Virus record (IMG/VR): IMGVR_UViG_3300027708_000012
Location: 124,001-188,000 of that record
Direction: 5' to 3' (one strand)
DNA length: 64,000 nucleotides
Shown here: positions 1-64,000 of the stretch, one piece after another
How positions within the stretch are numbered: position 1 is the first letter of the stretch
Layout: the number at the start of each line of letters is the position of its first letter
Program-made: the position numbers and the translations under genes
The notes under the pieces: model-generated
The model's input: only the letters and a program-made list of their open reading frames with translations
What the model was told of the DNA's origin: nothing
Database searches by the model: none

Positions 1-1
1 T

Positions 2-3000
2 AAATCTACAGATCAACTTGTAACTTATCTAGATGTAATAGATCCTATACAAGGTAAAATTGCAGGACCAGCCGATGAAGAATTGAAATATAAAACTTTT
101 TATGATCCTGCAGTTTATTCGCACAGTGACGGCACAGTATCGGTTACAGTTAGTACACAAACATACTGGTCAAAAAATCAATTAGGTCAACTATGGTGGG
201 ATTTAAGATCTGCAAAATTCATTGATCCTTATTTTAATAATATTCTTTACAAGTCTAATACTTGGAATAATCTTGCACCCGGCGCAACTATTGATATTTA
301 CGAATGGATTACTTCTTCGGTGTTGCCCGAGTCATGGGATGCTCAAGCCGATACTCCTGCAGGAATTGCGTTAGGTATTAGCGGTACAAGTTTATATGGT
401 AATAAAGTTTATAGTGTACGTCAACGATACAATAATATAACTAAAAAATTTACTAATGTTTATTATTTCTGGGTTAAGAATAGACGATTGACGCCGGCTA
501 TTACAGGCCGCCGTATTTCGGCGCTATCAGTTTCAAATTTGATATCGTCTCCAATTTCTGAAGGATACACATATCTTTCATTGATTGGTGGAGATTCGTT
601 TGCATTATCAAATTCTTACAAATACCTAGAAGGAAATAATACAGTATTGTCAGTAGAATACTGGACAACTGATAGCATACACAGAAATATCCATAGTCAG
701 TGGAAATTAATTAGCTCCGATAGTATTGTAGATTTACCTCATACTATTGAGCAAAAATGGATTGACAGTCTTTGCGGATCTGATATTGCCGGAAGAGTTG
801 TTCCTGATACAGAATTACCTCCTAAACTAAGATACGGTATTGAAAATCGTCCACGTCAAAGTATGTTTGTAAATCGTATTGAAACTTTAAAAGAATTTGT
901 TGAACTAACTAATATTTCTTTATTAAAGCATCAAATAACTAAGACACGGGATATTAGCAAACTAGAAGAGTATGATATTCATCCTACAGTAATACACGGA
1001 TTGTATGATAGCACTCTGGACACCGAAGCAGAACTATCATATACAAATGCAAATTTATTCCAGAGACCAAGTTTATCTCCAATTATAGTAGACGGTAAAA
1101 TTACTGGAATTATGATTATAAATTCAGGCAAGGGGTATTTAAATCCGCCATACATTCAGATATCTGGATCAGGCGAAGGCGCCATTGTAAGATCGGTAAT
1201 TGATTCTTCTGGTAGAATTATATCAGCAACTGTAGAGTCTTCAGGCTATGGATACGATGATAATACAACTTGCTCTGTAAGGGATTACTGTGTATTAGTT
1301 CTTAGCGATATTTCAGCAAATGGTGTGTGGAGTATATATTCTTACGATCCTACATATATTGATAATACAACAAGATCAGTAGTTGGCATATGGTCCCGAA
1401 CACAGACACAAAGTTACGATGTTAAAAATTATTGGACTTATGCCGACTGGTACGGATCATACACAGATACTTCTGGGAAAGTATTATTCACCGCTAGTCA
1501 GTATACCGCAGCGGATTTTAGTGTTGCAACCTATGCAGATTTAAATTCTATAGCAACAAAAATTGGTCAACTTGTTAAAGTATTAACTGTTAATACTGGT
1601 GGTTGGGAATTATTATACAAGTATGCTGATTCTTCTAGTATTGATTGGACACAAAGCTATAGTTTAGTTGGTATACAAAATGGTACATTGCAATTAAATT
1701 CTAACTTGTACGAAACTAGTTCAACTACTGTAGGCTATGATTCTGGTATATATGATAATACTGGATTTGATATTAAAGCAGCAACTGAATTAAGAAGAAT
1801 TTTAAATACTTTAAAAAATAATATTTTTATTAACGAGTTAAAGAGTTCTTATTTAGAATTATTTTTCAGCAGCATACATTATGCGCATAGTGAACAACTG
1901 TATCTTGATTGGATCTTTAAAACAAGTTTTGTTCGTGCCACACACAATGTAGGAGATCTAGGACAACCTGTTTATTATCCTGTGGATAATTTAAGTAATT
2001 TCCAAGATTATATTTCTGAAGTTAAACCTTATAAAACAAAAGTTCGAGAATATATTAGCAATTACACATCAACTGATATTTCTGAATCTGCTGTTACAGA
2101 TTTTGACTTGCCTCCAGTATTTTCTAATAATGCATTAGTTCCAGTAGAAACTCAGGTGGCAAATGAAGTATTAAAATTTAATTCTTCAGTTATAAACACA
2201 TATCCTTGGAAATTCTGGGCTGATACAGTTGGTTACTCTGTAACAGAACTAAAAATAGTTGACGGCGGTTCCGGTTATGTTACTTTACCAGAAGTAGTAA
2301 TATCTAGTAATAGTGGCGCAGGAGCAACAGCCAAAGCATTTTTTACTAACGGGGTAATTAATAGAATATTATTATTAACACAAGGTAGTGGCTATTTAAC
2401 TGCTCCTGTTGTTAGTTTAGTGGGCGGCCAATCAACCGGCGGTGTAGCAGCTAGGATTGTAGCTATCATCGGTAACGGATTAGCTAGAACTAATTCAGTA
2501 AACATAAAATTTGATAGACTAACATATACAAATTACGTTAATACATTGGATGTTACCGAAACATTTACTGGAACAGGTAGCAAACTACAATATTCTTTAA
2601 AATGGGCACCCAATGTACATGTTGGAAAGTCTTCAGTTTATATAGACAATAATATTGTTCTGCGAGAATTATATACTTTAAATATTGTTTCAAAAGTAGT
2701 AGGCGGATATACCCAATACTCTGGTACAATAACTTTTGAAACAGCGCCTACAACACTAGCATCTATTGTTGTAAATTACAAAAAAGATATATCGTTATTA
2801 AATGCTATAGATAGGATTGAATTTTTCTATGATCCAGCAGCTGGCGAAATAGGCAAAGAGTTTAATCAACTAATGCTAGGCATCGATTACGGCGGAACAA
2901 TTGTCGGTAATCTTGGATTCAACACTAGCAAGGGTTGGAATGATGTACCGTATGCTGTAAATGCATGGGATGTATTTGATCCAACATTTAATGATTATAT

Positions 3001-6000
3001 TATTACTGTTGGTGCAAATACACATAGTTTCAAACTACCTTATACTCCAAAGATAGGAACTGAAATTAATGTTTATTATTCTCAAAATTCAACAACAACA
3101 ACTCCGTCAGACGGTGTGTCGTTAAATTATAATTTTAATTTACTAATTAACCAACCAGTAGTATCAGTTGTTACTAATGTTTATTCAATAAGTTCAGTAG
3201 GTATAACTGCTTCTACAGCATTGGCAACTGTAAATGGAATTACTTCGCAATATGCAATATCTACTAATTTACAATCGGTTCTTACTTCAGTGTTTGGCGC
3301 CGTGGGACAAGGTGTAGTTGAGTTTGATCATGTATCAAATATAGTAGTAGGACAATTTGTGTCTGGCGCTGGTGTAGCAACTAATACCAAAGTAACATAT
3401 ATTTCAAATAAATTTGTTACATTGTCTACAAATCTTTCAGAAAATGCATCGGGCAACTACAACTTTTTTACTTTAGGAACATCTTTAACCTTAACCAGCA
3501 CTACAAATATTGATGCAGGGTTAAGTGTTATTGGTTTAGGATTTACAACGCAAACTGTAAGTAAAAAACTTAATTCTACTACAATTATATTATCAAGTCC
3601 TCCTGATTTAATTCCAAAAGTTGGAGAAGTAATAGAATTTACTAATAATAGTGCAGGATCTAAAATTATAAAAGTATCTTCTGTTGCAAATTTAAAGATA
3701 GGAGATGGCTGTGATATATCTACACATCAACTTGGTGTATTTGGATACAACACAAAAATAGTTAGCATAGATGTTATAAACTCTTCAGTAACATTAAATC
3801 AAATATTATTTGTTAATCTAGCAAATAATACAAGTTTAACATTTACTAGAATATTATCTCAACCTGTTGACGCTATTACATATGCAAACGGAACAGCAAC
3901 ATTAACAGAGGTTGTTCCAGTAGGCAGTGATATTTGCATATATGGAAAAATAGACCCAATTAGAATAGATGATCCTGCCTTTGGAACAAGTCAGCAAGCT
4001 AATCCGGATGCTAAAATACCTTCAATAATTATTGGAACAACACAACAACCATTATTAACGAGATATCCATTAGTAACTGGTTCTTTTGCATATGTCATAA
4101 CACTTCCTTTAGATTTTACAGTAAACAAAGGAGATGAATTTATTTTCCGCCAAAGTACAAGTGACGGATCAATTATTCCTTCAGATTACGATAGTGATAT
4201 TGTTGGCGGCGACATGGCTTATTCATCGGCGCAGGGATTACTGGCAGATGATATAGTTGTAGATGGTGACGGATTTACTACGCCAACATCAAGTCCAGCA
4301 CCAGAAGAAGTTGTTCCGGGACAAGTTGTTGATACCTTATCAATTAAAGTTTTTGACAAACCAACTGCTGGCAATGCTAATATACAAGTTAGTAATTATG
4401 TTGCAACTGGTTCTCAGGCAATTTTTGAATTACCTAAGATTTTTAGTAATTCTCAATCTATTATAGTTAAACTTGACGGAGTAATACAAACAGTTACTAC
4501 TGATTATATTATCAATTATGCAACACGATCTGTTACGTTTAATGCAACTCCGTCTGCAAAAGCAATTGTAAGTATCTTTACTATTGGTTTATCTGGGACT
4601 AACATTTTAGATATAGAATATTTTGTTGGTGATGGCACTACAACTGAATTTGTTACTAGAGCACCGTGGTTATCTGATGTTTATTCTTTGATATACGTTA
4701 ACGGTTTACTAGCTGATTATGTGTTATTTAAAACTGATAGCACTTATGATCTAGCAAATGCTACTGGAATCAGATTTGCTGTTGCTCCAGCTACCGGTGC
4801 AACAATTAATTATATTATTGTTTCAGGTAATCAACAAACATTTTCTGTGACAACTACAGAAAGAATTGCAACTAATGGAAGTAACACATATACATTGAAT
4901 ACTATCATAGGAAATTCATTTCCAAATGAATCGAATGTTATTGTTCGCGTTGATCAAAATATTTTGAGAGCTCCTAATGTTAGTTATTTTACTATTAAAT
5001 CTAATAAATTAACTTATTCTATTAATACTGATAAAATTCTTCCACAAAGTGTAAGTTTGCAAGATATAATTGTTTATGTTGATAACTTTACTTTGATATA
5101 TGGTAAAGACTATACAGTTGATCTTACTGGTATATCGATTAAAATTACTAAAGAAACATATAAAGCATATACAGGAAAACAATTAGTTATCAGTATACAA
5201 TATAATCAAGGATACATGTATAACCCTGCTACTAATCAAATAGTCTTTGCAAATTCTTATGATAGTTCACATGTAGTTGAAGTGATTTCATCATTCCGTC
5301 ACGATAGTTTAGATATACAAAGAACTGAAATAACAGCAAGAACAATTGAAAATATTACACCTGAGTCTTTGGTATATTACGAATACTTGTCCACACTTGG
5401 CGGTACAATAATATTAGATAGACCAGTAATAAATGAAAATTATATCTGGGTAATCAAGTCACGTGACGATACTAGAACCTTGTTAACACCAGGTGTTGAC
5501 TACATTCTACACGATAATCTTACAGAAATTCAATTGACTTCAACATTTGGTGTAAATGATTCAGTCGAATTAATAACTTTTGGTAGTAACATACTTAAAT
5601 CTGGTATTGCATATATGCAATTTAAAGATATGTTAAATCGAACAGTGTATAAACGATTAAGTTTGAAGAAACAAACTACATTGGCAAGTGACTTATTGTG
5701 GAATTCTACACAAATTGTATTAACTGATGCAAGCGAATTCCAATCACCTAACCAGTCAAGTAATGTACCAGGCGTTATTGAAATTCGAGGAGAGCGTATC
5801 GAGTATTTTAGTAAGGTTGGAAATATACTCAGTAACATACGCAGGGGAACATTGGGTACTGGAATTACTAGAATAAACAAAGCTGGTACATTTGTACAAG
5901 ACATTGGCAACGCAGAAACTATTCCTTATAAGGATTCGGTAAGTACAACAACGTTTGCAGCTAACGGTACTAATATTGTACCGCTGGGATTCACTCCATC

Positions 6001-6313
6001 AAGTGTAAATGAAATTGAAGTATTTGTCGGCGGCATTCGATTGAAGAAAGCACCTTATGAATTGTTTAATGTAAATTTAGGACCATATAGTAACAAGGAT
6101 ACTATTGTAAAGTTTGATGCAGAATTTACAGTTGACGGTCAGAGCAATCTGGTAACATTAACAAACGGCACACCTGAAACTGGAACTAGGGTCACAGTCA
6201 TTAAAACTACAGGAATTTCTTGGGACGGAAAAACCAGTGTAATGTCAGATACTAGCAAGATTGCTGAATTTATTAAATCAGAGCCAGGTATTTGGTATTC
6301 AGAATACAAATAA
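2..6313 (+). CDS. Very large virion structural protein (baseplate wedge/tail-associated), 5'-truncated by the window edge
   Basis: The frame is open from nt 2 (KSTDQLVTYLDVIDPIQGK...), so the listed start at 83 is internal. More than 2076 aa, rich in Thr/Ser/Val beta-type sequence, with repeated 'GSGY...P.V.I' and 'F.GDG.T..F' modules. Lies upstream of tail-fibre genes. Confidence 0.7.
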   Translation, partial: KSTDQLVTYLDVIDPIQGKIAGPADEELKYKTFYDPAVYSHSDGTVSVTVSTQTYWSKNQLGQLWWDLRSAKFIDPYFNNILYKSNTWNNLAPGATIDIYEWITSSVLPESWDAQADTPAGIALGISGTSLYGNKVYSVRQRYNNITKKFTNVYYFWVKNRRLTPAITGRRISALSVSNLISSPISEGYTYLSLIGGDSFALSNSYKYLEGNNTVLSVEYWTTDSIHRNIHSQWKLISSDSIVDLPHTIEQKWIDSLCGSDIAGRVVPDTELPPKLRYGIENRPRQSMFVNRIETLKEFVELTNISLLKHQITKTRDISKLEEYDIHPTVIHGLYDSTLDTEAELSYTNANLFQRPSLSPIIVDGKITGIMIINSGKGYLNPPYIQISGSGEGAIVRSVIDSSGRIISATVESSGYGYDDNTTCSVRDYCVLVLSDISANGVWSIYSYDPTYIDNTTRSVVGIWSRTQTQSYDVKNYWTYADWYGSYTDTSGKVLFTASQYTAADFSVATYADLNSIATKIGQLVKVLTVNTGGWELLYKYADSSSIDWTQSYSLVGIQNGTLQLNSNLYETSSTTVGYDSGIYDNTGFDIKAATELRRILNTLKNNIFINELKSSYLELFFSSIHYAHSEQLYLDWIFKTSFVRATHNVGDLGQPVYYPVDNLSNFQDYISEVKPYKTKVREYISNYTSTDISESAVTDFDLPPVFSNNALVPVETQVANEVLKFNSSVINTYPWKFWADTVGYSVTELKIVDGGSGYVTLPEVVISSNSGAGATAKAFFTNGVINRILLLTQGSGYLTAPVVSLVGGQSTGGVAARIVAIIGNGLARTNSVNIKFDRLTYTNYVNTLDVTETFTGTGSKLQYSLKWAPNVHVGKSSVYIDNNIVLRELYTLNIVSKVVGGYTQYSGTITFETAPTTLASIVVNYKKDISLLNAIDRIEFFYDPAAGEIGKEFNQLMLGIDYGGTIVGNLGFNTSKGWNDVPYAVNAWDVFDPTFNDYIITVGANTHSFKLPYTPKIGTEINVYYSQNSTTTTPSDGVSLNYNFNLLINQPVVSVVTNVYSISSVGITASTALATVNGITSQYAISTNLQSVLTSVFGAVGQGVVEFDHVSNIVVGQFVSGAGVATNTKVTYISNKFVTLSTNLSENASGNYNFFTLGTSLTLTSTTNIDAGLSVIGLGFTTQTVSKKLNSTTIILSSPPDLIPKVGEVIEFTNNSAGSKIIKVSSVANLKIGDGCDISTHQLGVFGYNTKIVSIDVINSSVTLNQILFVNLANNTSLTFTRILSQPVDAITYANGTATLTEVVPVGSDICIYGKIDPIRIDDPAFGTSQQANPDAKIPSIIIGTTQQPLLTRYPLVTGSFAYVITLPLDFTVNKGDEFIFRQSTSDGSIIPSDYDSDIVGGDMAYSSAQGLLADDIVVDGDGFTTPTSSPAPEEVVPGQVVDTLSIKVFDKPTAGNANIQVSNYVATGSQAIFELPKIFSNSQSIIVKLDGVIQTVTTDYIINYATRSVTFNATPSAKAIVSIFTIGLSGTNILDIEYFVGDGTTTEFVTRAPWLSDVYSLIYVNGLLADYVLFKTDSTYDLANATGIRFAVAPATGATINYIIVSGNQQTFSVTTTERIATNGSNTYTLNTIIGNSFPNESNVIVRVDQNILRAPNVSYFTIKSNKLTYSINTDKILPQSVSLQDIIVYVDNFTLIYGKDYTVDLTGISIKITKETYKAYTGKQLVISIQYNQGYMYNPATNQIVFANSYDSSHVVEVISSFRHDSLDIQRTEITARTIENITPESLVYYEYLSTLGGTIILDRPVINENYIWVIKSRDDTRTLLTPGVDYILHDNLTEIQLTSTFGVNDSVELITFGSNILKSGIAYMQFKDMLNRTVYKRLSLKKQTTLASDLLWNSTQIVLTDASEFQSPNQSSNVPGVIEIRGERIEYFSKVGNILSNIRRGTLGTGITRINKAGTFVQDIGNAETIPYKDSVSTTTFAANGTNIVPLGFTPSSVNEIEVFVGGIRLKKAPYELFNVNLGPYSNKDTIVKFDAEFTVDGQSNLVTLTNGTPETGTRVTVIKTTGISWDGKTSVMSDTSKIAEFIKSEPGIWYSEYK

Positions 6314-6343
6314 ATTATAAAATACCTAGTTAATAATAGCAGA

Positions 6344-6349
6344 TAAATA
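6344..6349 (+). promoter_or_regulatory. Late-type promoter element (GA)TAAATA
   Basis: Resembles the T4 late consensus TATAAATA. Lies 20 nt before the ATG at 6370; the motif recurs before several genes. Confidence 0.5.
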
Positions 6350-6369
6350 CTAAACAAAGAGAGATCAAC

Positions 6370-6981
6370 ATGCAGACTAAAGACGCAACTGGAATTCATA
6401 TAGAAGGGCATATTAAGATATTTGACCCCGTTTCGAAAGAAATTTATATTGATAAACGTAATGCCATTCATTATGAAAACATGAGTATTGCCTTGGCACA
6501 GTCGTTGTCTAACAGTAATACTGGCGGATTTATATATGAAATGAATTTTGGAAACGGCGGCACAGCGGTGGATCCTACAGGGATTATCACATATCTCACA
6601 CCAAATTCAAGCGGATCTAATGCTAGTTTGTATAATAAAACTTATAGTAAGGTAGTAGATCCTAGTAGCAGCACTAATACCGACCCTACAAGGAATTTTA
6701 CAGAAGTAAGACATGCAACAGGTACAAACTATACCGATATTTTTGTAACTTGCTTACTAGACTACGGCGAACCTAGCGGCCAAACAGCATTTGACACTAC
6801 TTCAGATATTAATAGTACATTCACTTTTGATGAATTGGGATTAAGAAGTTATAGTACTGTAGGCGAAAGTTTATTATTAACTCATGTTGTATTTCATCCT
6901 GTATTAAAAAGTCTTAACAGACTAATACAGATTGATTATACTGTACGTATTCAGAGTTTAACTGGCCTTGTGTCAGTTTAA
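6370..6981 (+). CDS. Virion structural protein (baseplate/tail associated)
   Basis: 203 aa ORF within the structural operon, preceded by a late-type motif. Confidence 0.55.
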   Translation: MQTKDATGIHIEGHIKIFDPVSKEIYIDKRNAIHYENMSIALAQSLSNSNTGGFIYEMNFGNGGTAVDPTGIITYLTPNSSGSNASLYNKTYSKVVDPSSSTNTDPTRNFTEVRHATGTNYTDIFVTCLLDYGEPSGQTAFDTTSDINSTFTFDELGLRSYSTVGESLLLTHVVFHPVLKSLNRLIQIDYTVRIQSLTGLVSV

Positions 6982-6992
6982 GGAGTTAGCAA

Positions 6993-9200
6993 ATGACTTA
7001 TCAAGTTCAATTTACTGATTCTACTAATCCTAATAAACCTCCGATTATAGTTGCTGACGGAACAATAAACACTGATTCTACTAGTATTGGATTCGTAGGC
7101 CAGTCATATCCGGGGTATGCTCCAATTGTTGCTGACAATTTATTGCACATGCTAGAAAATTTTGCAGCACCGTTTGCTCCCTCAAACCCTGTTCAAGGAC
7201 AGCTTTGGTACGATACTAATTCGAGCACTTTGAAAATTTTTGATAGTACTAACTGGGTAACAGCAGGAAATTTAAAAAAAGGTACAGCAGCACCTGCTGT
7301 ATCTAGTAGTTTACAAGGCGACTTGTGGTCGAATACTTCAACAAATCAGTTGTATTTGTTTACAGGAAGTAATTGGACACTAGTTGGCCCACAATTTAGT
7401 ATAGGCACACAAACAGGTCCTAGCGTAGATGCCATTATTGATAGTAATAACGTTAGTCATTATGTTATTTCTATGTATGCAAATAACAATATTATTTCTA
7501 TAATCAGTAAAGAAAAGTTTATTCCAAAAGCAGCCATTCCTGGATTTAGTATTATAAATGAAGGTATTAATCTTAGTTCAATAGACAGTACTAGTACTAC
7601 TAATCCAACTAGATTTTGGGGAATTGCTCAGCAAGCAGATGCACTATATTACAATGGCATTACTGTTCCTGCTACAAATTTTTTAAGAAGTGATATAGTA
7701 AGTACTACAGCTAATCAGTTAAACATTCAGTCAGACTCTGGTTTAGGTGTCGGATCTAATTTAGGTTTTATTATAGACATTGAAAATGGTAGTCCTACAT
7801 TAAAATCTACTCTAGCTGGTACAAATCTTAATATTAAATTAACAACTTCCGGCGGAGTAACTAATACTGTAATACATGCCGATTCTTCAGGAAAAGTAGG
7901 TATAAACACACTTGCACCATCTTCTGCACTAGATGTTTCAGGACTAATTACGGCCAGTACAGGATTAAAAATTACAGGAACTACTGACAGTAGTTACTCT
8001 CCGGGTACATTATTTACAACAGCAACAGGTAGTATAGTTACGCAGGGCGGTTTGAGTGTTGCTAAAAAATCAAATTTTGGCGGAGATGTTACTAGCTTTG
8101 GACAATACATCCTAAATCGCCTAGATGCTAATGCAAGCCCAATTGCTGCATCAGTTATTGTGCCAGGATATTCATCTAATACAGCTGAAGCAACTCTTTT
8201 AAATATTCCTAATATTGTAAATCCACTATACGATATAGGAACAGAAACACGACGTTTTAGAAATATATTTGCTACTAACTTTTCTGGAAATTTTACAGGA
8301 ACGTTTACTGGTACATTAGAAGGAAGTGCTAACGGAACAGCCGCCGCATTATCTAGTCCTACCGTTTTTAGTTTAATTGGAGATGTAACTAGTAATAGTG
8401 TTAGTTTTAACGGACAGTCTGAAACAGGCACAGCAATATTCAGTACATCAATTAATCAGAATTTTATCTCAGGTAAAACTGCAGCAACTGATTCATTAAT
8501 AAACGACGAATTTTTAGTATATCGATCTGGAACAGGTTTACTAAAAATGTCAAAAGCTGTGCTTACTAATCATATAGCAACTATTCCAGTTGGTACAATT
8601 TTGCCTTTTGCGGGAACATCTATACCTACAGGATATTTACTATGCGACGGCTCAGAAGTATTAATAGCAACATACTCGGATTTATATTCAGTTATTGGGT
8701 ATGCTTATAAAGCACCGGGATTATTAGACGGTCTTGGCACGTTTGGACTTCCAGATCTACGTGGGCGTTTCCCGCTAGGAGCTGATAATATGAATAATAA
8801 TATTACAGTTCCGAGTAAGGACGGTTCAGGAAATCAAGTAAGCACTTCTTTAGACCTAAACGGTAACCCTAGCTTGGTTGCACATCGTGTTAACGAGATA
8901 ACGGCTACAATAATCGGACAAGGTAATACTTACGCAACAGAATCAAAAACATTAGAAAATAGTAATTTACCAGATCATACACATAGTTTAAATGACGGTA
9001 CTAGTCAATTCTATGCTGTTAATACTCCTACAGAAGCAAGCGATAGAAATGCCATTCCAAACAAGGGTACATCTGGTGAAAGTGGAACAGGATCTGGTAT
9101 TTTAAACACAGGTAGTGTGAATGGAACTACAGGCCTACCTGTAAATATAATGAATCCTTATCAGACTATTAACTATATAATTTTTACTGGTATAATCTAA
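6993..9200 (+). CDS. Tail fibre/baseplate protein with C-terminal tail-collar domain
   Basis: Collar motif IPVGTILPFAG...GYLLCDG...LPDLRGRFPLG. N-terminal LENFA...P..GQLWYD module shared with the next two genes. AAGGAG SD. Confidence 0.8.
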   Translation: MTYQVQFTDSTNPNKPPIIVADGTINTDSTSIGFVGQSYPGYAPIVADNLLHMLENFAAPFAPSNPVQGQLWYDTNSSTLKIFDSTNWVTAGNLKKGTAAPAVSSSLQGDLWSNTSTNQLYLFTGSNWTLVGPQFSIGTQTGPSVDAIIDSNNVSHYVISMYANNNIISIISKEKFIPKAAIPGFSIINEGINLSSIDSTSTTNPTRFWGIAQQADALYYNGITVPATNFLRSDIVSTTANQLNIQSDSGLGVGSNLGFIIDIENGSPTLKSTLAGTNLNIKLTTSGGVTNTVIHADSSGKVGINTLAPSSALDVSGLITASTGLKITGTTDSSYSPGTLFTTATGSIVTQGGLSVAKKSNFGGDVTSFGQYILNRLDANASPIAASVIVPGYSSNTAEATLLNIPNIVNPLYDIGTETRRFRNIFATNFSGNFTGTFTGTLEGSANGTAAALSSPTVFSLIGDVTSNSVSFNGQSETGTAIFSTSINQNFISGKTAATDSLINDEFLVYRSGTGLLKMSKAVLTNHIATIPVGTILPFAGTSIPTGYLLCDGSEVLIATYSDLYSVIGYAYKAPGLLDGLGTFGLPDLRGRFPLGADNMNNNITVPSKDGSGNQVSTSLDLNGNPSLVAHRVNEITATIIGQGNTYATESKTLENSNLPDHTHSLNDGTSQFYAVNTPTEASDRNAIPNKGTSGESGTGSGILNTGSVNGTTGLPVNIMNPYQTINYIIFTGII

Positions 9201-9201
9201 A

Positions 9202-11106
9202 ATGAGCTATAATATAACCCTTACCGACGGAACAAGTTTAACTGTTATTTCAGACGGCCAGATTGATCAAATCCATACCGATCTTACATTAATAGGAAAA
9301 AACACTACAAGTTACGGTGTGTTTTTTAACGATAATTTTGTAAGATTATTAGAAAATTTTGCAAACACCAGTCAGCCAAATCATCCGTTAATAGGACAAC
9401 TATGGTTTGACACTGCAGAAAGTAGACTTAAAGTCTATAACGGAACTTCGTTTACTACTACCAATGGTACAATAGTTTCTCCTACTAGTCCAGTTAGTAT
9501 CTCTAAAGGAGATATTTGGATTGATAGTACAAATGGACAATTATGGTTTAATGATGGCCTTTCTAATAAACTTGCTGGCCCGTCTTACTCAACCATGCAA
9601 GGCGAAAGCGGCTTGTTTACAAAAACAAGATTAGATGTTAATGGCGCAGAACATATTATTGTAGAATTAAAAGTTGGAAGTACAACTCTTGGTATTTTTA
9701 GCAAGGATACTTTTATTCCTGCTGATTCAATTCCGGGATTTAGTACAACAGCAAAATTTTTAGGATACCAAGTTGGCACAGTTTTAACAGTTACTTCAAT
9801 AACCAGCGGACAATTAGGAGTAGGGCAAACTATATTTGGTAATATTATATTTGCTAATACACAAATAACAGAACAGTTAACAGGCGATACTGGCAATGTT
9901 GGTACATATGCTGTTAGTAATAGTAACATAGTAGGTAGTGTACAATCTCCAGTAGCATTAAGTTCAACAAATGATATAATTAAAGTTGGATTTAACACAA
10001 GCGCCTACCCTGGTATTGTTTTTAACACAGTCGTTAGTAAGGCACAACAATTATTAGCTGCTGACGGTAGCTTGAAGACAGCTGAAAGTTTTCTTTCTTC
10101 TCAAGAAAATTCTTCTACAACAGGTACACTAGTAATACAGAACGATAATCCGCTGGTATTAGGAGGTTATTCAGATTTTGAATTAGATATTAATAGATCG
10201 ACAAATACTATTATAATGCAGTCGACTGTTATAAATCAAAATTTTCAAATTAATCTTAAAAGCGGAGGAGCAACAGCAACTCCGATTTATGTAAACGCAC
10301 AGGATAAAAAAGTAGGAATTTTTACCACAACACCAACTGCTATGTTGGATGTTGCTGGTAGTGTTAAAATTCAAGGAGATCTTACTGTACAAGGTAATGT
10401 TACTACAGTGAGTAGTACTTCAGTAAGCGTAGCAGATAAAAATATTGTCTTAGGTAATACAGCTACACCAACGGATACTACAGCTAGTGGCGGTGGAATA
10501 ACTCTAGCAGGATTGACATCAAAAATTATTGCATGGGATTCTGTAACTAACAACGGATCAACTAACACAGGATATTGGAATTTTACAGATAACATCAACG
10601 TTGGAAGTAGTTCGTTAGGATACTATATTAATGGCCAAAATGTATTGAGTTTAACAAGTTTAGGTAGCACTATAACTAGCGCACCAGGGCTTACTAGTGT
10701 AGGAATATTAACTAGTGTTCAAGCAGGAAATTTGTCCATTGTTGGTTCTACGATTTCTTATACTAGTATACAAACTTCAGGAGATGTTAAACTTCAACCA
10801 AAAGGTACAGGATCAGTAGATGTTAGTAGTACAAAAATTATTAATCTTGCAACTCCTACAAACGGAACAGATGCAACTAATAAATCATATGTAGATTCTT
10901 CTATAAAATTAGCACCTCTAGGTATAAGTTTAAATACTACCGGACAAACTGATACTACAATTGGTACATTACTATTAGCTACTATTTTCCCTGTAGCAGA
11001 GCATCCAAATGGTACAAAATGCAGAGTACAGTGCTCAGATTTAACAATAAAATTGTATGAAGTAGCGGGCGGTGTGTGGAGTTGGCAACAAAATATTCCT
11101 TTCTAA
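9202..11106 (+). CDS. Tail fibre-like protein (paralogous N-terminus)
   Basis: Contains LIGKN..YG...DNFVRLLENFA...GQLWFD and fibre-type motifs (VGIFTTTPTAMLDVAG, DATNKSYVD). Confidence 0.7.
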   Translation: MSYNITLTDGTSLTVISDGQIDQIHTDLTLIGKNTTSYGVFFNDNFVRLLENFANTSQPNHPLIGQLWFDTAESRLKVYNGTSFTTTNGTIVSPTSPVSISKGDIWIDSTNGQLWFNDGLSNKLAGPSYSTMQGESGLFTKTRLDVNGAEHIIVELKVGSTTLGIFSKDTFIPADSIPGFSTTAKFLGYQVGTVLTVTSITSGQLGVGQTIFGNIIFANTQITEQLTGDTGNVGTYAVSNSNIVGSVQSPVALSSTNDIIKVGFNTSAYPGIVFNTVVSKAQQLLAADGSLKTAESFLSSQENSSTTGTLVIQNDNPLVLGGYSDFELDINRSTNTIIMQSTVINQNFQINLKSGGATATPIYVNAQDKKVGIFTTTPTAMLDVAGSVKIQGDLTVQGNVTTVSSTSVSVADKNIVLGNTATPTDTTASGGGITLAGLTSKIIAWDSVTNNGSTNTGYWNFTDNINVGSSSLGYYINGQNVLSLTSLGSTITSAPGLTSVGILTSVQAGNLSIVGSTISYTSIQTSGDVKLQPKGTGSVDVSSTKIINLATPTNGTDATNKSYVDSSIKLAPLGISLNTTGQTDTTIGTLLLATIFPVAEHPNGTKCRVQCSDLTIKLYEVAGGVWSWQQNIPF

Positions 11107-11113
11107 ACCGACA

Positions 11114-11119
11114 TAAATA
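11114..11119 (+). promoter_or_regulatory. Late-type promoter element (CA)TAAATA
   Basis: Intergenic, 21 nt upstream of the ATG at 11141. Confidence 0.5.
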
Positions 11120-11140
11120 TACAAACAAGGAAAAGGCGCA

Positions 11141-12661
11141 ATGTCATACACGATAAATCATTACAACGGTTCATTATTAACAGTAGTATCGGAAGGAACC
11201 GTAGATACTAGCACAGATCTTACATTAATTGGTAAGAATTATGCTGGATATGGCACTGCTCAAAACGATAATTTTGTATGGTTATTAGAAAATTTTGCAA
11301 ATACTACTGAGCCTCCTTCCCCATTAACTGGTCAAATATGGTTTGATAGTGCCAATCTTAAATTAAAATTTTATGACGGTAGCAAATTTAGAACAACTAG
11401 TAGTACCGAAGTCAGTGCCATACCTCCAACTGGACTAACTCTTGGAGATTTATGGTTTGATACTACAACGGATCAGCTATATGCATACAATGGCAACCTA
11501 TCAGATCCTTTTACATTAATTGGACCTCAAGGTGTTGCAGGAGAAGGACTTACTGAAATGCAATCAATTTCAGTAAAAGACACTTCTAATGCTTCGCATC
11601 CAATTATACAAGCGGTTATTAACGGTACGGTAGTGTTTATAATTAATGCAGATAGTGCATTTACACTTAACTCTATTAATCCTATTAACGGATTTGATAG
11701 AATTGAACAAGGTCTTACTCTTGCATATACCCGACAAGCAGATAACGGCATAACAAATAGTAGTACAGCACATAGATGGTGGGGAACAGCAACTAATTCT
11801 GATAGATTAAACGGCCTTCCTTCTTCTAGTTATGTACAAAGTGATAGTCCTATTTTTATGGGTACAGCACACTTTCCTGATACTGGATATACTGTTGGCG
11901 GATCGACTGGATTAGTTAATCCTAAACTAAAAATTAGTATTGGCAATTCTGGAATCACGCCAATCGTTGAAAATGTTGTTAATGATACAATAGCATTTCG
12001 AACTACATCGGGCGCAGGAAAACTATATCCTTTAACAATTAAAGGTAATGATTTATTACCAGGCGGCCCTTTAGCAATTACTAATTTTACTTCTGATAGC
12101 ACAAATAATATAGGTAGTTCCACAGCACGATGGTCTACTGTGTGGGCTGTAAATTTTAACGGAACTGCTACAAATTCAAATTATTTACTGGTCGGTGGAA
12201 GTCCGTCCGCTGCGTCTGTAGCAAGTGCTCCAAATACTATTGTTGCAAGAAATAGTAATAACGATATATTTGCTAATGTTATAAACGGTACATCTACAAG
12301 TGCAAACTATGCTGACTTGGCTGAAAAGTACCTTGCTGATAAAAAATATGATATTGGTACAGTTGTATCAGTTGGCGGAACAGCTGAAATAACCGAATCT
12401 AAAAACGGAGATCTTCCTATAGGTGTAATTAGTGAAAATCCTGCATATAAAATGAATGCAACGTTAGTAAACGGTGTTTATGTTGCATTAAAAGGCCGTG
12501 TTCCTGTAAAAGTTGAAGGTCCAGTTGTCAAAGGTCAGAGATTAGTTGCAAGTAATAATGGTTGCGCACAAGTTGCAACAAATACGGTAGATACTTTTGC
12601 TATAGCATTAGAAACTAACGACACAACTTCAATTAAATTAGTAGAATGTGTTATACTTTAA
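11141..12661 (+). CDS. Tail fibre-like protein with C-terminal intramolecular-chaperone/autocleavage-like domain
   Basis: Same N-terminal module as the two previous genes. C-terminal 'YADLAEKY...GTVV...IGVIS..PAY.MN...VALKGRVPVKV' is typical of phage fibre C-termini. Confidence 0.7.
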   Translation: MSYTINHYNGSLLTVVSEGTVDTSTDLTLIGKNYAGYGTAQNDNFVWLLENFANTTEPPSPLTGQIWFDSANLKLKFYDGSKFRTTSSTEVSAIPPTGLTLGDLWFDTTTDQLYAYNGNLSDPFTLIGPQGVAGEGLTEMQSISVKDTSNASHPIIQAVINGTVVFIINADSAFTLNSINPINGFDRIEQGLTLAYTRQADNGITNSSTAHRWWGTATNSDRLNGLPSSSYVQSDSPIFMGTAHFPDTGYTVGGSTGLVNPKLKISIGNSGITPIVENVVNDTIAFRTTSGAGKLYPLTIKGNDLLPGGPLAITNFTSDSTNNIGSSTARWSTVWAVNFNGTATNSNYLLVGGSPSAASVASAPNTIVARNSNNDIFANVINGTSTSANYADLAEKYLADKKYDIGTVVSVGGTAEITESKNGDLPIGVISENPAYKMNATLVNGVYVALKGRVPVKVEGPVVKGQRLVASNNGCAQVATNTVDTFAIALETNDTTSIKLVECVIL

Positions 12662-12692
12662 AAATGACTAATTTAAAAACAAAAGGTAAAAA

Positions 12693-14864
12693 ATGACTGT
12701 TTCTATTGTTTCATTTACAGGATATATTAATAACGGCACAAACGGAGTTGTAGGAACTACATTAACAGTTTCAGTAATATCTTCGGGAAGAATTGCGTTA
12801 GGCATGGCTATTTCAGATGATGCCAATACAATTAGTGCCAATACACGTATTATATCTCAACTAACTGGAAGCACTGGAAGTACAGGAACTTATCAAGTAA
12901 CTGTTAGTCAGTCATCAGGAACAAGTTCTGCCAAATTAAATATTACTGGAACGTCTGCTGGAAAGATACTTGCAAGTGACTATAACGTATTACAATCAAA
13001 ATTGGCACTAGTAATGTCTACGGGATTTGGAAGATACGGTTACGGACAAGTATCTCCAAGATATACTAGTTCTCAAATATCAGGCAATCCTATTATTACC
13101 GCCGATCAATGGTCAAAACTAAGAGATGATACGATCAAGGCATATTATCATCAAGGTTCAATTGGTAATTTAACAATACCAATTGTTCCGGTAAAAACCA
13201 ATACTATTACTGGAACAGATTATGCACTTTATGCAAATTTAATACAGTCAGTTTATAATAATTTAAATACTACACCACCTGCTGGACAAGCTAGTCTTGT
13301 GACATTCCCGCAAGCGGTTCGAACTAGTTCTTGGAATGGTACAGTATATCATACAGTAACACTAACATTTCCTACTAGAAATGACGCCAGGTACTACTTT
13401 AACTCTGGTAGTAATTTACAATTTAGTGCTAGTTTGATTAATTATCCTGGGTACCCAGGATATACACAAGGACCAGATGCTTCTTTTGCAAAAGATAGTG
13501 ATTGGAATATGTTGTTATTTAATATGAAAAAAATTACATTTGATATCAACGGCACAACTTCCACAGGATCTTATACAACCATTGGTTCTAATATTGGTTT
13601 TTATAATCTTACTACTACTCCGCAGAATATTTTCCAAAAGAAAACAGCTAGCCCGTCTTATACTAATAATCAGTATGATATATTGGCTAGTATAGATGCT
13701 ACTGGAAGAATTTTAACTTTTAGCATACAATTTGCAGACCTTTCTGGAGGTAATCCTGATGAAAGTGTTGAAGGCACATTAACCAGCACAGTTCAAGCAT
13801 ATTATTCTACTGGTAGTAATGTTCAAGTTAGCTTGCCTAGTTATAGCTCTACAATTACAGGCGGAGTAATAGTAGCTCCCTCGTCAACATACTTTATTAC
13901 ACCCGTTACAAATAGTGTCAATGAAGGCAGTAGTTTAACAATTAATGTAACAGGATCATTAATTATTGATGATACTTACTATTGGACCATTAATAATAAC
14001 ACAACAAGTTCAGCTGATTTTTCAGCAACATCTGGATCATTTACTATTACAAGTAATTCTGGATCGTTTGTAATATCGCCAACAGCTGATAGCTTAACTG
14101 AAGGTGCGGAAACATTTACAGTATCAATTCGTTCTACTAGTATTACTGGATCGGTACTGGCTACAAGTTCAACTATTACTATTAATGATACTAGTGTTAC
14201 TCCTCCACCGCCACCTCCAGCAGTAACGACTTTAAGTTATGATGTATCATCAGTTAATGAAGGTAGTTCAGTTACACTAACGGCAAGAAATGTTGCCGGA
14301 GCGGACGGGACTTATTATTGGACTATATTACATGGAACTACATCTAGTGCTGATTTTTCAGCAACATCTGGATCATTTACAGTATCAAGCGGAACAGGAA
14401 CATTTAGTGTAACGCCAACAGCTGACAATTTAACTGAAGGTGCAGAAACATTCCAAGTGCAAATTAGAAATGTTTCAATTAGCGGGTCAATTCTAGCAAC
14501 TTGTTCTCTCATAACAATTAACGATACTAGCTTAAATCCTCCTGCGGTTATAACTGCACACGGATTTAGTTCTGGAAATTCCGCAGTTGAAGGCAATAGT
14601 ATAACATACAGTGGTACATTTGGTGGTACTATAATTGGTAGTCCGTATGCTATTACAGTTGGCACTGCAATAAGTTCTCCTCCGTATAGTTCAACAATTG
14701 TTTCAGCTGGTGGAACTTTTACTACTAGCCCTCAAACAATTTCAGTTACTTTCACAGTACCGGCAATATCATCAAATACATCACCGTACAATAGATTATA
14801 TGCGGCGGTAACCGGCGCTTACGGCCCAAATGGAAATGATGATATACCAGTATTACCAGTATAA
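12693..14864 (+). CDS. Virion protein with two Calx-beta/Ig-like repeats joined by a Pro6 linker
   Basis: Two ~110 aa repeats (SVNEGSS...ADFSATSGSFT...PTAD.LTEGAETF...ITINDTS) separated by TPPPPPPA. Confidence 0.65.
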   Translation: MTVSIVSFTGYINNGTNGVVGTTLTVSVISSGRIALGMAISDDANTISANTRIISQLTGSTGSTGTYQVTVSQSSGTSSAKLNITGTSAGKILASDYNVLQSKLALVMSTGFGRYGYGQVSPRYTSSQISGNPIITADQWSKLRDDTIKAYYHQGSIGNLTIPIVPVKTNTITGTDYALYANLIQSVYNNLNTTPPAGQASLVTFPQAVRTSSWNGTVYHTVTLTFPTRNDARYYFNSGSNLQFSASLINYPGYPGYTQGPDASFAKDSDWNMLLFNMKKITFDINGTTSTGSYTTIGSNIGFYNLTTTPQNIFQKKTASPSYTNNQYDILASIDATGRILTFSIQFADLSGGNPDESVEGTLTSTVQAYYSTGSNVQVSLPSYSSTITGGVIVAPSSTYFITPVTNSVNEGSSLTINVTGSLIIDDTYYWTINNNTTSSADFSATSGSFTITSNSGSFVISPTADSLTEGAETFTVSIRSTSITGSVLATSSTITINDTSVTPPPPPPAVTTLSYDVSSVNEGSSVTLTARNVAGADGTYYWTILHGTTSSADFSATSGSFTVSSGTGTFSVTPTADNLTEGAETFQVQIRNVSISGSILATCSLITINDTSLNPPAVITAHGFSSGNSAVEGNSITYSGTFGGTIIGSPYAITVGTAISSPPYSSTIVSAGGTFTTSPQTISVTFTVPAISSNTSPYNRLYAAVTGAYGPNGNDDIPVLPV
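14013..14380 (+). repeat. 32-bp exact direct repeat (14013-14044 and 14349-14380) marking an intragenic domain duplication
   Basis: gctgatttttcagcaacatctggatcatttac occurs twice, 336 nt (112 codons) apart. Confidence 0.85.
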
Positions 14865-15433
14865 TGTCTTTTGAGTTGTTAAACGAAACACCGAGGATAG
14901 TCTATTATCATAACATACTTTCTGATAGTGAGTGTAATTATGTTATTGATACCGCTGACAATTTTCAAAAATCCGCAGGCTATGATTTTGCAACGAAACA
15001 ATCTAAATTTACCAAGTGGAGAACTAGTAGCAATTATTTTGACCACGATAACAAGTTTAAGTATATTACTGAAAAAGCTGCAGAGTTATCAACCCATCCG
15101 CTTATTAACATTGAGCCACCGCAAATAATAAAGTACGAAATTGATGAGTTTTATAAACCTCATTACGACTTTTTTAACTTTCCGCCCGAAATAATTTCTA
15201 CAGATAACGACAGAATTGGTACTATTATTTTTTATTTAAATGATGGGTTTACCGGAGGAGAAACAAATTTTCCTAAATTGGATATTACTGTTCGTCCTAG
15301 AAAGGGATCTGCATTATTTTTTGAATATAATTATTCTAAAATAACCAATCATTTAACATTACACGGCGGCATGCCAGTTGTACACGGCACAAAATATATT
15401 GCTACTTCTTGGATTAGAAGCAACAAGTTCTAA
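14864..15433 (+). CDS. Prolyl 4-hydroxylase-like 2OG-Fe(II) oxygenase
   Basis: Motifs FYKPHYDFF (HxD), TIIFYLND..GGETNFP, LHGGMPV (distal His) and KYIATSWIR (2OG-binding Lys). TAATG-coupled to the upstream gene. Confidence 0.85.
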   Translation: MSFELLNETPRIVYYHNILSDSECNYVIDTADNFQKSAGYDFATKQSKFTKWRTSSNYFDHDNKFKYITEKAAELSTHPLINIEPPQIIKYEIDEFYKPHYDFFNFPPEIISTDNDRIGTIIFYLNDGFTGGETNFPKLDITVRPRKGSALFFEYNYSKITNHLTLHGGMPVVHGTKYIATSWIRSNKF

Positions 15434-15460
15434 AAGTTATAAAATAATCATCAGCAGCCA

Positions 15461-15489
15461 TTGACAAGATAATTAAAGTAGTGTATTAT
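15461..15489 (+). promoter_or_regulatory. Sigma70-like promoter
   Basis: TTGACA-17 nt-TATTAT upstream of 15513. Confidence 0.7.
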
Positions 15490-15512
15490 AAACATTACGG
15501 AGTTATCTGCCC

Positions 15513-15863
15513 ATGGATGAAAGAATTGAAAAAGCGTTTGAAGTTGCCAATTATATGGCAACACTTAGTAATCAACGCCGCATTATATTAGAAGAATACA
15601 ATCACTCATTGATATACTATATCAATGGTGCTACATTTAAACTTACACCATCTCTTATTAGTTTTGTAAAAACATTAATTGATCTTGGAAATACAGAAAA
15701 TGTTGTTTTAATTGATGACAATAATTTTCCAGCACTAGTAGAAGACTTAGATGTTTTTCTAACTAACATAACTTCAAAATATTTAGAATCTGTAAAAACG
15801 TATGCAGATGCGTTTAACGATTTACGAGCCAAACGTAAAATTGCAGGTATTGTTGAGTTATGA
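15513..15863 (+). CDS. Hypothetical protein
   Basis: 116 aa ORF with GGAG SD; ATGA overlap with the next gene. Confidence 0.6.
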   Translation: MDERIEKAFEVANYMATLSNQRRIILEEYNHSLIYYINGATFKLTPSLISFVKTLIDLGNTENVVLIDDNNFPALVEDLDVFLTNITSKYLESVKTYADAFNDLRAKRKIAGIVEL

Positions 15864-16708
15864 GTCAGGGCATTGTAATTTTTGCTCAAAATAATGCAGA
15901 TGTTGATTATATAAAATTAGCTACATTTTCAGCTAATCAGGCAAAACAATATCTTGATTTGCCCGTGAGTTTAATTACAGATAGCAGAGGTTGGTTAGAA
16001 AAAAGCCAGCCAAATCATCCATTTGATCAAATTATTGATGTTGAATATACATCAGCATCTCAGCGCAAATCGTTTTTTGACGGCTCACTAACATCCAAAA
16101 ATCTTGAGTGGAGAAACTTTGCACGTAATCTTGCATATGATTTAACACCCTATGACACTACACTAGTCATTGATAGCGATTATATTATCAACAGCGATAA
16201 TTTAAAACTAGCATTTGCACGGGATATAGATTTTCAGATATATTCAAAAAGTATGGATTTAGCATCTTGGAGAAATACAGAAGAATTTGATCGTGTTAAT
16301 ATGTATAGTATTCCATTTTACTGGGCCACGGCATTTATATTTCAAAAAAATGAAATTACTAAATCATTTTTTAATTTAATTGCTTATATTAAATCTAATT
16401 GGAATTATTATCGTATACTTTATAATATAGATTCTACGTTATTTCGAAATGATTATGCTTTTAGTATTGCTATACATATTATGAACGAAAAAGGATTGAA
16501 TTCTTTTGCTATGGAGTTACCAGGAAGTATGGTATATACTAAAGATAAAGATCTATTAGTTTCTTCAGTAGATAATAAAATGAAATTTCTATTAGAAAAG
16601 AAAGACTATCCAGGCGAATATATTTTAGCTAAGACACAAGGTTTAGATATTCATGTAATGAATAAATTTAGTCTAAGCAGATTTATTGACGGAGGTTCAG
16701 GTGTCTAA
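15860..16708 (+). CDS. GT-A fold glycosyltransferase-like protein
   Basis: 'TPYDTTLVIDSDY' DxD motif and N-terminal GIVIFA strand. Paralog of the next gene. Confidence 0.7.
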   Translation: MSQGIVIFAQNNADVDYIKLATFSANQAKQYLDLPVSLITDSRGWLEKSQPNHPFDQIIDVEYTSASQRKSFFDGSLTSKNLEWRNFARNLAYDLTPYDTTLVIDSDYIINSDNLKLAFARDIDFQIYSKSMDLASWRNTEEFDRVNMYSIPFYWATAFIFQKNEITKSFFNLIAYIKSNWNYYRILYNIDSTLFRNDYAFSIAIHIMNEKGLNSFAMELPGSMVYTKDKDLLVSSVDNKMKFLLEKKDYPGEYILAKTQGLDIHVMNKFSLSRFIDGGSGV

Positions 16709-17531
16709 AGGATTTTTAGTACTAGCTCAAAATACAGATTCTGACGATTATATTCAGCAAGCCTATGCTTTAGCGTTGAGTATTCGTTGGAGTCAAAAAA
16801 CTATTACTAATATTTCATTAGTAACTGATGATATTGTTCCAAAAGAATACCAGTCTGCATTTGATAAAATTATTCCAATACCGTTTGGTAGTCCGGAAAG
16901 TGTCAGTCTTTATAGAGCAGAAAATCGTTGGAAACTCTACTATGCCAGTCCCTATGACGAAACTATTGTACTAGATACAGACATGTTAGTATTGGAAGAT
17001 TTAAGTTCTTGGTGGAAATATTGTGAAAATTATGATATACGATATTGTAATAGAATACAAAATTATAAATTAGAAGCAGTAAACGATAAATTACATAGAA
17101 AAACATTTATTGCTAATAAGCTAACAAGCCCTTATTCGGCTTTACATTACTTTAAAAAATCAAACTCTGCTTACGAATTCTATAAAGTTTTAGAATTTGT
17201 CTGCAATAACTGGGAATGGTGTTGGGATAAATTTGCTCCTGAAGAATATCAAAAATGGTTAAGTATGGATTTAGCTGTTGCAGTAGCAATTGAAATAACT
17301 GGTGCTTACGATGTTGTGGATGCAAACAATCCAATGGAATTTGTACATATGAAAACACATCTACAAGGATGGAAGACTTCATCAAATTTGTGGCAAGATT
17401 TTGTACTTACAAACTTTACCAATGAGCTAACCGTAGCTAATATAAAACAACAAAAGTTGTTTCATTACATAGAAAAAGATTTTTTATCTGAACATATTTT
17501 ATCAAGACTACAGGAGCTAGCACATGGCTAA
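16701..17531 (+). CDS. GT-A fold glycosyltransferase-like protein
   Basis: 'SPYDETIVLDTDM' DxD motif. Likely GTG start at 16701 after GGAGG. Confidence 0.7.
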   Translation: MSKGFLVLAQNTDSDDYIQQAYALALSIRWSQKTITNISLVTDDIVPKEYQSAFDKIIPIPFGSPESVSLYRAENRWKLYYASPYDETIVLDTDMLVLEDLSSWWKYCENYDIRYCNRIQNYKLEAVNDKLHRKTFIANKLTSPYSALHYFKKSNSAYEFYKVLEFVCNNWEWCWDKFAPEEYQKWLSMDLAVAVAIEITGAYDVVDANNPMEFVHMKTHLQGWKTSSNLWQDFVLTNFTNELTVANIKQQKLFHYIEKDFLSEHILSRLQELAHG

Positions 17532-18156
17532 ACGCTCTCAAAAACAAAAAATCGTAGAGGTAGTTGAGCCTAAATTCTATGCTCATTATGACGGAATGAC
17601 TAGGAATATCTTCAGCGTAAACAATCATAAAATTGAAGGGTGGCCGCATTTTGTGGAAATTTCGTTTCTCGAGTATGAAAGATTAGTTACTGGAAAAGAT
17701 GAGTTTACTGATTTTCACATAGGAACTGTTATAGCTGTTGACGGAACCGCTTCTTTAGGATTAGTTTCTAAAAAAGTTATACAAGAACATAATTTTAAAA
17801 ATAGATTACTATATTGGATTGAGCGTGAAACAGAAAATGCCGACATGGAAATTCATTATGATGCATACAATTCCCAGTGGGTATTTTTAGTCTCAGACGA
17901 ATTTAGACAACGATACTATTCTAATCAACTACCAATAAGTTCAATTTCTTTTTTTATCACGCTAGGAAAAGATCCTAACTTTTTACTACGTGTAATTGAT
18001 ATAGATTTAAAATCAATAGTGTCAGATAAAATTTTAATAAATTTTGATAGTAAGTGGGAATCAAATATTGATTTAATTGCAATTACTTCCAATCTATCAA
18101 CTATTACATACTCTCTTAAAATTTGGAAAATATATGAGCAAGATCAAAGTAATTGA
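17524..18156 (+). CDS. Hypothetical protein
   Basis: 210 aa ORF with AGGAG SD, overlapping its neighbours within the operon. Confidence 0.55.
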   Translation: MAKRSQKQKIVEVVEPKFYAHYDGMTRNIFSVNNHKIEGWPHFVEISFLEYERLVTGKDEFTDFHIGTVIAVDGTASLGLVSKKVIQEHNFKNRLLYWIERETENADMEIHYDAYNSQWVFLVSDEFRQRYYSNQLPISSISFFITLGKDPNFLLRVIDIDLKSIVSDKILINFDSKWESNIDLIAITSNLSTITYSLKIWKIYEQDQSN

Positions 18157-19033
18157 ACAAGACATAATATTTCTCAGCTATGATGAACCTAATGCTGAAA
18201 AGAACTATGCCGATTTATTAGCAAAAGTGCCATGGGCTAAACGTGTGCATGGAGTTAAGGGTAGTGATGCGGCACACAAGGCTTGTGCAGCGCAATGCGA
18301 AACAGAATACTTTGTTACAGTAGACGGCGACAACATTATCGATCCTGCATTTTTAGAAGTTGAAATTGACTTAGATGAATTAGGTCTAACTTCTAATCAT
18401 GTGTTTAGTTGGTGCGGAAAAGTTCATGTTAATCACTTGATGTACGGCAACGGTGGACTTAAAATGTGGACCCCTGCGTTTGTTAACAATATGAAGACTC
18501 ATGAAAATTCTGATCCTAATGACACTAAGGGTCTAGTAGAATTTTGTTTTGATGATCTGTATTATCAATTTGACGAAAACTATTCAGAGAGCTTTACCAA
18601 TGCCAGCCCATTTCAAGCCTTCAGAGCAGGATTCCGTGAAGGTGTAAAGATGTCGTTGGATCAAGGTGCAAAAGTTCAAGACATTAGTAAAATATTTTGG
18701 AAAAACTATCATAGGTTATTGATTTGGTCTAACATTGGTGCCGATGTTACTAATGGACTTTGGAGTATGTATGGTGCAAGAGAAGGCGCCTATCTAACTA
18801 ATTGTACAGATTGGGACTATACTAATGTTCGTGATTTTGATTATTTGACTCAACAGTGGGAAGACAAATACAGCAAGGTAACTGAAAAAATGTTGCCCTA
18901 CGAAATTATGGGTTTAGGTGAAACACTTAAACACGAATGCGGTTTGGAAATCACAGACGTTGATTCAACCGGAAGCAAATTTTTTAAAACGGTGTTTAAC
19001 AACTCGCCCCGAACTCTTAGGAAGAAATTATAA
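18134..19033 (+). CDS. Glycosyltransferase-like protein (GT-A, DGD motif)
   Basis: 'IIFLSYDEP...VHGVKG...AH...FVTVDGDN' and 'YGNGGLK'. Likely start at MSKIKV (18134). Confidence 0.65.
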   Translation: MSKIKVIEQDIIFLSYDEPNAEKNYADLLAKVPWAKRVHGVKGSDAAHKACAAQCETEYFVTVDGDNIIDPAFLEVEIDLDELGLTSNHVFSWCGKVHVNHLMYGNGGLKMWTPAFVNNMKTHENSDPNDTKGLVEFCFDDLYYQFDENYSESFTNASPFQAFRAGFREGVKMSLDQGAKVQDISKIFWKNYHRLLIWSNIGADVTNGLWSMYGAREGAYLTNCTDWDYTNVRDFDYLTQQWEDKYSKVTEKMLPYEIMGLGETLKHECGLEITDVDSTGSKFFKTVFNNSPRTLRKKL

Positions 19034-19749
19034 TGTACGATATAGTTTATATTACATACAAAGAAGAAATTCCTCCAAGTTATTATATTGAAGAATTTAT
19101 AAAGAAATTCCCGTATCATAAAACACATTGGGTGCGGGGTATTAAAGGTATTCATAATGCTCACAAAGAAGCAGCCAAGCGAGTATTTTCTAGTATGTTT
19201 TATGTAGTTGATGCAGATGCAAAATTATTGCCTAATTTTAAATTTGATATTAAATTAGACCCCAGCGAAGAAGATATTGTACATGTGTGGCGTAGTATTA
19301 ATCCAGTTAATGGATTAGAATACGGCTTCGGCGGCATCAAATTATTGCCAACTGAATTAACAAGAAATATGGATACTACTAGTGTTGATATGACTACTAG
19401 TATTAGTTCTAGATTTAAAATAATGCCAGATATTAGTAACATTACACAATTTAATATAGATCCACTTAGCACATGGCGTAGTGCATTTAGAGAATGTGTA
19501 AAATTAGCCAGTAGAATCATTCCCGGACAAGATAACAGTCAATCAGAACAGAGGCTACATGCATGGATACACTTTGGCGGCAACGAGCCTTTTGGTGAAT
19601 ATTCAAAGGGAGGTGCGAGTGCGGGAAATTGGTTTGGGACCACCTATAAAGATGATCCCGAAATGCTAGCTAAGATTAACGATTATGATTGGCTAGAGCA
19701 TCAGTTCAATGCACACATTGAACAATTTCCGCCAGAAACTTTTAAATAA
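19033..19749 (+). CDS. Glycosyltransferase-like protein (paralog of previous, DAD motif)
   Basis: 'VRGIKGIHNAH...FYVVDADA...YGFGGIKL...WRSAFRECVKL' aligns by eye to the previous gene. Confidence 0.65.
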   Translation: MYDIVYITYKEEIPPSYYIEEFIKKFPYHKTHWVRGIKGIHNAHKEAAKRVFSSMFYVVDADAKLLPNFKFDIKLDPSEEDIVHVWRSINPVNGLEYGFGGIKLLPTELTRNMDTTSVDMTTSISSRFKIMPDISNITQFNIDPLSTWRSAFRECVKLASRIIPGQDNSQSEQRLHAWIHFGGNEPFGEYSKGGASAGNWFGTTYKDDPEMLAKINDYDWLEHQFNAHIEQFPPETFK

Positions 19750-20404
19750 GATCTTTAGCTAAAGGAAAAATCTCAGCTATCACTCGAGCACATGCAATAG
19801 CAACTTCTTGGTGTTCTTTTTGTGTGCCATTTGCACTACGCAGTTCAATAAAGTGAATCCAACTACGTAGTGTACCGTTCATATAAATTCTACTTTCGAT
19901 TAGGCCTTCGGGCAATACAGCCCGGGCCTGCTCTTTTGCTATACCATTAGCGATAGCCCATTCGTATTCCCGTTTGGCAGCATAGATAACTCGTTGCTGA
20001 GCTCTGTACCAATCGTTTTGTAACATTGTATCATCCACTTCGACGCTGTTCTGTCTGTTTTTTGGATCTTGAAGTCTTGCTTCTCTTGTAACAAACGACA
20101 AGTCTCGAGTAGGGTCAGCATATCGCTGACTGAATTCTTGGAAGCTGAAACTTCTGTGTCGCAAGATTTGTCGGGCAATATCTCTTGTAGTTGTGATTTC
20201 AATACAGGCGGAGACCATTTCAAGTGGGCTCCAGTGCTGGTGTTTGACCAAGTACTTGATGAGTTTGTCTGATGTCTCTGTGTTAAGTTGGTTGCTGGGA
20301 TTGGACACACGGGCGCAATACGCAATGAGTTCCTGCGCATCCGTGATTCCAAGATTTGCAAATTCTGCTGTTGGTTGTGAGTAACTGAGTAGCTGAACAT
20401 TCAT
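19742..20404 (-). CDS. thyX: Flavin-dependent thymidylate synthase
   Basis: ThyX signature RHRSFSFQEFSQRY, plus HWSPLEM and EQARAVLP. Confidence 0.95.
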   Translation of the reverse strand: MNVQLLSYSQPTAEFANLGITDAQELIAYCARVSNPSNQLNTETSDKLIKYLVKHQHWSPLEMVSACIEITTTRDIARQILRHRSFSFQEFSQRYADPTRDLSFVTREARLQDPKNRQNSVEVDDTMLQNDWYRAQQRVIYAAKREYEWAIANGIAKEQARAVLPEGLIESRIYMNGTLRSWIHFIELRSANGTQKEHQEVAIACARVIAEIFPLAKDLI

Positions 20405-20407
20405 TAT

Positions 20408-20728
20408 TTATAACTTCTTTTTCTTAAGGAATTTTTGGGTACTACGCTCGATGTCAGTACGAACTCGTTCTGTGTCTAATTTAAAATCAATGTTGTCTAT
20501 AGACTCTTCGTAAGTCTTACATAACTCATTGAAATTAGTTTCAAACACAGACCAACCATCTCGCTTGGCTTTAGCTGTTATTTTAATTTCCCAGGTTTTG
20601 CCGTCTTTAAAAGTGATCAGCACTGTATGCAAATACTTTATAGGTAATACATTCAATTGGACATCAGCAAATACTTCTGGCCACCGATCAATGACGTCTC
20701 TGGGAAGGTTCTTCCCAGAATTCGTCAC
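20408..20728 (-). CDS. Hypothetical protein
   Basis: 106 aa ORF tightly packed in the operon. Confidence 0.55.
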   Translation of the reverse strand: MTNSGKNLPRDVIDRWPEVFADVQLNVLPIKYLHTVLITFKDGKTWEIKITAKAKRDGWSVFETNFNELCKTYEESIDNIDFKLDTERVRTDIERSTQKFLKKKKL

Positions 20729-21330
20729 TTTTCTTTCTTTTTAGTTGGAACTAGTTCTTCTGCAAGACGTCTGTATTGTGCTGCTTCTTTTGCAAGTTTA
20801 TCAGCTAGGCTTCTGTATTCTTTAGCCTGTTGATCAGGTGTAAGAGAAGCATCAGGAGCAACTGTTTTTTCTACAACTTTGGCAGTTGGTGCAAGCTCGT
20901 TAACTGGAGCAACTGTGGGTTTCTTAGCATCATTGATGCCTTCGCTGATGGCTAAATCGTCAACAGCAACTCCCATTTGTTCTGCAATAATTTGATTAAG
21001 TTCGCTTAGTAGAATTCCTACGCCAGGAGTAGGTGTCATTTCAATTGCATCTGTTGGAGCCTTGATCAGTCGATTGTTTGCGTGTAGCCAAGGCAACATG
21101 CGAGAACCATCTGGAAATTGTGTACGATCCAATGCATCGGCAAGTTCGTGAGACTCTTGTCCAGTGTTACTTTCAACTAGATTAATGATAGCATCGTGAT
21201 AGATGTCTGGCATATTCTCTGTTGGTACAATTAAACAACTATACGCATCGCCTGGCAATGTACGATAAGCCACTAAGCATTTTTTCTTAGTGGACGTAAC
21301 ACGGCCCACGTGTTTGAGTTCTTGGGCCAT
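20725..21330 (-). CDS. Hypothetical protein
   Basis: 201 aa ORF with GGAG SD. Confidence 0.6.
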   Translation of the reverse strand: MAQELKHVGRVTSTKKKCLVAYRTLPGDAYSCLIVPTENMPDIYHDAIINLVESNTGQESHELADALDRTQFPDGSRMLPWLHANNRLIKAPTDAIEMTPTPGVGILLSELNQIIAEQMGVAVDDLAISEGINDAKKPTVAPVNELAPTAKVVEKTVAPDASLTPDQQAKEYRSLADKLAKEAAQYRRLAEELVPTKKKEK

Positions 21331-21331
21331 A

Positions 21332-21604
21332 TTAAGCTCCTGCTACAGCATTAGCTACAGCTTGTGCATTATTTTGACCTGCTGGTGCTGCTGTTTGTTG
21401 TGCAGCTTGCTGTGCAGTAACAGAGTCGAGGAATGTGGTAAGTTTAGTATATGTTTGTCCAACCGCTACCATTTCATTTGGTTTAAATGCACCGCGTGAG
21501 CTGGCAATATCAATAATTACTTTCATGGCATTCAAGTCGTTGATAGTAAGATCGTTGCTTTGAGCAGCATCTGCTGCAGGTTGTTGATTTTGTGCGTCAG
21601 TCAT
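21332..21604 (-). CDS. Hypothetical protein (Ala/Gln-rich termini)
   Basis: 90 aa ORF with AAGGAG SD. Confidence 0.6.
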   Translation of the reverse strand: MTDAQNQQPAADAAQSNDLTINDLNAMKVIIDIASSRGAFKPNEMVAVGQTYTKLTTFLDSVTAQQAAQQTAAPAGQNNAQAVANAVAGA

Positions 21605-21639
21605 TGTAATCTCCTTAAGGGTAATGGCTATAAATTTAA

Positions 21640-21927
21640 TTATCTCGTTTGTAATAGTGGACAGGCAATTGTGAAAAAACTTAGCTCTTTTTCACTTTCA
21701 AAACCAATGCGTGTTACATATACAATTGTATTGGTATTATCTAAACTAACATCCTGTCCTATATAATATCTATTATTTAAATTCTTACGTATCCAAGAAT
21801 CTAAAGATTTGACTAGCGTTGGTGTGTACTTGTCAATAGTTGAATATTTAAAATGAGGACAAGCAAAATCAACCCTACGTAAATTAAAGTAATTTAAAGG
21901 GTTGGGTTTGCCATTTTTAATTGCCAT
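21640..21927 (-). CDS. Hypothetical protein
   Basis: 95 aa ORF, TAATG-coupled to the upstream gene. Confidence 0.55.
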   Translation of the reverse strand: MAIKNGKPNPLNYFNLRRVDFACPHFKYSTIDKYTPTLVKSLDSWIRKNLNNRYYIGQDVSLDNTNTIVYVTRIGFESEKELSFFTIACPLLQTR

Positions 21928-23114
21928 TAAGCGTGTTCCCTAACTTCTTCGTAATACGCATATTCTCCAAACGGAGGAACAATAGAGTTATTGCCGTGAA
22001 TGATGAATATTGTATCACAGTAGTTTTCGTCACCCCAGCTACCCCAAGGGTAACCGTCTGTAAACATGATAAACTTTTTAGGCTGGATATCATTTTCTTT
22101 CATGTATTCCCAGTTGGCATCAAACTCAGTGCCACCACCTCCCATTGGCTCGTAGTAATCAAACTCGTCAATTGTGTAGCCGTCGTAACTCGCTTCATTA
22201 TAAACTTTAGTGTCAAAACACCACAATTTAATTTTAAAGTCTTTGTACTCTTGCATAATACCTTTGATCTCTGCCAAAAAGTCTTTTGCTTGTTCGTCAC
22301 CAATTGAACCCGACATGTCTATTGCAATACAAATGTCAATGGTATCTTCAAATTGTGTGCCTGGTAGAATAGCACTCATGTGCCAGCCCTTACGATTAGG
22401 ACGCATAAACGAGTAATCGTTCTTAATAGTGCTTTGGATTTGTTGACGCAAAATTTCACGCCAGTTCATCTTAGGCTCTGTTAATTCCTTAATCATGCGT
22501 TGTACGCTAGCGGGAGTATTTCCCGCACCCGCGGCCTGTGCCGCTTGCATTGTTGCTTCACGGATCTCGTCACGGATTTGTTTTAGTTCTTCTTTTGAAT
22601 AACTAGGCTTGTTACCATTAGTATCCTTATCGCCCCAATCAATGTGATCATCGAGCAATTGACCAAGCGCATCCAATTCTTGCTCATCCATTTCGTCAAA
22701 GATTTTATCGTAAACTTCTTCTGCACCCATACCATAGTACTTAGGATCGTGGAAGATTTTAATACCTTCAATATTGTGTTCGCCGATGCGGTCACGAACC
22801 AATTGTCCGTTTACACAATAGTCAGCGGCAATATTAAAAATACGTGCATTGCGTCCTTCGCGTCGAGCCATATGGTCAAAAACATTGTGAAGAATTTCGT
22901 GTGCAATAACAAACTCAACTTGTTTAACACTAAGTGGTTCAAAAAACTTACGATTAAAATAGATGGTGCGACCGTCTGTTGCAGCGGTACCCATCCATTC
23001 GGAACCTTCTTCGATCTTCAACCGAGTTGCCATATTGCCAAAGAAAGGATGGCGAAGTAGTAGACCCACACGGGCTACGATAATTTTGTCAATAATTGGA
23101 TCTGCGTGTGACAT
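21927..23114 (-). CDS. Metallopeptidase-like (HExxH) plus VWA domain protein (DUF2201-type partner of MoxR)
   Basis: AHEILH motif; VWA MIDAS DMSGS...GGGT...FTDG. Start moved to MSHAD (23114) because of a GGAG SD and its position downstream of the promoter. Confidence 0.85.
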   Translation of the reverse strand: MSHADPIIDKIIVARVGLLLRHPFFGNMATRLKIEEGSEWMGTAATDGRTIYFNRKFFEPLSVKQVEFVIAHEILHNVFDHMARREGRNARIFNIAADYCVNGQLVRDRIGEHNIEGIKIFHDPKYYGMGAEEVYDKIFDEMDEQELDALGQLLDDHIDWGDKDTNGNKPSYSKEELKQIRDEIREATMQAAQAAGAGNTPASVQRMIKELTEPKMNWREILRQQIQSTIKNDYSFMRPNRKGWHMSAILPGTQFEDTIDICIAIDMSGSIGDEQAKDFLAEIKGIMQEYKDFKIKLWCFDTKVYNEASYDGYTIDEFDYYEPMGGGGTEFDANWEYMKENDIQPKKFIMFTDGYPWGSWGDENYCDTIFIIHGNNSIVPPFGEYAYYEEVREHA

Positions 23115-23143
23115 ATATGCTCCTGAATATTTACTATGTATAT

Positions 23144-23172
23144 AGTATAACACCTCCCGGAGGAGGTGTCAA
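23144..23172 (-). promoter_or_regulatory. Sigma70-like promoter whose spacer forms a hairpin
   Basis: TTGACA-17 nt-TATACT; ACACCTCC-TCCG-GGAGGTGT at 23150-23169. Confidence 0.75.
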
Positions 23173-23188
23173 ATAGTGCTAAACCAAA

Positions 23189-24280
23189 TTAGTTTTTGTC
23201 AGTTGCTGCCGCAATGTACTTGCCAAACTTAGCATGGAACTTGTCAAAACACTCGATCTCATCTGGATCCAATGGCAATTTGTAAGTAGACAATGCCAAC
23301 TTAGTACCCATGATAACCAATTCTGTTTCAAAATTATCCATAATAAATTGGAAGAAGTTGTTAACTTGTTCATTCCAATTTTTAGCCTTCTTATCGCAAG
23401 AATCTTTCAATTCGTAGCACAAGGACACAGTCAAGGAATACATAGCTGAAATTTCTTTACTATCCATTTTCTTAACTTTGCCGTTCAAGATATCTGTAGG
23501 ATTAGGCATCTTGCTGGCGTGTTTACGATGTGCCATAAACTTAATAGCAAGACCTTCGCCAACAGAACCTGACACCAAATCAGTCAATGTTTCGTTATCG
23601 CAATCGTCGTCATGCAACAACTCAGAAACGAAAGACCAGCTACGTGGAGTAGCAAACGAGCGTGAACTAGACTTTGGATCAAAGTCGTACAAGTCCTTTT
23701 TAGAGAAGCTCAAGAAACCAACCACGTCCTTGTGGATTTTGTTCTCTGCAGCCCAGTCAAAGTAGTCGTCCCAATTAACTTGCATTTCCAAGTGAACAAA
23801 ACGATTAGCCAACGGAGCAGGCATACGGAATGTAACACCTTTATCAGTTTCACGGTTACCTGCAGCAACAATTGAAACGTTATCTGGCAAACTATAAGTA
23901 CCGACCTTACGATTCAAAACCAATTGATAAGCAGCAGCTTGTACACTAGGAGCCGCACTATTCATTTCGTCCAAGAACAAAATAATGTTTTTATGTTTAG
24001 CCGCAAACTCTTTGCTAGGCAATTCACTAGGCGGTGCCCAAACCATAGTGCCTGTATTGCTATCAAAATAAGGAATACCTTTAATGTCAGTAGGTTCCCA
24101 CAGGCTCAAACGCACATCAATAACATGAGCATCAAGCTCAGTACCAAGTTGTTTAATAATGTCGGACTTGCCAATTCCTGGAGGACCCCACAGGAAAATT
24201 GGACGCTTGTTATTAAAGGCCTTGCGCAAGGACTTTTTAGCACCGTTTGGACCAACTGTGCGGCTGGAAATTTCTGCCAT
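23189..24280 (-). CDS. MoxR-like AAA+ ATPase
   Basis: Walker A GPPGIGKS, Walker B LFLDEMN, and AAGNR...PLANRF. Confidence 0.9.
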   Translation of the reverse strand: MAEISSRTVGPNGAKKSLRKAFNNKRPIFLWGPPGIGKSDIIKQLGTELDAHVIDVRLSLWEPTDIKGIPYFDSNTGTMVWAPPSELPSKEFAAKHKNIILFLDEMNSAAPSVQAAAYQLVLNRKVGTYSLPDNVSIVAAGNRETDKGVTFRMPAPLANRFVHLEMQVNWDDYFDWAAENKIHKDVVGFLSFSKKDLYDFDPKSSSRSFATPRSWSFVSELLHDDDCDNETLTDLVSGSVGEGLAIKFMAHRKHASKMPNPTDILNGKVKKMDSKEISAMYSLTVSLCYELKDSCDKKAKNWNEQVNNFFQFIMDNFETELVIMGTKLALSTYKLPLDPDEIECFDKFHAKFGKYIAAATDKN

Positions 24281-24336
24281 TTTGTTTCCTATCTTAGTTA
24301 AAAATTGTTGTTACGAATAACGTTGTCTATGTATGT

Positions 24337-24365
24337 ATTATAACGCCTATCTGTATTTGCGTCAA
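24337..24365 (-). promoter_or_regulatory. Sigma70-like promoter
   Basis: TTGACG-17 nt-TATAAT upstream of the AAA ATPase. Confidence 0.75.
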
Positions 24366-24381
24366 CAATTTTTTTATCTAA

Positions 24382-24783
24382 TTAGTCTGTTTTGGCTAAT
24401 TCTTTTTCCCGCTCATTCATCGCTTTGATAAGTCCAAACTTTCTAATGTCGTCACTAAACAACATTAGCTCAAAACTCTTGCGCTCAGAAAATACTGTAA
24501 TTGACATATTGGTAAGATAGTACGGACAATCTACATATCTTTCCAAAAATATAATTGTTTGGGGACTGAGTTCGATTGGTTCAGTAAATGGAATCTCGTA
24601 CTCTTTCAAATCCAATTCTTTTACCAAAAATTCATACCCTTCGTCACTAAGCCGAAATGCAGTTTCTTTTCCTACTCGGGTACTTTGCCACCATTTACGA
24701 GAAAATAGTTTGAGATTAGCATCATCAATACTCTTACCCCATTGTTGTAAAAATATTTTGGTTAATGCATCTCGGGTTATCAT
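24382..24783 (-). CDS. Hypothetical protein
   Basis: 133 aa ORF with ATGA overlap. Confidence 0.55.
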   Translation of the reverse strand: MITRDALTKIFLQQWGKSIDDANLKLFSRKWWQSTRVGKETAFRLSDEGYEFLVKELDLKEYEIPFTEPIELSPQTIIFLERYVDCPYYLTNMSITVFSERKSFELMLFSDDIRKFGLIKAMNEREKELAKTD

Positions 24784-25064
24784 TTTACAATCGATCCTTC
24801 GGTTAGCTTAACTACTTGAAAATCTTCTGTACCGTAGGTTAAGTTTAACTTCTTGGCTAAATTGATTGCATGCCCAGGGTTACTAAATGATACTTTTTTG
24901 TACTTCGGGCCAGGGTAACTCGTGAGGCTATTAAAACTCTTTAAATTAAAGGGTTTATTTTTATAAAATACAGCCCAAATTGCTTCTGCTTCCAGAACTT
25001 GTTCTGCTTTATAATTTTTCCTGTTTACGTACTCAAGTAGTACTTGCGGCTTCGGTCGACTCAT
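24780..25064 (-). CDS. Hypothetical basic protein
   Basis: 94 aa ORF with GAGGA SD, preceded by a TAAATA motif. Confidence 0.6.
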   Translation of the reverse strand: MSRPKPQVLLEYVNRKNYKAEQVLEAEAIWAVFYKNKPFNLKSFNSLTSYPGPKYKKVSFSNPGHAINLAKKLNLTYGTEDFQVVKLTEGSIVK

Positions 25065-25099
25065 TGCGTATCCTCGAATATATACGCATATATTTATCT

Positions 25100-25345
25100 C
25101 TATTTGTCCTTAAAACCGCCACCATCCATACTAACAGTAATAACCTCTGTTTCTGAACTATTTTTTAGCTCTAAAAACAATGCTGTATAGTCTTGTAATA
25201 GCTTATCTTGTATCTCTAACAAGGCAAGATTTAGTAGACGTGCTTGCTGAATAGGCATTTTAATTTCTTTACTTTGCGTTAATTCAGCAGCACGTAATAC
25301 TTGTGCAAACTGTGTAATTGGTGTTAAATTAATCTGATTTGACAT
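25100..25345 (-). CDS. Hypothetical protein
   Basis: 81 aa ORF. Confidence 0.5.
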   Translation of the reverse strand: MSNQINLTPITQFAQVLRAAELTQSKEIKMPIQQARLLNLALLEIQDKLLQDYTALFLELKNSSETEVITVSMDGGGFKDK

Positions 25346-25808
25346 TAGACAATACTTGTTTCATTTCAAATTCAGTTTTAAACGGTCCTTTAAATTCATT
25401 ACGTTCTAGTGTAATGACCTTAGGGCAGAATGATTTAACCCATCCTTTGTTAAACTTGATAGTATAGTAGCCTGCGCAATACAAACTCTTGCTGGCATTA
25501 CTCTTAGTAAACAGGGGTAATTTACGGCGCACATCATACATGGCGTTGTATGGAGTTACACTGGTAGGGTATCCGTGGCAGTCGTTGGGTTCCGATTGAC
25601 TGACTTTAACCTTTGTACTGGTTAAGAAAAAGTTAGAACCAAATTGTTTTGTGAGGTCTTGTTTTTTATTAAACATTACTTCACCGTTACTATTAGATAG
25701 TACGAACTTATTATTTTCTTTTTTGTGTAGTGTTGCAACTTTAGAACCGTCTTGTTCTACAATCCAAAACTTACCATCCACAATAGGCTTGGCGTATATT
25801 TCTGTCAT
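25329..25808 (-). CDS. Hypothetical protein
   Basis: Likely start at MTEIYAK (25808) after AAGGAG. Confidence 0.6.
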   Translation of the reverse strand: MTEIYAKPIVDGKFWIVEQDGSKVATLHKKENNKFVLSNSNGEVMFNKKQDLTKQFGSNFFLTSTKVKVSQSEPNDCHGYPTSVTPYNAMYDVRRKLPLFTKSNASKSLYCAGYYTIKFNKGWVKSFCPKVITLERNEFKGPFKTEFEMKQVLSNVKSD

Positions 25809-25861
25809 ATTTTTCTCCTTGATATTATTCAGCCCCGTAGGCACTAGAATAATGTGTGTAT

Positions 25862-26371
25862 TTATTCATTATTTTGACTATCAAAAGGCCATTTTGGCAT
25901 AGATTCTTTAATTTCTGCCATAGTAGGCCGTTTTTCTAATTTTACATTTTCTTCAATGACAGTGCCATCATCTTCGCATAAGCTAACTTGGAATGGTGCA
26001 TATACAAGAACAGATGTATCTTCTTCTTGCCAATCGTGTTCGCCATCAAATAGCCAACCTGCTCCGCCTTCGTAGTAAGCTTCTCGAATGGCTTCTTGTT
26101 CTTCTTCGGTGATATCGTCGCTGTATTCTATTTCAATATTAATGCTATCATCAAACTCACAACCCCACCCAGGCTCAGATTTGGCATAGGCAACCTGGCT
26201 ATCTTCATAGGGCAAGTTACAGTCCATATCATCTTCAATAAAGCCTTGACCCCAGCGGAATGTTTTGTCTAGATTAAACCAGCTAATAGACCCGTCCGCA
26301 TTGTTGCGATACATTTCTACATGCCAGACAATGCTTTTCTTTTCAAGCGGAGTTATACGATATACAGCCAT
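25862..26371 (-). CDS. Hypothetical acidic protein
   Basis: 169 aa, Asp/Glu-rich. Confidence 0.55.
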   Translation of the reverse strand: MAVYRITPLEKKSIVWHVEMYRNNADGSISWFNLDKTFRWGQGFIEDDMDCNLPYEDSQVAYAKSEPGWGCEFDDSINIEIEYSDDITEEEQEAIREAYYEGGAGWLFDGEHDWQEEDTSVLVYAPFQVSLCEDDGTVIEENVKLEKRPTMAEIKESMPKWPFDSQNNE

Positions 26372-26383
26372 GACATTACCTGA

Positions 26384-26512
26384 TTAAAGTAACTCGTATT
26401 CTTCTTTACCGCAACCACACTCGGGGCAAAGGAAATCTTCTGGTAGATCATCCCATTTACCTTCTGTTTCTTCATCGTGGACATGACCACAAACTATGCA
26501 TACGTGTTCCAT
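26384..26512 (-). CDS. Rubredoxin (42 aa; not in the ORF track)
   Basis: Manual translation gives MEHVCIVCGHVHDEETEGKWDDLPEDFLCPECGCGKEEYELL, with two CxxCG motifs and W.DLP.DF.CP. TAATG-coupled to rubrerythrin. Confidence 0.9.
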   Translation of the reverse strand: MEHVCIVCGHVHDEETEGKWDDLPEDFLCPECGCGKEEYELL

Positions 26513-26961
26513 TATAGTGCCTCCAATTTTGCTTGATATGCTTCAGCATGACGCTTTTCAATTTTGCTCAATGCGGCAAAACGTTTTTCTGCTTTTGCTA
26601 AAACAGCTGCAAATTGCTCTGCATGTTCTTTACTTTCGGCAATTTGATCTTGTGCTTCTTGTGCAGCGGCAACATTGCCTTCGCTGATAGCAATAGCTTC
26701 AAACTGTGGGTACATTGTAGTAAACTCGTAAGTTTCACCTTCAATTGCTTTTTCCAAACATTCTTTAGTTGAAGGTTTACCGATGAGCAATTCCAAATGA
26801 CCCCATGCGTGTTTGAGTTCTTGATCTGCGGTATGTTCGAAGTGCTTTGCAATTTCTTCATGACCCTCTTCGCGAGCAATCTTTGCAAAGTATCGATATT
26901 TGATATGCGCTTGGCTTTCGCCGGCTAACGCACTGCCTAAATTTGCTAATGTAGCTGACAT
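26512..26961 (-). CDS. rbr: Rubrerythrin (di-iron domain only)
   Basis: NL..ALAGESQA..KY..FA..A..EG...IA..F...A.QE..HA, then EGETYE..MYP and E..HA. Confidence 0.9.
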   Translation of the reverse strand: MSATLANLGSALAGESQAHIKYRYFAKIAREEGHEEIAKHFEHTADQELKHAWGHLELLIGKPSTKECLEKAIEGETYEFTTMYPQFEAIAISEGNVAAAQEAQDQIAESKEHAEQFAAVLAKAEKRFAALSKIEKRHAEAYQAKLEAL

Positions 26962-26971
26962 TTTTTTCTCC

Positions 26972-27163
26972 TTATTGATCTAATGGCAACGAATTCCACT
27001 CTTTAATTAGAGCGATAACTTCATCTTCTGTATTACACAGAGTTTTTGTAGTAGCCCAGTCTTCTTTTTTATTGCGACCACCAATCTCTACCATCCATCC
27101 GTTGTCGTAACGATTGATAGAAATATTTTCATTTACTTTTGCTAGTTTAGCTAGTTGTGACAT
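26972..27163 (-). CDS. Hypothetical protein
   Basis: 63 aa ORF with AAGGAG SD. Confidence 0.55.
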   Translation of the reverse strand: MSQLAKLAKVNENISINRYDNGWMVEIGGRNKKEDWATTKTLCNTEDEVIALIKEWNSLPLDQ

Positions 27164-28151
27164 TTAGTTCTCCTTGATATTTGGCTTGAAATGGTTCTGC
27201 ATACTGCTGAATATTATCAGCAATCTTTTTCATATCCCATGCATTGCAGAATTTTAACATGCGAATTCCTACTTGATCTACAGTTTTGGATACAGCATTT
27301 GTTTTAATTGTTTCTACTATTTTTTCTTTAATGTCTGCAGGTTGTGCTGTTAAATCACATAGCTGTACATTACGCTGATAATCTTCTAGTACTCTGTGTT
27401 CGACGCCGTTATGGTCAACCCATCTCTGAAGCATGAGATTGTTCCACGCATATCCGCGGCTTTTACGATCTTCGAACGCTTCAGTAAGACCAACTTTGTT
27501 TTTAGAACCTTTAGTACGCACACCTGGATACGCCGAGAAGACATTATCACTGGTATCACCACGCATACATTTCTCGAACAGCATCCATTCTGGATCTTGT
27601 GCTGGCTTTGGCTCGCCTGTCTTTTTGTCTTTAACGGGTTTGCCTTTGGCATCGAAGATTCCTTCGTGTGTAATATGTAAATCTCCCACGCCGTTATATT
27701 GACTAACAGTAGGACTTACCAATTGTGCAAAATCTCCATCTGTCGAAATAATAACGTGCTTTGCTTCTGGGTGTGCTTGAATCCAGCCAGCAATCAAATC
27801 GTCAGCTTCTAGATTAGGATGTTGTATTACAGTGGCATTAGTCTTTTCTGTAATAAACTTTTTAAATTCGTCAAATGCTTCCCAGAACAATTTATCTTCT
27901 TCTTGTTCTCGTTGTGTCATTGCCGCACGATTCTCTGCACGATTTGCTTTGTACGGCTTATAAAAATCCTTACGCCAGCTTCGACCCTCGAGGCAGAACA
28001 CTACATGACTACCATCAAAATCGTTCCATGCTTTTTTGATACTATTAAGTGTAATATGAAAAGCCATGCCGAGTTTAATATCAGCAGAGCCTTGTACTAC
28101 ATGTCTAGCACGAAAAAATGTGTTAGCAGTATCAACAATAATATATGTCAT
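27147..28151 (-). CDS. 5'-3' exonuclease / T4 RNase H-like flap nuclease
   Basis: Motifs IVD..N, SWRK..Y..YKANR, EADD, STDGDF.QL and GDTSDNV. Confidence 0.9.
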   Translation of the reverse strand: MTYIIVDTANTFFRARHVVQGSADIKLGMAFHITLNSIKKAWNDFDGSHVVFCLEGRSWRKDFYKPYKANRAENRAAMTQREQEEDKLFWEAFDEFKKFITEKTNATVIQHPNLEADDLIAGWIQAHPEAKHVIISTDGDFAQLVSPTVSQYNGVGDLHITHEGIFDAKGKPVKDKKTGEPKPAQDPEWMLFEKCMRGDTSDNVFSAYPGVRTKGSKNKVGLTEAFEDRKSRGYAWNNLMLQRWVDHNGVEHRVLEDYQRNVQLCDLTAQPADIKEKIVETIKTNAVSKTVDQVGIRMLKFCNAWDMKKIADNIQQYAEPFQAKYQGELNVTTS

Positions 28152-28579
28152 TTAACTTCGGCCTTTCCGCCACCTAATTTACTTACATTAATAAAACCTG
28201 CACTTGATCGACTAGGATCTTGTCCAGCCTCAGCAAGCATATTACCCGCTAAATCTCTGAACCAACGATCTACGATCTCTTCGTCCGGGTCACCGTCAAA
28301 ACCGTAACCCGCTTGCTTTAATTGTACTATAAACAAGTCGTTCCAGTCAAGCTCAAAAAAGCCATTACGAACATTATCTGGATTAATTTTAGTATCCAAA
28401 ACAGATACATATGGTTCGCCTCGAGCCGTTGCCCTAGCTTTTGGATCCATTTTAGCTTGCTCTTCAGCTTCTTGTGCCAGTACAGTTTCGGCAACCGCTT
28501 TATCTCTAACTATTTGAAGAGCTTCTTTTTCAGCTTGCAATTTATCAATGCCAAGCCATTTTTTTAATAATGTTTTCAT
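28148..28579 (-). CDS. Hypothetical protein
   Basis: 143 aa ORF with ATGA overlap. Confidence 0.6.
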   Translation of the reverse strand: MKTLLKKWLGIDKLQAEKEALQIVRDKAVAETVLAQEAEEQAKMDPKARATARGEPYVSVLDTKINPDNVRNGFFELDWNDLFIVQLKQAGYGFDGDPDEEIVDRWFRDLAGNMLAEAGQDPSRSSAGFINVSKLGGGKAEVK

Positions 28580-28680
28580 TCTATATCCTTATCTCTATTA
28601 CTACATATAAATTTAATAATTAGTGCCAACACAATAGTCCATCCAACTATCATACAACACCAAAAAAATAAATTAGACAT
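28576..28680 (-). CDS. Small single-TM membrane peptide (34 aa; not in the ORF track)
   Basis: MSNLFFWCCMIVGWTIVLALIIKFICSNRDKDIE; fills the gap and overlaps both neighbours. Confidence 0.5.
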   Translation of the reverse strand: MSNLFFWCCMIVGWTIVLALIIKFICSNRDKDIE

Positions 28681-29377
28681 TATTCATCTCGTTAGTCAAT
28701 GATTGAAAAATATCTGAATTCATAAAATTTAAAGTTAATTCGTGATCTCTAGGAGTCCTGGGGTCTTCATTTAAATGCAAATCAAATCCAATACTTACAC
28801 GCAGAGTAGATTCCGTATGTTCATCGGTATAGTGCCTTATATATCCTGGAAATATTGAGATATCTCCTTTGGTGTTATCAACTGGAACAATTAAATCTTT
28901 ATCTATTGGGCACCTATAATATGTTTTAGTTTTATAATTATCTAAATGTATATTACCGCTAAGATATGTATAAGGATCGATGCCATGCGCATGTTCGTTA
29001 ATTCTAGAACCTTGCCGCATAACATTATACCAACATACAATATTAATATCCCTTATGTGCGAATGATGATAATGAATATAATTTAAATAAGAAATTTGAA
29101 TAAATTTATACAAGTCGTTTAATTCTGGTAATTCTTTTCCAAACTGAAGTAAATTGTATCTTCCGTATCTACTAGTAATACTATCTATACCAAGTCCAGT
29201 CCCACCATCGTCTCTGTTAGCAGGATATGTATTGATGATTCGTTGCTCGTTATTAATAAGCCACTGTCTAACAATGTCTGTTTTATCAGCATTCCAAATA
29301 TCAGTTCCAATAGTAAAATCCCATGTTGGTGCAAATTCTGTTACAGGATGCATACTTTTTACTTTTAAAAATTTCAT
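28673..29377 (-). CDS. Putative 2OG-Fe(II) oxygenase
   Basis: WYNV...HAH...LSGNIHL...IFPGYIRHY...RVSIGFD, a DSBH pattern with HxH...H...RxS. Confidence 0.7.
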   Translation of the reverse strand: MKFLKVKSMHPVTEFAPTWDFTIGTDIWNADKTDIVRQWLINNEQRIINTYPANRDDGGTGLGIDSITSRYGRYNLLQFGKELPELNDLYKFIQISYLNYIHYHHSHIRDINIVCWYNVMRQGSRINEHAHGIDPYTYLSGNIHLDNYKTKTYYRCPIDKDLIVPVDNTKGDISIFPGYIRHYTDEHTESTLRVSIGFDLHLNEDPRTPRDHELTLNFMNSDIFQSLTNEMNNV

Positions 29378-30229
29378 TTAAGTACCCCATTCATTTTTAA
29401 ATAATGGTACTTGTAATCTGTCACTATATCGCAATCCTGCTTTCATTGCAAGTTCTGCAACACGTCGATTATTTAAAGAATATACACTTTCAACACCGCC
29501 TACTGGCATGAAATAAACTGGTCCTTCAAATCCAGCCAATCTATAAATGTCTGTAACTTCTAATGCTTCGTATGCATCTTGTTCTGTAGCAATAACAAAT
29601 TTTAAATATGTATAACCAATTTCTTGATATTCGCAAACAATATCAGGGCGAATTGCTTCTTCTCGTTTTTCACCACTACAACTTAGTTTGGCACTAACAC
29701 TAAATGTAATTCCTTTATTAAAGGGATCTCTAATAGACCAATCTTGTAAGTATTCTTTAAATTCTGGAGTTATTTGTTGAGTACCATTTGTTTCAAATGT
29801 AATTTCTTTTAATGGTCTCATGTATTCGTGATCTAACAAGTCTGGGTAAGCACGTTGCCAACCTAGCAAAGGCTCACCGCCTGTAATAACAAGATGCTCG
29901 TCTAGCCATGTTTTGTAAGGAAGAATTTCCATAATACGATCTACTATGCCGTTACTTTCCATCATAGGGCTTAAATCTTTAAATCTTGGATCCCAACTTG
30001 CATAGCTATCACAACCTGTGCTAACTAAGGGTAATTCGTTGTATGTTTTAAATTCTGCAATACGTTCTGCAATCAAATCATTTTCAGTACTTAATTGGCC
30101 AGCTGGCATACCAAAGCCCGCACATTTAAAATTACACCCAAATGTACGTAAAAACACAGACGGGACACCCATAAAGCGTCCTTCACCTTGAATACTATAA
30201 AATAGTTCTGCTATTTTAATTTTGCTCAT
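29378..30229 (-). CDS. queE: 7-carboxy-7-deazaguanine synthase (radical SAM)
   Basis: ELFYSIQGEG..GVPSVFLRTFGCNFKC...CDS, ITGGEPLL, FETNGT and LKFVI. Confidence 0.9.
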   Translation of the reverse strand: MSKIKIAELFYSIQGEGRFMGVPSVFLRTFGCNFKCAGFGMPAGQLSTENDLIAERIAEFKTYNELPLVSTGCDSYASWDPRFKDLSPMMESNGIVDRIMEILPYKTWLDEHLVITGGEPLLGWQRAYPDLLDHEYMRPLKEITFETNGTQQITPEFKEYLQDWSIRDPFNKGITFSVSAKLSCSGEKREEAIRPDIVCEYQEIGYTYLKFVIATEQDAYEALEVTDIYRLAGFEGPVYFMPVGGVESVYSLNNRRVAELAMKAGLRYSDRLQVPLFKNEWGT

Positions 30230-30923
30230 TTTTAAGTCCTTTTACTTTTTCTATCCAAATATTAATTACTATTGTAACTCTTAAATCTTCTGTATTTTTA
30301 TCACTAGGGTCAACTAAATGATTTATATATGACGGCATGATAATAAAATCATCTTCTTTACAGTCTAAAACTACTGATTCACTGTATTCAGTATTGTTCG
30401 GATCATCTAAATTAAATATATCAGAAACATGACTATATGTTTTATAGTATTGTACAAATGATGACGGATTCATTAATCTAGTACAAGTATGTCCTTCTTT
30501 CAAACTTAGATAGTGTACACATGAAAAACTATACCAATTATCCGTATCGTCTACAGTACCTAAATGATTATGCTGACGCATTTTTTGAACATGCTTATTA
30601 GCTGTTACATTTACTATTCTGTAATGATACTTAATAGGGCAAACAACTGACAAATTATCCATGAATGATTTAATAATCAAATCATATTGAGAATTTAATT
30701 GTGCAAGATCTAATTTTTTAAATTTAGGATTAGTTTCGTCGTTATAAGAATGATGCCAGTTATCTTTATTTTTAGAATCCCATTCATTTCTCAAAGGAGA
30801 AATCTCATAATTTTCTTGTATAATATTAAACAATTCTTGTTTATTATACAACCCAGGAGGGATCGTAGTCTTCCATATTGAAGGACTAAACAAATATAAT
30901 CGAGATAATTCGTTATTACTCAT
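30216..30923 (-). CDS. Putative 2OG-Fe(II) oxygenase
   Basis: LFSPSIW...HNH...FSCVHYL...IMPSYINHLV...RVTIVIN. Confidence 0.7.
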   Translation of the reverse strand: MSNNELSRLYLFSPSIWKTTIPPGLYNKQELFNIIQENYEISPLRNEWDSKNKDNWHHSYNDETNPKFKKLDLAQLNSQYDLIIKSFMDNLSVVCPIKYHYRIVNVTANKHVQKMRQHNHLGTVDDTDNWYSFSCVHYLSLKEGHTCTRLMNPSSFVQYYKTYSHVSDIFNLDDPNNTEYSESVVLDCKEDDFIIMPSYINHLVDPSDKNTEDLRVTIVINIWIEKVKGLKNEQN

Positions 30924-31249
30924 CTTTTTCTAAAATCTTCTACATCTTGAATTGCTGATTTTAATGTTTCTGCATAATTAAGGGCGCCTTGTTTACGTAG
31001 AATTAGTGTCGTTTCTGTATCAATGTACCCTTTACTTAGTAATGACCAAATGTGATACCACCGTGTCTTAGACCAAAAATTACTTTTTACAGTAGCGTAT
31101 ATAGTTACACTAATCTCATTGGCATCTGCTTCTACCCACACATTATGATCATGCTGGGAATCAGTACACTCACAAACAACTCGATAGACTTTACTATCTC
31201 CCCATTCGTTTGTTTTTAGAATGCCTTCAGCTGGTGTTTGGTATTTCAT
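30920..31249 (-). CDS. Hypothetical protein
   Basis: 109 aa ORF with a CxC...H motif. Confidence 0.55.
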   Translation of the reverse strand: MKYQTPAEGILKTNEWGDSKVYRVVCECTDSQHDHNVWVEADANEISVTIYATVKSNFWSKTRWYHIWSLLSKGYIDTETTLILRKQGALNYAETLKSAIQDVEDFRKR

Positions 31250-31362
31250 TTAATTTCTTTAATTATATATTTTGATGCAGGGTAATTTTCTCGAAGCCAT
31301 TCCAACAGACCAGGTTCAACCGGAAAACGAACATTATCAAATTTGTTAGTAATATATTTCAT
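31246..31362 (-). CDS. Small hypothetical protein (38 aa; not in the ORF track)
   Basis: MKYITNKFDNVRFPVEPGLLEWLRENYPASKYIIKEIK; ATGA overlaps at both ends. Confidence 0.6.
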   Translation of the reverse strand: MKYITNKFDNVRFPVEPGLLEWLRENYPASKYIIKEIK

Positions 31363-32096
31363 TTTGAAGCGTACTCTTGTTGCATCTTAATATTGTCAAA
31401 GAACTCTTTCTTAGTACCGTGGTCATCTTTAAATGCACCTTTCAATACTGTTGTCTGCGTCAAACTACTTTTAGCCATAATGCCGCGATTCTCACAACAA
31501 CCGTGTATAGCTTGTACATACACACCTATGTCTCTAGCTTCTGTTGCTTTTTGGATTTCACGGGCAATGTCATTGCAAAGCTCCTCTTGGAGTGTGCCTC
31601 GACGGGCACACCATTGTGCAATACGGGTGTACTTAGATAAACCAATAAGTTTTTGTGCCGCGATAATACCAATATAAGCAACACCGGTAACAGGCTGGTG
31701 ATGATGACTGCACATACTGCGCAACTCACTACGAACAACGAGCATACCTTCATAACGGTCTGCAGAATCATTTGGAAACGCTGTTGCGTCTGGTGCTTGT
31801 TCATACCTACCACTCATTACTTCATTAAAATACATTTTAGCCAATCTCTTGGCTGTGCCTTTTGAATTAGGATCGTTTTCGCGATCAATAAGCAAAGTAT
31901 CTAATACTTTTTCAAAAGCCTCTGTTGCTTCTTTGATTAAAATTGCTTTGTCTTCTTCGCTAACGTATTCGCTAATGTTGTCACCTGCCCAGAAGCGTTT
32001 ATTATCACGCTTCATCTTAAAGCGGATAACATCTGCAAGGTTACACTCTTCGTAGCCTTTATCGTCAATATTTTGATATGTTACGGATTCAGTCAT
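31359..32096 (-). CDS. folE: GTP cyclohydrolase I
   Basis: SMCSHHHQP, IGLSKY.R, LQE and H.C...RG motifs. Confidence 0.95.
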   Translation of the reverse strand: MTESVTYQNIDDKGYEECNLADVIRFKMKRDNKRFWAGDNISEYVSEEDKAILIKEATEAFEKVLDTLLIDRENDPNSKGTAKRLAKMYFNEVMSGRYEQAPDATAFPNDSADRYEGMLVVRSELRSMCSHHHQPVTGVAYIGIIAAQKLIGLSKYTRIAQWCARRGTLQEELCNDIAREIQKATEARDIGVYVQAIHGCCENRGIMAKSSLTQTTVLKGAFKDDHGTKKEFFDNIKMQQEYASK

Positions 32097-32114
32097 TATT
32101 ACTCCTATGTTTGT

Positions 32115-32143
32115 ATTATATAGGTTTATTTAGGTTTTTGCAA
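32115..32143 (-). promoter_or_regulatory. Sigma70-like promoter (with TAAATA in the spacer)
   Basis: TTGCAA-17 nt-TATAAT upstream of folE. Confidence 0.65.
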
Positions 32144-32148
32144 ATATT

Positions 32149-32355
32149 TTATGCTCGAATGTGTTCACTCAATAGTATTTGACACAGATTATAATCTTTT
32201 TGATTTTTAAATGTAAATGTCATATAATCCTCATAAGGCTTATAAACAAAGCGATGTCCAGGTAATCCAAAAACTTCTAAGACAGAAGCGCAACATTCAT
32301 TCCACCAAACCACACTTTGATTATCCCACAAAATTTTAATGGTTAGATCTTGCAT
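32149..32355 (-). CDS. Hypothetical protein
   Basis: 68 aa ORF. Confidence 0.5.
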   Translation of the reverse strand: MQDLTIKILWDNQSVVWWNECCASVLEVFGLPGHRFVYKPYEDYMTFTFKNQKDYNLCQILLSEHIRA

Positions 32356-32506
32356 GTTCGGCGTTCTTTAGTTCGTCTTCAAGATATTCTTTATAACTAG
32401 TAAGTGTTGATATAGCTTGTATGCCTCCAGAACCTTCGGCTAGTTCTAACAAGTTTTTCTCAACTGCGGCAATTTTATCTTTGATTTCTTGAATAGTTAA
32501 AGTCAT
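32336..32506 (-). CDS. Hypothetical small coiled-coil protein
   Basis: Likely start at MTLTIQE (32506), ATGA overlap with the PRTase stop. Confidence 0.5.
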   Translation of the reverse strand: MTLTIQEIKDKIAAVEKNLLELAEGSGGIQAISTLTSYKEYLEDELKNAEHARSNH

Positions 32507-32994
32507 AACCAAAATTCCTCCCAGGGATAAACTAACCAACAATCTTCTTCTGATTTGTTTACAGTCCAAACATAATAGTCTGGATCTTTGAATTGACTGC
32601 TAAAATTGTGTGTCAATACAGCAAAGCGAACAGAATCTCCCCAGATAGCTTTCCATTTAGGATCGTCTGGAAAGCAACCGCTAGGCCAATCATTCTTAAT
32701 CCAATTAACAGTTGATCCTTGATCGTTAATATCATCGACTATCAAAATCTTTTTACCATTAAATGCATCTTCTGCCATGCCGAGGTTGCTAACTGTATCA
32801 CCGCCATCACGTAGACTAATATCTAGGCTGTTCATCTTGATACCCGTGTATTGACTAAGCAGATTAGCGGGAACAAGCCCGCCACGCCCGATGCCTACAA
32901 TGTAGTCAGGCCGCCAATAATGATTTTGCATTTGTCTAGCAATATCTAAGCAAGCACCTTCTACTTGTTGCCAAGTATAATGAATCTTTTTCAT
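32503..32994 (-). CDS. Type I phosphoribosyltransferase (Gpt/xanthine-PRT-like)
   Basis: VGIGRGGLVPA, PRPP loop ILIVDDINDQGST, and W..YPWE. Confidence 0.9.
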   Translation of the reverse strand: MKKIHYTWQQVEGACLDIARQMQNHYWRPDYIVGIGRGGLVPANLLSQYTGIKMNSLDISLRDGGDTVSNLGMAEDAFNGKKILIVDDINDQGSTVNWIKNDWPSGCFPDDPKWKAIWGDSVRFAVLTHNFSSQFKDPDYYVWTVNKSEEDCWLVYPWEEFWL

Positions 32995-33227
32995 AAAGTT
33001 AATGCGTATGCTAATGTGTTTAATTCACTCTTAGTCATAAAGAAGTTATACGTTTGACTATCTATAACTTTGCCGTCTTTCAAATTTTCTTGAATAAGGT
33101 CAAGGCTGTACAACCCTTTAGGACTTAGTACTTCGTGTTTTTCCATGCGTACACGGAAACCTTCCGATTGCTTAATTGTCATTTCTTTTGCAGTGACTGC
33201 AACCGATTCATGTAGTTCTTTCATCAT
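32991..33227 (-). CDS. Hypothetical protein
   Basis: 78 aa ORF with AGGAG SD. Confidence 0.55.
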   Translation of the reverse strand: MMKELHESVAVTAKEMTIKQSEGFRVRMEKHEVLSPKGLYSLDLIQENLKDGKVIDSQTYNFFMTKSELNTLAYALTL

Positions 33228-33658
33228 TCTTCTCCTTTAATTGCTTCAAATGTTCTATACTTACCCAATGCATTTATGTATTCATCATACAGTTTTTTTA
33301 GCTTTGGGTGCTTCTTTTCTAGTTTAACATCTCTTTCGGGAATTTGCAAGACTTTTTCGATTATACTTAGCCTTTCTTCCAAGTCCTGTCCATTTAATAC
33401 TAGTCGACCTTTGACTTCTAATTCCGGAGGATTAGTTTGTTTAACAGTTATTGCAGGATTGACATTGATAGTGCTAGTACCAGTGGTCCAAGCAGTTCCA
33501 TTTGATCCGGTGCTTGTTAAAAATGCACCAGCTGATCCTGTACTATTGGTAGCGTAAACTTGTCCGCTACCACCGCCACCACCTGCCCCACCGCCACCAA
33601 TATATACAGTACTACCAACTAATCCATTATTGACGACGTTCTTCGAGATATGACTCAT
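33224..33658 (-). CDS. Hypothetical protein (Gly/Ser/Thr-rich N-terminus)
   Basis: 144 aa ORF. Confidence 0.5.
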   Translation of the reverse strand: MSHISKNVVNNGLVGSTVYIGGGGAGGGGGSGQVYATNSTGSAGAFLTSTGSNGTAWTTGTSTINVNPAITVKQTNPPELEVKGRLVLNGQDLEERLSIIEKVLQIPERDVKLEKKHPKLKKLYDEYINALGKYRTFEAIKGEE

Positions 33659-34100
33659 TATGTATCCATTTATTTTTTACAAGAAATCCCCACTCACGTT
33701 TTTGAGGACCAGGCATAAACAGCGTCCAGGGTGTTACATTTGGATCTAGCTCAATGCGATGGTAACTACCAGCACTACAAGTGCGAAAATGACCAGGCCT
33801 CCGCCAATGTTTGATTTCACCTATCATTTCTCCTTTGGAATTAAATTCTGGAACATACTCATAATAGCCGCCTGCTAGTATCAGAGTGGCATATGGCCAT
33901 GGATGGTCATGAACATCGCCGGGATCTCCTTTATGAAACTTATGTAAGAATACATTAAAGGGAAAATGTTTACGGTCTTTTAAAAAGATATAGTAGCGAG
34001 TTAACAATGGCTCGTTACTTTGACGATCCATAATAATGCGTTTGCGGTCACGCTGTTCTAGCCAATTAAGGACGCGGTCTCTTATCTTCGGGAGTATCAT
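33627..34100 (-). CDS. Cupin-fold protein
   Basis: HDHPW...GGYYE...YHRIEL...WTLF metal-binding cupin pattern. Confidence 0.7.
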   Translation of the reverse strand: MILPKIRDRVLNWLEQRDRKRIIMDRQSNEPLLTRYYIFLKDRKHFPFNVFLHKFHKGDPGDVHDHPWPYATLILAGGYYEYVPEFNSKGEMIGEIKHWRRPGHFRTCSAGSYHRIELDPNVTPWTLFMPGPQKREWGFLVKNKWIHNESYLEERRQ

Positions 34101-34485
34101 AATGGTCTTTCACAAGTTTATAAACAGTTTTAAATTTTTCAAGTGCTATCTTTAGTCCAGGATATTCCTCGCACATTTTTTGTACACGATTAAAATCTGG
34201 AAAAGTATCAACCCACTCTTCTGGCAAATTAATTTTAAAGCTACTAGTGTCAATACTGATATTATTGAGTGTACTAATTTGTGCAGTAGTTAGTGTTGGA
34301 ATAGTAGACGATATACTAATAGAACCCACGTAGTTGCTAGAGTACGTATACGATGGATAGCTAGTACTAATACTATTTGTATCTATAGTGGTGATTGAAT
34401 TTAAATCAATAGTATCTAAACTACTGATTGTTATAGTATCACTTGATGTTGTTGAGTAACTCGTTGGCTGAGAAGTAGTTGTCAC
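34066..34485 (-). CDS. Hypothetical protein (Ser/Thr-rich N-terminus)
   Basis: 139 aa ORF. The C-terminal 'YPGLKIALEKFK' resembles the end of 33224..33658 ('HPKLKKLYDEY'). Confidence 0.5.
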   Translation of the reverse strand: MTTTSQPTSYSTTSSDTITISSLDTIDLNSITTIDTNSISTSYPSYTYSSNYVGSISISSTIPTLTTAQISTLNNISIDTSSFKINLPEEWVDTFPDFNRVQKMCEEYPGLKIALEKFKTVYKLVKDHYDTPEDKRPRP

Positions 34486-35533
34486 GTAAAGACTCCGTTT
34501 GTTTATGTAGCATTGGCAGTCTAGTTTTATAGTTTTCCATATGATCTATAATTGTTTTACAAACAAAAGGTCTATATGTAGAATATGATTCAAAACTTTC
34601 TGTCCACTCGCTAGGATATTTAAATGTATCAAATGCCATTTCGCTGTAACTAAGTCTATCTGGAACCATAGGGATAGAATCTACAATAGCACCTTCATAC
34701 CAACTAATTCCAAGTGTTTCTTGCAAGTTAGCACTAAACACCATTTTGGATTCGCCTAACAAGTTATGATATTCATTCTTGGTTAGTTGTTGATCCTGAC
34801 ATACTACAAATTCATATTGTGGCAAGTGTGTAGCCAAGTCACGGAATATGTCAACTTGTTTCTCTGGTGCAATGCGATGCGGGAACAAGATAAGATCACG
34901 TTTAGGCATGTTCTTATATGGTAGCAAAGTATCTTCCATATATTCCATAGGCCAACCTGTACGAACCATTTTGCCGTCATCATAGCGTTCAGCAAAATCT
35001 TCTTCGTACCATGGATTTTCGCTAGGATATCCATCTTCTAATAATTCGTCGATGAACAACTTGACATGAAACTCTGTGGCAAAGTAGTTATGATCAAATG
35101 CATGATAGAAACTTTTCTCTGCATGCCTAACCCACTTCTTTTTGCCAACAAGACGTCCTAAGAAATCTTGTGGATCATAACTACCGGCATGCCATAAGCC
35201 ATGTGTAACTACTGGAATATTCAGTAGTTCACTCATGTATTTTAAGTTTACAATGCCAGGATGCCAAGCGTCAGTAAACAAAAAATGATCGCCAGGCTTA
35301 ACTGCTCCGGAGCAAAATAAACGACCCATCTGTTCAACTTGGCTAGCCTTGTATATATTAGTGCCGCCAAAATTGAGAAATGCTCCAGGAGTGGTAGCAC
35401 TAGGAATGTCCGTAGGACCTGATATAATGTTGACATTGTGTCCAGCCTTTTGTAGGAGTTCGGGTACATGGGTCTTCCATTGACCCGTGTACCTTGTCTC
35501 AACTGATTCTAAGTCAATTAAGAATATATTCAT
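34439..35533 (-). CDS. GT-B fold glycosyltransferase
   Basis: ILFPHRIAPEKQ...SANLQETLGISWYEG...PDRLSYSEM, matching the GT4-like ExxGxxxxE motif. Confidence 0.8.
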   Translation of the reverse strand: MNIFLIDLESVETRYTGQWKTHVPELLQKAGHNVNIISGPTDIPSATTPGAFLNFGGTNIYKASQVEQMGRLFCSGAVKPGDHFLFTDAWHPGIVNLKYMSELLNIPVVTHGLWHAGSYDPQDFLGRLVGKKKWVRHAEKSFYHAFDHNYFATEFHVKLFIDELLEDGYPSENPWYEEDFAERYDDGKMVRTGWPMEYMEDTLLPYKNMPKRDLILFPHRIAPEKQVDIFRDLATHLPQYEFVVCQDQQLTKNEYHNLLGESKMVFSANLQETLGISWYEGAIVDSIPMVPDRLSYSEMAFDTFKYPSEWTESFESYSTYRPFVCKTIIDHMENYKTRLPMLHKQTESLRDNYFSANELLNNIK

Positions 35534-35781
35534 TCTACTCGTTCGTATTTAGGATTTTTACCCATGTAAGGTTTACGCTCGCCAGTCCATGCTTTCTTTG
35601 GACGACGTGACTTATCAAAGTTACGCCATTGCCAGCTTTCCCTGTTATACAAATGACTTTCGTCAAATGGTGCACCTTCAATGCGACACCAGTCTAGAAA
35701 TAGCTCTAGGTCTTCAAAGATTTTAACAATATCTGGACGACTCTCGAAGTATGAAAAGTCTTTGTAATTTTTAGTAGCCAT
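35530..35781 (-). CDS. Hypothetical protein
   Basis: 83 aa ORF with GAGG SD. Confidence 0.55.
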   Translation of the reverse strand: MATKNYKDFSYFESRPDIVKIFEDLELFLDWCRIEGAPFDESHLYNRESWQWRNFDKSRRPKKAWTGERKPYMGKNPKYERVE

Positions 35782-35795
35782 AGTAGCCTCTTATT

Positions 35796-36185
35796 TTAAT
35801 ATTTAATAAATGAACCATTTTCTCCGTCTTCGGAGACCTCGATCCAAACCTCACGATCTGGATACTTTTGTGAAATGACTTCATATAAATCGTTTGAAAT
35901 CATTTCACAACTCTTGTAGTCTAATGCTAGTATACTATCTTTGTACAAGTTTAGCAACCATCGTTTAAACTGAATAAACTCAATATCACGGTCATCGTGA
36001 ACTACACTGATCCATACTTTGAAATGGAAAATGTGACGATGCGGATAGCCTAGAAAACTTACATCATATTCGTCGCCTGTTGCCAGGTTAGGATCTGTAA
36101 GTGCAGCCGGATATTTGTGCATACCTTCTTTGTTAAAGGTAACCCAAATCATTTTGTTAGGTCTAACATCTTGTTTAATTTTCAT
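35796..36185 (-). CDS. queD: QueD-like T-fold enzyme (6-carboxytetrahydropterin synthase-like)
   Basis: H...HRHIF..V...DIEF..K...SCE....Y......V.IEVSED pattern, located near folE and queE. Confidence 0.7.
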   Translation of the reverse strand: MKIKQDVRPNKMIWVTFNKEGMHKYPAALTDPNLATGDEYDVSFLGYPHRHIFHFKVWISVVHDDRDIEFIQFKRWLLNLYKDSILALDYKSCEMISNDLYEVISQKYPDREVWIEVSEDGENGSFIKY

Positions 36186-36610
36186 ACTTTTTCCTCAAAC
36201 ATTTCAGGATTTAATTTTACTTCATTTACATATCTAGTCAAGTGATGTCCGTTTTGTTTTGTTACTGACACATGACAATTTCTGCACAGACATTCTAAAT
36301 TTTTAGGGTCATTATTATGACGGTCTCCATCAATATGATTAACATCTAGTTGTTCTGGATAAAGAATTGTTGCTGTACAAGCAAAACCGTGATGAGCGTC
36401 GATGTTGGAACATTTTTGTTTCATTTTCCAATTGTCTACTTCATGTTTTCTAGTAGAACGATGTGGAGTACAAAACATTTTCCATTTAGCTGTTAATGAT
36501 CCGTTTAACTTCTTACCTGCATTGTGATAGCTGGCTCTGTTAGTGCAACCGGGTAAGGCGCACACAGGACTGTAGTTGTTAATTACAGATCGGTTGATTC
36601 TTGTAGTCAT
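36182..36610 (-). CDS. HNH endonuclease with N-terminal Cys/His (Zn-binding) region
   Basis: LDVNHIDGDRHNNDPKNLECLCRNCH. Likely start at MTTRIN (36610) with ATGA overlaps on both sides. Confidence 0.85.
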   Translation of the reverse strand: MTTRINRSVINNYSPVCALPGCTNRASYHNAGKKLNGSLTAKWKMFCTPHRSTRKHEVDNWKMKQKCSNIDAHHGFACTATILYPEQLDVNHIDGDRHNNDPKNLECLCRNCHVSVTKQNGHHLTRYVNEVKLNPEMFEEKV

Positions 36611-37146
36611 GTTGGTGTATCTTGTGTGTACTGATCCCAATGAGTATACTTGTCTTTACTCATTAGGCTCTGCAAGTGATGAGTCCACACACCTGGATTG
36701 GTAGCACCCCAAGTTCGGTCGTCCAGTTTAAGTGTGGCATTGTAGTTGAGTTGATTAATGTAAGGTAACTTAACACTAATCATGGGAACAAAGCGGGGAT
36801 ACTCGTTATAGGCAGACTCTAATACGCCTTCGATGTGTTCAACACCAAAGTCTAGTGACACCCAATAGCCTGCTTTTAGACAGCCTATAATAACTTCATC
36901 CCACGCTTTATATTCTTCTTGCGAAATACTTTTAGGATTAAAACTTTGACTAGTGCCAAAGTAAATGTGTTTAATACGTTTAGACTCATCCCAGTATGCC
37001 TGGGTATCATCAGCCTTACGCAGTATTTCTTCTAGTGGAGGAGTACCTACCACAAACAGTGTAAACATACCATAACAAATAGTATGTTCGACTTCGTAAC
37101 CTGTAAAGTAAACGACACCTTGTCGTTCTTCAGTGTTTAGTCCCAT
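36607..37146 (-). CDS. Hypothetical protein within the modification cluster
   Basis: 179 aa alpha/beta-type ORF (TLFVVG, HIYFG, WVSLDF). Confidence 0.6.
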   Translation of the reverse strand: MGLNTEERQGVVYFTGYEVEHTICYGMFTLFVVGTPPLEEILRKADDTQAYWDESKRIKHIYFGTSQSFNPKSISQEEYKAWDEVIIGCLKAGYWVSLDFGVEHIEGVLESAYNEYPRFVPMISVKLPYINQLNYNATLKLDDRTWGATNPGVWTHHLQSLMSKDKYTHWDQYTQDTPT

Positions 37147-38042
37147 TTAATATAGCCTCTGCTGTAACCGATTGGACGATCCATACCATCCGCAAACGCT
37201 TGTTGCCATTCAGTAGTACGATTATATGACCTTGTCCAGAAAGAATCAACCTCAAGATAACCGTTTTCAATCCAATACTTGGCCATATGCATACAATCAA
37301 TGAATTTTGGATTACGGGGACTAGGTTTAACTGTAGTCACAGCTTTCCAAAGTTGAGACTGTGCTTCCGCTTTGCTTACGGCTTTACCTACGCCGTCTAC
37401 AATCACAGCATTATCATTTAGATTTATCTCTATACCAAGTTCGTATTTTCCAGTAAGGTCCACTACAACATCGTAGCTTTCACTAGTTCCTAACAGTAGT
37501 TTATCTCCCCACAAATCTTGGTTACTTGAACCTAGGACATCTACGTGAAAGATATACCCATTTAGTCGCATTGTATGATATGCAACCCAGGCAAGGAAAC
37601 CACTACCAATTATAAGCATGCGATTGTTATCATGCCGGCCTTGCCGATCATGCAAATACTCCTTGGCCTGCTCAATAAGATTAATACCACAAGCAACTGG
37701 TTCTAAAATATAACGAGGATGTGCTTCGGGAATTTTTACATATTCACCTTTGCGTACAGTATACTGATCAGCATAGGCCGGCTCACCGCGTGTAGCAACA
37801 TAGTCTCCAGTTTGTACGTCATTGCAATTTGCACCAACTGACATAACTTGTCCGATGCCTTCGTGTCCTTGCATGTGCAATGGCAATGGATCAAATTCGC
37901 CCACCATCATATCTATATCGCTACGGCACACACCAGTCATTACAGCTCGGACATAAATGCTATCTTGACCCCAAGCTGGAATTTCATAGTCAACTTCTTC
38001 AAAGTAGCCTTTGCCTTCTGTTTGTAAACACTTTACTTTCAT
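37137..38042 (-). CDS. Zn-dependent medium-chain dehydrogenase/reductase
   Basis: GVCRSD, GHEGIG, EPVAC and IIGSGFLA. Confidence 0.85.
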   Translation of the reverse strand: MKVKCLQTEGKGYFEEVDYEIPAWGQDSIYVRAVMTGVCRSDIDMMVGEFDPLPLHMQGHEGIGQVMSVGANCNDVQTGDYVATRGEPAYADQYTVRKGEYVKIPEAHPRYILEPVACGINLIEQAKEYLHDRQGRHDNNRMLIIGSGFLAWVAYHTMRLNGYIFHVDVLGSSNQDLWGDKLLLGTSESYDVVVDLTGKYELGIEINLNDNAVIVDGVGKAVSKAEAQSQLWKAVTTVKPSPRNPKFIDCMHMAKYWIENGYLEVDSFWTRSYNRTTEWQQAFADGMDRPIGYSRGYIKWD

Positions 38043-38920
38043 AATTTTTCTATTTGTTCATGAATCCATGCGTCTATTTCAAATTGATTAGTCCAGAATT
38101 TAGCATCGTCAACACGACTAACAGCTTCTTTAATCATTGCTGTATATGCTTCTTCTGGACACCATCCTAATTCAAAACGTTCTACTCGATTGCCATCTGT
38201 AATAAATTCAATAGAACTGTCTTCAATGTCCATACTACGCCAATTGGCAGCACATGACCATTTGTTACCAAAATCGATAACACATGCATCATCTACATCA
38301 TATGTTCCGTTAGCATTAATAATTCCGTATTCTGTGCTATCTATATCTTCTAGAACCCAATTCATTAAAGATACTTTATTGTTTACTTTTTCAGAGCGCC
38401 AGTTGGGGTTTATAGCAATATAAAGACTTAATAAATGAGGCATTAAATCACGACTAACACCACCAAAGGATAATTTTTTAGTAGTAAACCAACTACCGGG
38501 ACTAGGAATACAGTTTTTTCTAATCCAACGTATGTTTACTATCTTTGCTTGATTGGCTAATTCTTTTAACTCACTGATGTTACTACGCCACATGTTGTTT
38601 TTAACCATCATGAAACGTGTATATTTAAATTCTTCTAAAAGACGTTGCCATGCAAAGCTATTTGATACCCCAGGCTTTTCTACAAATACAATTTTACTAT
38701 AAGGTGCAACTTTGCTTGCAAGTTCAAAATGTGTAAAATTAGGAGTACAGATATGTGCTGTATCAAATGTTTTATGAATCAAAATGGCTTGATCTACAGA
38801 TGTATACATTGCACCTTTATTTGGATCTTGATCTACTGTAATAATATCATGTCCAAGTTTTTCTAGAACAGTTTTGTACAACTGTCCTATACCCATGCCA
38901 ATAATTAAACTACGCTTCAT
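38039..38920 (-). CDS. Gfo/Idh/MocA family NAD(P) oxidoreductase
   Basis: IIGMGIG, ICTPNFTH, VFVEKP and GGVSRDLMPH. Confidence 0.9.
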   Translation of the reverse strand: MKRSLIIGMGIGQLYKTVLEKLGHDIITVDQDPNKGAMYTSVDQAILIHKTFDTAHICTPNFTHFELASKVAPYSKIVFVEKPGVSNSFAWQRLLEEFKYTRFMMVKNNMWRSNISELKELANQAKIVNIRWIRKNCIPSPGSWFTTKKLSFGGVSRDLMPHLLSLYIAINPNWRSEKVNNKVSLMNWVLEDIDSTEYGIINANGTYDVDDACVIDFGNKWSCAANWRSMDIEDSSIEFITDGNRVERFELGWCPEEAYTAMIKEAVSRVDDAKFWTNQFEIDAWIHEQIEKL

Positions 38921-39152
38921 TTTTATTTTGCTCGTATTGTTTAAACAATCTTGTTACGTCTTCCATGCGTTCTTGGAATACATCAGGCGCCTGAAGTGCT
39001 GTACGCTGCATATCCCAGTCCGTTGGATAGTGTCTCAAACATGATCTTGCACGATCCTTAATTGCTTTAGGAACTCGAGGAGTAGTTAAGATCTCTAGTA
39101 AAAATCTTTGAGTTTGCACTACTGCTCGATATCTTTCGTCAGGTAACGTCAT
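38910..39152 (-). CDS. Hypothetical protein
   Basis: 80 aa ORF. Confidence 0.55.
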   Translation of the reverse strand: MTLPDERYRAVVQTQRFLLEILTTPRVPKAIKDRARSCLRHYPTDWDMQRTALQAPDVFQERMEDVTRLFKQYEQNKNEA

Positions 39153-40845
39153 GTACGCTTGCCTCTAATGCGTCAAGTTTATTAATCGACTCTTCATCAA
39201 AGTCGGGCTCTTCTTCTGATTGTACAGGATCTGGATCTACTTCGTCAAATAATACGGAGAACATTTTACCTGCATTAACAGTTTTCTTACCGGTAGCACC
39301 TCGTGTACCTGGAATAGCTTGCCAAAATTTATCAAAACTATCAATAATAGCTTCAGCGGTAGCACGATCGGGTGTACTAAAGATAGCATCAACTACATCT
39401 TTAAAGTAAACACGTTCAAACTTTTCATCTACTAACATAGCAGGACATAGTCCGGCATCGTATTGACGATTAGCTTCTTGTACACTATTCAAATGTAGCC
39501 AAACATTATGGCCCATCATAATAGCGTAAGTGAAACTATCCCAACTTGTTTTACCTTCTTTGCCTATTTTATTTAGGTCTCCTGGGCCGTAGATACAAAT
39601 ATCTTTAACTTCTACTCCATCCATTAATGGACTTGTAGTAAATGACTCAAAATGCCCATCTTGTACTACGACGTCTTGGAATAATCTAGTATCTTTGGCG
39701 TATTTTTTGTTGTCAAGACTTGGCAACATGCGGTAGAGCCACTTTTCTCTATCTTTGATTTCTGTTTGGACATAGATTTGTCCGTTTGCTGTTGCCAAAA
39801 ACGGTGAGGCGCAGTCAAAAGATATGGTAAAGTTTTCATTATGGTATTTCCTAATTGCTCGTTGTATGTCAGTTAATAATAATGCCCACTCTAATTTAGA
39901 GGTGCCCAGGAAGTGCATCCAATCTTGATGACCTTTTTCAAGTAAGCCGTCAAATTTCAATGCCACTAATCTACGTAATACTAAATCTACATCGCACATG
40001 TTTTGTCCACCCATAGCCCAGCCATTAAAAGCCTTGTCGCCATAGATTTTAGGATCGCAAAAATCTTTCATTTGCTGATACCAGTCTTCTGCTTGTCCGT
40101 GATTCTCGCCTTGCAATACGTTTAAGAACTTACAAGCACCAGTACGATGTTTGATAAAGTATTCATTGTTATACTTTGTAGCATTTACCGCTTGTTGATA
40201 TGAACTAATGCCAGTGGCTTTCTTACCAACAGGACTACGTTCTACCCAGGCTGGAATATCGAGCACCATGCCATAGTCCATGAGTGCATCCATCCATGCT
40301 AACACTTGTTCACGTTTCTTTTGTGCCGCATCTAACAATGCTTGATAGTTTTTAACATGGTCAATCTTAGTATACTTAGGATTGCCGTTTTTGTCTGTCT
40401 TAGGATGTCCTGTTGGATGTAGTTGTGGTACTAGTTCAACACCTTTTGCCATTACTTCTTTCCATTTAGCCGCAACTTCAGGACCGTTAGGATCTCGCCA
40501 TTCGCCTGCCCACACGCCTTTACCAATCTGGAATCCGCCCGAGTCGCCTAATACCCAGCTAGTAGATCTATCTCTATTTCGAAACATATCTTCACTAGGA
40601 TCAAATTTAGTTAAATCTAAATTAGCATGACCTGCTGAATACAAACAGTGGTCAAAGTAAAATGCCGCATTAGGGTTCAGGTAGTTCATAGCTTCAATGC
40701 CTAATGGTCCAAAGCTAGCAGGAATACGTGCAGGATCAACATAGTTACTATGACGCTGTTTACCTATGTAAGTGCTATAAAACCCTGACGTTGCTGGCAG
40801 GAAATATGCATAGTCTAATTGAGTTGCTGTTAAATTTTTATTCAT
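39139..40845 (-). CDS. tRNA-guanine transglycosylase-fold protein, probable DNA 7-deazaguanine transglycosylase (DpdA-like)
   Basis: DSGGFQ, MVLDIP, NVLQG, HFLG and SFDCASP motifs. No CxCxxC Zn motif of tRNA TGT. Clustered with folE, queD and queE. Confidence 0.8.
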   Translation of the reverse strand: MNKNLTATQLDYAYFLPATSGFYSTYIGKQRHSNYVDPARIPASFGPLGIEAMNYLNPNAAFYFDHCLYSAGHANLDLTKFDPSEDMFRNRDRSTSWVLGDSGGFQIGKGVWAGEWRDPNGPEVAAKWKEVMAKGVELVPQLHPTGHPKTDKNGNPKYTKIDHVKNYQALLDAAQKKREQVLAWMDALMDYGMVLDIPAWVERSPVGKKATGISSYQQAVNATKYNNEYFIKHRTGACKFLNVLQGENHGQAEDWYQQMKDFCDPKIYGDKAFNGWAMGGQNMCDVDLVLRRLVALKFDGLLEKGHQDWMHFLGTSKLEWALLLTDIQRAIRKYHNENFTISFDCASPFLATANGQIYVQTEIKDREKWLYRMLPSLDNKKYAKDTRLFQDVVVQDGHFESFTTSPLMDGVEVKDICIYGPGDLNKIGKEGKTSWDSFTYAIMMGHNVWLHLNSVQEANRQYDAGLCPAMLVDEKFERVYFKDVVDAIFSTPDRATAEAIIDSFDKFWQAIPGTRGATGKKTVNAGKMFSVLFDEVDPDPVQSEEEPDFDEESINKLDALEASVHDVT

Positions 40846-41097
40846 TTATTTTCTTATCCATACAAAATAATATGGGTCAAATGCCCAACCTTCTGGCGGA
40901 TTTAATGGGTCAAATCTTTCTGGATTAACATAAGGAGTTATTGGATTACTAAACCACTCTGTATACCTACGTGTTATTTCTTCTCTATCGCGATCGCTAG
41001 TATACTCATGGGCCATACGGCCTTCGGTTATGGTTTCGTATTCTCCGCCGAACCACATCCAAGGCCATATTCCATGAGTAAAAAACTTTTTAATCAT
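40846..41097 (-). CDS. Hypothetical protein
   Basis: 83 aa ORF. Confidence 0.5.
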   Translation of the reverse strand: MIKKFFTHGIWPWMWFGGEYETITEGRMAHEYTSDRDREEITRRYTEWFSNPITPYVNPERFDPLNPPEGWAFDPYYFVWIRK

Positions 41098-42259
41098 TGT
41101 CTATCTCAGGTTTGTAAAACACTCGAGCCATTGGCACAGCACTTACAGTGCTAATTAAACTCATAATCACTACGGCAGCAAACATATTAACACTAATAAC
41201 GTTGGCTGTCAACAGCATAGTAACCAAGAAGATTTCCATCAGGCCTTTGTTTTGTAGCAAAGCAGTTTTGAAACAAACAACTCTGAGTCCTTGGTCCTTA
41301 TAAGCTAACCAAACACCGACAAACTTAGTCCCAACAGCAATGATATACATAGCAATGGCACCTAGTAGAATAGTTTCAAAATCTAAAGTCCAATTAGTCT
41401 TTAAACCAGACCAGATAAAGAACACAGGCATTAACCAAACCATTTGCTGTTCGGCCATTCCTTCATTCCATTTAATAGTATCTCGTGGAGTAATCATACC
41501 TGCTAAGAACGCACCTAATACATAGTGTAATCCCGCCCAATGACTAAATGCCGCCATAGTCAATACCATAGCAACTGTTAAATTAGCATACGATTTTTCG
41601 CCGGCAAGCTCTAAAACCTTAGGCCAAACAAAATACAATACTGATAATACTGCAAAGAATATAGCCGAGTAGATAGCATACTTGCCCATACTAACAATAA
41701 CAGCTACAGTTAGCCATAGAACTAAATCGTCAAAGGTAACTAAGGCCAGTAGCTTACGACCCATGTTACTAGGCCACATACCAATTTCTTTACAAGCAAT
41801 AACCAGCATTGGCATAGCTGTAATACAAGTGGCTACACCCATGCCCCAAGCATATTGCCAGAATGGTCGTTCTGTAGTATGCCAAACAGGATTATCAAAG
41901 AACAATAAAAAACTACAGCCTGCTAATAAGATAGGAACAATAATAACTTGGAATGATTGTATCCAAATACTATTACCTTCTTGTGCTATAACTTCTTTAG
42001 GTTTAAGTTCGATACCGGCAATAAAAGCAAAGATTGTAATTGCTAAAATTTGAATAGCATCTAACCCTGTCTTAATCGGCGCAGTAAAAACTGTGCTAAA
42101 CAGCTCTGGATAAAACTGCCCTAGCGCACTAGGCCCAAGGCAAATGCCAAAGGCAATTTGCGCCATTGGCAACGGAATCCACTTTTCCATTCGTGTAATT
42201 TTTAATAGTAGCCACGGTATAAACACCATAGCGGCTATAATAAACAATAAATTACCCAT
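41090..42259 (-). CDS. Cation/H+ antiporter (CPA2, membrane domain only)
   Basis: About 12 hydrophobic segments, with GICLGPS, FIAGIE, FDD, LGAFLAG and PVFF..SG. Confidence 0.85.
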   Translation of the reverse strand: MGNLLFIIAAMVFIPWLLLKITRMEKWIPLPMAQIAFGICLGPSALGQFYPELFSTVFTAPIKTGLDAIQILAITIFAFIAGIELKPKEVIAQEGNSIWIQSFQVIIVPILLAGCSFLLFFDNPVWHTTERPFWQYAWGMGVATCITAMPMLVIACKEIGMWPSNMGRKLLALVTFDDLVLWLTVAVIVSMGKYAIYSAIFFAVLSVLYFVWPKVLELAGEKSYANLTVAMVLTMAAFSHWAGLHYVLGAFLAGMITPRDTIKWNEGMAEQQMVWLMPVFFIWSGLKTNWTLDFETILLGAIAMYIIAVGTKFVGVWLAYKDQGLRVVCFKTALLQNKGLMEIFLVTMLLTANVISVNMFAAVVIMSLISTVSAVPMARVFYKPEIDND

Positions 42260-42434
42260 TTGTTCTCCCCCATTTAATTTTTAACCAGACTCGTTCCATA
42301 ATATAATGTACAGCAGTTAAGATAATATGAATAATAATAGCATCACTTAGCCCAGTCCATATGGCGGTTATAAGTAATGCTATTATTCGATAGCTTACTG
42401 CTCGTAGTATAGTACGTTTATGTGTTTCAGTCAT
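42252..42434 (-). CDS. Small membrane protein (DUF2061-like)
   Basis: ETHKRTILRAVSYRI...HYIMERVW..IKWG. Confidence 0.65.
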   Translation of the reverse strand: MTETHKRTILRAVSYRIIALLITAIWTGLSDAIIIHIILTAVHYIMERVWLKIKWGRTNG

Positions 42435-43177
42435 TACTTGCTTTGTGCTGGCAAGATGTATTCGTATACTGCAATACCGCTATCAACTGAAATATTCAAT
42501 GCGCCGGCATCTGCAATACGCATAGTCTTATCGCCTGTTAAATTCAAAATACTTTGAACTTGTGTAACTGGCCAAGACCATGTTTGTTTCAATTTTCCAG
42601 TAACACCTGATTGAAATACAAAATTACCAGTGTGTGTACTTGCATCACCAAAGCTAAACACTAGATTATTATCTTTAGTAGTAACTTGGAATGTTTGTTC
42701 TTCGCTATGCGCAGCACTTTGAAATTTAAAACGCTGAATACTAGCCATAGCAGGCTCAAATTCTAGATCCCAATGCGATCCTTTGAATTTGACGCTTTTT
42801 AATTTTTCGTTAATGACGTCTTGATTCATAAAACGATAATCGTTTTCAAAGTCTCCACCGCCATTCTGGAAATGCAAACCTGTTGGAATCTCCTCGCCGT
42901 TACGTTCTTGCTTTACTACCTTAATAGTAAAGTTTTCTTTGTACTCTGGGCACTTTAGTATAATGTCTAATTTATTAAGATTAGGCATTCCGAATGTGCC
43001 TTCAAAGTCTTCAACTGGCGCTTTAGTCTTGGCGTTAAGAATCACACTGCGATCTTCTGCCATAGACTCAATAGTCACGTCTGTTGTGGTAGCCGAAACT
43101 TTTACCAAAGGTAAAAATCCTAGACTATGCGTGTGTGCTACTAGGTCTTGTAATACGTCTTTCATATAGTTCTCCAT
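42434..43177 (-). CDS. Probable DNA polymerase sliding clamp (gp45-like)
   Basis: About 245 aa with a two-repeat beta/alpha pattern and C-terminal YEYILPA, close to polB. Confidence 0.55.
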   Translation of the reverse strand: MENYMKDVLQDLVAHTHSLGFLPLVKVSATTTDVTIESMAEDRSVILNAKTKAPVEDFEGTFGMPNLNKLDIILKCPEYKENFTIKVVKQERNGEEIPTGLHFQNGGGDFENDYRFMNQDVINEKLKSVKFKGSHWDLEFEPAMASIQRFKFQSAAHSEEQTFQVTTKDNNLVFSFGDASTHTGNFVFQSGVTGKLKQTWSWPVTQVQSILNLTGDKTMRIADAGALNISVDSGIAVYEYILPAQSK

Positions 43178-43185
43178 GATGTGTT

Positions 43186-43214
43186 ATTATATAGGTTTTT
43201 TTAGACAATGTCAA
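43186..43214 (-). promoter_or_regulatory. Consensus sigma70 promoter
   Basis: TTGACA-17 nt-TATAAT. Confidence 0.85.
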
Positions 43215-43984
43215 GGATTTTTCCTTACCTTTTTGTTATACTTTATTGCCGTTTCTAATATAGATAGATTAACATCTAATCTGTTTCCATAACGTATAAA
43301 TGCTGTTGTGTCTTTGGGAAAGCATGCTCCGCCAAAGCCTCGTTGATCATCAGGCCCAGGTACTTGCATATGACTATGGCCGATTCGATTGTCGTATGAT
43401 AGTACTTGCCGAATTACATCAAAGTCTGCACCGTTCTGCTCGCATATGTCATATAGCTGATTAAAAAACGATACTTTCAAACTTAAAAAACAATTAGTGG
43501 CATATTTGATTGTACTAGCTTCTGCAAATGTAGTGTTTAAAAATGATTTACAATTAGGCAACGATTCTTCAAACATTGTTTGCCACATTTTTCCAGGATC
43601 TTCTCCTCCTAGAATCATATACTTTTGATTGGCAAAATCTTCGTTAGCACTGGCCGATCGTAGAAATTCTGGACTGTAACAAATATCGTGATCTTGATAA
43701 TTATCAGCCAACTCTTCTAAGTAGTCAGGCGGTACTGTCGATTTTATCAAAACAGGTACACCATACGGTAAGTTATTCAAGACTGATTCTATCTGTCTAG
43801 TATCACAATCACCGTCGGTTGTACCAGGTGTTCCAACACAAATAATAACTCCGTCAGGATTAGGAAAATCACCTAATGTCGAAGTTGAGAATCTTGGATC
43901 CACAATATGTAGTTCGTTTTGATCTTTTAATGAATTTGCTACAGCCTTGCCTACAAAACCGTAACCTGCAATTATAATTTTCAT
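43211..43984 (-). CDS. ugd: UDP-glucose/GDP-mannose dehydrogenase family protein (lacks C-terminal domain)
   Basis: GYGFVG, CVGTP, IKSTVPP, SPEFLR, KY..N.FL..KVSFFN and GFGGACFPKD. Confidence 0.85.
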   Translation of the reverse strand: MKIIIAGYGFVGKAVANSLKDQNELHIVDPRFSTSTLGDFPNPDGVIICVGTPGTTDGDCDTRQIESVLNNLPYGVPVLIKSTVPPDYLEELADNYQDHDICYSPEFLRSASANEDFANQKYMILGGEDPGKMWQTMFEESLPNCKSFLNTTFAEASTIKYATNCFLSLKVSFFNQLYDICEQNGADFDVIRQVLSYDNRIGHSHMQVPGPDDQRGFGGACFPKDTTAFIRYGNRLDVNLSILETAIKYNKKVRKNP

Positions 43985-43985
43985 A

Positions 43986-46655
43986 TTAAAACTCGAACAA
44001 TGAATTGAATGTATTTTTTTCTTCAGTACTATTGATATCCCAGTTCAGTACTCCGATCAAGTTATCTAACTTATTATCAATAATAGTCTGTTCCATCTCA
44101 GCATGATCAAAAGGCAATTCTTTAAACCACTGTGGCAAACGTAACTCATCTACAGGATATGCAACCGATGTAAATCCTAATGGATTAGGTTTGAGTTTAC
44201 ACACAATAACTTTAGCACCGTCTGTGATAGCCATGCTGTACTTGTCATTGTACATGCGTTTCAATGTATTCCAATTAATACTTGCACGTACATGTCCTGG
44301 CATATTGGCTTTACCCTGCTTGGCTTCCTTGGCTTGGTAGTCAGTAATGTTGTTAGCACGTTTAGGAGATCCCTTCTCCCAGCCTGGCCTAACTTTGAAT
44401 CTGATACGAAATTCACTAATCATATCTAGGACTTCTTGTTCAGGCTTGCCCATTAGAACCATTTCAAGAACATCGCTTAAAAAGTTCTGAATGAATTCTG
44501 GAGTATCACTACGTTTCAAGTCCAAGCCCATGGCCTTTATCTTACCTGGCTTGCCGTCTACGTCTGTACGCTTGCCTTCTTTATCATAGTAAAGAACAGC
44601 ATAACGTTTTTTGGTAATGAACAAACTCTTAGAGCCAACAATTTCACGACCTGCTTTAATAACTTCTCCACGAGATTTGGGACAATGAAATGTATTCAAC
44701 ATAAACTGAGGAAATGTGCTATTAACTTCTTCGGCTATTTGATCATACAACTGTATCACAGTCTCTTTACTCCACGGAATTAATCCCGCTTCGATGTCCT
44801 TCTGTAAAGTGCGAAAAGCACTAAAATAACAAGAATCAGTGTCACCATATATAATTGCCTTTCCTCTATAATCATACTCGCCGGCTACAATCTCATTGAC
44901 CTTACCAGCCATGTGTCTAACAATCTGACGACCAGTTAGTGTAGTTGATTGTCCGATACGCTTATCAAAGAATCTACAACCACTGTTAAGAATAGCACCA
45001 TACAAACTGTTCAAGTTAATCTTTTTAACTAACTGTCGCTTGTCCCAGTATTCTTCTTCAACTTTATTGCCAGCTTTAATTGCTTCTTTTAATTTGGCCT
45101 GCATTTCCTTACGTTCAGCATACCAACGTTTTAGCAAGCCGGGGATAATACCTTCTTTCTCATATGTAAAGATTGTGCCATTAGCACTAAGCATCCACGG
45201 CTGATTACTTTCGTATATAAGTCTATAGACTTCTGCAGCACTTAATACGTCAGTATCTCCATTTTCCCAATCAATAGTAATATCAGTTCCAATCTCCTGA
45301 TCCATTACAGTCGTATACTCTAAAGATCCAAAAATACCTTCCCACGCAGCCGCAAAACTCTTGCCTTTAGCCATTTGTAGTTCGATAAATTCTTCTGTTT
45401 TAGTTTGACGTAACTGTCCAACAATAGTTTCTGGCCCCATGTTAAGCGCACGAATGGCCGAAGGGTACAGACTGTTAATGTCTAGTGATCCAATCCAATC
45501 GTGAATGCCTTCTTTAGGATATGCGACATACGCACCAGCAGCCGCAGTATTTTCATCCCTGTCATCTTTCTTAATACGATTAGGAACCTGAAAACCTCTG
45601 CGATGACTTTCGTTAATAATGGCCTGCTCTGTTACAGCTACAGCACCCATTGTTGTTTGTAGTAATACTGTATTTTCATGAGCAAGTGTATTTGCAATAT
45701 CTAGAAACTTTAATTTTTTATCAAGTCTATCTAGTAGCGAAGTATCTTGTCTGTTATATTCAATAAATGTTTTAAAGTCATTGTTATATAATTGATCAAG
45801 TGTACCTTCATATTGAGTTTTACGCTCACCGAGTTCGTACTCGGCAATGGCATCTAATCGATAGCTATGACGTTCTTCATATGTGTACTTACGATACAAT
45901 TCAAGACTATCTAAATGTACTCGTCCAATAAAATCGTATGTTACTGACTGTCTACCAAACTTTTCATATTCTCGGCGTTTCGGATATTGATCAAATAGAC
46001 AAAAACGTCTTGTGTCATCTTTACTTAAGACTTTAGTTACTCTATGAACTGTATACGGAACGTCGTAGCCTTCACTGTTCCAACCAGTTAATATGTCTGC
46101 ATCTTGAATAAGATCAAGAAATGCATCCAACATCTCTGCTTCTGTTTTAAACAGCATTGTATTAGGAAACTCTTTGATAGCCTCGTGTGCTTGTTCCCAA
46201 GTTAATGTTTTTGGAGGTACTGCAAAACATACAAGTGTTTCCAACCATTGTAGGTGAACTGCAATCGAAGTAATTGGCATAAAAGCATCTTCTGGAGTGC
46301 TGTAGCCACGTTCCGGATCAAAGTCCACCTCAATGTCAAAAAATGCTACATTTAGCTTAGGAGCATCTTGATTAAGATAGTGTTCACTTAATGTTACAAA
46401 GATTGGATTGATATCGCTTTCAAACAATTCTTTGCCGCTATTAATGGCTTGTTCTTTGCGTAGTTCTTTTGTGTTCTTACAGACAATACGTGTTAACGCA
46501 TCTCCGTATATTGATTGAAATTTGCCGCGTGGGTCTTTGACGTAAAACGTGTGCTTGACAGGAATGTCACGAAACTCACGTTCACCTTTCTTATTACGTT
46601 CAACTACTTTAACGATATCGTTCTCGCGGTCAAACCATGCGTCTACATAAGACAT
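43986..46655 (-). CDS. Family B DNA polymerase
   Basis: Exonuclease motifs DIE and GWNSEGYD; polymerase motifs DINSLYPS, K..LNSLYG, YGDTDS and KKRY. Confidence 0.97.
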   Translation of the reverse strand: MSYVDAWFDRENDIVKVVERNKKGEREFRDIPVKHTFYVKDPRGKFQSIYGDALTRIVCKNTKELRKEQAINSGKELFESDINPIFVTLSEHYLNQDAPKLNVAFFDIEVDFDPERGYSTPEDAFMPITSIAVHLQWLETLVCFAVPPKTLTWEQAHEAIKEFPNTMLFKTEAEMLDAFLDLIQDADILTGWNSEGYDVPYTVHRVTKVLSKDDTRRFCLFDQYPKRREYEKFGRQSVTYDFIGRVHLDSLELYRKYTYEERHSYRLDAIAEYELGERKTQYEGTLDQLYNNDFKTFIEYNRQDTSLLDRLDKKLKFLDIANTLAHENTVLLQTTMGAVAVTEQAIINESHRRGFQVPNRIKKDDRDENTAAAGAYVAYPKEGIHDWIGSLDINSLYPSAIRALNMGPETIVGQLRQTKTEEFIELQMAKGKSFAAAWEGIFGSLEYTTVMDQEIGTDITIDWENGDTDVLSAAEVYRLIYESNQPWMLSANGTIFTYEKEGIIPGLLKRWYAERKEMQAKLKEAIKAGNKVEEEYWDKRQLVKKINLNSLYGAILNSGCRFFDKRIGQSTTLTGRQIVRHMAGKVNEIVAGEYDYRGKAIIYGDTDSCYFSAFRTLQKDIEAGLIPWSKETVIQLYDQIAEEVNSTFPQFMLNTFHCPKSRGEVIKAGREIVGSKSLFITKKRYAVLYYDKEGKRTDVDGKPGKIKAMGLDLKRSDTPEFIQNFLSDVLEMVLMGKPEQEVLDMISEFRIRFKVRPGWEKGSPKRANNITDYQAKEAKQGKANMPGHVRASINWNTLKRMYNDKYSMAITDGAKVIVCKLKPNPLGFTSVAYPVDELRLPQWFKELPFDHAEMEQTIIDNKLDNLIGVLNWDINSTEEKNTFNSLFEF

Positions 46656-46669
46656 ATATTCTTTTCTCC

Positions 46670-46716
46670 TTTGTCATTTGAGGCTGACAAATACCTTCAT
46701 GCAATTTATGGCTTGC
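46670..46716 (-). promoter_or_regulatory. Tandem RNA hairpins abutting the polB Shine-Dalgarno (putative translational operator)
   Basis: On the minus strand: GCAA-GCCATAAA-TTGC and TTTGTCA-GCCTCAAA-TGACAAA, followed directly by GGAG. Confidence 0.55.
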
Positions 46717-46738
46717 TAACCTTTCTCTTTATTACTTA

Positions 46739-46996
46739 TTAGATACGTTTAGTAATATCTAAAATAGCTTCAATTTCTGCCCAATCTTCGTTATGAGCCG
46801 ACCAATCACCTTTGTGTGCAATCTTAATTGCACGATTAATAATGCTTGGTTTAATTTGCAATTCTTCTGCAACTGCTTTAACTGTTTCTTTTAAGCCTAC
46901 TGTTAAATCTTCAACTTCACGTAGTACTGTACTACCTTCGGAAATTAATCTTTCCAACTTTGCCTTTTCTTCTGGACCATATGAACGACCTGACAT
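46739..46996 (-). CDS. T4 DsbA-like dsDNA-binding protein
   Basis: 85 aa helical protein, 'LKETVKAVAEELQIKPSIINRAIKIAHK', immediately upstream of polB. Confidence 0.55.
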   Translation of the reverse strand: MSGRSYGPEEKAKLERLISEGSTVLREVEDLTVGLKETVKAVAEELQIKPSIINRAIKIAHKGDWSAHNEDWAEIEAILDITKRI

Positions 46997-47019
46997 GCTA
47001 TCTCCTAATGTATATGCCT

Positions 47020-47048
47020 ATTATATATTACTTATCTTATAAATGCAA
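47020..47048 (-). promoter_or_regulatory. Sigma70-like promoter
   Basis: TTGCAT-17 nt-TATAAT. Confidence 0.65.
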
Positions 47049-47069
47049 GCTCTAAAAAATTTTAGAGGT

Positions 47070-47096
47070 GAAAATGGCAGAAATTAATCTGCCATT
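47070..47096 (-). terminator. Probable intrinsic terminator
   Basis: 9-bp stem AATGGCAGA/TCTGCCATT immediately after the stop at 47101, with a short U-run. Confidence 0.55.
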
Positions 47097-47100
47097 ATAA

Positions 47101-49149
47101 TTAACCGCGAGCTATTTTCAACCAACGATCCAATTCGTCATTGTTTTCTTTTACTGGTTTGATATCTGCCAGGATCTCAGCTAGTTTGCTAGGATCTACA
47201 CCAGCAACTTGGAATGTACCAAACAATTGTTTCTTTTCTATAGGAACAACTTTTAATCCTGCGGCTGCGAGCGTATCAAAGAATGGTTTTTCCTGTCCTG
47301 ATGTAACCCATTTGTACGGGAATTCTTTTACGGCACCACCGCCACCAAACGGATCACCTTCACCTCCGCTAAGATCTCGATATTTGATAATACCGTCTTT
47401 AGGATCAATAAAGTTTCCACTGCCTTGTGGAGTAGTCATTTTTCTAACTTGCCCACGAGCCGATGCTATAGCGTCATCTTGTTTGAATTTATCGTAATCT
47501 GCGCGAGCTGTATTGCCTGACGGCATTGCGGCAATATTATTTGGCCTAGGTTTATTGGCATTCATTGCCAATGCACTAGCTGCACCGGATGCATGACCTC
47601 TATCAGTTGCTAATTGCAATGCACTTGCACCTTCGGCACGATCTAATACTTCTTGAGCATGACTTACAGCAGCGTCCCACTTTTGATCTTCGCCGTAATC
47701 GTGACCCATTATTTCACGAATTTGTGCAATTAATGCTTTTTGATCAGCTGTTAATTCTGGTTTTGTGTCTGGTTTTGTGTCTGGTTTTGTGTCTGGTGTC
47801 GGATCGTCATGCGGCATTGGTGCAATAACATTCGGCGCAACTGGATTATTCGGTGTTGGTTGCGGTTCTGGTTTATCACTTCCTGGCGTTAATGCCAACC
47901 CTGCTCCAGTACCTAACGCTGCTCCAGCTAGTGCTGTCTTTACTGGATTTCGACCAACAACTTGACCTGCTTTAAATGCAGAACTTGGCCCTTTATATTT
48001 TACATTTTTTGCAAGACCTACATTGGGTAACGGAGTTACATTAGGACTTGCGGCACCTTTAGTAAAGTTTTTAACACCCTTCCAAGCATCTTTACCTAAT
48101 TCAATTCCTTTACCAAGTAGTTCGCTTGCTGCACCTTCGTCTGCATGTTGTTCAGCTTCAATCATTGCCAAACGATCTCGTAAACTTGCAATATTTTCTG
48201 CTACAGTTTCAGATGTTACTCCGTATTTTTGCATAGCCGCCTGAGTCTTTGGACCCATTTTGCCATCTGCAGTAATTTGTGCGCCTTTAGCAATTAACTT
48301 TTGTTGTATAGCAAATACTTTAGGATCACCGCCAGGTGGCATTGTTGTACCAGCCGGAGCGGCTGCTACAGTTGCTGGTTGACCGGCAGGCGCAGTACCG
48401 TCAAATTCACCGTGCTTGTAATCGCGAGCTAGGTTAGCGGCATCTAATCCTAATGATGCGGCAGTACCAATACCTGGAACTAATGATGCTAAACCACTTG
48501 CGCCAGCCATACCAGCGCCAACCCAGTCACCTTTTTTAGCGCGGTTATATGCATCAGCGGCACCAAATGCTAAACCAACACCTGGAATAGCCTTGCCTAA
48601 CATTTTACCAACGCCTTTTGCAGCTCCGTAAGTCCCAGCGCCAACTGCTGCTTGCTGTGCTAGACTTGCTTCAGATTCTGTTTGATAACCAAAACTTTCC
48701 ATCAATGCATTGGCAATATCAAAAGAAACACCCTCTTTTAAGGTTTTTTCCAATTGATCCACTAGTGCATTTAATTTTGCAATATCTGCATCTTCTAAAG
48801 CATCGTTGCCTTTTGGCGGCTTGTTTGTGGTGCCTGTTGGTGTTGGAGCAATATTAGCTGTAGGTGCAGGCTGTGACGGACTATTACGTTGTGCATTCAT
48901 CTGATTGTAATATTGTTCGCGTCCGTATGACTGTCCAGGTACTATAGGCATTCCAGGTTGTGGACCACCTTGTTGTGTAGGAGTTTGATTTCCTCTGTTA
49001 GCTAGTAAAGCACCGCCGGCTGCACCTAATCCTAACATTGGTAAAAGATTTGCATTTGCTCTTGCGATCGATCCTTCAGGGTCTTGACGATAGAAATTCC
49101 CACCTTCGTCGATATTATCAATTTTGTTGAGTAAATCTCTAATGTTCAT
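47101..49149 (-). CDS. Putative internal virion/ejected protein with Gly-zipper hydrophobic helices and a peptidoglycan-binding-like domain
   Basis: PGBD-like 'VFAIQQKL...ADGKMGPKTQAAM'. Several GxxxG hydrophobic stretches. N-terminus MNIRDLL, C-terminus ELDRWLKIARG. Confidence 0.6.
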   Translation of the reverse strand: MNIRDLLNKIDNIDEGGNFYRQDPEGSIARANANLLPMLGLGAAGGALLANRGNQTPTQQGGPQPGMPIVPGQSYGREQYYNQMNAQRNSPSQPAPTANIAPTPTGTTNKPPKGNDALEDADIAKLNALVDQLEKTLKEGVSFDIANALMESFGYQTESEASLAQQAAVGAGTYGAAKGVGKMLGKAIPGVGLAFGAADAYNRAKKGDWVGAGMAGASGLASLVPGIGTAASLGLDAANLARDYKHGEFDGTAPAGQPATVAAAPAGTTMPPGGDPKVFAIQQKLIAKGAQITADGKMGPKTQAAMQKYGVTSETVAENIASLRDRLAMIEAEQHADEGAASELLGKGIELGKDAWKGVKNFTKGAASPNVTPLPNVGLAKNVKYKGPSSAFKAGQVVGRNPVKTALAGAALGTGAGLALTPGSDKPEPQPTPNNPVAPNVIAPMPHDDPTPDTKPDTKPDTKPELTADQKALIAQIREIMGHDYGEDQKWDAAVSHAQEVLDRAEGASALQLATDRGHASGAASALAMNANKPRPNNIAAMPSGNTARADYDKFKQDDAIASARGQVRKMTTPQGSGNFIDPKDGIIKYRDLSGGEGDPFGGGGAVKEFPYKWVTSGQEKPFFDTLAAAGLKVVPIEKKQLFGTFQVAGVDPSKLAEILADIKPVKENNDELDRWLKIARG
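47756..47796. repeat. 12-bp tandem repeat x3 (encodes PDTK)
   Basis: tctggttttgtg x3 followed by tctgg. Confidence 0.9.
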
Positions 49150-49151
49150 TT

Positions 49152-50498
49152 TTATTCCTTTGGTACACAGTTAGGCACTGTGCGTCCGCCTTTTTTCTTA
49201 GTACCAACTGGATGATAACCTGTCCAGCATGGGTTTGAATTCTTTAATGTGCGCTTTTTAGCATTGGCTTCTTTGATAGGGTTTTGTTCGTGTTTCTTCA
49301 AATCGTTATCAAATTGTTTTACAGTGGCTTTGTTAATGCCTTTGAATCTCTTATCGCCTCGAGCATAGTTACCTTCGGCATCTGCTTTTTTAGCATCAGC
49401 ATAAGCAGCTTTTTTATACTTGCCTAACGTATCAGTACTTAATTCTTCAAGTGTACCCGGAGTGCCAGGACCTGGTTTGAATCCCATACTGTGTCCAGGA
49501 ATCTCATTTTCTTCAACATTTGAACTTAGTGCATGACCAGCTGGCCATTGAATTTTTGCCACATTTCTAAATTGATGTTGCCACTTCTGTGCATACTGCT
49601 CATCCGGAAATTGTAACATCCATTTTCTCTTATGATTTTTTATTCCTAATATCACCGGTAAGGTGATTAGATTTTTAGGTGCATCTTGTTCGAGTTTTTC
49701 TATATGAACCAGTTTCAACACATTACTATACAAATGAGCATAGTGATATGCTTCATTCCTAGATTTAAAATATTTTGTTTCTTCTTTGGGCGGTGTAGGT
49801 TTTCCAACAACGCTATTATTAATAGTTTGAAATGTAGCCGCCCATTGTAACGGAGTTACTCCATTGTTGCCTTTAATTTCTCTTTCTAAAGCACGAAGGG
49901 CACGATCAACATTAAGGTCGTTACCATAATAATCTAACATGGCTTGAAAATGTTTAGAATCAAATTTTTCAGGATTGTAGTTATCAAAATCAGTTGGAAA
50001 ATCTCCGTTGTCTACAGGATTCCATGTTTTATTCTCTTTAAACTTTATAGCATGTGTCTTAGGAGAATTCTTATAAACTTTGTGTTCATTGTCTATAGAT
50101 TTTAATGCCTGCTGTTTAGCAATACGTTCAGCTTTTTCTTCTTGTTTAGATTCTTTCATCAATACACGTTCAGCAATAGTGCTGGCATATTGATTAATTA
50201 ATTGACGTTTTTGTGCTTTGTGTTCAGCAATCTCGTCTTCTACTTTGTGAAAATATTTTCCAATAGTAGTTTCTCGACCAACTGGTTTATTAGCTAATTG
50301 TGTTTTTTCTTTAGGCTGTTGATAGTGTTGCATTGCCATTTGAACGGGCAACGATACTTTATGAGGTGTAGCTTCTTGCAATAGTTGAACATTTGCGTTT
50401 TTATCAATAATAGATAAAAACTTAGCCATGCTATCAACACCTACTACAGGCTTTGTAGCAACACCATCCATCGCCTGTAGTATGCGTTTCATGTCCAT
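49152..50498 (-). CDS. Putative internal head protein
   Basis: N-terminus MDMKRIL, multiple [LIV]xE sites, C-terminal PCWTGY...VPNCVP motif. Confidence 0.5.
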   Translation of the reverse strand: MDMKRILQAMDGVATKPVVGVDSMAKFLSIIDKNANVQLLQEATPHKVSLPVQMAMQHYQQPKEKTQLANKPVGRETTIGKYFHKVEDEIAEHKAQKRQLINQYASTIAERVLMKESKQEEKAERIAKQQALKSIDNEHKVYKNSPKTHAIKFKENKTWNPVDNGDFPTDFDNYNPEKFDSKHFQAMLDYYGNDLNVDRALRALEREIKGNNGVTPLQWAATFQTINNSVVGKPTPPKEETKYFKSRNEAYHYAHLYSNVLKLVHIEKLEQDAPKNLITLPVILGIKNHKRKWMLQFPDEQYAQKWQHQFRNVAKIQWPAGHALSSNVEENEIPGHSMGFKPGPGTPGTLEELSTDTLGKYKKAAYADAKKADAEGNYARGDKRFKGINKATVKQFDNDLKKHEQNPIKEANAKKRTLKNSNPCWTGYHPVGTKKKGGRTVPNCVPKE

Positions 50499-50502
50499 CG
50501 GA

Positions 50503-52122
50503 TTACCCCAATAGACGTTTTGTCAATGCACGGATTTGATCAACCTCACGGTTTTCAACAAGTGCTGGCTTTTCAGTACGATTTAAACGACCTGTTAGTT
50601 CTTGCATACGTGTAAAATCTGTAGACTCTTTTACAGTCTCTTTCTTTTTGTCACCGACAGCTTTCTTCATCGGTTCTTTCTTATCACCGTCTTTGTCCAT
50701 ATCTAAAAAGTCAGGCTTAACAGCTTTTGATTTTTCAGCAATGTAAGCTGTAGTTTCTTTGATGTTCTTCCACATAGCAGCTGCAGCAATCTTCTTACCC
50801 TTCTCACCGCCACCAGCTGACTTAGCTACTTTGTCAAAGCTCTTGCCTGGCTTGCCAATGTCTCCACCTGCCTTGGCTTTTTTAACTACAGCTGATTTCT
50901 TAGCCTTGCTTAGACCTGCACTTGGCTTGGCACTTTCTTTAACTGGCTTGCAAGTACATTCTCGCATAGTCATTTCGCATTCTTTACACATCTTAGAAGC
51001 TTCTTTCAAGTTGCCTGCTTTCTTAGCGGCACGAATTTTGCTACCTAAGTATTCGTCTTTACCAGACTCAACTTTACCGTCTTTATCGTAGTCTTTTTTA
51101 GCCATTTTACTTTTAGCTTCGTCTACTTTATCGCGATTGTCAAACTTTTCGTTGTCTTTCATTCCCCAAGTCTTAGCACTCTTAGGAGATTGTTTTAGTG
51201 CAGGAGCGCGGTCTTTCTTTTCTGCAGCACTTTGTGCCTTAGCGTGACTCTTAGTACCTTTACCTGATTTGGCGTTTGAAGCAATTTCATCGCCTTCGTC
51301 TTTATAGCTAGTATTTTTATGAGTAACACCTGTACTAGTTTTAGTTGCTACACCGGTGCGAGTCTTAAATGTATCACCAGTCTTAGATTTGTTGTCAAAT
51401 CCTTCTTTAGTAGTGCTAATTGGATCTTTCTGACCTGCTGGAGCCGGCATCATAGAGCCTAACTTTTTAGCTTCTTCTGCATCTTTAGCGCCTGATGGAT
51501 TTGGTACTACTGTTAAGTTTTCATCAACTTCTTCATCGTCTGGAATACCATTATGATTTCTGTCTAAACGCTTACTAGCAGCATGGAATGCTTTAGTTTG
51601 TTTATTATATTTTTCAACTTTAGATTTAACATGATCTGGAATTGGTTTTGGTGCTTCGTAAACCATGCCAGTACCGCCACATTCTGTACAAGCACGTTCA
51701 CCGCCACTTAATACACCTTCGTCAACTTTTTTGTCTTTAAGTTTTTCAGCTTGGGTTTTCTTAAGATTCTTAACTTTATCTTTTGCCTCTGATAGCATTT
51801 CTTTTAATCTCATTTTTTGTCCCTCGCTTAATGTGTCGCTATTATCTAAATGATGCCCGTACTCACTAAACTTCATTTCGTATTCTAGATAGTGATAAAC
51901 CGATGCAATATAGTCAGCAGCTTTAGTAATCTTTGCTTGTACCCATGCTTCCAACTGATCTTCATCGTTCATTTGTTGGTATAGCTTGTGTGAATAATTG
52001 GCTAGTTTGAATAAATCAGCTTTGGCCATAGCGCCTTCACGGTCTGTGTCGCCGTGTGTACCGATTACTTCACCTTCTGGTTGTTGGTCCATTTCTGGTT
52101 CCATGTTGTCTAATCCTGGCAT
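50503..52122 (-). CDS. Putative prohead core/internal protein, Lys-rich
   Basis: Many [LIV]xE-[A/G/S/N/T] sites, a CTECGGTG motif, and DxDxDG-type motifs. Confidence 0.55.
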   Translation of the reverse strand: MPGLDNMEPEMDQQPEGEVIGTHGDTDREGAMAKADLFKLANYSHKLYQQMNDEDQLEAWVQAKITKAADYIASVYHYLEYEMKFSEYGHHLDNSDTLSEGQKMRLKEMLSEAKDKVKNLKKTQAEKLKDKKVDEGVLSGGERACTECGGTGMVYEAPKPIPDHVKSKVEKYNKQTKAFHAASKRLDRNHNGIPDDEEVDENLTVVPNPSGAKDAEEAKKLGSMMPAPAGQKDPISTTKEGFDNKSKTGDTFKTRTGVATKTSTGVTHKNTSYKDEGDEIASNAKSGKGTKSHAKAQSAAEKKDRAPALKQSPKSAKTWGMKDNEKFDNRDKVDEAKSKMAKKDYDKDGKVESGKDEYLGSKIRAAKKAGNLKEASKMCKECEMTMRECTCKPVKESAKPSAGLSKAKKSAVVKKAKAGGDIGKPGKSFDKVAKSAGGGEKGKKIAAAAMWKNIKETTAYIAEKSKAVKPDFLDMDKDGDKKEPMKKAVGDKKKETVKESTDFTRMQELTGRLNRTEKPALVENREVDQIRALTKRLLG

Positions 52123-52148
52123 GAGTATACTCCGTTATCTTTATATAT

Positions 52149-52688
52149 TTAGTGTCTTTTGATGACTTTAGGACCACCGAACAGGCTAGTACTTTTAATA
52201 TCTAATCCGTTTTTAGCAGTACCGTTTTTATTTTTAGGTTGTACTACTTTGGGTTGTGGAGGTGCTTTTGTACCACTTTTGCCTGGCGACCCTGTGTAAC
52301 TCTTTTTACCACGGGCTTTTCCTGGGCTAATATGTGGAGCATCTACAGTACCAATATTTGCGGCACTAGTAGCACCTGCACTTGCTGTTTCTTCTAAAGA
52401 TCTAGCTACGTGAACTTGCTTACCATTAGCTGCTAGCTTTCTAGCAACATTTTCTGCATGACTTTTTGAACCAAATGTTTTCCATTTGCGTCCGTTAATG
52501 TGAACATCGTGCGGAACATCTGTTTGATAATGGTGTTGCTGACGATGCTTACGAGGATCTCCAGCACCAATTCTGTCGTGTGCTGCACTATAATCCCAGC
52601 TATCGGGACCTTCGTCGTTACCCGGAGATAGACTCATACCGCTATCATCGTATCCGTGTCTGCCTTCTAAAAGTTCTTTAATTTTCAT
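52149..52688 (-). CDS. Putative internal head protein
   Basis: N-terminus MKIKELLEG; also LEETASAGATS. Confidence 0.5.
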   Translation of the reverse strand: MKIKELLEGRHGYDDSGMSLSPGNDEGPDSWDYSAAHDRIGAGDPRKHRQQHHYQTDVPHDVHINGRKWKTFGSKSHAENVARKLAANGKQVHVARSLEETASAGATSAANIGTVDAPHISPGKARGKKSYTGSPGKSGTKAPPQPKVVQPKNKNGTAKNGLDIKSTSLFGGPKVIKRH

Positions 52689-52689
52689 T

Positions 52690-52902
52690 TTATTTTCCTA
52701 CAGGCTTTTCGCCAGTCATATAGGGCAAACTAAACCATAACTGAAACCACTCGGGTGTTCCTGGTTTAATATTGTTCTCACGCATTAATTTGGCCTTTTC
52801 AGTTCCAGTAATGCTTATATTCATTCCGCCTAGCTCGTAAGGTTGCAGGCCTTTAAATTCATTAACGCCAGCTAACTTTTTAAGACGAGCAATTTCATCC
52901 AT
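52690..52902 (-). CDS. Small putative head-associated protein
   Basis: MDEIARLKKLAG...IKPGTPEWFQLWF. Confidence 0.5.
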   Translation of the reverse strand: MDEIARLKKLAGVNEFKGLQPYELGGMNISITGTEKAKLMRENNIKPGTPEWFQLWFSLPYMTGEKPVGK

Positions 52903-53339
52903 TATTTTAAACTTGCTCTCAGCATCCAGCTATGTTTTTTGTGTGCATCTTGTCTATCAGCTAGAAAATTACTTAGTCCGTGATCACCGTGCTCTTCTGC
53001 CATGGTGAAAGTAATACGAAATATATTAGCCATGCGCTCGCTATCTTCTAATAATTCGCTTAACATTCCGTGAAAATCTGGTACAGCGTTTTCGTCTTCT
53101 ACTTTAGTAAGCATACTAAATTTAGCTAAACTTGCTGGAGTGTATACTTGTAACGCACGTAACTGTTCGGCAAACGTATCGATGCTACCATATACTTCGT
53201 CATAGATACGTTCAAATAGAATATGTAACTGATAAAATAGCGGACCTTCTGCGTTCCAGTGAAAATTTTGTGCCTTTAGTGCAAATGCATATTCACTAGC
53301 AAATGCAGTTTTAAGTGCTAAATGATATTTCTCGTCCAT
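52902..53339 (-). CDS. dps: Dps/ferritin-like DNA protection protein
   Basis: FHWN.EG..F..LH..FE..Y......D.FAEQLRAL...HKKHSWML. Confidence 0.9.
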   Translation of the reverse strand: MDEKYHLALKTAFASEYAFALKAQNFHWNAEGPLFYQLHILFERIYDEVYGSIDTFAEQLRALQVYTPASLAKFSMLTKVEDENAVPDFHGMLSELLEDSERMANIFRITFTMAEEHGDHGLSNFLADRQDAHKKHSWMLRASLK

Positions 53340-53340
53340 T

Positions 53341-54603
53341 TTAAATTCCGTACTTGTTCTTTTTTGGTTTAGCTACAATGCTTTTAGTGTTAGCACCTGT
53401 GGGCTCCACGCTCTTACCAAAAGAGCTAACATGTTTGCCATCTGTTGGAATAGTTTTCATAGCCGAACGAACCATGTTATCTTCCGCTTGTGTCATTGGA
53501 TGTATTGTGTTGTACTTTTCAAACCAAGTATCAACATTAACGCCGTCAATTTTTCCAGTACTAACGCCGTCTGCCATAGCCATAGCCATCATTAACCTAT
53601 TCATGTGGTATACACGATCGTATCCGCCTACATCGCGAGCACGGGTGACACCTTTGCCCACAGCATCGTGATCTGGGTGTAGCTTAGTAGTGCCTTCTTT
53701 GATAAATTCGTTAGCTTTCATTTCTCTTAATAGTTTATTAGCATATTTAATCAAATTTTCGTCGGATCGTCTATATACTTGTTGTGCTTTTTTATTGCCC
53801 AAGTCTCTTTCTATTTTCTCTGGATCCTTGGCTTTTTCTTTTTCAAAGTACTTACGCATTTCTTCAGAACTAACAGTTTTCTTTTTAACAGGGTTATCAG
53901 TCTTTGCTAAGAATCCCATTAAACTTTCGTCGGCTACCTTTTCTTTCTTAGGCTTTTTAGGTGCTTTTCCAAATGCAGGGTCGGCCATACGTTGTTCTGC
54001 TTTATGCATTAAATCTAATACTTCGTCATCGCTTAGTTCAGGACTCATTGCATCTCGCCACGCTTGAAACTTTTGTTCCTCAGTAGCATTTGGATCTTGT
54101 AATATGGCTCGCATAGGTGTAGCACGTGGACCTTCCTCATCACGACTAGGATCATTTGTTTCTTGACGAGCAATAACATTCAAACTGTTAAAATTAAATG
54201 GAACATTTCCAGCTTTGTCAGGTTTACCGTTATAGTTTTTAACATAACTTAGCGCATTAACTTGATCAGCACCGACAACAACGGTAACGTCAGTATAGCC
54301 ATGCTTACTTAACTGAGATAGTACACGAGTTAAATCAGGCATTTCGTCAGTTGCGGTATGGAAAATATGTCCGTGCTTGGGAAACACTTTCTTATAGATA
54401 TGTAATTTTTCGTCTGGAGTGATTGGATCGTCTTTACCTACTGTACGACTAACAACAAAGTATGGATCTGCTCCGTGGTCTTTAGCTTGGGTAATAACAC
54501 TACTGGCTAGATACATGTGACCTTTGTGGCCCATACCACGACCCCAGCCAACTACAGCGGCTTTGCCTTCTCCTGTACGATTAAGAAATTCACGTAATAA
54601 CAT
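53341..54603 (-). CDS. HxGH (cytidylyl/adenylyl-transferase-like) nucleotidyltransferase with C-terminal extension
   Basis: VVGWGRGMGHKGH, DPIT..EK, VVVGADQ and ATPMR. N-terminus MLLREFL. Confidence 0.7.
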   Translation of the reverse strand: MLLREFLNRTGEGKAAVVGWGRGMGHKGHMYLASSVITQAKDHGADPYFVVSRTVGKDDPITPDEKLHIYKKVFPKHGHIFHTATDEMPDLTRVLSQLSKHGYTDVTVVVGADQVNALSYVKNYNGKPDKAGNVPFNFNSLNVIARQETNDPSRDEEGPRATPMRAILQDPNATEEQKFQAWRDAMSPELSDDEVLDLMHKAEQRMADPAFGKAPKKPKKEKVADESLMGFLAKTDNPVKKKTVSSEEMRKYFEKEKAKDPEKIERDLGNKKAQQVYRRSDENLIKYANKLLREMKANEFIKEGTTKLHPDHDAVGKGVTRARDVGGYDRVYHMNRLMMAMAMADGVSTGKIDGVNVDTWFEKYNTIHPMTQAEDNMVRSAMKTIPTDGKHVSSFGKSVEPTGANTKSIVAKPKKNKYGI

Positions 54604-56456
54604 TAGTCTTTCCTCGGAGCCCAGTTGGCCTGGTCAATAGTTTTAACAAACTGTCCAGGCAAATCATTTTTAAATTTACCCCCAGGGTGTGCTTGTACGT
54701 ACCCTTCTGGTTTTGTCTGTCGTATACCGCCGTGTGTACCGGTGCTTAATGCACCAATTACTTTCATTTTTTCGTGTGTTAATAATTCAACAGCACTTAG
54801 TACAGCATCTAAGCCAGGATGACTTAGAACTTTTTGTGCCTGAGTATTGCTTAGTTTTGCAGTAGCCCATTGTTCAAACTTTTCTTTAACACCTTCAACA
54901 CGTAAATTTTGATTAAAGAAACTATACAATACATCACCGGGTTTACTTAGACCAGGTTGCCCTGCAACAAAACTATCAATTGCAGCTTTGTGTTGTTTAA
55001 TAAATGCTTCAGCATGCTTTAATCCCTCTTCGTCTACTTTAGGAGCATGCTCAACATATGTTGTACCTTGTACAATAACATCTGCTGTTGATAATTTTTC
55101 AGCATTTGGATAACGTGTTTCGTCAGCACCAATGTGTGTATAAAAACCTGTAGCAGCTATCATTACTTTTGCTTTAGCAATGCGTTTTCCTAGAGCACTA
55201 CCTGCTGGAATGTGGAAGGCTGTGATATTAGGTTGAAAATCGTATTCGTTTGTACTAGGATTTAATCTTGCTGGTGCAAGAGGACTGAATAGTATACCAC
55301 CTTCGATATATCCTTTTTTAGGACTAATGCTTTCAAAGTAAGGCCATAAATCAGCAAGCCCTTGTGCAAATGCACGTCTTTGATCTTCTTGACCAGGCTG
55401 TGGATTGCCTGTACCTAGAATAAACATAGCAACATCGTCTGGGTCATTCATCATGGTTGTAACACCGCTCTTGGTATGAGTAGTGCCACGTTTCATATAA
55501 TCCCAAGCGTTTTTTGGAAACATATGGAACACACCGTGCTCATCACGGCCCCAGTAGATAACAGGACTACCGTCCCATTTTAATTCTATGCTACCACCTT
55601 TGCTAGTCATGTGACGCAGACGTTCAACGGCATGCAGTCCGCCAGTGCTACCATTGGTAAACACTAGATCTTCAATATGTTGATACTTGCGACCTACTGT
55701 AGGTGCGGCGGCTTCATTAATTGGTTGCGGACTAACAGCTTGCCAACTTGCACCGCTTGATGCTTGTTGATATATGCTATTGCGTCGAGCTTCGTCGGGA
55801 ATAGCGTTCATGATGCTTTCTACACTTCCTAGATCTGCTGCCTTGGCATGTTTACCTAATAGTCGTTTAGCAATAACATCTAAATCATCGCTGATAAAAT
55901 CAGCTTTTTTACCCATAGCATCTCTAGCATATAGACCTTCATCGGGCGACCATAACATACCTTGATTGCTAGCCAATGCATTCATCATCATTTGTTTATG
56001 AACACCTTTGTAAGGGCTACCTTGGGGAATAGCATGATGATGGAATTTGTGAACTTTCTCGGCATTACCAACAGTTTTAATATCTACCTGATAGAATTTT
56101 TCTTTATAAGGCAATAAGATATGTACAGTTACGCCAGTTTTTTTAGTTTGTAAACCTTTGCTTTGTAGATATTTTTCTAACTCAATACGAGTAGTCTTGC
56201 CGTCTTTAGTACCAAACTTTTGCGCAAGCTGACTAGCATCTACCATTACATCCAAGTCACCGCTGATCTTTCCGGGAGTTGGAGTAGCAGCACTACCGAT
56301 TACATACGCATGAGCACCGACACCGCTGAGATAACGATTTGTTTCGTGTACTAGGTGACTGGCAATAGCCTGATCAAAACCTTCAGATTCAGGCCAAATA
56401 TTACCGCCTTCTAACAAAGGCTTTTTAACAGACCTAAATAATTCACGTAGTAACAT
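54603..56456 (-). CDS. Fusion of a Pol-beta-type nucleotidyltransferase and a ligase-like (KxDG) domain
   Basis: N-terminal half: IGS...GDLDV...YQVD. C-terminal half: HIEDL...LKWDGSP...EG..LF...EGYV...VK.ID. Linker PINEAA. Confidence 0.65.
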   Translation of the reverse strand: MLLRELFRSVKKPLLEGGNIWPESEGFDQAIASHLVHETNRYLSGVGAHAYVIGSAATPTPGKISGDLDVMVDASQLAQKFGTKDGKTTRIELEKYLQSKGLQTKKTGVTVHILLPYKEKFYQVDIKTVGNAEKVHKFHHHAIPQGSPYKGVHKQMMMNALASNQGMLWSPDEGLYARDAMGKKADFISDDLDVIAKRLLGKHAKAADLGSVESIMNAIPDEARRNSIYQQASSGASWQAVSPQPINEAAAPTVGRKYQHIEDLVFTNGSTGGLHAVERLRHMTSKGGSIELKWDGSPVIYWGRDEHGVFHMFPKNAWDYMKRGTTHTKSGVTTMMNDPDDVAMFILGTGNPQPGQEDQRRAFAQGLADLWPYFESISPKKGYIEGGILFSPLAPARLNPSTNEYDFQPNITAFHIPAGSALGKRIAKAKVMIAATGFYTHIGADETRYPNAEKLSTADVIVQGTTYVEHAPKVDEEGLKHAEAFIKQHKAAIDSFVAGQPGLSKPGDVLYSFFNQNLRVEGVKEKFEQWATAKLSNTQAQKVLSHPGLDAVLSAVELLTHEKMKVIGALSTGTHGGIRQTKPEGYVQAHPGGKFKNDLPGQFVKTIDQANWAPRKD

Positions 56457-56458
56457 TT

Positions 56459-56830
56459 TTAATCCTTGTATTTTCCAGCAGATATATGTTCTTTAACTTC
56501 TTCATACATTTTGGTGCAAGCCTGCTTACAAGTATCTTCACTTAGCTCGTCATCTAATTCTCGTATTGGAAACTTTTTCTTATAAAGTTTGTAACATTCT
56601 TTAATGGCTTCTGCAAACATTTTACTATGTGTAGCTTTTTTGCCTTTGATGCCATCAATACATTTCATTAAAACAGGATAAACATGTCTACGATAGATAT
56701 GATCATCGTTATGCATGAAATGGATGAGATCTTCGACTAGGTCGTAGTCAATTTCACGCTTTTCGCCAGTTGCTTTGACAAAATCGTCTTCTTTGAAATT
56801 ATTGTTTTCTAGTAATTCTCGTATACGCAT
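56459..56830 (-). CDS. Hypothetical protein with head-protein-type N-terminus
   Basis: Likely start at MRIRELLEN (56830); ATG 56848 is an alternative. Confidence 0.5.
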   Translation of the reverse strand: MRIRELLENNNFKEDDFVKATGEKREIDYDLVEDLIHFMHNDDHIYRRHVYPVLMKCIDGIKGKKATHSKMFAEAIKECYKLYKKKFPIRELDDELSEDTCKQACTKMYEEVKEHISAGKYKD

Positions 56831-56889
56831 TTTAAGCCCAAGTTTCATACCCAAGGTATTCCATTGGGTTTAGAGTATTTATCAACAAA

Positions 56890-57519
56890 CTATGCTTTAA
56901 TGATGCGTTCTATTTTAGAAATACTACCGCCTAAATGCATCTTAGCAAGCAATAAATTGTTATTGCCCGTAATATAGAAGTGGGAGCCGCCCCAGCTGCG
57001 TTGTTTTTCTAATTCTCTAATGCAACTTTTAGTTAATTTGCATTTTTTATTGGAACTTGCCCACTCAATAAATGCAGGGTTGGGTTGATTAGTTTTTCCT
57101 ATAGTAACTCGAAAATCAAAGTTCATTTTAGGCATGATCACAGTATCTACAGCGATCCCAGTTGCTGGCGGCTCTGAAATATATTTGATTTTATTAATAT
57201 CTATATTTGCAATCGCATCAATTTCGTTTCTACTGTTGCTATAAATTGTAAGCCACGGACTTTCTACACGTAAACTAATATCCGATAAAGTAGAAATTAC
57301 AGTTGCTAACTTAATTGCATATTCTAAATCTTCTTTAGAACGGATATTAGAACTTCTCCACCCACTAACTTTTTGAGTTTCGAATACTTTTACTTGACTA
57401 AGTTCGGTTAATGCTTTATCCATGTCACCACTACGAAACCATGCCGCACCTGGACATACCGATACTATTTTGTATTGATATCGGTTGTGGAATAGTTTCG
57501 TAGTAAGTTTATAATGCAT
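56890..57519 (-). CDS. Hypothetical protein
   Basis: 209 aa ORF. Confidence 0.55.
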   Translation of the reverse strand: MHYKLTTKLFHNRYQYKIVSVCPGAAWFRSGDMDKALTELSQVKVFETQKVSGWRSSNIRSKEDLEYAIKLATVISTLSDISLRVESPWLTIYSNSRNEIDAIANIDINKIKYISEPPATGIAVDTVIMPKMNFDFRVTIGKTNQPNPAFIEWASSNKKCKLTKSCIRELEKQRSWGGSHFYITGNNNLLLAKMHLGGSISKIERIIKA

Positions 57520-59785
57520 CTATATTAACTAATGACGTAGGTGCATTAACAGTTAACAACGGAGTTTTTGATTCCTTAGGAGTTGATAACAACACTAATT
57601 TATCAAACTGTACTGTAATGCTGAGCAACCCGCCGTTTTTTAAATCTCCAAACAGCATGAGTTTTGCCAAAGGTCGTTTAATTTCCTTATCAATAACACG
57701 CTGTAGCGGGCGAGCACCCATCTTAGGATCAAAGCCTTTGGTAATCAACCAATTAGTACTTTCCTTATCTAGTTTGATCTTAATGCCTTTTTCTTTAACT
57801 TGCGCACGTAATTCATCCATGAACTTAACAACAATTTTAGTCATTGTTTCTTTAGCAAGTTTATTGAATGTAATAATACCATCTAAACGATTACGGAACT
57901 CTGGTGTAAAGAACTTTTTCAAGTCTTTATCACTGTAGTCTTTTTCTTGTGTACCAAAACCAATAACATTCTTCTCGGCATCTTGTGCGCCAGCGTTAGT
58001 AGTCAAAATTAACACAATGTTTCGGCAATCTGCTTGTTTCCCGTTTGAACCAGTAATAAAACCATTGTCCATCATTTGTAACAATACAGTTGTTACATCC
58101 GGATGTGATTTTTCAACTTCGTCGAACAACAGAACAGCATTTGGATTTTCTTGAATCTGTGTAATCAACAAGCCTGCATTTTCTTCAAAGCCAACATAAC
58201 CGGGAGGGCTACCAATTAGCTTAGAGATGCTATGCTTCTCTTGGTACTCTGACATGTCAAACCGTAGTAGCTTGACACCCAAGTGCTTGGCAAGCGACTT
58301 GGCAGTTTCGGTCTTACCACAACCAGTTGGTCCCATGAATACAAACGATCCAATAGGCTTGCCTTCGCTTTTCAGTCCAGCTTGAGCAACCATAATCTTA
58401 TCTACAATTTCTGTAACAGCAAGATCTTGCCCATAAACTTCTTTTTGTAGGTTATCCTGTAGCGTAGCAAGATTACTAGACTCAGTTTCCATAATCTTTT
58501 CTTCAGGCATCTGAATCATTTTAGCAAGTTCATATTGAATTTCACGTTCGCCAATGATACGTTCGTCTGCAAGTTTAAGATTAAAACGACTACATGCTAC
58601 ATCAATTAGATCAATAGCCTTGTCTGGAAGTTTTTTGTCTGTTTGATACTTAACTGACAATTTAATAGCAGCATCAATAGCATCATCACGAATTTTAACT
58701 TTGTGAAAACCTTCGTAGTATTTCTTAATACCTTTAAGGATTTGTTTAGTTACTTCGATAGTTGGCTCATCAACTGTAATGCGTTGGAATCGACGCATTA
58801 GCGCACGATCTTTTTCAAAGTGCTTGCGATATTCTTCCCATGTAGTACTAGCAATAACTTTAATATTGCCTTTACTCAACGCAGGCTTCATCATGTTGGC
58901 AAGATCGTTAGCCGAGTTACCAGCAGAACCAGCACCGCTAATCATGTGTGCTTCGTCGATGAACAAAACAGTCTTGCCCTTCTTCTGCAATGCCTTAATA
59001 ACAAGTTTAAAGCGTTCTTCAAAGTCACCGCGATACTTAGATCCGGCAAGCATGGCTGAAATGTCTAGACTGTAAACTTTGTATTCTTTCAAGAATTCTG
59101 GAACAGCACCGTTTACAATATTGTAAGCAAGTCCTTCTGCAATAGCGGTTTTACCTACGCCAGGATCTCCTACTAGAATCACATTATTTTTTTGTCGACG
59201 TCCTAATGCTAGAGCAATATTTTCTAGTTCGTCGATTCGACCAATAACCGGATCAACTTTTTGTTTTTCAACAAGATCGTTAAGATTGCTTGTAAATGCC
59301 TTTAGTGCTTTTTCACCTTGTGAATCGCTAGGCGATTCTTCATCTTGATCAGTATTACTATTGTTTAAATAGTCGTTAAATTTATCTTTATCGATATTAG
59401 CCTGCATGATATAAAAATGAGCCCAACTACGCTTCTCAGCCATCATACTCAACATAATATCTGTAGGTTCGATACGTTGTCGACCATTAAACAAGACTTG
59501 TGTAAATGCACGATTAAGTACACGCTCTACACTTTGAGTTTTCTTTGGTTTTACTACAACATCAGGAACTGTAATTTCTTCACATTTATTCTGTATGTAT
59601 TCTGTTAAATTATTTTTTAATGCTGTTGCATCTGCTCCGTATCCTTGTAGGATATCGGTAAATGCTGAATCTGATAACATTGCAAACAACAAGTGCTCGA
59701 TTGTTAAGTATTCGTGATGTAGCTTTTTAGCAGTATCTATTGCTTTTTCAAAAACTGCCTGCAGGTTATCACTTGGTTCGACCAT
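57509..59785 (-). CDS. clpA: ClpA-like AAA+ chaperone
   Basis: Clp N-domain (HEYLTIEHLL), GDPGVGKT, GPTGCGKT, RFDMSEY and an IGF loop. No ClpB middle domain. Confidence 0.93.
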   Translation of the reverse strand: MVEPSDNLQAVFEKAIDTAKKLHHEYLTIEHLLFAMLSDSAFTDILQGYGADATALKNNLTEYIQNKCEEITVPDVVVKPKKTQSVERVLNRAFTQVLFNGRQRIEPTDIMLSMMAEKRSWAHFYIMQANIDKDKFNDYLNNSNTDQDEESPSDSQGEKALKAFTSNLNDLVEKQKVDPVIGRIDELENIALALGRRQKNNVILVGDPGVGKTAIAEGLAYNIVNGAVPEFLKEYKVYSLDISAMLAGSKYRGDFEERFKLVIKALQKKGKTVLFIDEAHMISGAGSAGNSANDLANMMKPALSKGNIKVIASTTWEEYRKHFEKDRALMRRFQRITVDEPTIEVTKQILKGIKKYYEGFHKVKIRDDAIDAAIKLSVKYQTDKKLPDKAIDLIDVACSRFNLKLADERIIGEREIQYELAKMIQMPEEKIMETESSNLATLQDNLQKEVYGQDLAVTEIVDKIMVAQAGLKSEGKPIGSFVFMGPTGCGKTETAKSLAKHLGVKLLRFDMSEYQEKHSISKLIGSPPGYVGFEENAGLLITQIQENPNAVLLFDEVEKSHPDVTTVLLQMMDNGFITGSNGKQADCRNIVLILTTNAGAQDAEKNVIGFGTQEKDYSDKDLKKFFTPEFRNRLDGIITFNKLAKETMTKIVVKFMDELRAQVKEKGIKIKLDKESTNWLITKGFDPKMGARPLQRVIDKEIKRPLAKLMLFGDLKNGGLLSITVQFDKLVLLSTPKESKTPLLTVNAPTSLVNIDAL

Positions 59786-59813
59786 TATAAATCCTCTGTT
59801 TAATTGTTATCTT

Positions 59814-59842
59814 ATTATATACAAAAAAATACTAGTAGTCAA
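59814..59842 (-). promoter_or_regulatory. Sigma70-like promoter
   Basis: TTGACT-17 nt-TATAAT upstream of clpA. Confidence 0.75.
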
Positions 59843-59847
59843 TTATA

Positions 59848-60717
59848 TTAGACTGAATTGTTTTTAATTTTTTCGTTAAGCACTTTTAACTCTGCTATAA
59901 TATCTAAGTTAGTAATTCTTGGTGTTTTGATTTTAACTACACTTACAAATTTTCCTTTACGTTGATTATTTACATTAGTAAATCCGTTGCCGTTGCTAGC
60001 AAACTCAACACCGGATTCAACTCCTGGACGGATTTCAATCTCCATACGTTCGCCTGTTATATTACTAACAGTTTTTTTACAACCAATTATGGCTTCAATC
60101 GGAGAAATTTCTACGTTAGTATATAAGTCGTCGCCGCGTCTTTCAAAATTCACATCGTTATGCACTACAACTGTTACATTTAAATTTCCTCTAGGAGCAC
60201 CGGGGACACTGTCATCTCCTAATCCGCTGTATCGAATTGTATCACCGTTTGTAATTCCTGCAGGTACTGTAATCATTACAGATTGATTGCGGCCGCTAGG
60301 CAATTGAAAATTTGCTTCTAATTGTTTTCCCGTATACGAATCTAACAATGTTATTGCACATTGTATATTTAAATCTCGATTTCTTCTCATATGCGGATGC
60401 CCGCCTCCAAACATGTGACCAAACGGTCCTTGTGCATTGAACATTGCAGCAAAAGGATCAAATGCTCCACCGAATGGATGCGCACCGGTTGTTGAAAAAT
60501 GGACTTGCGGACCATTTCCGTACATACGCTGTTGATCGTATTCAGCTTTCTTTTGTGGGTCGCTTAGGTTTTCATAAGCGACACTGATATCTTTGAATTT
60601 GGCTTGATCACCGCCTTTGTCCGGATGATGTTTATTAGCCAAACTTCTATAGGCTTTTTTGATTTCATCTGGGCTAGCATTTTCGCTAACACCTAAGGTT
60701 GAGTAATAGTTTTCCAT
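59848..60717 (-). CDS. dnaJ: DnaJ-class co-chaperone (class B/CbpA-like, no Zn finger)
   Basis: J-domain with HPD, a G/F-rich region and a C-terminal substrate-binding domain. Confidence 0.9.
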   Translation of the reverse strand: MENYYSTLGVSENASPDEIKKAYRSLANKHHPDKGGDQAKFKDISVAYENLSDPQKKAEYDQQRMYGNGPQVHFSTTGAHPFGGAFDPFAAMFNAQGPFGHMFGGGHPHMRRNRDLNIQCAITLLDSYTGKQLEANFQLPSGRNQSVMITVPAGITNGDTIRYSGLGDDSVPGAPRGNLNVTVVVHNDVNFERRGDDLYTNVEISPIEAIIGCKKTVSNITGERMEIEIRPGVESGVEFASNGNGFTNVNNQRKGKFVSVVKIKTPRITNLDIIAELKVLNEKIKNNSV

Positions 60718-60723
60718 AGTCGT

Positions 60724-60777
60724 AAAAAAGGCTCCAGTAATAGTATTAATTATACTATCTTAACTGGAGCCTGTCAA
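60724..60777 (-). terminator. Intrinsic terminator hairpin enclosing a consensus sigma70 promoter
   Basis: AGGCTCCAGT...ACTGGAGCCT followed by a T-run; TTGACA(60777-60772)-17 nt-TATAAT(60754-60749). Confidence 0.75.
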
Positions 60778-60786
60778 GTTTTTGGT

Positions 60787-60987
60787 TTACTTTTTAGTAG
60801 GAACTGCGTCCCCTTCAACCTTCTTGTGTGTTTTGATAGTCTTGCAAGTTTGTTTTGCACTTCCGTCGGCCTTTTTAACTACATTGCCTTTAGAATCTTT
60901 TACATCTGTACAAACTTGTTTTTCTTCTCCGCCTGCAAATGCTGTACTGGCAAATGCAATGGCTAATAATACTAATAGTTGTTTCAT
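60787..60987 (-). CDS. Small secreted protein with signal peptide and two Cys
   Basis: Sec signal MKQLLVLLAIAFASTAFA|GG; AAGGA SD. Confidence 0.65.
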   Translation of the reverse strand: MKQLLVLLAIAFASTAFAGGEEKQVCTDVKDSKGNVVKKADGSAKQTCKTIKTHKKVEGDAVPTKK

Positions 60988-60998
60988 TTTAATTTCCT

Positions 60999-61604
60999 TT
61001 AAATTGCTGGTTGACCAAAGTCAGGTACAACTTTTTTGCCACTGGCTGTAGTTGTTATTGGTGCGGGCGATCCGAAACCACCCGAGACAGATACGCCTCC
61101 AAAGCCGCTTCCGCCAATGCTACTTGTTGCTGGTGAATTAAAACCGCCGGTGTTGCCGAAGCCTCCTGCTGTCGGAGAGCCAAATGCTGGTGCCCCGCCC
61201 GCAAATCCTGTTGCTGATGTGCCTGCTCCGCCATTGCCAAATCCTCCTGTTGACCCGCTACCAAAACCACCTGCAACATTACCAGTCATATTTTGTGTAC
61301 TGATAGTTTGTGTTGATGTTGGGTTTGCAGCCGTACCTGCTAGCTTTTCTTGTGTGCGACCAAATGCACTGATACCTAGAACAGCACCCATGGCAATATG
61401 GAATAAACCTGCACCTTGTAGTGTTAGTGGATTCCATTGTGTGATAGGCATGTGCATAAATGCTTGTAATGCCGACCACAAGACTGGAAATATAGCCATA
61501 TCTAACATACAGATAATCATATACATCCAACCCATTGCCGGACGCCATAATTTTTGCATCCACTCTGCTCCACCACCGCTATCTTTTTCTTGTTCGCCCG
61601 CCAT
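60999..61604 (-). CDS. Holin-like membrane protein (3TM-holin-like) with Gly/Phe-rich tail
   Basis: WRPAMGWMY...FHIAMGAVLGISAFGRTQEK, located in the lysis cassette. Confidence 0.65.
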   Translation of the reverse strand: MAGEQEKDSGGGAEWMQKLWRPAMGWMYMIICMLDMAIFPVLWSALQAFMHMPITQWNPLTLQGAGLFHIAMGAVLGISAFGRTQEKLAGTAANPTSTQTISTQNMTGNVAGGFGSGSTGGFGNGGAGTSATGFAGGAPAFGSPTAGGFGNTGGFNSPATSSIGGSGFGGVSVSGGFGSPAPITTTASGKKVVPDFGQPAI

Positions 61605-61637
61605 ATCATTCGCTCCTTATTGGCTTTATATACGTAT

Positions 61638-61919
61638 TTATTTCACGTTGTCAAATATCTTCTTTTGGCTATTATACCAGTCAATCCAGCTATCCACATT
61701 GTCTTTACAAGCATAGTATTGCCCATAATTATCTACTACAGTAGGCAGCACTTCGCTTAATTTAGTTGTTTCTGGAGATAATTTTAGATCAGGACAAGCT
61801 ATTAGCATATCTTTAGGTACATCCGGGAATTTAACAGTTACAGGAACCGTAGAACAACCAGCAGCTACCATTAAAAATAATAAAATAAGAATTATGGCTA
61901 AAATTGATGGTAGTCTCAT
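61638..61919 (-). CDS. Outer-membrane spanin (Rz1-like lipoprotein)
   Basis: Lipobox VAAG|C, Pro-rich segment, two further Cys; directly downstream of the i-spanin. Confidence 0.8.
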   Translation of the reverse strand: MRLPSILAIILILLFLMVAAGCSTVPVTVKFPDVPKDMLIACPDLKLSPETTKLSEVLPTVVDNYGQYYACKDNVDSWIDWYNSQKKIFDNVK

Positions 61920-62404
61920 TTTTTAACCTCCTCAATAGTAACAGATCCTTTTTTCATAGAATTCTTAGCGGCATCGTTTAAAATGCTTATTGCTTCTGGA
62001 GCAACTTTACACTCTGAATCAATAACTTGTGTTTCTTTAACAATACGTTCTTTAACGGTAGTAATATACTCTGTACGAACTTTAGCTTTTTTCTTACGTT
62101 CTTGATCTAGCTTGTTGTTAAATTCTTTACTTTCTTCTTCGGCCTTTGCTACTTTTGCTTGTGCTTCTTCTACCTTGGCTCTCCAACGCATTTCAGTATC
62201 GTATCCGCCTCGCAACCAAACACCTAATACAAGTAAAACTACACCGATTGGTTTTAAAAATTTAACATAATTTCCGTAGAAAGGAATCCAACGACCGAGC
62301 CAACTTGCCGCAATACCGCTAATACCTGCCGCAATAATTAACCAGTAGACCCAGTTGAGTATTGCGTCTGGTATCAGACTAAGCATCCAGGTAATTTGCC
62401 CCAT
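61916..62404 (-). CDS. Inner-membrane spanin (Rz-like)
   Basis: N-terminal TM helices, a coiled coil and a C-terminal Cys; follows the endolysin. Confidence 0.75.
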   Translation of the reverse strand: MGQITWMLSLIPDAILNWVYWLIIAAGISGIAASWLGRWIPFYGNYVKFLKPIGVVLLVLGVWLRGGYDTEMRWRAKVEEAQAKVAKAEEESKEFNNKLDQERKKKAKVRTEYITTVKERIVKETQVIDSECKVAPEAISILNDAAKNSMKKGSVTIEEVKK

Positions 62405-62407
62405 GGC

Positions 62408-63034
62408 TTATCCTTGTAGAACGTGAATAGCGTGATTGTAATGCTTGATGCGGTCTTCTAATCCAAGTGTTCCGCCATTGATACGTTTAGTCAATGTTAG
62501 CATGTCGCCTGCATCTGCCCACTGGTTTAAGTTGTTAGCTTCCCAGAACCAAGCGGCACTTTGTACACAACCTTCAAATGTTGTTAAATGTTCGCTAGCT
62601 TCGTCTAGACTAATTTCTAAACTTTGTGCATAACGTGAATAGTTGTCTTTACCAGTTAACTGAATAAGTCCACGTCCACAAAACTTCCAACCATCACCCG
62701 ACTCTTCTGGTCCGTTACCCATACGGTTTGCGTATGCTCTGTTGGCAATCTTTTCTGGTTGTTGTGCGTAAGCGTTAGCAACATCTATATTGGGGAAATA
62801 ACGTGGCCATACTTTGCATAAACTTGCGGCTTTATAGTTTAAGTTTTCTTTAATTGCTTTATAACCACCACTTTCGTGTGCTGTTTGCGCTAAGAAAGCC
62901 GCAACACGTGGCACTGTATTAATATCGTAGTCTGGTAATATTTCGCATAGTGCTTCAAACCAATGATCCGCATAGGGATTTTTTCCAATAATTTCTTCAA
63001 ACTTTGCTTGTGTAAAATTAAATTCAAAACTCAT
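62408..63034 (-). CDS. Glycoside hydrolase family 19 endolysin
   Basis: AAFLAQTAHESGG, ENLNY, GRGLIQLTGKDNY, SAAWFW and TKRINGG. Confidence 0.93.
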   Translation of the reverse strand: MSFEFNFTQAKFEEIIGKNPYADHWFEALCEILPDYDINTVPRVAAFLAQTAHESGGYKAIKENLNYKAASLCKVWPRYFPNIDVANAYAQQPEKIANRAYANRMGNGPEESGDGWKFCGRGLIQLTGKDNYSRYAQSLEISLDEASEHLTTFEGCVQSAAWFWEANNLNQWADAGDMLTLTKRINGGTLGLEDRIKHYNHAIHVLQG

Positions 63035-63768
63035 TATAGTTTCCTTTCAAGGGCAACTGCCCAGTTTCCGTTCTCAAATATAAATGTACTACCTATTTTT
63101 GTAATATTATAGTTACCAATAACTTTGGTTAAAAACATAACCTCTGCCATGTCCTTACCTTCTAATACTATTGGACCTTTAATGCTATTGTATATTTCGG
63201 TTTTATTTCCGCTATTAATAATATCAAAAGTAACAGTGCCACTATAAGGTCTTGTAAATGAAATACTTTCGTTGATTACATTTAATTTGTCAGCATAGCT
63301 ATTACTGAAAAAATTGCTAAAATTATTTAAATTATTTTGTTGAGTGGCAATGTTATAATCGTCTGCACTTTTTGGTATTGTTAATTCTAAATTTTCTAAC
63401 GAAGCTACTTTACTTTTAAAACTTTTAAAATATCGAAATCTCAATTCTTCTAAACCAGTAACTTTCTTAATACCTTCAACAAGCTCAAATACTTGTTCAG
63501 CAACTTTACGTCCTCGTTCTAATTCTACATAAACTCGATATTGTCCGTCGTCCAGTTCCCCAGGAGTACAATCTGCATCAAGTACAAAATTATAACCCAT
63601 CTCAAAGAAGTTTTCTAAATCTTTAGCTGGATCTTCTTGGTCAACGGTAAAACTTAATACAACAACATCTTCATCATTGCCAACTTTACTTTTAAAACTA
63701 TCAATTTCAAAAACTTTTTTAACTAAATTTTGCAGATCATTAGCTCTTAAACTTTCTGTTATGTTCAT
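63034..63768 (-). CDS. Hypothetical protein
   Basis: 244 aa ORF, TAATG-coupled to the endolysin. Confidence 0.55.
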   Translation of the reverse strand: MNITESLRANDLQNLVKKVFEIDSFKSKVGNDEDVVVLSFTVDQEDPAKDLENFFEMGYNFVLDADCTPGELDDGQYRVYVELERGRKVAEQVFELVEGIKKVTGLEELRFRYFKSFKSKVASLENLELTIPKSADDYNIATQQNNLNNFSNFFSNSYADKLNVINESISFTRPYSGTVTFDIINSGNKTEIYNSIKGPIVLEGKDMAEVMFLTKVIGNYNITKIGSTFIFENGNWAVALERKL

Positions 63769-64000
63769 ACAGGTGCTCCTCCGCCCGATGGCGCAGCTGG
63801 TGCCCCACCTGCCGGTGCTGCTGGAGCTGCTGGTGCAGCTGGTGCCCCACCTGCCGGTGCTGCTGGAGCACCTGGAGGCGCCGCTTCGGTAGGTTTGCTA
63901 TCTTTATAATCGTTTTTCATTTTGTCCATGTAGCCTTTGTAGATATCAAAGGCTACTTTCTTAGGCATTTGTATTTCTACAATCCAAATAGGTTTGCGAT
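63765..64000 (-). CDS. Hypothetical protein, 5' end outside the window, with Pro/Ala/Gly repeat tail
   Basis: The frame continues to the window end (RKPIWIVEIQMPKK...). The C-terminus has GGAPAAPAAPA repeats. Confidence 0.55.
   Translation of the reverse strand, partial: RKPIWIVEIQMPKKVAFDIYKGYMDKMKNDYKDSKPTEAAPPGAPAAPAGGAPAAPAAPAAPAGGAPAAPSGGGAPV

What the first reader, a model, noticed from the sequence alone, without database searches (positions are those of the whole stretch)
46656..46730. Tandem 8-nt-loop hairpins at the polB ribosome-binding site: candidate autogenous translational operator
Seen (mRNA sense): AAGGU-UA-GCAA[GCCAUAAA]UUGC, then AAGGU-A-UUUGUCA[GCCUCAAA]UGACAAA, directly followed by GGAG and the start codon. 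The two stems differ in sequence, while both loops are 8 nt of the form GCCnnAAA and both are preceded by AAGGU. Established: T4 DNA polymerase represses its own translation by binding a hairpin with an 8-nt loop just upstream of its SD. Inference: a duplicated operator bound by this polymerase or another phage RNA-binding protein.
Basis: partly seen in the sequence, partly recalled or inferred. Interest (0 to 1): 0.6.

Follow-up and report, generated by a model that had tools for sequence, protein, structure and literature searches.

The report
Tandem pseudoknot leader of phage polB
The short mRNA leader in front of this jumbo phage's DNA polymerase gene most likely folds into two similar mini-pseudoknots beside the ribosome-binding site; related uncultured phages keep them through compensating mutations, and they are probably a switch by which the polymerase limits its own synthesis.

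Summary
Window 46672-46721 (- strand) holds two hairpins with 8-nt loops (GCCAUAAA, GCCUCAAA). Each is preceded by GGU. The second ends 2 nt before GGAG, which lies 10 nt before the polB AUG.

A single-sequence fold is unremarkable, but the comparative signal is strong. About 200 distinct polB leaders from IMG/VR keep both hairpins with many compensatory changes. The model finds one copy per genome, always at polB or at the head of its operon. It is absent from Rfam, from bacterial genomes and from cultured relatives.

They are most likely pairing partners. GGU:GCC changes to AGU:GCU together, with no uncompensated form found, and the helix takes many other paired forms in a sister clade. Each unit is therefore an H-type pseudoknot with an A-rich third loop.

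Function is inferred, not shown. The element is specific to polB and abuts the SD, and T4 offers precedents in gp43 and gp32. Autogenous translational repression by the polymerase is therefore the leading model (about 0.45). The element is not homologous to the T4 gene 43 operator. Rivals are a factor-independent stabiliser or enhancer, another protein, and a riboswitch.

The parts
46719..46721 (-). Unit A, S1 5' strand (GGU), proposed to pair with the first three loop bases
   Evidence: GGY is nearly invariant in the main clade. AGU occurs with a GCU loop in L109 and L169, and the helix takes many other paired forms in the sister clade.
46701..46716 (-). Unit A hairpin: stem GCAA/UUGC with the 8-nt loop GCCAUAAA. 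GCC (46712-46710) is the S1 3' strand and AUAAA is the A-rich loop 3.
   Evidence: All 4 stem pairs show compensatory changes. Cells are 100% paired in A1, 91.9% in A2 and 98.5% in A4.
46696..46700 (-). Linker AUGAA between the two units
   Evidence: Variable in sequence, and 3-8 nt long in the 115 leaders aligned in A2.
46693..46695 (-). Unit B, S1 5' strand (GGU)
   Evidence: In A4 the pair at columns 56:71 is G-C in 63 rows, A-U in 13, G-U in 2 and unpaired in none. No uncompensated variant was found in the IMG/VR scans.
46672..46692 (-). Unit B: loop 1 (AUU), stem UGUCA/UGACA (7 bp in this phage) and the 8-nt loop GCCUCAAA. GCC (46684-46682) is the S1 3' strand and UCAAA is loop 3.
   Evidence: The two middle stem pairs occur as UC/GA, CA/UG, UG/CA, CG/CG, AG/CU, CC/GG and UA/UA.
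46666..46669 (-). Shine-Dalgarno GGAG, 2 nt 3' of unit B
   Evidence: GGAG is present in 123 of 128 distinct main-clade leaders, always 1-5 nt from the 3' end of unit B.
43986..46655 (-). polB: T4 gp43-like family-B DNA polymerase, 889 aa. This is the regulated gene.
   Evidence: Pfam DNA_pol_B 3.7e-38 and DNA_pol_B_exo1 1.2e-17. The best cultured relatives are Phosso at 49% and Atu_ph07 at 45% identity.
46739..46996 (-). Upstream 85-aa ORF, a DsbA-like double-stranded-DNA-binding protein. It is context, not part of the element.
   Evidence: phrog_12534 and phrog_639. Homologues are annotated DsbA or DNA-binding protein. It lies upstream of only 81 of 140 main-clade leaders and of no sister-clade leader.
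47094..47121 (-). Sigma-70-like promoter (TTGAAA, 16 nt, TATAAT) upstream of the 85-aa ORF. It is the likely source of a dsbA-like/polB transcript in this phage.
   Evidence: The consensus scan matches 11 of 12 positions, and no terminator-like site lies between it and polB.

Best explanation
The 5' leader of the polB mRNA folds into two tandem H-type mini-pseudoknots of about 21-24 nt each. In each unit a 3-bp helix (GGU:GCC) stacks on a 4-7-bp helix. An A-rich loop 3, ending in an invariant AA followed by a variable base (mostly A or G; A, U or G in unit A), probably lies in the minor groove of the short helix.

The second pseudoknot ends 1-5 nt before the Shine-Dalgarno sequence, which itself stays unpaired. 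The most likely function is an autogenous translational operator. When the phage DNA polymerase is not engaged on primer-template DNA, it would bind the structured leader and sterically block 30S binding at the adjacent SD. This is what T4, RB69 and RB49 gp43 do at a hairpin operator and what T4 gp32 does at a pseudoknot.

Shown here: the structure, its conservation, its single-copy restriction to polB and its position. Inferred: the identity of the binding factor and the direction of regulation.
For: Structure:
- Hairpin covariation in three alignments.
- Pseudoknot pair G:C changes to A:U jointly in unit B. In sets found through the protein the counts are GGU+GCC 42, AGU+GCU 10, GGC+GCC 1, AGC+GCU 1 and no mixed forms.
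- A complete IMG/VR scan for GGU with a non-C third loop base found 0 polB leaders.
- A scan for a non-G first base found 5 polB leaders, all AGU+GCU.
- Sister-clade S1 helices are GAGU:ACUU, AGGU:ACCU, GGGU:ACCC, GAGU:ACUC, UGUC:GACA, AGUC:GACU, GGUC:GACC and GAGY:GCUC. Own pairing of 4 bp or more occurs in 62% against 21% in swapped controls.
- An invariant U.G pair and scattered G.U pairs place the structure on the polB sense strand.

Specificity:
- One model hit in the 345-kb genome (E 1e-19; the next is E 6.6).
- One strong hit in each of 5 other large relatives, 199-372 kb, two of them complete genomes.
- 113 of 120 IMG/VR pattern hits are followed directly by the polB N-terminus.
- The leader tracks polB rather than the upstream gene.
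- In bacterial genomes the same pattern shows only chance complementarity, 17 of 120.

Position: 1-5 nt from the SD and 10-15 nt from the start in 128 leaders, with weak UUG starts in 22 of them.

Precedent: gp43 and gp32 autoregulation. T4 and RB69 loops carry UAAC, RB49 carries UAAA, and the 3' AC/AA loop bases matter (PMC3014915). Unit A's loop contains AUAAA.

No RegA homologue was found in this genome, with T4 as a positive control.
Against: - There is no binding or expression evidence of any kind.
- The element is not homologous to the T4 operator. The review states there is no evidence that the T4 gene 43 operator forms a pseudoknot.
- Because S1 covaries and loop 1 differs between clades, most of the 'conserved loop sequence' is explained by folding alone. 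It does not by itself argue for sequence-specific protein recognition.
- The review also notes that some T4-related gp43 proteins do not autoregulate.
- Close relatives manage without the leader. One subclade has TATAAT 5-6 nt before the ATG and no SD.
- On the tree, the unit-B G-C/A-U switch amounts to only 3 independent events, with a sign test p of 0.25.
Confidence: 0.45

Rival explanations
1. A factor-independent cis element. The tandem pseudoknots would protect the mRNA 5' end or region from RNase E or 5'-end-dependent decay. Alternatively they would act as a structured standby or enhancer platform, for example by recruiting ribosomal protein S1, that keeps the adjacent SD open. No dedicated repressor would be involved.
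For: What is conserved is the fold rather than the sequence: S1 covaries and loop 1 differs between clades. The SD is never part of a helix. In many relatives an extended -10 box (TGNTATAAT) lies 5-7 nt before unit A, so the pseudoknot would be 5'-terminal. From my own knowledge, not tested here: SELEX ligands of S1 are pseudoknots.
Against: A general stabiliser or enhancer would be expected at several genes. It occurs once per genome and only at polB. In the window's phage the leader probably lies inside a dsbA-like/polB transcript rather than at its 5' end.
Confidence: 0.2
2. An operator for a different trans-acting protein, from the phage or the host. This might be a dimer that reads the two similar units, as ThrRS reads the two anticodon-like arms of the thrS operator.
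For: Two near-identical units suggest two equivalent binding sites. The genome holds many ORFs of unknown function.
Against: No RegA homologue was found. The adjacent DsbA-like gene is not linked to the leader: it is upstream in 81 of 140 main-clade loci and absent from the sister clade. CsrA-type recognition (GGA in loops) is excluded because GG changes to AG with compensation. A regulator acting on a single target other than its own gene is uncommon.
Confidence: 0.15
3. Tandem ligand-sensing aptamers: a new small pseudoknot riboswitch class that ties polymerase translation to a metabolite such as a nucleotide.
For: The element has compact H-type pseudoknots with an A-rich loop 3 next to an SD, in a tandem arrangement. 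This is the general architecture of preQ1-I or SAM-II type and tandem riboswitches.
Against: No Rfam family matches at E up to 10. Across the clades the only non-helical positions that stay conserved are the two A's of loop 3 and the base after them. Loop 1 and S1 change freely, which leaves no conserved pocket. There is no alternative SD-sequestering helix. A possible fourth S1 pair shows no covariation.
Confidence: 0.07
4. A DNA-level signal (promoter, operator, terminator or origin element), or a chance pair of inverted repeats.
For: The region is intergenic and close to promoter-like A/T-rich sequence.
Against: G.U and U.G pairs are maintained, including the invariant U.G in S1, and these would be A.C mismatches on the other strand. 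There is no T-run and no terminator call. Stem sequences change freely while complementarity is kept. In bacterial genomes the pattern shows only chance complementarity.
Confidence: 0.03

Closest known systems
Gene 43 translational operator of T4, RB69 and RB49 (autogenous repression by gp43 DNA polymerase)
   Same: It sits in the leader of a gp43-type family-B polymerase gene, upstream of and next to the SD. It has an 8-nt hairpin loop with A's towards its 3' side; the T4/RB69 loop carries UAAC, RB49 carries UAAA, and unit A here carries AUAAA. It is specific to that one gene.
   Different: T4 has one hairpin, AGCCU[AAUAACUC]GGGCU, 10 nt from the SD, with no evidence of a pseudoknot. Here there are two units, each most likely a pseudoknot, and the second lies 1-5 nt from the SD. 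There is no detectable homology: R1 gives no hit on the T4 leader. Binding is untested.
T4 gene 32 mRNA pseudoknot (autogenous repression by gp32) and the E. coli rpsO (S15) pseudoknot operator
   Same: An H-type pseudoknot in the translational operator of a gene whose product binds nucleic acid (PMC3014915).
   Different: Those have a single pseudoknot. In gene 32 it lies far upstream and nucleates cooperative binding along unstructured RNA. The gene here is different, the sequence is unrelated, and the pseudoknots are in tandem.
E. coli thrS operator (two tRNA-anticodon-like stem-loops read by dimeric ThrRS). From my own knowledge; not tested here.
   Same: Two similar stem-loops next to the SD, and repression by competition with the 30S subunit.
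   Different: The units here do not resemble tRNA arms, no aminoacyl-tRNA synthetase is involved, and family-B polymerases are not known to act as dimers.
Small H-type pseudoknot riboswitches (preQ1-I, SAM-II)
   Same: They share the size, the H-type topology, an A-rich loop 3 and proximity to the SD.
   Different: There is no Rfam match, no conserved ligand pocket, and the SD is not part of the fold.
Catalogue of 8,495 candidate structured RNAs predicted from IMG/VR (PMC10690425)
   Same: It mined the same data source and the same class of element: conserved cis-regulatory candidates within 25 nt of phage genes, including 12 upstream of gp32.
   Different: The main text does not mention polymerase genes. 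Its supplementary tables are not held, so I could not check whether this leader is already listed as an unnamed candidate.

Membership tests
T4-type gene 43 translational operator | Lies in the 5' leader of the gp43-type polymerase gene, adjacent to or overlapping the ribosome-binding site | tested here: met
   Unit B ends 1-5 nt before GGAG and 10-15 nt before the start in 128 distinct leaders. The downstream gene is DNA_pol_B.
T4-type gene 43 translational operator | Sequence or structure homology to the T4/RB69 operator: a single 5-bp hairpin with an 8-nt loop containing UAAC | tested here: not met
   The T4 leader was read directly. Model R1 gives no hit there with filters off. This element has two units, loops of the form GCCNNAAN, and pseudoknot pairing.
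T4-type gene 43 translational operator | Bound by its own polymerase, with repression of translation | not testable with these tools
   Needs EMSA, toeprinting or reporter assays.
H-type RNA pseudoknot | Hairpin-loop bases pair with a flanking strand, supported by covariation | tested here: met
   In unit B the pair is G-C in 63 rows, A-U in 13, G-U in 2 and unpaired in none. No mixed forms occur in the protein-derived sets, and no uncompensated variants appear in the IMG/VR scans. S1 helices are diverse in the sister clade. Caveat: the unit-B switch amounts to only 3 independent events on the tree.
H-type RNA pseudoknot | Loop lengths compatible with coaxial stacking: loop 1 of 1-3 nt across the deep groove, no loop 2, and an A-rich loop 3 across the minor groove of S1 | tested here: met
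   Loop 1 is UA or AUU. S1b starts at the first loop base. Loop 3 is 5 nt, ending in an invariant AA followed by a variable base. The geometry is inferred from sequence, not modelled.
Known Rfam families, including riboswitches | Match to a curated covariance model | tested here: not met
   cmscan of 46500-46900 at E up to 10 returned only a spurious snoRNA hit at 15 bits, against a gathering score of 85.
Rho-independent terminator | G+C-rich hairpin followed by a U-run | tested here: not met
   No terminator-like site in 46400-47200. The hairpins are followed by AUGAAGG and by AAGGAG.
RegA-type translational operator | A RegA repressor is encoded by the phage, and the AU-rich site at the start codon is unstructured | tested here: not met
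   PF01818 is absent from the 94%-complete genome. The T4 positive control scored 2.3e-75. The site here is structured.
CsrA/RsmA binding leader | GGA motifs presented in hairpin loops, one overlapping the SD | tested here: not met
   The GG lies 5' of the stems, not in the loops. It changes to AG together with a compensating loop change.

The most novel reading that the evidence does not exclude
The two mini-pseudoknots are ligand-binding aptamers of an undescribed tandem riboswitch class. It would couple synthesis of a phage replicative polymerase to the pool of a nucleotide or related metabolite, rather than acting as a protein operator.
Probability: 0.07. Interest if true: 0.85.

Novelty: new variant of a known kind. 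Interest (0 to 1): 0.6.

Why it matters
Autogenous translational control of a replicative DNA polymerase has been shown only for T4, RB69 and RB49, and the RNA-protein complex has never been solved.

This leader is a second, structurally different candidate operator for the same enzyme family. It is compact (about 50 nt for the two units) and duplicated. It has hundreds of natural sequence variants that already mark which positions must pair.

If the polymerase binds it, it offers a tractable system for two questions: how a family-B polymerase recognises RNA, and how jumbo phages balance replisome stoichiometry. If nothing binds it, it is a clean natural example of tandem minimal pseudoknots acting in cis next to an SD.

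Either way it is a well-supported new RNA family for Rfam-type curation, from an uncultured freshwater jumbo-phage lineage.

Tried and rejected
1. Single-sequence folding: z-scores run from -0.4 to -1.8, so thermodynamics alone does not single the region out.
2. Near-identity DNA search in GenBank phages found nothing.
3. Leaders of cultured relatives (Phosso, Atu_ph07, 2.275.O, SCTP-2, 121Q): no motif. Only the shared flanks score weakly, with E of 0.015 or worse.
4. A fourth S1 base pair in unit B of the main clade: no association, 67 paired against 62.9 expected, p about 0.26.
5. An automated hairpin-picking and swap test over all leaders mis-set loop boundaries and was too noisy. I replaced it with anchored tests.
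6. The MAFFT alignment of isolated unit-B segments (A3) shifted S1 for the variants with a 2-nt loop 1, so I did not use it for counts. The model-based alignment A4 was used instead.
7. Metatranscriptome contigs: RNA-library contigs cover the leader exactly (X9, 46629-46777) and the upstream ORF (X10, 46712-47111). Contigs at depth 2-4 cannot show transcript ends or exclude DNA carry-over.
8. The GTDB genome scan gave only chance matches and no host clue.
9. Petrov & Karam 2002 (PMC137073) and the supplements of PMC10690425 are not held.
10. Rejected readings:
- Readthrough or frameshift stimulator for the upstream ORF: there are two in-frame stops, and the distance and the upstream gene vary.
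- A uORF from the AUG in the linker: that AUG is not conserved.
- Pairing of the SD with the loop: at most 2-3 bp, and it does not explain the G-to-A/C-to-U covariation.

Full report
CONTEXT

The window is bases 124001-188000 of a 345,369-bp IMG/VR virus record estimated 94% complete. An 889-aa ORF at 43986-46655 (- strand) is a T4 gp43-type family-B DNA polymerase: DNA_pol_B scores 3.7e-38 and the exonuclease domain 1.2e-17. The nearest cultured relatives are jumbo phages at under 50% identity: Sinorhizobium phage Phosso 49%, Atu_ph07 45%, and Rak2/121Q-like phages about 43%. No near-identical DNA exists in GenBank phages.

The ORF upstream of polB (46739-46996, - strand, 85 aa) is a DsbA-like double-stranded-DNA-binding protein. 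A good sigma-70-like promoter lies upstream of that ORF (47121-47094, - strand), and no terminator-like site lies between it and polB.

THE OBSERVATION

- GGU-UA-GCAA[GCCAUAAA]UUGC
- a linker, AUGAA
- GGU-AUU-UGUCA[GCCUCAAA]UGACA, where the stem extends to 7 bp in this phage
- AA, then GGAG, a 10-nt spacer, and AUG

On its own the sequence is not thermodynamically remarkable. The hairpins fold at -3.6 and -6.1 kcal/mol, and the 60-nt and 106-nt folds have z of -0.43 and -0.51. A one-unit descriptor occurs 4 times in the genome against about 1.9 expected, and two of the four are these neighbours at the polB RBS. The case for the element therefore rests on comparison.

CONSERVATION AND HAIRPIN COVARIATION

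A protein-based search of IMG/VR found 562 polB relatives. The best 80 (87-100% amino-acid identity) were fetched. In 78 of them both hairpins lie directly upstream of polB, although the surrounding intergenic sequence diverges.
- On 56 distinct leaders, hairpin 1 is 100% paired and all four pairs show double changes. The two middle pairs of hairpin 2 show 25 double changes each.
Of these, 113 run straight into a polB N-terminus that is 58-94% identical, and 3 are chance hits. Of the remaining four, three have an extra ORF between leader and polB and one (L118) reaches the end of its locus before polB could be scored.
- The unconstrained stem positions are complementary in seven different combinations.
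- On 115 diverse leaders, 96.3% of cells pair, there are 227 double-change cells, and no shuffle or slid control comes close.
- In the GTDB bacterial and archaeal genomes the same pattern gives 120 hits, of which 17 (14%) have complementary free positions. That is what two random pairs give, and none is a polB leader.

SPECIFICITY

A covariance model of the whole leader (R1) hits the window's genome once, at 86.6 bits and E 1e-19; the next hit has E 6.6. It also gives one strong hit in each of five other large relatives of 199-372 kb, two of which are complete genomes with terminal repeats.

The model is not found in Rfam 15 or in the T4 gene 43 region. It is also absent upstream of polB in Phosso, Atu_ph07, Vibrio phage 2.275.O, SCTP-2 and 121Q. 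The DsbA-like gene lies upstream of only 81 of 140 main-clade leaders and of no sister-clade leader. The RNA therefore tracks polB, not its neighbour.

THE PSEUDOKNOT

These two features can pair: 5'-GGU-3' with 5'-GCC-3' gives G-C, G-C and U.G. That makes each unit a classical H-type pseudoknot:
- S1 of 3 bp
- loop 1 of 2-3 nt
- S2 of 4-7 bp
- no loop 2
- loop 3 of 5 nt, ending in an invariant AA followed by a variable base

Tests of this pairing:
1. In unit A of the main clade, GGY:GCC dominates. L109 and L169 carry AGU together with GCU. L056 has ACC, which keeps the pair as U-A. L011 (UCC) and L032 (UGU) are the only mismatches.
3. The reciprocal scan, which was complete, looked for GGU with a non-C third loop base. 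It found 52 stretches and no polB leader.
4. Fetching relatives of one of the AGU+GCU polymerases revealed a sister clade that R1 still recognises (E 1e-11 to 3e-3). Its S1 helices take many paired forms.
 - Unit A: GAGU:ACUU, AGAGU:ACUUU, AGGU:ACCU, GGGU:ACCC, GAGU:ACUC, UGUC:GACA, UAGUC:GACUA, UGGUC:GACCA, AAUG:CAUU and ACG:CGU.
 - Unit B: AGU:GCU, GGU:GCC, GGC:GCC, GAGU:GCUC and GAGC:GCUC.
5. In sets retrieved through the protein, and therefore unbiased for the RNA, unit B shows GGU+GCC 42, AGU+GCU 10, GGC+GCC 1, AGC+GCU 1 and no mixed combination.
6. On the model-based alignment A4, whose model contains no pseudoknot, the first S1 pair is G-C in 63 rows, A-U in 13, G-U in 2 and unpaired in none.
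7. For sister-clade unit A, with the hairpin located independently of S1, 62% of leaders can form 4 bp or more with their own 5' flank. With flanks swapped between loop classes the figure is 21%.

Caveats:
- On a polB tree of 201 sequences, the unit-B G-C/A-U switch reduces to three independent events. All three are concordant, but three are too few for a sign test (p = 0.25).
- A possible fourth pair in the main clade shows no covariation.
- For the four GAC-loop leaders only the 5' flank can supply the partner strand. This argues against pairing with the next unit's GGU or with the SD.

I put the pseudoknot fold at about 0.8. The invariant U.G pair and scattered G.U pairs also place the structure on the sense RNA strand rather than in DNA.

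POSITION RELATIVE TO TRANSLATION SIGNALS

In 128 distinct main-clade leaders the 3' end of unit B lies 1-5 nt from the SD core, which is GGAG in 123 of them, and 10-15 nt from the start codon. The start is AUG in 105 and UUG in 22. The SD is never inside a helix, and no alternative SD-sequestering pairing is conserved.

In many relatives an extended -10 box (TGNTATAAT) sits 5-7 nt before unit A, so there the RNA would begin at the first pseudoknot. In the window's own phage the nearest good promoter is upstream of the DsbA-like ORF. RNA-library contigs bridge the ORF-polB junction (X9, 46629-46777, exact match). Contigs at depth 2-4 prove neither transcription nor transcript ends.

MECHANISM

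Shown:
- a duplicated, covarying, single-copy RNA structure
- fixed to the ribosome-binding site of polB, or to the first gene of a polB operon
- present across a large uncultured jumbo-phage lineage

Inferred: what binds it.

A conserved structure that is specific to one gene and abuts an exposed SD is the signature of feedback by the gene's own product. The closest precedents are in T4 replication genes. gp43 represses its own translation at a hairpin next to the RBS when it is not engaged on DNA. gp32 does the same at a pseudoknot (PMC3014915). The T4 operator, read directly, is AGCCU[AAUAACUC]GGGCU, 10 nt before AAGGA. It shares the 8-nt loop size and an AUAA core with unit A here, but it is not homologous.

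I therefore favour autogenous repression by the polymerase, at about 0.45.

Against this model:
- Most of the sequence conservation is explained by folding alone.
- Some T4-like polymerases do not autoregulate.
- A closely related subclade dispenses with the leader altogether.

The rivals:
- A factor-independent stabiliser or enhancer (0.2). Its weakness is that the element occurs only at polB.
- Another protein (0.15). There is no RegA. The DsbA-like neighbour is not linked to the leader. CsrA-type recognition is excluded by the covariation.
- A tandem riboswitch (0.07). There is no Rfam match, and across the clades the only conserved non-helical positions are the two A's of loop 3 and the base after them.
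- A DNA signal or chance (0.03).

EXCEPTIONS THAT FIT THE PICTURE

- L093, L101, L102 and L120: a 53-63-aa cysteine-rich ORF sits between leader and polB. Its stop overlaps the polB start (AUGA), so control at the leader would pass to polB by translational coupling.
- L107, L129 and L180: a 204-aa ORF of unknown function intervenes, and polB has its own SD.
- L038 and L061: a 247-aa DUF723 and zinc-finger ORF on the opposite strand, probably a mobile endonuclease-type gene, separates an intact leader from polB by about 800 nt.

NOVELTY

The element is not in Rfam 15. The literature I could search describes no such leader for phage polymerases. A 2023 catalogue of 8,495 candidate structured RNAs from IMG/VR discusses leaders of gp32 and gp20 but not of polymerases. 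Its supplementary tables are not held, so prior listing as an unnamed candidate cannot be excluded.

I classify the element as a new variant of a known kind: a phage replication-gene translational operator with a different, tandem-pseudoknot architecture. No reads-tool refusals occurred, and read laying was given 5,301 letters.

Noticed in passing
L414-L416, L419, L421, L423-L426, L428-L438, L441, L444, L446, L448, L449, L452, L454, L455, L459 (polB start at 401): A subclade 81-83% identical in polB to the sister-clade query has no leader and no SD. A TATAAT-like hexamer lies 5-6 nt before the ATG, which suggests leaderless polB mRNAs in these phages.
   Followed up: partly
L394, L404, L410 (around 395-405): The codon aligned with the polB start is ATT (AAGGAG, 6 nt, ATT TCA TAC GTC). 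This is a probable AUU start. UUG starts occur in 22 of 128 main-clade leaders.
   Followed up: partly
L093:4836-4997 (-), L101:4643-4816 (-), L102:2042-2227 (-), L120:406-597 (-): A 53-63-aa cysteine-rich ORF (several CxxC-like pairs, no Pfam hit) is inserted between the leader and polB. Its stop overlaps the polB start (AUGA).
   Followed up: partly
L038:204-947 (-) and the equivalent region of L061: A 247-aa ORF with DUF723 and a treble-clef zinc finger lies on the opposite strand between an intact leader and polB. It looks like a mobile endonuclease-type insertion.
   Followed up: partly
window 41090-42259 (-) and 43211-43984 (-): Downstream of polB the phage carries a Na+/H+ exchanger family membrane protein (389 aa). 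It also carries a 257-aa UDP-glucose/GDP-mannose dehydrogenase-like ORF that matches only part of the N-terminal and central domains. These are unusual cargo next to a replication gene.
   Followed up: no
L118:79-170 (-): In one relative unit A is replaced by a terminator-like hairpin (GUGGUUG...CAACCAC followed by a U-run), while unit B, the SD and polB are kept.
   Followed up: no
L382, L383, L386, L406, L410, L418, L420, L422 (alignment A4): In part of the sister clade unit B (GGU/AGU-UA-4 bp-[GCYAUAAR]) is so like main-clade unit A that the model aligns it to unit A. This is consistent with the two units being duplicates of one ancestral pseudoknot.
   Followed up: partly
window 47101-49149 (-): A 682-aa ORF upstream of the dsbA-like gene has weak PHROG matches to endolysin and peptidase families (residues 167-266). 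It has no Pfam hit.
   Followed up: no

What the first reader, a model, noticed from the sequence alone, without database searches (positions are those of the whole stretch)
47101..56830. Block of putative capsid-targeted, protease-processed internal proteins sharing terminal address motifs
Seen: otherwise unrelated ORFs begin with similar peptides (MNIRDLL, MDMKRIL, MKIKELLE, MLLREFL, MLLRELF, MRIRELLE). Several carry a second helix motif (DEIARLKKLAG, DELDRWLKIARG, DFTRMQELTG). Their domains are separated by [LIV]xE-[A/G/S/N] sites (LKEG, LQEA, IKEA, LSEG, VDEG, VKES, LLEG, INEA). Established: the T4 gp21 prohead protease cleaves after [LIV]-x-E, and T4 internal proteins use short N-terminal capsid-targeting peptides. 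Inference: a modular cargo system that loads diverse domains into the head, releases them by proteolysis and injects them with the DNA.
Basis: partly seen in the sequence, partly recalled or inferred. Interest (0 to 1): 0.7.

Follow-up and report, generated by a model that had tools for sequence, protein, structure and literature searches.

The report
Capsid-addressed cargo operon of jumbo phage
A late-expressed 9.8-kb operon of an uncultured 345-kb T4-related jumbo phage encodes unrelated proteins, including a PolX-like polymerase fused to a ligase-like domain, that carry the short leader T4 uses to load proteins into its head, so they are probably packed, trimmed by the head protease and delivered with the DNA.

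Summary
Six of nine consecutive minus-strand genes (window 47101-56830) start with M-[RLK]-[LIA]-[RK]-E-[LF]-[LF]-x-E. In 80 related metagenomic loci, 244 of 416 genes inside the block carry this leader, against 3 of 469 outside.

The leader closely matches T4 propeptides that the prohead protease removes (gp24 MAKINELLRE|S, IPII/III MKTYQEFIAE|A). The genome encodes a T4-type S77 prohead protease, portal, scaffold and gp23-type capsid protein. A small protein in that head module starts with the invariant leader MILRELF.

One late-promoter motif (ATAAATA, kept in 70 of 76 relatives) precedes the block and a hairpin follows it.

When genes are fused or split among relatives, each module boundary keeps either a leader or an [LIV]-x-E site. 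In the AlphaFold model both p617 sites lie in disordered linkers.

The second motif (..R-K-L-A-G..) is the invariant C-terminus of the scaffold protein. p539 and the scaffold rank first and second genome-wide for excess cleavage motifs.

Presence in the virion, cleavage and injection remain untested. This is a larger, enzyme-carrying variant of the T4 internal-protein system.

The parts
56876..56882 (-). ATAAATA late-promoter-like motif, about 50 nt upstream of the p123 start and just after the stop of the preceding 209-aa gene
   Evidence: ATAAATA is the most enriched 7-mer upstream of genes: 59 upstream regions against 2.6 expected. It precedes many large, presumably structural, genes, including tail-fibre genes of this window, and several leader genes. 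It is present upstream of p123 in 70 of 76 relatives, 0 of 55 ClpA genes and 0 of 75 p209 genes. A gp55-like sigma factor is in the genome.
56459..56830 (-). p123: the first cargo gene, with leader MRIRELLE|N. Function unknown; found only in this phage clade.
   Evidence: orthologues start MRI[RQNK]ELLE[NGS]; 108 metagenomic homologues, none named; no lead from the protein atlas.
54603..56456 (-). p617. Layout: leader residues 1-16 (MLLRELF..KPLLE|G); PolX-like polymerase domain about 18-233; disordered linker 234-257 holding INE248|A; ligase-like KxDG (DUF6267) domain 258-617.
   Evidence: Pfam DUF6267. AF2 model pLDDT 77.8, with residues 1-17 and 234-257 below 50. Pol beta/lambda and ASFV PolX matches at Z 10.5-11.6. 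For domain 2, most of the top-ranked VIA-align matches are ATP-dependent ligases, but at Z no higher than 5.6. K293, D295 and G296 are invariant.
53341..54603 (-). p420. Layout: leader MLLREFL; cytidylyltransferase-like domain about 10-210; then an embedded leader-like segment (..EMKANEFIKE|G, about residues 293-303); then a C-terminal module ending ..KPKKNKYGI.
   Evidence: phrog_3041 and phrog_395 cytidyltransferase. Atlas clusters with PF01467. The C-terminal module exists as separate 124-aa genes that start MRAKEFLSE|R in relatives.
52902..53339 (-). Dps/ferritin-like DNA-binding protein (145 aa). It has no leader but is co-transcribed with the block.
   Evidence: Pfam Ferritin 1.1e-19; phrog_3636.
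52690..52902 (-). p70: a small protein starting MDEIARLKKLAG, a copy of the scaffold's C-terminal motif.
   Evidence: [KR][KR][LI]AG[LIV] occurs 4 times in the genome against 0.1 in shuffles.
52149..52688 (-). p179: leader MKIKELLE|G, a variable middle, and a conserved C-terminal module of about 70 aa (..ASAGATSAANIGTV..LFGGP..IKR).
   Evidence: Minimal 78-79-aa orthologues consist of the leader plus this module.
50503..52122 (-). p539: a lysine-rich protein with 10 [LIV]xE[AGSN] sites and a C-terminal helix motif (..DFTRMQELTG...VDQIRALTKRLLG). It looks like a core or scaffold protein that is cut into peptides.
   Evidence: It ranks first of 386 genes for site excess (10 observed, 1.6 expected, P = 6e-6), and the scaffold ranks second. 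Sites at residues 110, 133 and 497 are conserved in all aligned orthologues.
49152..50498 (-). p448: a long leader, MDMKRILQAMDG...LLQE42|A, a variable middle, and a conserved Cys-containing C-terminus.
   Evidence: LQEA is conserved as [LIV]xE in 14 of 14 orthologues.
47101..49149 (-). p682: leader MNIRDLLNKIDNIDE15|G, a glycine-zipper hydrophobic segment (about 167-260), a weak peptidoglycan-binding match (about 275-320), a Pro-rich region, and the C-terminal DELDRWLKIARG. It is a likely envelope-acting ejection protein.
   Evidence: the glycine-rich segment is shared with cyanophage proteins annotated endolysin or gpD-like. (the IDE|G site is kept in 13 of 13 orthologues). (C-terminus conserved).
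47073..47096 (-). A 9-bp hairpin followed by UUUU, directly after the last block gene. It is a probable terminator closing the late unit.
   Evidence: -13.2 kcal/mol; z = -5.3; 0 of 200 shuffles fold as well.

Best explanation
The block is a single late transcription unit of capsid cargo and core proteins in a T4-related jumbo phage.

Proposed mechanism:
1. Each cargo gene, or each module of a fused gene, begins with a short amphipathic leader, M-[RLK]-[LIA]-[RK]-E-[LF]-[LF]-x-E. This is a copy of the propeptide found on T4-type head proteins.
2. During prohead assembly the leader docks the protein onto the scaffolding core.
3. Some proteins instead or additionally carry a helix ending ..[RK]-K-[LI]-A-G. 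This copies the invariant C-terminus of the scaffold protein and probably uses the scaffold's own docking site.
4. After the shell closes, the S77 prohead protease cuts after [LIV]-x-Glu. That removes the leaders, separates fused modules (PolX-like from ligase-like in p617; cytidylyltransferase-like from the C-terminal module in p420), and chops p539 into small basic peptides, as it does the scaffold.
5. The mature proteins stay in the DNA-filled head and are probably ejected with the genome. p682 (glycine zipper plus peptidoglycan-binding match) would act at the envelope. The PolX-like, ligase-like and nucleotidyltransferase enzymes would act on nucleic acid at the very start of infection.

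Shown here: the motifs, their conservation, the operon structure, the head genes and the predicted folds.

Inferred: docking, cleavage, retention in the head, ejection and the enzymatic roles.
For: Motif match to proven substrates:
- Leaders match real T4 gp21 substrates read from the T4 genome: gp24 MAKINELLRE|S, IPII/III MKTYQEFIAE|A, and the gp23 segment ..KPLLEGEG. Compare p123 MRI[RN]ELLE|[NG], MRAKEFLSE|R and p617 ..KPLLE|G.

Head machinery:
- The genome has an S77 protease, a gp23-type capsid protein, and portal, scaffold and acidic core proteins.
- A 79-aa protein between the portal and protease genes starts with the invariant MILRELFYID.
- The capsid protein has Y-L-x-E|S with a variable P2 residue, lying just before the conserved segment that in T4 gp23 follows the maturation cut (my reading by eye).

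Leader distribution:
- 244 of 416 in-block ORFs against 3 of 469 outside in 80 loci.
- 18 of 386 genes against 3 expected, with clustering P = 1.4e-5.
- Selection acts on the peptide, not the nucleotides.
- In 125 of 147 unique leaders, the first [LIVMF]xE after the helix places its Glu at residues 7-17 (at residue 8 or 9 in 84). Control N-termini give 130 of 434.

Fusion and split comparisons:
- p617 fused: ..PINE|AAAPTVGRKYQ. Split: (M/GTG)RLRELFE|AAPPKVGRKYQ.
- p420 fused: ..MKANEFIKE|GTTKLHPDH. Separate gene: MRAKEFLSE|RTGKHHPDH.
- p617-p420 fusions have ..NIQE|NINRTGEGK or ..RLQE|DLQRTG at the junction.

Structure and expression:
- AF2 places LLE16|G and INE248|A in disordered segments between folded domains.
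- The late promoter is conserved only at the head of the block, a gp55-like sigma factor is encoded, and a terminator hairpin closes the unit.

Site density and the second motif:
- p539 and the scaffold rank first and second genome-wide for site excess.
- The scaffold C-terminus ..D[IM]R[RK]LAGLK[IF] is invariant. The motif occurs 4 times against 0.1 expected.

Cultured relative:
- In phage PA5oct (scaffold 40% identical), three motif-bearing proteins carry the record's ESI-MS/MS flag for detection in virions: 0150 MKINDIITE|G, 0349 MHLFELFDQ and 0235 ..DRIKKLAGIS (proteome paper PMC7318152).

Literature:
- CTS-directed loading and removal of the leader by gp21 are described in PMC5694885 and PMC3012670.
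Against: - There is no proteomic, structural or genetic evidence for this phage, and no cultured phage carries the block.
- The complex prediction of p123 with the capsid and scaffold proteins gave no answer.
- The same ligase-like and cytidylyltransferase gene pair is leaderless in T4-like cyanophages, and the cytidylyltransferase is leaderless and not flagged as virion-detected in PA5oct. These enzymes are therefore ordinary intracellular proteins elsewhere.
- The window's own p420 leader has lost the [LIV]xE that its orthologues have.
- Dps-like and p70 have no leader.
- Some listed xE sites are not conserved.
- The block lies between replication-type genes (ClpA-like, DNA polymerase).
- The ligase assignment rests on a motif and low Z-scores.
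Confidence: 0.72

Rival explanations
1. The leader is a targeting or assembly signal for some other late structure or compartment, such as the tail or baseplate, the membrane, or a replication compartment. On this view the enzymes act inside the producing cell and are not packaged.
For: The enzyme pair is leaderless and presumably cytoplasmic in cyanophages. The block lies between the ClpA-like and DNA polymerase genes. p682 has hydrophobic glycine-zipper and peptidoglycan-binding features.
Against: The leader matches T4 head propeptides and occurs on a head-core protein in the portal-protease-scaffold module. A Glu-ending site follows the leader at a fixed distance. Junction sites are conserved in fusions. 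These are features of protease processing and serve no purpose for simple localisation.
Confidence: 0.13
2. The leader is a recognition tag for the phage's ClpA-like unfoldase encoded two genes upstream, acting as a degron or chaperone-client signal that controls turnover or unfolding of these proteins.
For: A ClpA-type ATPase (TIGR02639, 880 bits) lies next to the block in all relatives.
Against: The ClpA-like and p209 genes lie outside the late unit and have no late promoter. In PA5oct the same ClpA to p85-PolB synteny holds unrelated, leaderless virion genes, so the adjacency is positional. Leader genes also occur far from clpA, for example in the head module. A Met-Leu or Met-Lys start is not a ClpS N-degron (my own knowledge).
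Confidence: 0.05
3. The shared N-termini have no function. They would be a by-product of AT-rich translation-initiation preferences, of recombination cassettes at gene starts, or of chance.
For: Lys, Ile and Leu-rich starts are common in AT-rich genomes. T-even internal-protein loci are known recombination hot spots (PMC3012670).
Against: Leader residues are kept through many synonymous codons. In-block ORFs match 244 of 416 times against 3 of 469 outside. Leader-like copies are embedded at fusion junctions. One leader uses a GTG start. The genome has six-fold more matches than composition predicts.
Confidence: 0.03

Closest known systems
Phage T4 internal proteins IPI, IPII, IPIII and Alt, with their capsid targeting sequence (CTS), processed by prohead protease gp21
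   Same: - A short N-terminal leader ending in [LIV]-x-Glu sits on otherwise unrelated proteins.
- The leader resembles the propeptides of the vertex and capsid proteins.
- The genome has a T4-type S77 protease, scaffold, portal and gp23-type capsid protein.
- The genes lie away from the head module, among non-structural genes, behind a T4-like late promoter.
- Gene content in the locus varies among relatives.
   Different: - About nine genes form one 9.8-kb operon, and roughly a dozen more leader genes lie elsewhere in the genome.
- Cargo includes large predicted enzymes (PolX-like plus ligase-like, cytidylyltransferase-like) rather than small basic inhibitors.
- Modules are fused into polyproteins with conserved internal [LIV]xE junctions.
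- A second motif is shared with the scaffold C-terminus.
- There are two leader lengths: 8-9 residues and 15-42 residues.
- There is no experimental evidence.
Inner-body and ejection proteins of phiKZ-like giant phages (phiKZ, SPN3US), processed by the S80 prohead protease
   Same: Many head-internal proteins have N-terminal propeptides and multiple cleavage sites ending in Glu. Paralogues share N-termini. Packaged enzymes are ejected with the DNA (PMC5694885).
   Different: - The protease family differs: S80 there, S77 here.
- The motif differs: (S/A/G)-x-E there, [LIV]-x-E here.
- Their propeptides are mostly longer than 100 residues; here they are 8-42.
- That lineage is unrelated and has no gp22-like scaffold.
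Polyvalent proteins of phages and conjugative elements (Iyer et al. 2017, PMC5512222)
   Same: Disparate enzymatic domains are joined in one polypeptide that is predicted to be delivered with the DNA and released by proteolysis. Here, fusions among relatives reach 984 and 1564 aa.
   Different: - These proteins contain no peptidase, MuF or portal-linked domain.
- Release is proposed to depend on the separate prohead protease.
- Addressing uses a T4-type leader.
- Domains occur as separate genes as often as fused.
Scaffolding-protein C-terminal coat-binding helices (for example P22 gp8; named from my own knowledge)
   Same: The scaffold here ends in an invariant short helix motif. Cargo and core proteins carry copies of it at a terminus.
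   Different: There is no sequence similarity to P22. The binding partner here is unknown. Reuse of a scaffold terminus as a cargo address is my inference and is not a documented mechanism.

Membership tests
T4-type CTS-addressed head-internal proteins | The genome encodes a T4-type (MEROPS S77) prohead protease with gp20, gp22 and gp23-type head genes | tested here: met
   PF03420 scores 92 bits, above its cut-off. PF07068 scores 268 bits. The gene order is portal, p79, acidic core protein, protease, scaffold, capsid protein.
T4-type CTS-addressed head-internal proteins | A short N-terminal leader resembling proven gp21-removed propeptides and ending in [LIV]-x-Glu | tested here: met
   T4 leaders were read from NC_000866 and compared with the block leaders. 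The Glu lies at residues 7-17 in 125 of 147 leaders, against 130 of 434 controls.
T4-type CTS-addressed head-internal proteins | The leader is shared by otherwise unrelated proteins in a locus whose content varies | tested here: met
   The domains are unrelated. New leader-bearing ORFs appear in relatives' blocks.
T4-type CTS-addressed head-internal proteins | Late expression together with head genes | tested here: inconclusive
   The ATAAATA motif is conserved upstream of the block and of many large, presumably structural, genes. A gp55-like sigma factor is present. No transcript data were examined.
T4-type CTS-addressed head-internal proteins | The protein is present in purified heads with its leader removed and is ejected on infection | not testable with these tools
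   The phage is uncultured. The only indirect support is that three motif-bearing proteins of the relative PA5oct are flagged ESI-MS/MS in its record.
phiKZ-like inner-body proteins | S80 protease, an (S/A/G)-x-E motif, and propeptides longer than 100 residues | tested here: not met
   The protease is S77. P3 is Leu, Ile or Val. Leaders are 8-42 residues.
Polyvalent proteins | Two or more disparate enzymatic domains in one polypeptide within a virion-packaging context | tested here: met
   p617 joins a PolX-like and a ligase-like domain. Relatives have 984-aa and 1564-aa fusions that add the cytidylyltransferase-like domain.
Polyvalent proteins | A built-in processing peptidase, or fusion to MuF or portal domains | tested here: not met
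   Pfam, PHROG and NCBIfam scans of the block found no peptidase, MuF or portal domain.
Family X DNA polymerase (p617 residues about 18-233) | Pol beta-type palm and thumb fold with the catalytic GS...DxD motif | tested here: met
   Foldseek E = 6e-6 to Pol lambda. VIA Z = 11.6 to Pol beta and 10.6 to ASFV PolX, with 161 of 176 residues aligned. G54, S55, D67 and D69 are invariant. Activity was not tested.
ATP-dependent polynucleotide ligase / covalent nucleotidyltransferase (p617 residues 258-617) | Motif I KxDG and the adenylyltransferase fold | tested here: inconclusive
   K293, D295 and G296 are invariant. Most of the top-ranked VIA matches are RNA or DNA ligases, but at Z only 4-5.6. Foldseek finds nothing significant. 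Pfam names the region only DUF6267.

The most novel reading that the evidence does not exclude
This jumbo-phage clade uses a two-signal address code. One signal is an N-terminal T4-type leader. The other is a terminal helix that mimics the scaffold protein's own C-terminus. Together they load a nucleic-acid repair or modification kit (a minimal PolX, a ligase-like enzyme, a cytidylyltransferase-like enzyme and a Dps-like protein) into the capsid as cleavable polyproteins. Gap-filling and sealing enzymes would then enter the cell with the genome and act on it before any phage gene is expressed. The same enzymes are ordinary cytoplasmic proteins in cyanophages, so this would be a documented case of re-addressing enzymes to the virion simply by acquiring a leader.
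Probability: 0.25. Interest if true: 0.75.

Novelty: new variant of a known kind. Interest (0 to 1): 0.58.

Why it matters
- T4's capsid targeting sequence is the textbook way to load proteins into a phage head, and it is also used to engineer heads. Outside the T-even phages its use has hardly been mapped.
- This block shows the same address in an abundant, uncultured clade of freshwater-type jumbo phages. More than 600 protease-gene matches turned up in IMG/VR.
- Here the address sits on large enzymes and on natural polyproteins. Gene fusions and splits among relatives mark the probable cleavage sites without any proteomics.
- This gives a sequence-only rule for predicting virion cargo in T4-related metagenomic phages: the leader, then [LIV]xE, behind a late promoter.
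- It also gives a testable idea that a scaffold C-terminal motif can be reused as a second address.
- It points to a PolX-like/ligase-like enzyme that may be delivered with the DNA.

Tried and rejected
- Nucleotide search of the block against 50,697 phage records found no match. tblastn with p617 and p682 found only partial domain matches in cyanophages and Xanthomonas phages, so no cultured phage carries the block.
- TATAAATA as the late promoter: only 18 copies and a poor fit. It was replaced by ATAAATA after k-mer enrichment.
- Sequence searches of p617 and p420 against PDB sequences found nothing meaningful. NCBIfam found nothing for the cargo. The protein atlas gave nothing for p123.
- Complex prediction of capsid protein, scaffold and p123 gave no answer (score 0.00). 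This is not evidence either way.
- PA5oct as a proteomic proxy for the block: the ClpA to p85-PolB interval is syntenic but holds different, leaderless, tail-fibre-like virion genes. It cannot confirm the cargo. Only three motif-bearing PA5oct proteins are flagged as virion-detected.
- The generic sigma-70 and terminator scan was uninformative: fewer promoter-like sites than in shuffles, and it missed the hairpin.
- The ClpA-degron, nucleotide-level and chance explanations were considered and rejected (see rivals).

Full report
**Context**

The window is bases 124001-188000 of a 345,369-bp IMG/VR virus record with 38% G+C, estimated 94% complete. Its DNA polymerase is 43-49% identical to those of Atu_ph07, Phosso and Rak2-like jumbo phages. 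Its scaffold protein is 40% identical to that of Pseudomonas phage PA5oct.

The genome carries a T4-type head module, in this order:
- portal;
- a 79-aa protein;
- an acidic, gp67-like protein;
- an S77 prohead protease (PF03420, 92 bits);
- a 364-aa coiled-coil scaffold;
- a gp23-type major capsid protein (PF07068, 268 bits).

It also has a weak homologue of T4's late sigma factor gp55.

Between a ClpA-like gene plus a 209-aa gene on one side, and an 85-aa gene plus DNA polymerase on the other, nine minus-strand genes are packed with gaps from -1 to 26 nt. They are p123, p617, p420, a Dps-like protein, p70, p179, p539, p448 and p682.

- A simple leader pattern matches 18 of 386 genes in the genome, against about 3 expected from position-specific composition. 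Five of those matches fall in this nine-gene block (P = 1.4e-5).
- Eighty related loci from IMG/VR keep the synteny ClpA, p209, p123, p617, p420... p85, PolB.
- In those loci, 244 of 416 ORFs inside the block carry the leader, against 3 of 469 outside. Leader-bearing ORFs include ones with no homologue in the window.
- From 147 distinct N-termini the consensus is M-[RLK]-[LIA]-[RK]-E-[LF]-[LF]-x-E.
- The conserved Leu and Arg positions use four to six different codons, so selection acts on the peptide and not on the RNA or DNA.

**What the leader resembles**

I read the T4 genes directly from NC_000866:
- IPII and IPIII start MKTYQEFIAE|A.
- IPI starts MKTFKEF...TITE|A.
- The vertex protein gp24 starts MAKINELLRE|S.
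- gp23 contains ..KAELLNKWKPLLEGEG.. and is cut at FLTE|AEIG.

The block's leaders are close copies:
- p123 and its orthologues start MRI[RN]ELLE|[NG].
- The p420 C-terminal module genes start MRAKEFLSE|R.
- p617 starts MLLRELFRSVKKPLLE|G.

The literature states that these 10-20-residue T4 propeptides are capsid targeting sequences. They dock proteins onto the scaffolding core and are then removed by gp21. Alt is cut at ITE-6 and LTE-619 (PMC5694885). T-even internal proteins are a diverse set sharing only the CTS (PMC3012670).

In this phage the leader also sits on the 79-aa protein between the portal and protease genes. Its start, MILRELFYID, is invariant across 80 head-module loci. The capsid protein begins MSELL..KEALLEG and has Y-L-x-E|S, with P2 varying among eight residues, just before the conserved segment that in T4 gp23 follows the maturation cut (my reading by eye).

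**Evidence for processing at module boundaries**

Natural fusions and splits among relatives serve as an experiment.

- p617 is one gene in the window, with ..SPQPINE|AAAPTVGRKYQHIEDL at the domain junction.
  - In distant relatives it is two genes. The second starts (M or GTG)RLRELFE|AAPPKVGRKYQHIEDL.
  - The first starts M-I-L-N-E|GGNIWPE and ends in a ..NEWFSRMKRMLS helix.
- The C-terminal module of p420 is fused in the window through ..EMKANEFIKE|GTTKLHPDH. Elsewhere it exists as one to three separate 124-aa genes starting MRAKEFLSE|RTGKHHPDH.
- Where p617 and p420 are fused (984 and 1564 aa), the junction reads ..NIQE|NINRTGEGK or ..RLQE|DLQRTG.

All three junction types therefore carry either a full leader or a bare [LIV]-x-Glu.

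An AlphaFold2 model of p617 has mean pLDDT 77.8. Residues 1-17 and 234-257 are the only long low-confidence segments, so LLE16|G and INE248|A lie in linkers flanking folded domains.

Across orthologues, several sites keep [LIVMF]xE while P2 varies:
- p617 site 14: 48 of 48.
- p617 site 246: 43 of 44.
- p448 site 40: 14 of 14.
- p682 site 13: 13 of 13.
- p539 sites 110, 133 and 497: all aligned orthologues.

Overall, the block has 23 [LIV]xE[AGSN] sites against 8.8 expected (P = 5e-5). Ranking all 386 genes by excess puts p539 first (10 sites, 1.6 expected) and the scaffold protein second (10 sites, 2.6 expected). The scaffold is the class of substrate T4 gp21 degrades to peptides, so p539 is probably an auxiliary core protein that is chopped up.

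**The second motif**

The scaffold ends ..N[IV][IV]D[IM]R[RK]LAGLK[IF] in all sampled relatives. PA5oct's scaffold ends ..EELRRLAGIK.

- p70 starts MDEIARLKKLAGV.
- A 326-aa late gene elsewhere in the genome contains ..NRWRKIAGLKE.
- A 116-aa ORF at window 15513-15863 ends ..RKIAGIVEL.
- The strict pattern [KR][KR][LI]AG[LIV] occurs 4 times, against 0.1 in shuffles.
- p682 (..DELxRWLKIARG) and p539 (..IRALTKRLLG) end in looser versions that are conserved among their orthologues.

I infer that this helix is the scaffold's docking element and that some cargo reuses it. This is untested.

**Expression**

ATAAATA is by far the most enriched 7-mer upstream of genes: 59 upstream regions against 2.6 expected. 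It precedes many large, presumably structural, genes, including tail-fibre genes of this window, and several leader genes elsewhere. It is one base short of T4's late promoter TATAAATA (from my own knowledge).

One copy lies at 56876-56882, just after the stop of p209. Among relatives it is present upstream of p123 in 70 of 76 loci, upstream of ClpA in 0 of 55, upstream of p209 in 0 of 75, and almost never inside the block.

A 9-bp hairpin followed by U's (-13.2 kcal/mol, z = -5.3) lies directly after p682. The block is therefore a self-contained late unit set among replication-type genes, which parallels the placement of the T4 ip genes among non-structural genes.

**Cargo**

- **p617, domain 1** is a minimal family-X polymerase. 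It matches Pol lambda at Foldseek E = 6e-6, Pol beta at Z = 11.6 and ASFV PolX at Z = 10.6. The GS...DxD motif is invariant.
- **p617, domain 2** (DUF6267) has an invariant KxDG. Most of its top-ranked fold matches are ATP-dependent RNA or DNA ligases, but only at Z 4-5.6. The assignment is probable, not secure.
- **p420** has a cytidylyltransferase-like domain.
- **p682** has a glycine-zipper hydrophobic segment shared with cyanophage proteins annotated as endolysin or gpD-like. It also has a weak peptidoglycan-binding match.
- One gene is **Dps-like**.
- **p123, p179 and p448** have no recognisable fold or named relatives.

**Counter-evidence**

- No cultured phage has the block.
- The ligase-like and cytidylyltransferase pair is adjacent but leaderless in cyanophages S-PRM1 and P-HM1.
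- PA5oct has a leaderless cytidylyltransferase-like gene in the syntenic interval that is not flagged as virion-detected. The rest of that interval holds unrelated tail-fibre-like virion proteins.
- So these enzymes are not intrinsically virion proteins. If the model is right, they were re-addressed in this clade.
- The only proteomic hint is that PA5oct proteins 0150 (MKINDIITE|G), 0349 (MHLFELFDQ) and 0235 (..DRIKKLAGIS) are flagged ESI-MS/MS in its record (PMC7318152).
- A complex prediction gave no answer.

**Verdict**

My estimated probabilities are:
- about 0.72 that these proteins are loaded into the head through the leader and trimmed by the protease;
- about 0.5 that they are then ejected with the DNA.

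This is a new variant of the T4 internal-protein and CTS system. Compared with T4 it is larger, carries enzymes, is partly polyprotein-encoded, and may have a second, scaffold-derived address.

Noticed in passing
L180 (Synechococcus virus S-PRM1, 51471-53791) and L181 (Prochlorococcus phage P-HM1, 140504-142266): The DUF6267 ligase-like gene is immediately followed by a cytidyltransferase gene in T4-like cyanophages. This is the same pair and order as p617 then p420, but without leaders. The two enzymes probably work together in one pathway of unknown function.
   Followed up: partly
PA5oct MK797984.1, 193623-219006 (L178/L179): The ClpA ... p85-like ... DNA polymerase synteny is conserved in PA5oct. 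There the interval holds large tail-fibre-like proteins flagged ESI-MS/MS and a leaderless cytidylyltransferase-like gene (0307). The interval looks like a plastic slot for late genes.
   Followed up: partly
window 15513-15863 (+): A 116-aa ORF among the tail-fibre genes ends ..DLRAKRKIAGIVEL. This is the same [KR][KR][LI]AG[LIV] motif as the scaffold C-terminus and the p70 N-terminus.
   Followed up: no
G000 outside the window: 9708-10936, 30536-31762, 99648-100853, 285192-285950, 297071-298942, 319624-322571, 336904-337314: About a dozen further genes start with the leader, for example MNFKDLMTRLQAIEE|N, MKVYEIIVE|K, MRANEFTIKE|D, MRVLDILKE|F and MKIKELLTE|S. Several lie directly behind ATAAATA. 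They are probably more capsid cargo. The gene at 319624-320604 ranks third genome-wide for cleavage-site excess.
   Followed up: partly
window 6993-12661 (+): Three consecutive tail-fibre-like genes (735, 634 and 506 aa) share an N-terminal module (phrog_15511 and phrog_14394) and have different C-terminal domains. A 2OG-Fe(II) oxygenase-like gene (14864-15433) follows them.
   Followed up: no
window 57509-59785 (-): A full-length ClpA-type AAA+ unfoldase (TIGR02639, 880 bits) is encoded by the phage. PA5oct also encodes ClpA, ClpX, ClpS and ClpP.
   Followed up: no
L029 6880 and L055 (in-block ORF of 203 aa): A GIY-YIG-type homing-endonuclease-like ORF (MDTYYVYAYLREDGTPYYIGKG..) is inserted inside the cargo block of some relatives.
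   Followed up: no
window 52149-52688 (p179) and the capsid protein at G000 88937-90112: The conserved C-terminal module of p179 begins ..E|TASAGATSAANIGTV... This resembles the capsid protein segment just after its predicted maturation cut (..E|SPTAGATSAGNVATL). It may be mimicry of the capsid N-arm.
   Followed up: no
window 2-6313 (+): An ORF open at its 5' end, longer than 2100 aa, matches a 3324-position virion structural protein family (phrog_10938) and runs off the window start.
   Followed up: no

Follow-up and report, generated by a model that had tools for sequence, protein, structure and literature searches.

A candidate break-repair kit in a T4-like aquatic phage: predicted polymerase, ligase-like and adenylyltransferase-like domains in two overlapping genes

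Background

Several described systems couple nucleotide addition to strand sealing. African swine fever virus (ASFV) carries a virion-associated base-excision repair pathway with PolX and a DNA ligase. The bacterial NHEJ ligase LigD joins polymerase, phosphoesterase and ligase in one protein. In the RlaP-Rnl RNA repair pairs of bacteria and jumbo phages, a Pol-beta superfamily NTase is genomically coupled to an ATP-dependent RNA-ligase-type enzyme, and nucleotide addition at a 3'-OH precedes sealing (PMC7824862, PMC12776372). Delivery of proteins with phage DNA is described for the T4 internal proteins and Alt. The internal proteins carry targeting propeptides of 10-19 residues, and the gp21 protease cuts at sites such as ITE-6, LTE-619 and LIE-9 (PMC5694885, PMC9026906). 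Finally, many cyanomyoviruses encode a 'cytidylyltransferase', usually listed as an auxiliary metabolic gene or as TagD-like, which the literature treats as a cell-wall or carbon-metabolism gene of unclear function.

Here we analysed a locus in a 345-kb T4-like aquatic phage (IMG/VR record IMGVR_UViG_3300027708_000012), within a window of 64,000 nucleotides covering positions 124,001 to 188,000 of that record. Two overlapping genes, A and B, encode a predicted small family-X DNA polymerase fused to an unrecognised ligase-like domain, and an NMNAT-like nucleotidyltransferase. The original prediction, made from the sequence alone, was that three nucleotidyl-transfer folds in two coupled and apparently packaged proteins form an injected kit that repairs cleaved tRNA or RNA, restores NAD+, or NMPylates host targets before phage genes are expressed.

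Compared with ASFV, the polymerase and the ligase-like domain are one polypeptide in a bacteriophage. The ligase is DUF6267, nearest RNA ligases and lacking an OB domain, rather than a canonical ATP-dependent DNA ligase; a third HIGH-motif transferase is obligately linked; and no AP endonuclease was found in the block. As in LigD, which serves break repair, a predicted nucleotide-adding domain is fused to a ligase-like domain, and the preference of LigD for ribonucleotide addition and 3'-ribo nicks parallels what an RNA-ligase-like sealing domain would suggest here. But the LigD polymerase is an archaeo-eukaryotic primase fold and its ligase a canonical DNA ligase with an OB domain; there is no Ku partner here and no HIGH transferase in LigD. 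The locus differs from RlaP-Rnl pairs by a PolX thumb, a ligase that is not Rnl1 or Rnl2 by profile, and the lack of kinase or phosphatase healing partners. It shares with the T4 internal proteins a short N-terminal propeptide, [I/L]-x-E sites of the type cleaved after Glu and a phage-encoded S77 protease, although the T4 cargo proteins are small inhibitors or an ADP-ribosyltransferase, and processing and packaging are not shown here. The cyanomyovirus cytidylyltransferase is a homologue of the N domain of B (25-35% identity) and sits next to or fused with DUF6267. The ligase partner and the PolX domain have not been noted in that literature, and cyanophages lack a detectable PolX domain in this position.

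Results

The two genes and their conserved motifs

The original observation held: both ORFs, their overlap, the shared MLLRE[FL] start and every motif named beforehand are present and conserved (Table 1).

Table 1. Features of the A-B region, in window coordinates.
Position	Strand	Feature	Evidence
56876..56882	-	ATAAATA motif (GATAAATA), resembling a T4-type late promoter, 28 nt upstream of the first gene of the run g131-A-B-Dps	Motif alone
56459..56830	-	g131, small protein of unknown function starting MRIRELLE; first leader-bearing gene of the operon	ORF; directly upstream of A in 64 of 80 related loci; no family hit
54603..56456	-	ORF A, 617 aa	
56409..56456	-	A aa 1-16, N-terminal leader with candidate prohead-protease sites LRE-5 and LLE-16, followed by GGN	pLDDT below 50 for aa 1-12; L3, R4, E5 and F7 invariant in 30 homologues; stand-alone PolX-like homologues start right at (L)NEGGN without the leader
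55734..56408	-	A aa 17-241, minimal family-X DNA-polymerase-like domain (palm plus thumb); G54-S55, D67-x-D69, D125	
55707..55733	-	A aa 242-250, disordered inter-domain linker with INE|AAAP, a candidate cleavage site	pLDDT below 50; the same xxE|AAAP ends the N-terminal leader of stand-alone DUF6267 proteins
54606..55706	-	A aa 251-617, DUF6267, lysine-nucleotidyl ligase-like domain; motif I K293-W-D-G, motif III E385, motif IV E584-G-Y-V, motif V K605; helical insert of roughly 100 aa at aa 476-571	
54601..54605	-	TAATG; the A stop codon overlaps the B start codon by one base	Sequence read
53341..54603	-	ORF B, 420 aa	
53965..54603	-	B aa 1-213, leader MLLRE|F, then HIGH-motif nucleotidylyltransferase domain (H26-K-G-H29; R160-A-T-P-M-R165)	
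53344..53964	-	B aa 214-420, variable, mostly low-confidence Lys-rich half ending in the conserved tail K-x-K-x-N-K-Y-G-I	pLDDT 41-71; variable length and sequence in homologues, conserved C-terminus
52902..53339	-	Dps/ferritin-like DNA-binding protein, one base downstream of B	Pfam Ferritin 1.1e-19; PHROG 3636 6.7e-29; downstream of B in 46 related loci

Loss of the catalytic residues in homologues had been named in advance as a result that would refute the original prediction, and this was not what we found. We counted residues in 105 diverse homologue fragments of A, 25-90% identical to the query. In the N domain, which has the Pol-beta-type G-S ... D-x-D ... D metal-binding triad, G54 is conserved in 62/62, S55 in 52/62, D67 and D69 in 64/64, Q123 in 64/64 and D125 in 63/64. 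In the C domain, K293, D295 and G296 are each found in 77/77, W294 in 73/77, E584 in 55/56, G585 in 55/55 and K605 in 46/46. The motif III acid sits at E385 or at D/E387 in all 77 sequences, which is covariation. The motif set I, III, IV and V of covalent lysine-nucleotidyl transferases is thus conserved, and the 21-residue spacing between motifs IV and V is typical of Rnl2. In B, H26-K-G28-H29 and R160-A-T162-x-x-R165 are invariant in close homologues, and G28, H29 and R165 remain so when cyanophage and pelagiphage homologues are added. The (H/T)xGH motif after strand 1 and the C-terminal S/T-x-x-x-R motif of HIGH-motif nucleotidylyltransferases are present.

Predicted folds and family assignment

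Structure prediction and fold searches, which had been proposed as a check, sharpened this reading. The model of A has a pLDDT of 92.4. The palm of its N domain superposes on Pol beta, Pol lambda and ASFV PolX, and is directly followed by a thumb subdomain, which distinguishes PolX from TUTases, CCA enzymes and CD-NTases. We set aside a CCA-adding or TUTase reading because those enzymes align on the palm only, with lower Z. Sequence profiles do not recognise this domain: there was no Pfam hit for aa 1-255 at E up to 10, including DNA_pol_B_palm and DNA_pol_B_thumb, and only 2 of 105 homologue fragments touch PF14792, at E 0.037. Template-directed synthesis and gap filling were not assayed. The domain is not RlaP, as no PF10127 hit appears at E up to 10 for A, or at E up to 0.05 for the 105 homologues.

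Residues 251-616 of A correspond to Pfam DUF6267, a divergent lysine-nucleotidyl ligase-like domain nearest the Rnl2/Rnl5-type nick-sealing ligases. Its nearest solved relatives are RNA ligases (TbREL1, NgrRnl), as are the look-alike clusters bearing PF09414. The fold match is only moderate, and whether this is the nucleotidyltransferase-domain fold is undecided. The model shows a helical insert rather than an OB barrel. No PF09414 match was found anywhere in the genome, and the only PF01068 match is a different gene at 229758-230324 of the genome (G000). A separate canonical DNA ligase exists in the genome, so the DUF6267 ligase is specialised. A capping-enzyme reading of the KxDG domain was considered and set aside, since the nearest folds and look-alike clusters are RNA ligases and no methyltransferase or triphosphatase partner is present.

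Residues 12-213 of B adopt the predicted Rossmann-like fold of HIGH-motif nucleotidylyltransferases (PF01467), in a model built from closer homologues only. The best full-domain structural matches are NMNAT, NadM, NadD and NadR, but fold scores do not separate NMNAT from PPAT, FADS or GCT, and neither NMN/NaMN-binding residues nor NAD+ synthesis was examined. B itself gets no Pfam hit, while distant fused homologues score 21.8-32.6 bits against a gathering cut-off of 21, so that profile scores do not decide membership of B in this family in either direction. The S-SZBM1 homologue has HAGH and SASKMR at the aligned positions.

Linkage of the three domains

The three domains are tightly coupled. 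The ligase-like domain lies immediately upstream of B in 79 of 80 related loci. A+B fusions of about 984-1003 aa exist, and PolX, DUF6267 and CTP_transf_like occur in one chain in different orders, one distant fusion adding an NT5C/HAD phosphatase. Our pattern-based search for related loci returned only close relatives, and so informed on synteny without adding diversity. More distantly, DUF6267 and the transferase are adjacent or fused in cyanophages, and both lie in the same gene cluster in pelagiphage HTVC008M and in Methylophilales phage Melnitz. In cyanophages the pair sits among UvsX, gp41 helicase and MazG. In the clade of our phage, the block DnaJ-Clp-g209-g131-A-B-Dps is conserved as a unit, and no polynucleotide kinase, 2H or cyclic phosphodiesterase partner was seen in it.

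Indirect evidence for packaging

We then asked if the proteins could be loaded into the capsid. The leader is far more frequent than expected by chance: 11 of 381 crudely called genes start with it, against 1.3 expected from the internal-Met rate (Poisson, P = 1.6e-7). It is present in 105 of 111 full-length A homologues and 109 of 119 B homologues, and on a 79-aa ORF inside the head-core gene cluster. The genome encodes an S77 prohead protease (E 5.6e-27). The N-terminal leaders and every domain boundary carry [I/L/V]-x-E sites like those cut by T4 gp21. Candidate sites are LRE-5 and LLE-16 in A and LRE-5 in B, and homologues lacking the leader begin exactly after the predicted cut. Besides the leader, the linker with INE|A is the only disordered stretch of the A model. 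The position two residues before Glu is I, L, V or M in 93 of 111 homologues; in the other 18 the scan stopped at an earlier Glu in a longer linker, and FFE|AA follows. Every fusion junction keeps [ILVF]-x-E. One should note that [I/L]-x-E is a short and common motif, and that EGGN may simply be part of the polymerase fold. These features match those of T4-type capsid-targeted proteins, i.e. a short propeptide ending in a gp21-type site in a phage with an S77 protease.

A late-promoter-like ATAAATA motif precedes the operon. Genome-wide, 44 of 55 minus-strand and 14 of 17 plus-strand copies of ATAAATA lie within 60 nt upstream of a gene start. The full T4 late-promoter octamer TATAAATA occurs only once in the window, against 10.8 expected, and not at this operon, where only the shorter ATAAATA is present. 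In addition, the operon lies directly downstream of strong sigma-70-like early promoters for dnaJ and clp, with no terminator predicted between, and it sits among chaperone and replication genes rather than structural genes.

Presence in virions had also been named as a test of the original prediction, and here published proteomes give indirect evidence only. The cytidylyltransferase detected in purified S-SZBM1 virions is a homologue of B at E 2e-10 (PMC9146016). A protein annotated as cytidylyltransferase was also detected in purified S-CREM2 virions (PMC10665884), but its homology to B was not checked. The DUF6267 homologue is not among the proteins listed in either proteome, and those cyanophage proteins lack the leader. 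No enzymatic activity, cleavage or virion presence was shown for the phage studied here. The support for packaging and for INE|A as a cleavage site is real but indirect.

Interpretation and alternatives

The original interpretation is partly supported. The three folds, their coupling and the conservation of catalytic residues agree with it, as does, indirectly, the idea of packaging. Two points change: the Pol-beta domain is specifically a family-X palm plus thumb, and this fold, the adjacent Dps gene and the replication-gene context in cyanophages shift the likeliest substrate from tRNA or host proteins to nicked or gapped DNA, although the substrate is unproven. The distant fusion with an NT5C/HAD phosphatase and the separate canonical DNA ligase in the genome also speak for DNA rather than RNA. 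NAD+ synthesis and anti-defence function were not shown.

We tentatively favour a three-enzyme nucleic-acid break-repair module that is probably loaded into the capsid. What our computations establish is the resemblance of A to a minimal PolX (like that of ASFV) fused to a domain with the full ligase motif set, the resemblance of B to NMN/NaMN adenylyltransferases, and the adjacency or fusion of the three, in varying order, across a large clade of aquatic T4-like phages; the mechanism and the delivery are inferred. In this view, PolX would extend or fill the 3'-OH side of a nick or short gap, possibly with ribonucleotides, and the ligase would seal it through a Lys293-NMP intermediate. The HIGH enzyme would make or regenerate the nucleotide cofactor used by the ligase (for example NMN + ATP to NAD+), or itself adenylylate a phosphate acceptor, although this role is a guess and nothing identifies its acceptor substrate. 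The neighbouring Dps would coat or protect the DNA. The proteins would be made late, incorporated into the prohead core, cut by the S77 protease into separate polymerase, ligase and transferase, and ejected with the genome, so that breaks in the incoming DNA, from environmental damage or host nicking, could be mended before phage genes are expressed.

A possible alternative, only somewhat less favoured, is that the same enzymes act in the cytoplasm during infection, as an accessory replication/repair and stress module with the adjacent DnaJ, Clp-like and Dps proteins. The N-terminal motif would then have another role, such as recognition by the phage Clp-like ATPase or a translation-initiation preference. 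The conserved block, the early promoters, the absence of DUF6267 from the virion lists and the replication cluster of cyanophages fit this view. The leaderless orthologues that begin precisely at the predicted cleavage point, the [ILVF]-x-E sites retained within otherwise variable, disordered linkers, the leader in the prohead-core cluster and the virion proteomes speak against it. More doubtful is an RNA (tRNA) repair kit of the RlaP-Rnl type, where the Pol-beta-type domain restores one or two nucleotides at the 3' end of an RNA cut by a host anticodon nuclease before the Rnl2-like ligase reseals it. The solved relatives of the ligase favour it, RNA-ligase-associated Pol-beta NTases adding 1-2 NMPs before ligation are a described theme in jumbo phages (PMC7824862, PMC12776372), and the genome carries 29 tRNA genes. 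But the N domain is not RlaP, it includes the thumb that holds duplex DNA in Pol beta and ASFV PolX, healing partners were not seen in the conserved block, and the neighbours are Dps and, in cyanophages, DNA replication genes.

Two further readings seem unlikely. B may be a true NMN adenylyltransferase whose main job is to rebuild NAD+ after host NAD-depleting defences fire, the polymerase-ligase protein being only a neighbour. This is consistent with the best structural matches of B, and phage NAD+ reconstitution pathways are known (Osterman et al. 2024, cited in PMC12801897). Least likely of all, one or more of the transferases could AMPylate or UMPylate host proteins after injection, in the way packaged ADP-ribosyltransferases such as T4 Alt modify host targets. 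Pol-beta NTases predicted to modify proteins occur in packaged 'polyvalent' phage proteins (PMC5512222), and large multidomain relatives of DUF6267 exist, including ParB/Srx and SET fusions in BFVD. However, the N domain groups with nucleic-acid polymerases rather than with protein-modifying NTases, KxDG enzymes act on nucleic-acid ends, and no protein-targeting domain was found.

A more far-reaching version of the packaged repair kit is not excluded, but is doubtful. Here the PolX-ligase(-transferase) precursor would be a polyprotein matured by the prohead protease at [I/L]-x-E sites. After ejection, PolX would lay a short, possibly ribonucleotide, patch, the RNA-ligase-like enzyme would seal it, and the NMNAT-like partner would regenerate the nucleotide cofactor on the spot or directly adenylylate the 5'-phosphate. 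Incoming DNA would then be repaired independently of host ligase and host NAD+. This would be the first virion-borne DNA repair system in phages, and would assign a function to a gene pair conserved across many marine cyanophages and found in a pelagiphage.

DUF6267 and the cyanophage cytidylyltransferase are conserved in some of the most abundant viruses of lakes and oceans (T4-like cyanophages, pelagiphages and this jumbo-phage clade), and have no assigned role. Reading the pair as a ligase and its nucleotidyltransferase partner, joined in this clade by a family-X polymerase, a family rare in phages, turns them into a testable repair pathway. If the capsid-targeting reading holds, it would extend T4-style protein delivery from small inhibitors to whole enzymatic pathways, and give a natural leader and cleavage code for loading enzymes into capsids.

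Additional searches

Literature searches for DUF6267 and for the misspelt annotation 'cytitidyltransferase' returned no papers. Sequence searches of A and B against PDB chains, as single sequences and as profiles, gave nothing significant; the N domain of A only had a profile hit at E 0.08 to the TUTase Tailor. A nucleotide search of the region against the phage collection found no match, nor did tblastn of the N domain of A against phages. A complex prediction for the ligase domain with the N domain of B gave no verdict, and counts neither for nor against binding. Finally, we tested the genes upstream of DUF6267 in S-CAM9 and S-8S56 as possible PolX homologues, and BLASTP found no similarity.

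Genomic setting

We analysed a 64-kb window covering bases 124001-188000 of a 345,369-bp IMG/VR virus record that is estimated to be 94% complete. The genome encodes a T4-type DNA polymerase, an S77 (T4 gp21-type) prohead protease next to a scaffold-like gene and a major capsid-like gene, 29 tRNAs and a separate canonical ATP-dependent DNA ligase. Hence, it is a T4-like jumbo phage from aquatic metagenomes. Of the 29 tRNA genes, 28 form a cluster, which lies outside the window together with one more tRNA-Met and a tmRNA-like gene predicted by ARAGORN. A very large ORF runs off the window start, and was not examined.

Coordinates of the features discussed in the text. Positions refer to the window unless G000:C1, the contig of the whole virus genome, is indicated.
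Feature	Position	Strand	Size or remark
ORF A	54603..56456	minus	617 aa
ORF B	53341..54603	minus	420 aa
C-terminal half of B (aa 214-420)	53344-53964
Dps/ferritin-like protein	52902-53339	minus	one base after B
Run of tightly packed genes, five with the leader	47101-56854	minus
Protein with C-terminal Cys-containing motif	49152-50498		448 aa
ClpA/ClpB-like ATPase	57509-59785		758 aa
Phage DnaJ	59848-60717
Sigma-70 promoters	60749-60777 and 59814-59842	minus	perfect (12/12) and near-perfect (11/12)
ATAAATA copies in the window	20405, 25091, 25859, 56876, 61635	minus
Very large ORF	2-6313	plus	at least 2103 aa
ORF in the head-morphogenesis cluster	G000:C1:92877-93116 (3017-3253 of locus L002)	minus	79 aa
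tRNA cluster and tmRNA-like gene	G000:C1:261025-275644 and 283032-283475
tRNA-Met	G000:C1:5282-5358

Conservation and predicted folds

We first tested if the features described in the original prediction were present. They were: ORFs A and B are as described, the stop codon of A and the start codon of B overlap in TAATG, and both proteins start with MLLRE[LF]. Each has several hundred full-length homologs in metagenomes. Lack of conservation of the catalytic residues in homologs had been set out beforehand as an outcome that would count against the prediction, and we observed the contrary. Every motif that had been named is conserved across 105 fragments down to 25% identity, i.e. G54-S55, D67-x-D69 and Q123-x-D125 in the N domain of A, and K293-W-D-G, E584-G-Y-V and K605 in its C domain. 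The motif III acid alternates between positions 385 and 387, and one of them is always present. In B, H26-x-G-H29 and R160-A-T-x-x-R165 are invariant among close homologs, while G28, H29 and R165 hold when distant phage homologs are added. The C-terminal half of B varies in length and sequence between homologs, but nearly all end in K-x-K-x-N-K-Y-G-[IV]. This tail has no known function; T4 Alt is also processed at its C-terminus. AlphaFold2 on a 105-row alignment gave a confident model of A (pLDDT 92.4), where only aa 1-12 and the linker at aa 242-250 are disordered.

Linkage of the three domains

In 79 of 80 related viral contigs the ligase domain (DUF6267, the C domain of A) ends 0-20 nt before B, and the PolX-like domain (the N domain of A) precedes it wherever there is room, except in two or three loci. 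Loci L042 and L045 of the related set (L005-L084) have the ligase and B but no detectable PolX-like domain. Natural fusions of A and B exist at 984-1003 aa. Distant proteins carry the PolX-like domain, DUF6267 and the cytidylyltransferase-like domain in one chain, in at least two different orders, and one adds an NT5C/HAD phosphatase.

The ligase-transferase pair reaches far beyond this clade. It is adjacent in the Kyanoviridae cyanophages S-CAM9, S-8S56 and S-SZBM1 and fused in S-PM2 (d138). In pelagiphage HTVC008M a candidate 410-aa gene lies upstream of the transferase, although it was not tested, and in Methylophilales phage Melnitz a KWDG-bearing gene lies upstream, separated from the transferase by one small gene. 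In those phages the genes lie among UvsX, the gp41 helicase and MazG. In contrast, the PolX-like domain is an addition in the jumbo-phage clade. It is mosaic, with 30-93% identity in loci where the ligase is 66-93% identical, which suggests domain swapping by recombination. DUF6267-like domains also occur, among BFVD and AFDB hits, in viral proteins of 700-1100 aa annotated ParB/sulfiredoxin, SET domain or ribonucleotide reductase. Two giant-virus proteins annotated 'DNA polymerase beta' and 'DNA-directed DNA polymerase' align across both domains of A. PolX-ligase fusions may therefore exist in giant viruses too.

Evidence for and against capsid delivery

The leader M-x-[ILF]-[RK]-[ED]-[LIF]-[LIF] starts 11 of 381 crude genes, whereas 1.3 would be expected from internal methionines (P = 1.6e-7). 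Five of these genes lie in the same run: a 682-aa protein (MNIRDLL..IDE/GG, where the slash follows the Glu of the site), a 179-aa protein (MKIKELLE/G), B, A, and g131 (MRIRELLE/N), the first gene of the run containing A and B. The 682-aa protein has a peptidoglycan-binding/endolysin-like segment (PHROG 34252, 18972) and long Ala/Gly/Pro-rich stretches, so it may be an ejected cell-wall enzyme. The region of this run also encodes a 448-aa protein with a C-terminal Cys-containing motif (NPCW.GY...VPNC) that matches six different PHROG families of unknown function. Another leader-bearing gene is a 79-aa ORF, starting MILRELFYIDPE, inside the head-core cluster, beside the protease. It lies upstream of an acidic 305-aa protein, the S77 protease, a coiled-coil scaffold-like protein and the capsid gene, which is the position of the small prohead core proteins gp67/gp68 in T4.

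Many of the distant stand-alone DUF6267 proteins begin with a leader of the form M-R-A-x-E-F-L-x-E followed by AAAP, while others lack the leader and start exactly at the first conserved residues (G-R-x-Y-Q-H). The linker of A (P-I-N-E/A-A-A-P) is the same sequence element. In fusions, the ligase-transferase junction always keeps [ILVF]-x-E (NIQE/N, DVQE/N, KIDE/S, VVNE/A, RMFE/A), and the PolX-like domain is always preceded by [IL]-x-E/GG[NK]. T4 gp21 cuts after Glu at sites such as ITE-6, LTE-619 (Alt) and LIE-9, and T4 internal proteins carry N-terminal capsid-targeting propeptides of 10-19 residues (PMC5694885, PMC9026906).

We also observed that ATAAATA, a 7-mer resembling the T4 late promoter, lies within 60 nt upstream of a gene start in 58 of its 72 copies genome-wide (44 of 55 on the minus strand and 14 of 17 on the plus strand). 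One copy sits 28 nt upstream of g131. The full octamer TATAAATA is depleted in the window (1 found, 10.8 expected), and the 7-mer is probably the late promoter of this phage. Two published virion proteomes list the cytidylyltransferase and its downstream neighbours, i.e. S-SZBM1_140 and _139, and S-CREM2 ORF154-156 (PMC9146016, PMC10665884). We verified that S-SZBM1_140 is a homolog of B; the homology of S-CREM2 ORF154 was not checked.

Other observations go against packaging. DUF6267 is in neither virion list, and the cyanophage proteins lack the leader. The operon follows the strong sigma-70-like promoters of dnaJ and clp with no predicted terminator, and this DnaJ-Clp pair is conserved with the A-B-Dps block in related phages. 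In addition, [I/L]-x-E is a short motif. We regard capsid delivery as about as likely as not, or slightly more so.

Substrate, mechanism and related systems

The folds, motifs and linkage are results of the sequence and structure analysis, whereas the repair function, its substrate and the delivery of the proteins are inferred from them. We have high confidence in the enzyme-fold assignments and in the functional coupling of the three enzymes, and a role in nucleic-acid break repair is likely. The original prediction, which proposed a pre-formed module delivered at infection to repair cleaved tRNA or RNA, restore NAD+ or modify host targets, is partly supported. Nicked or gapped DNA is favoured over RNA by the PolX thumb, by the Dps neighbour (conserved in 46 related loci), by the replication-gene context in cyanophages, by the HAD phosphatase fusion and by the presence of a separate replicative ligase. 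Yet, the preference for DNA is only somewhat more likely than not. The RNA-ligase-like nature of the sealing domain keeps RNA repair alive as a rival, with the RlaP-Rnl paradigm as its model (PMC7824862, PMC12776372). This same trait also suggests a 'ribo-patch' mode like that of bacterial LigD. The acceptor of B is not known. Regeneration of the cofactor of the ligase is the simplest idea that explains the obligate pairing, but it is inference only. Taken together, the whole chain, from folds to a capsid-delivered DNA repair module, is tentative.

The nearest known systems are ASFV PolX plus ligase, bacterial LigD, RlaP-Rnl pairs, T4 CTS-bearing internal proteins and packaged polyvalent proteins (PMC5512222). 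No paper in the library we searched mentions DUF6267. Phage nucleic-acid repair modules and the delivery of T4 internal proteins are already known, and the module described here is probably delivered like the latter. What is new is the composition, since none of these systems combines a PolX domain, a DUF6267 ligase and a HIGH transferase.
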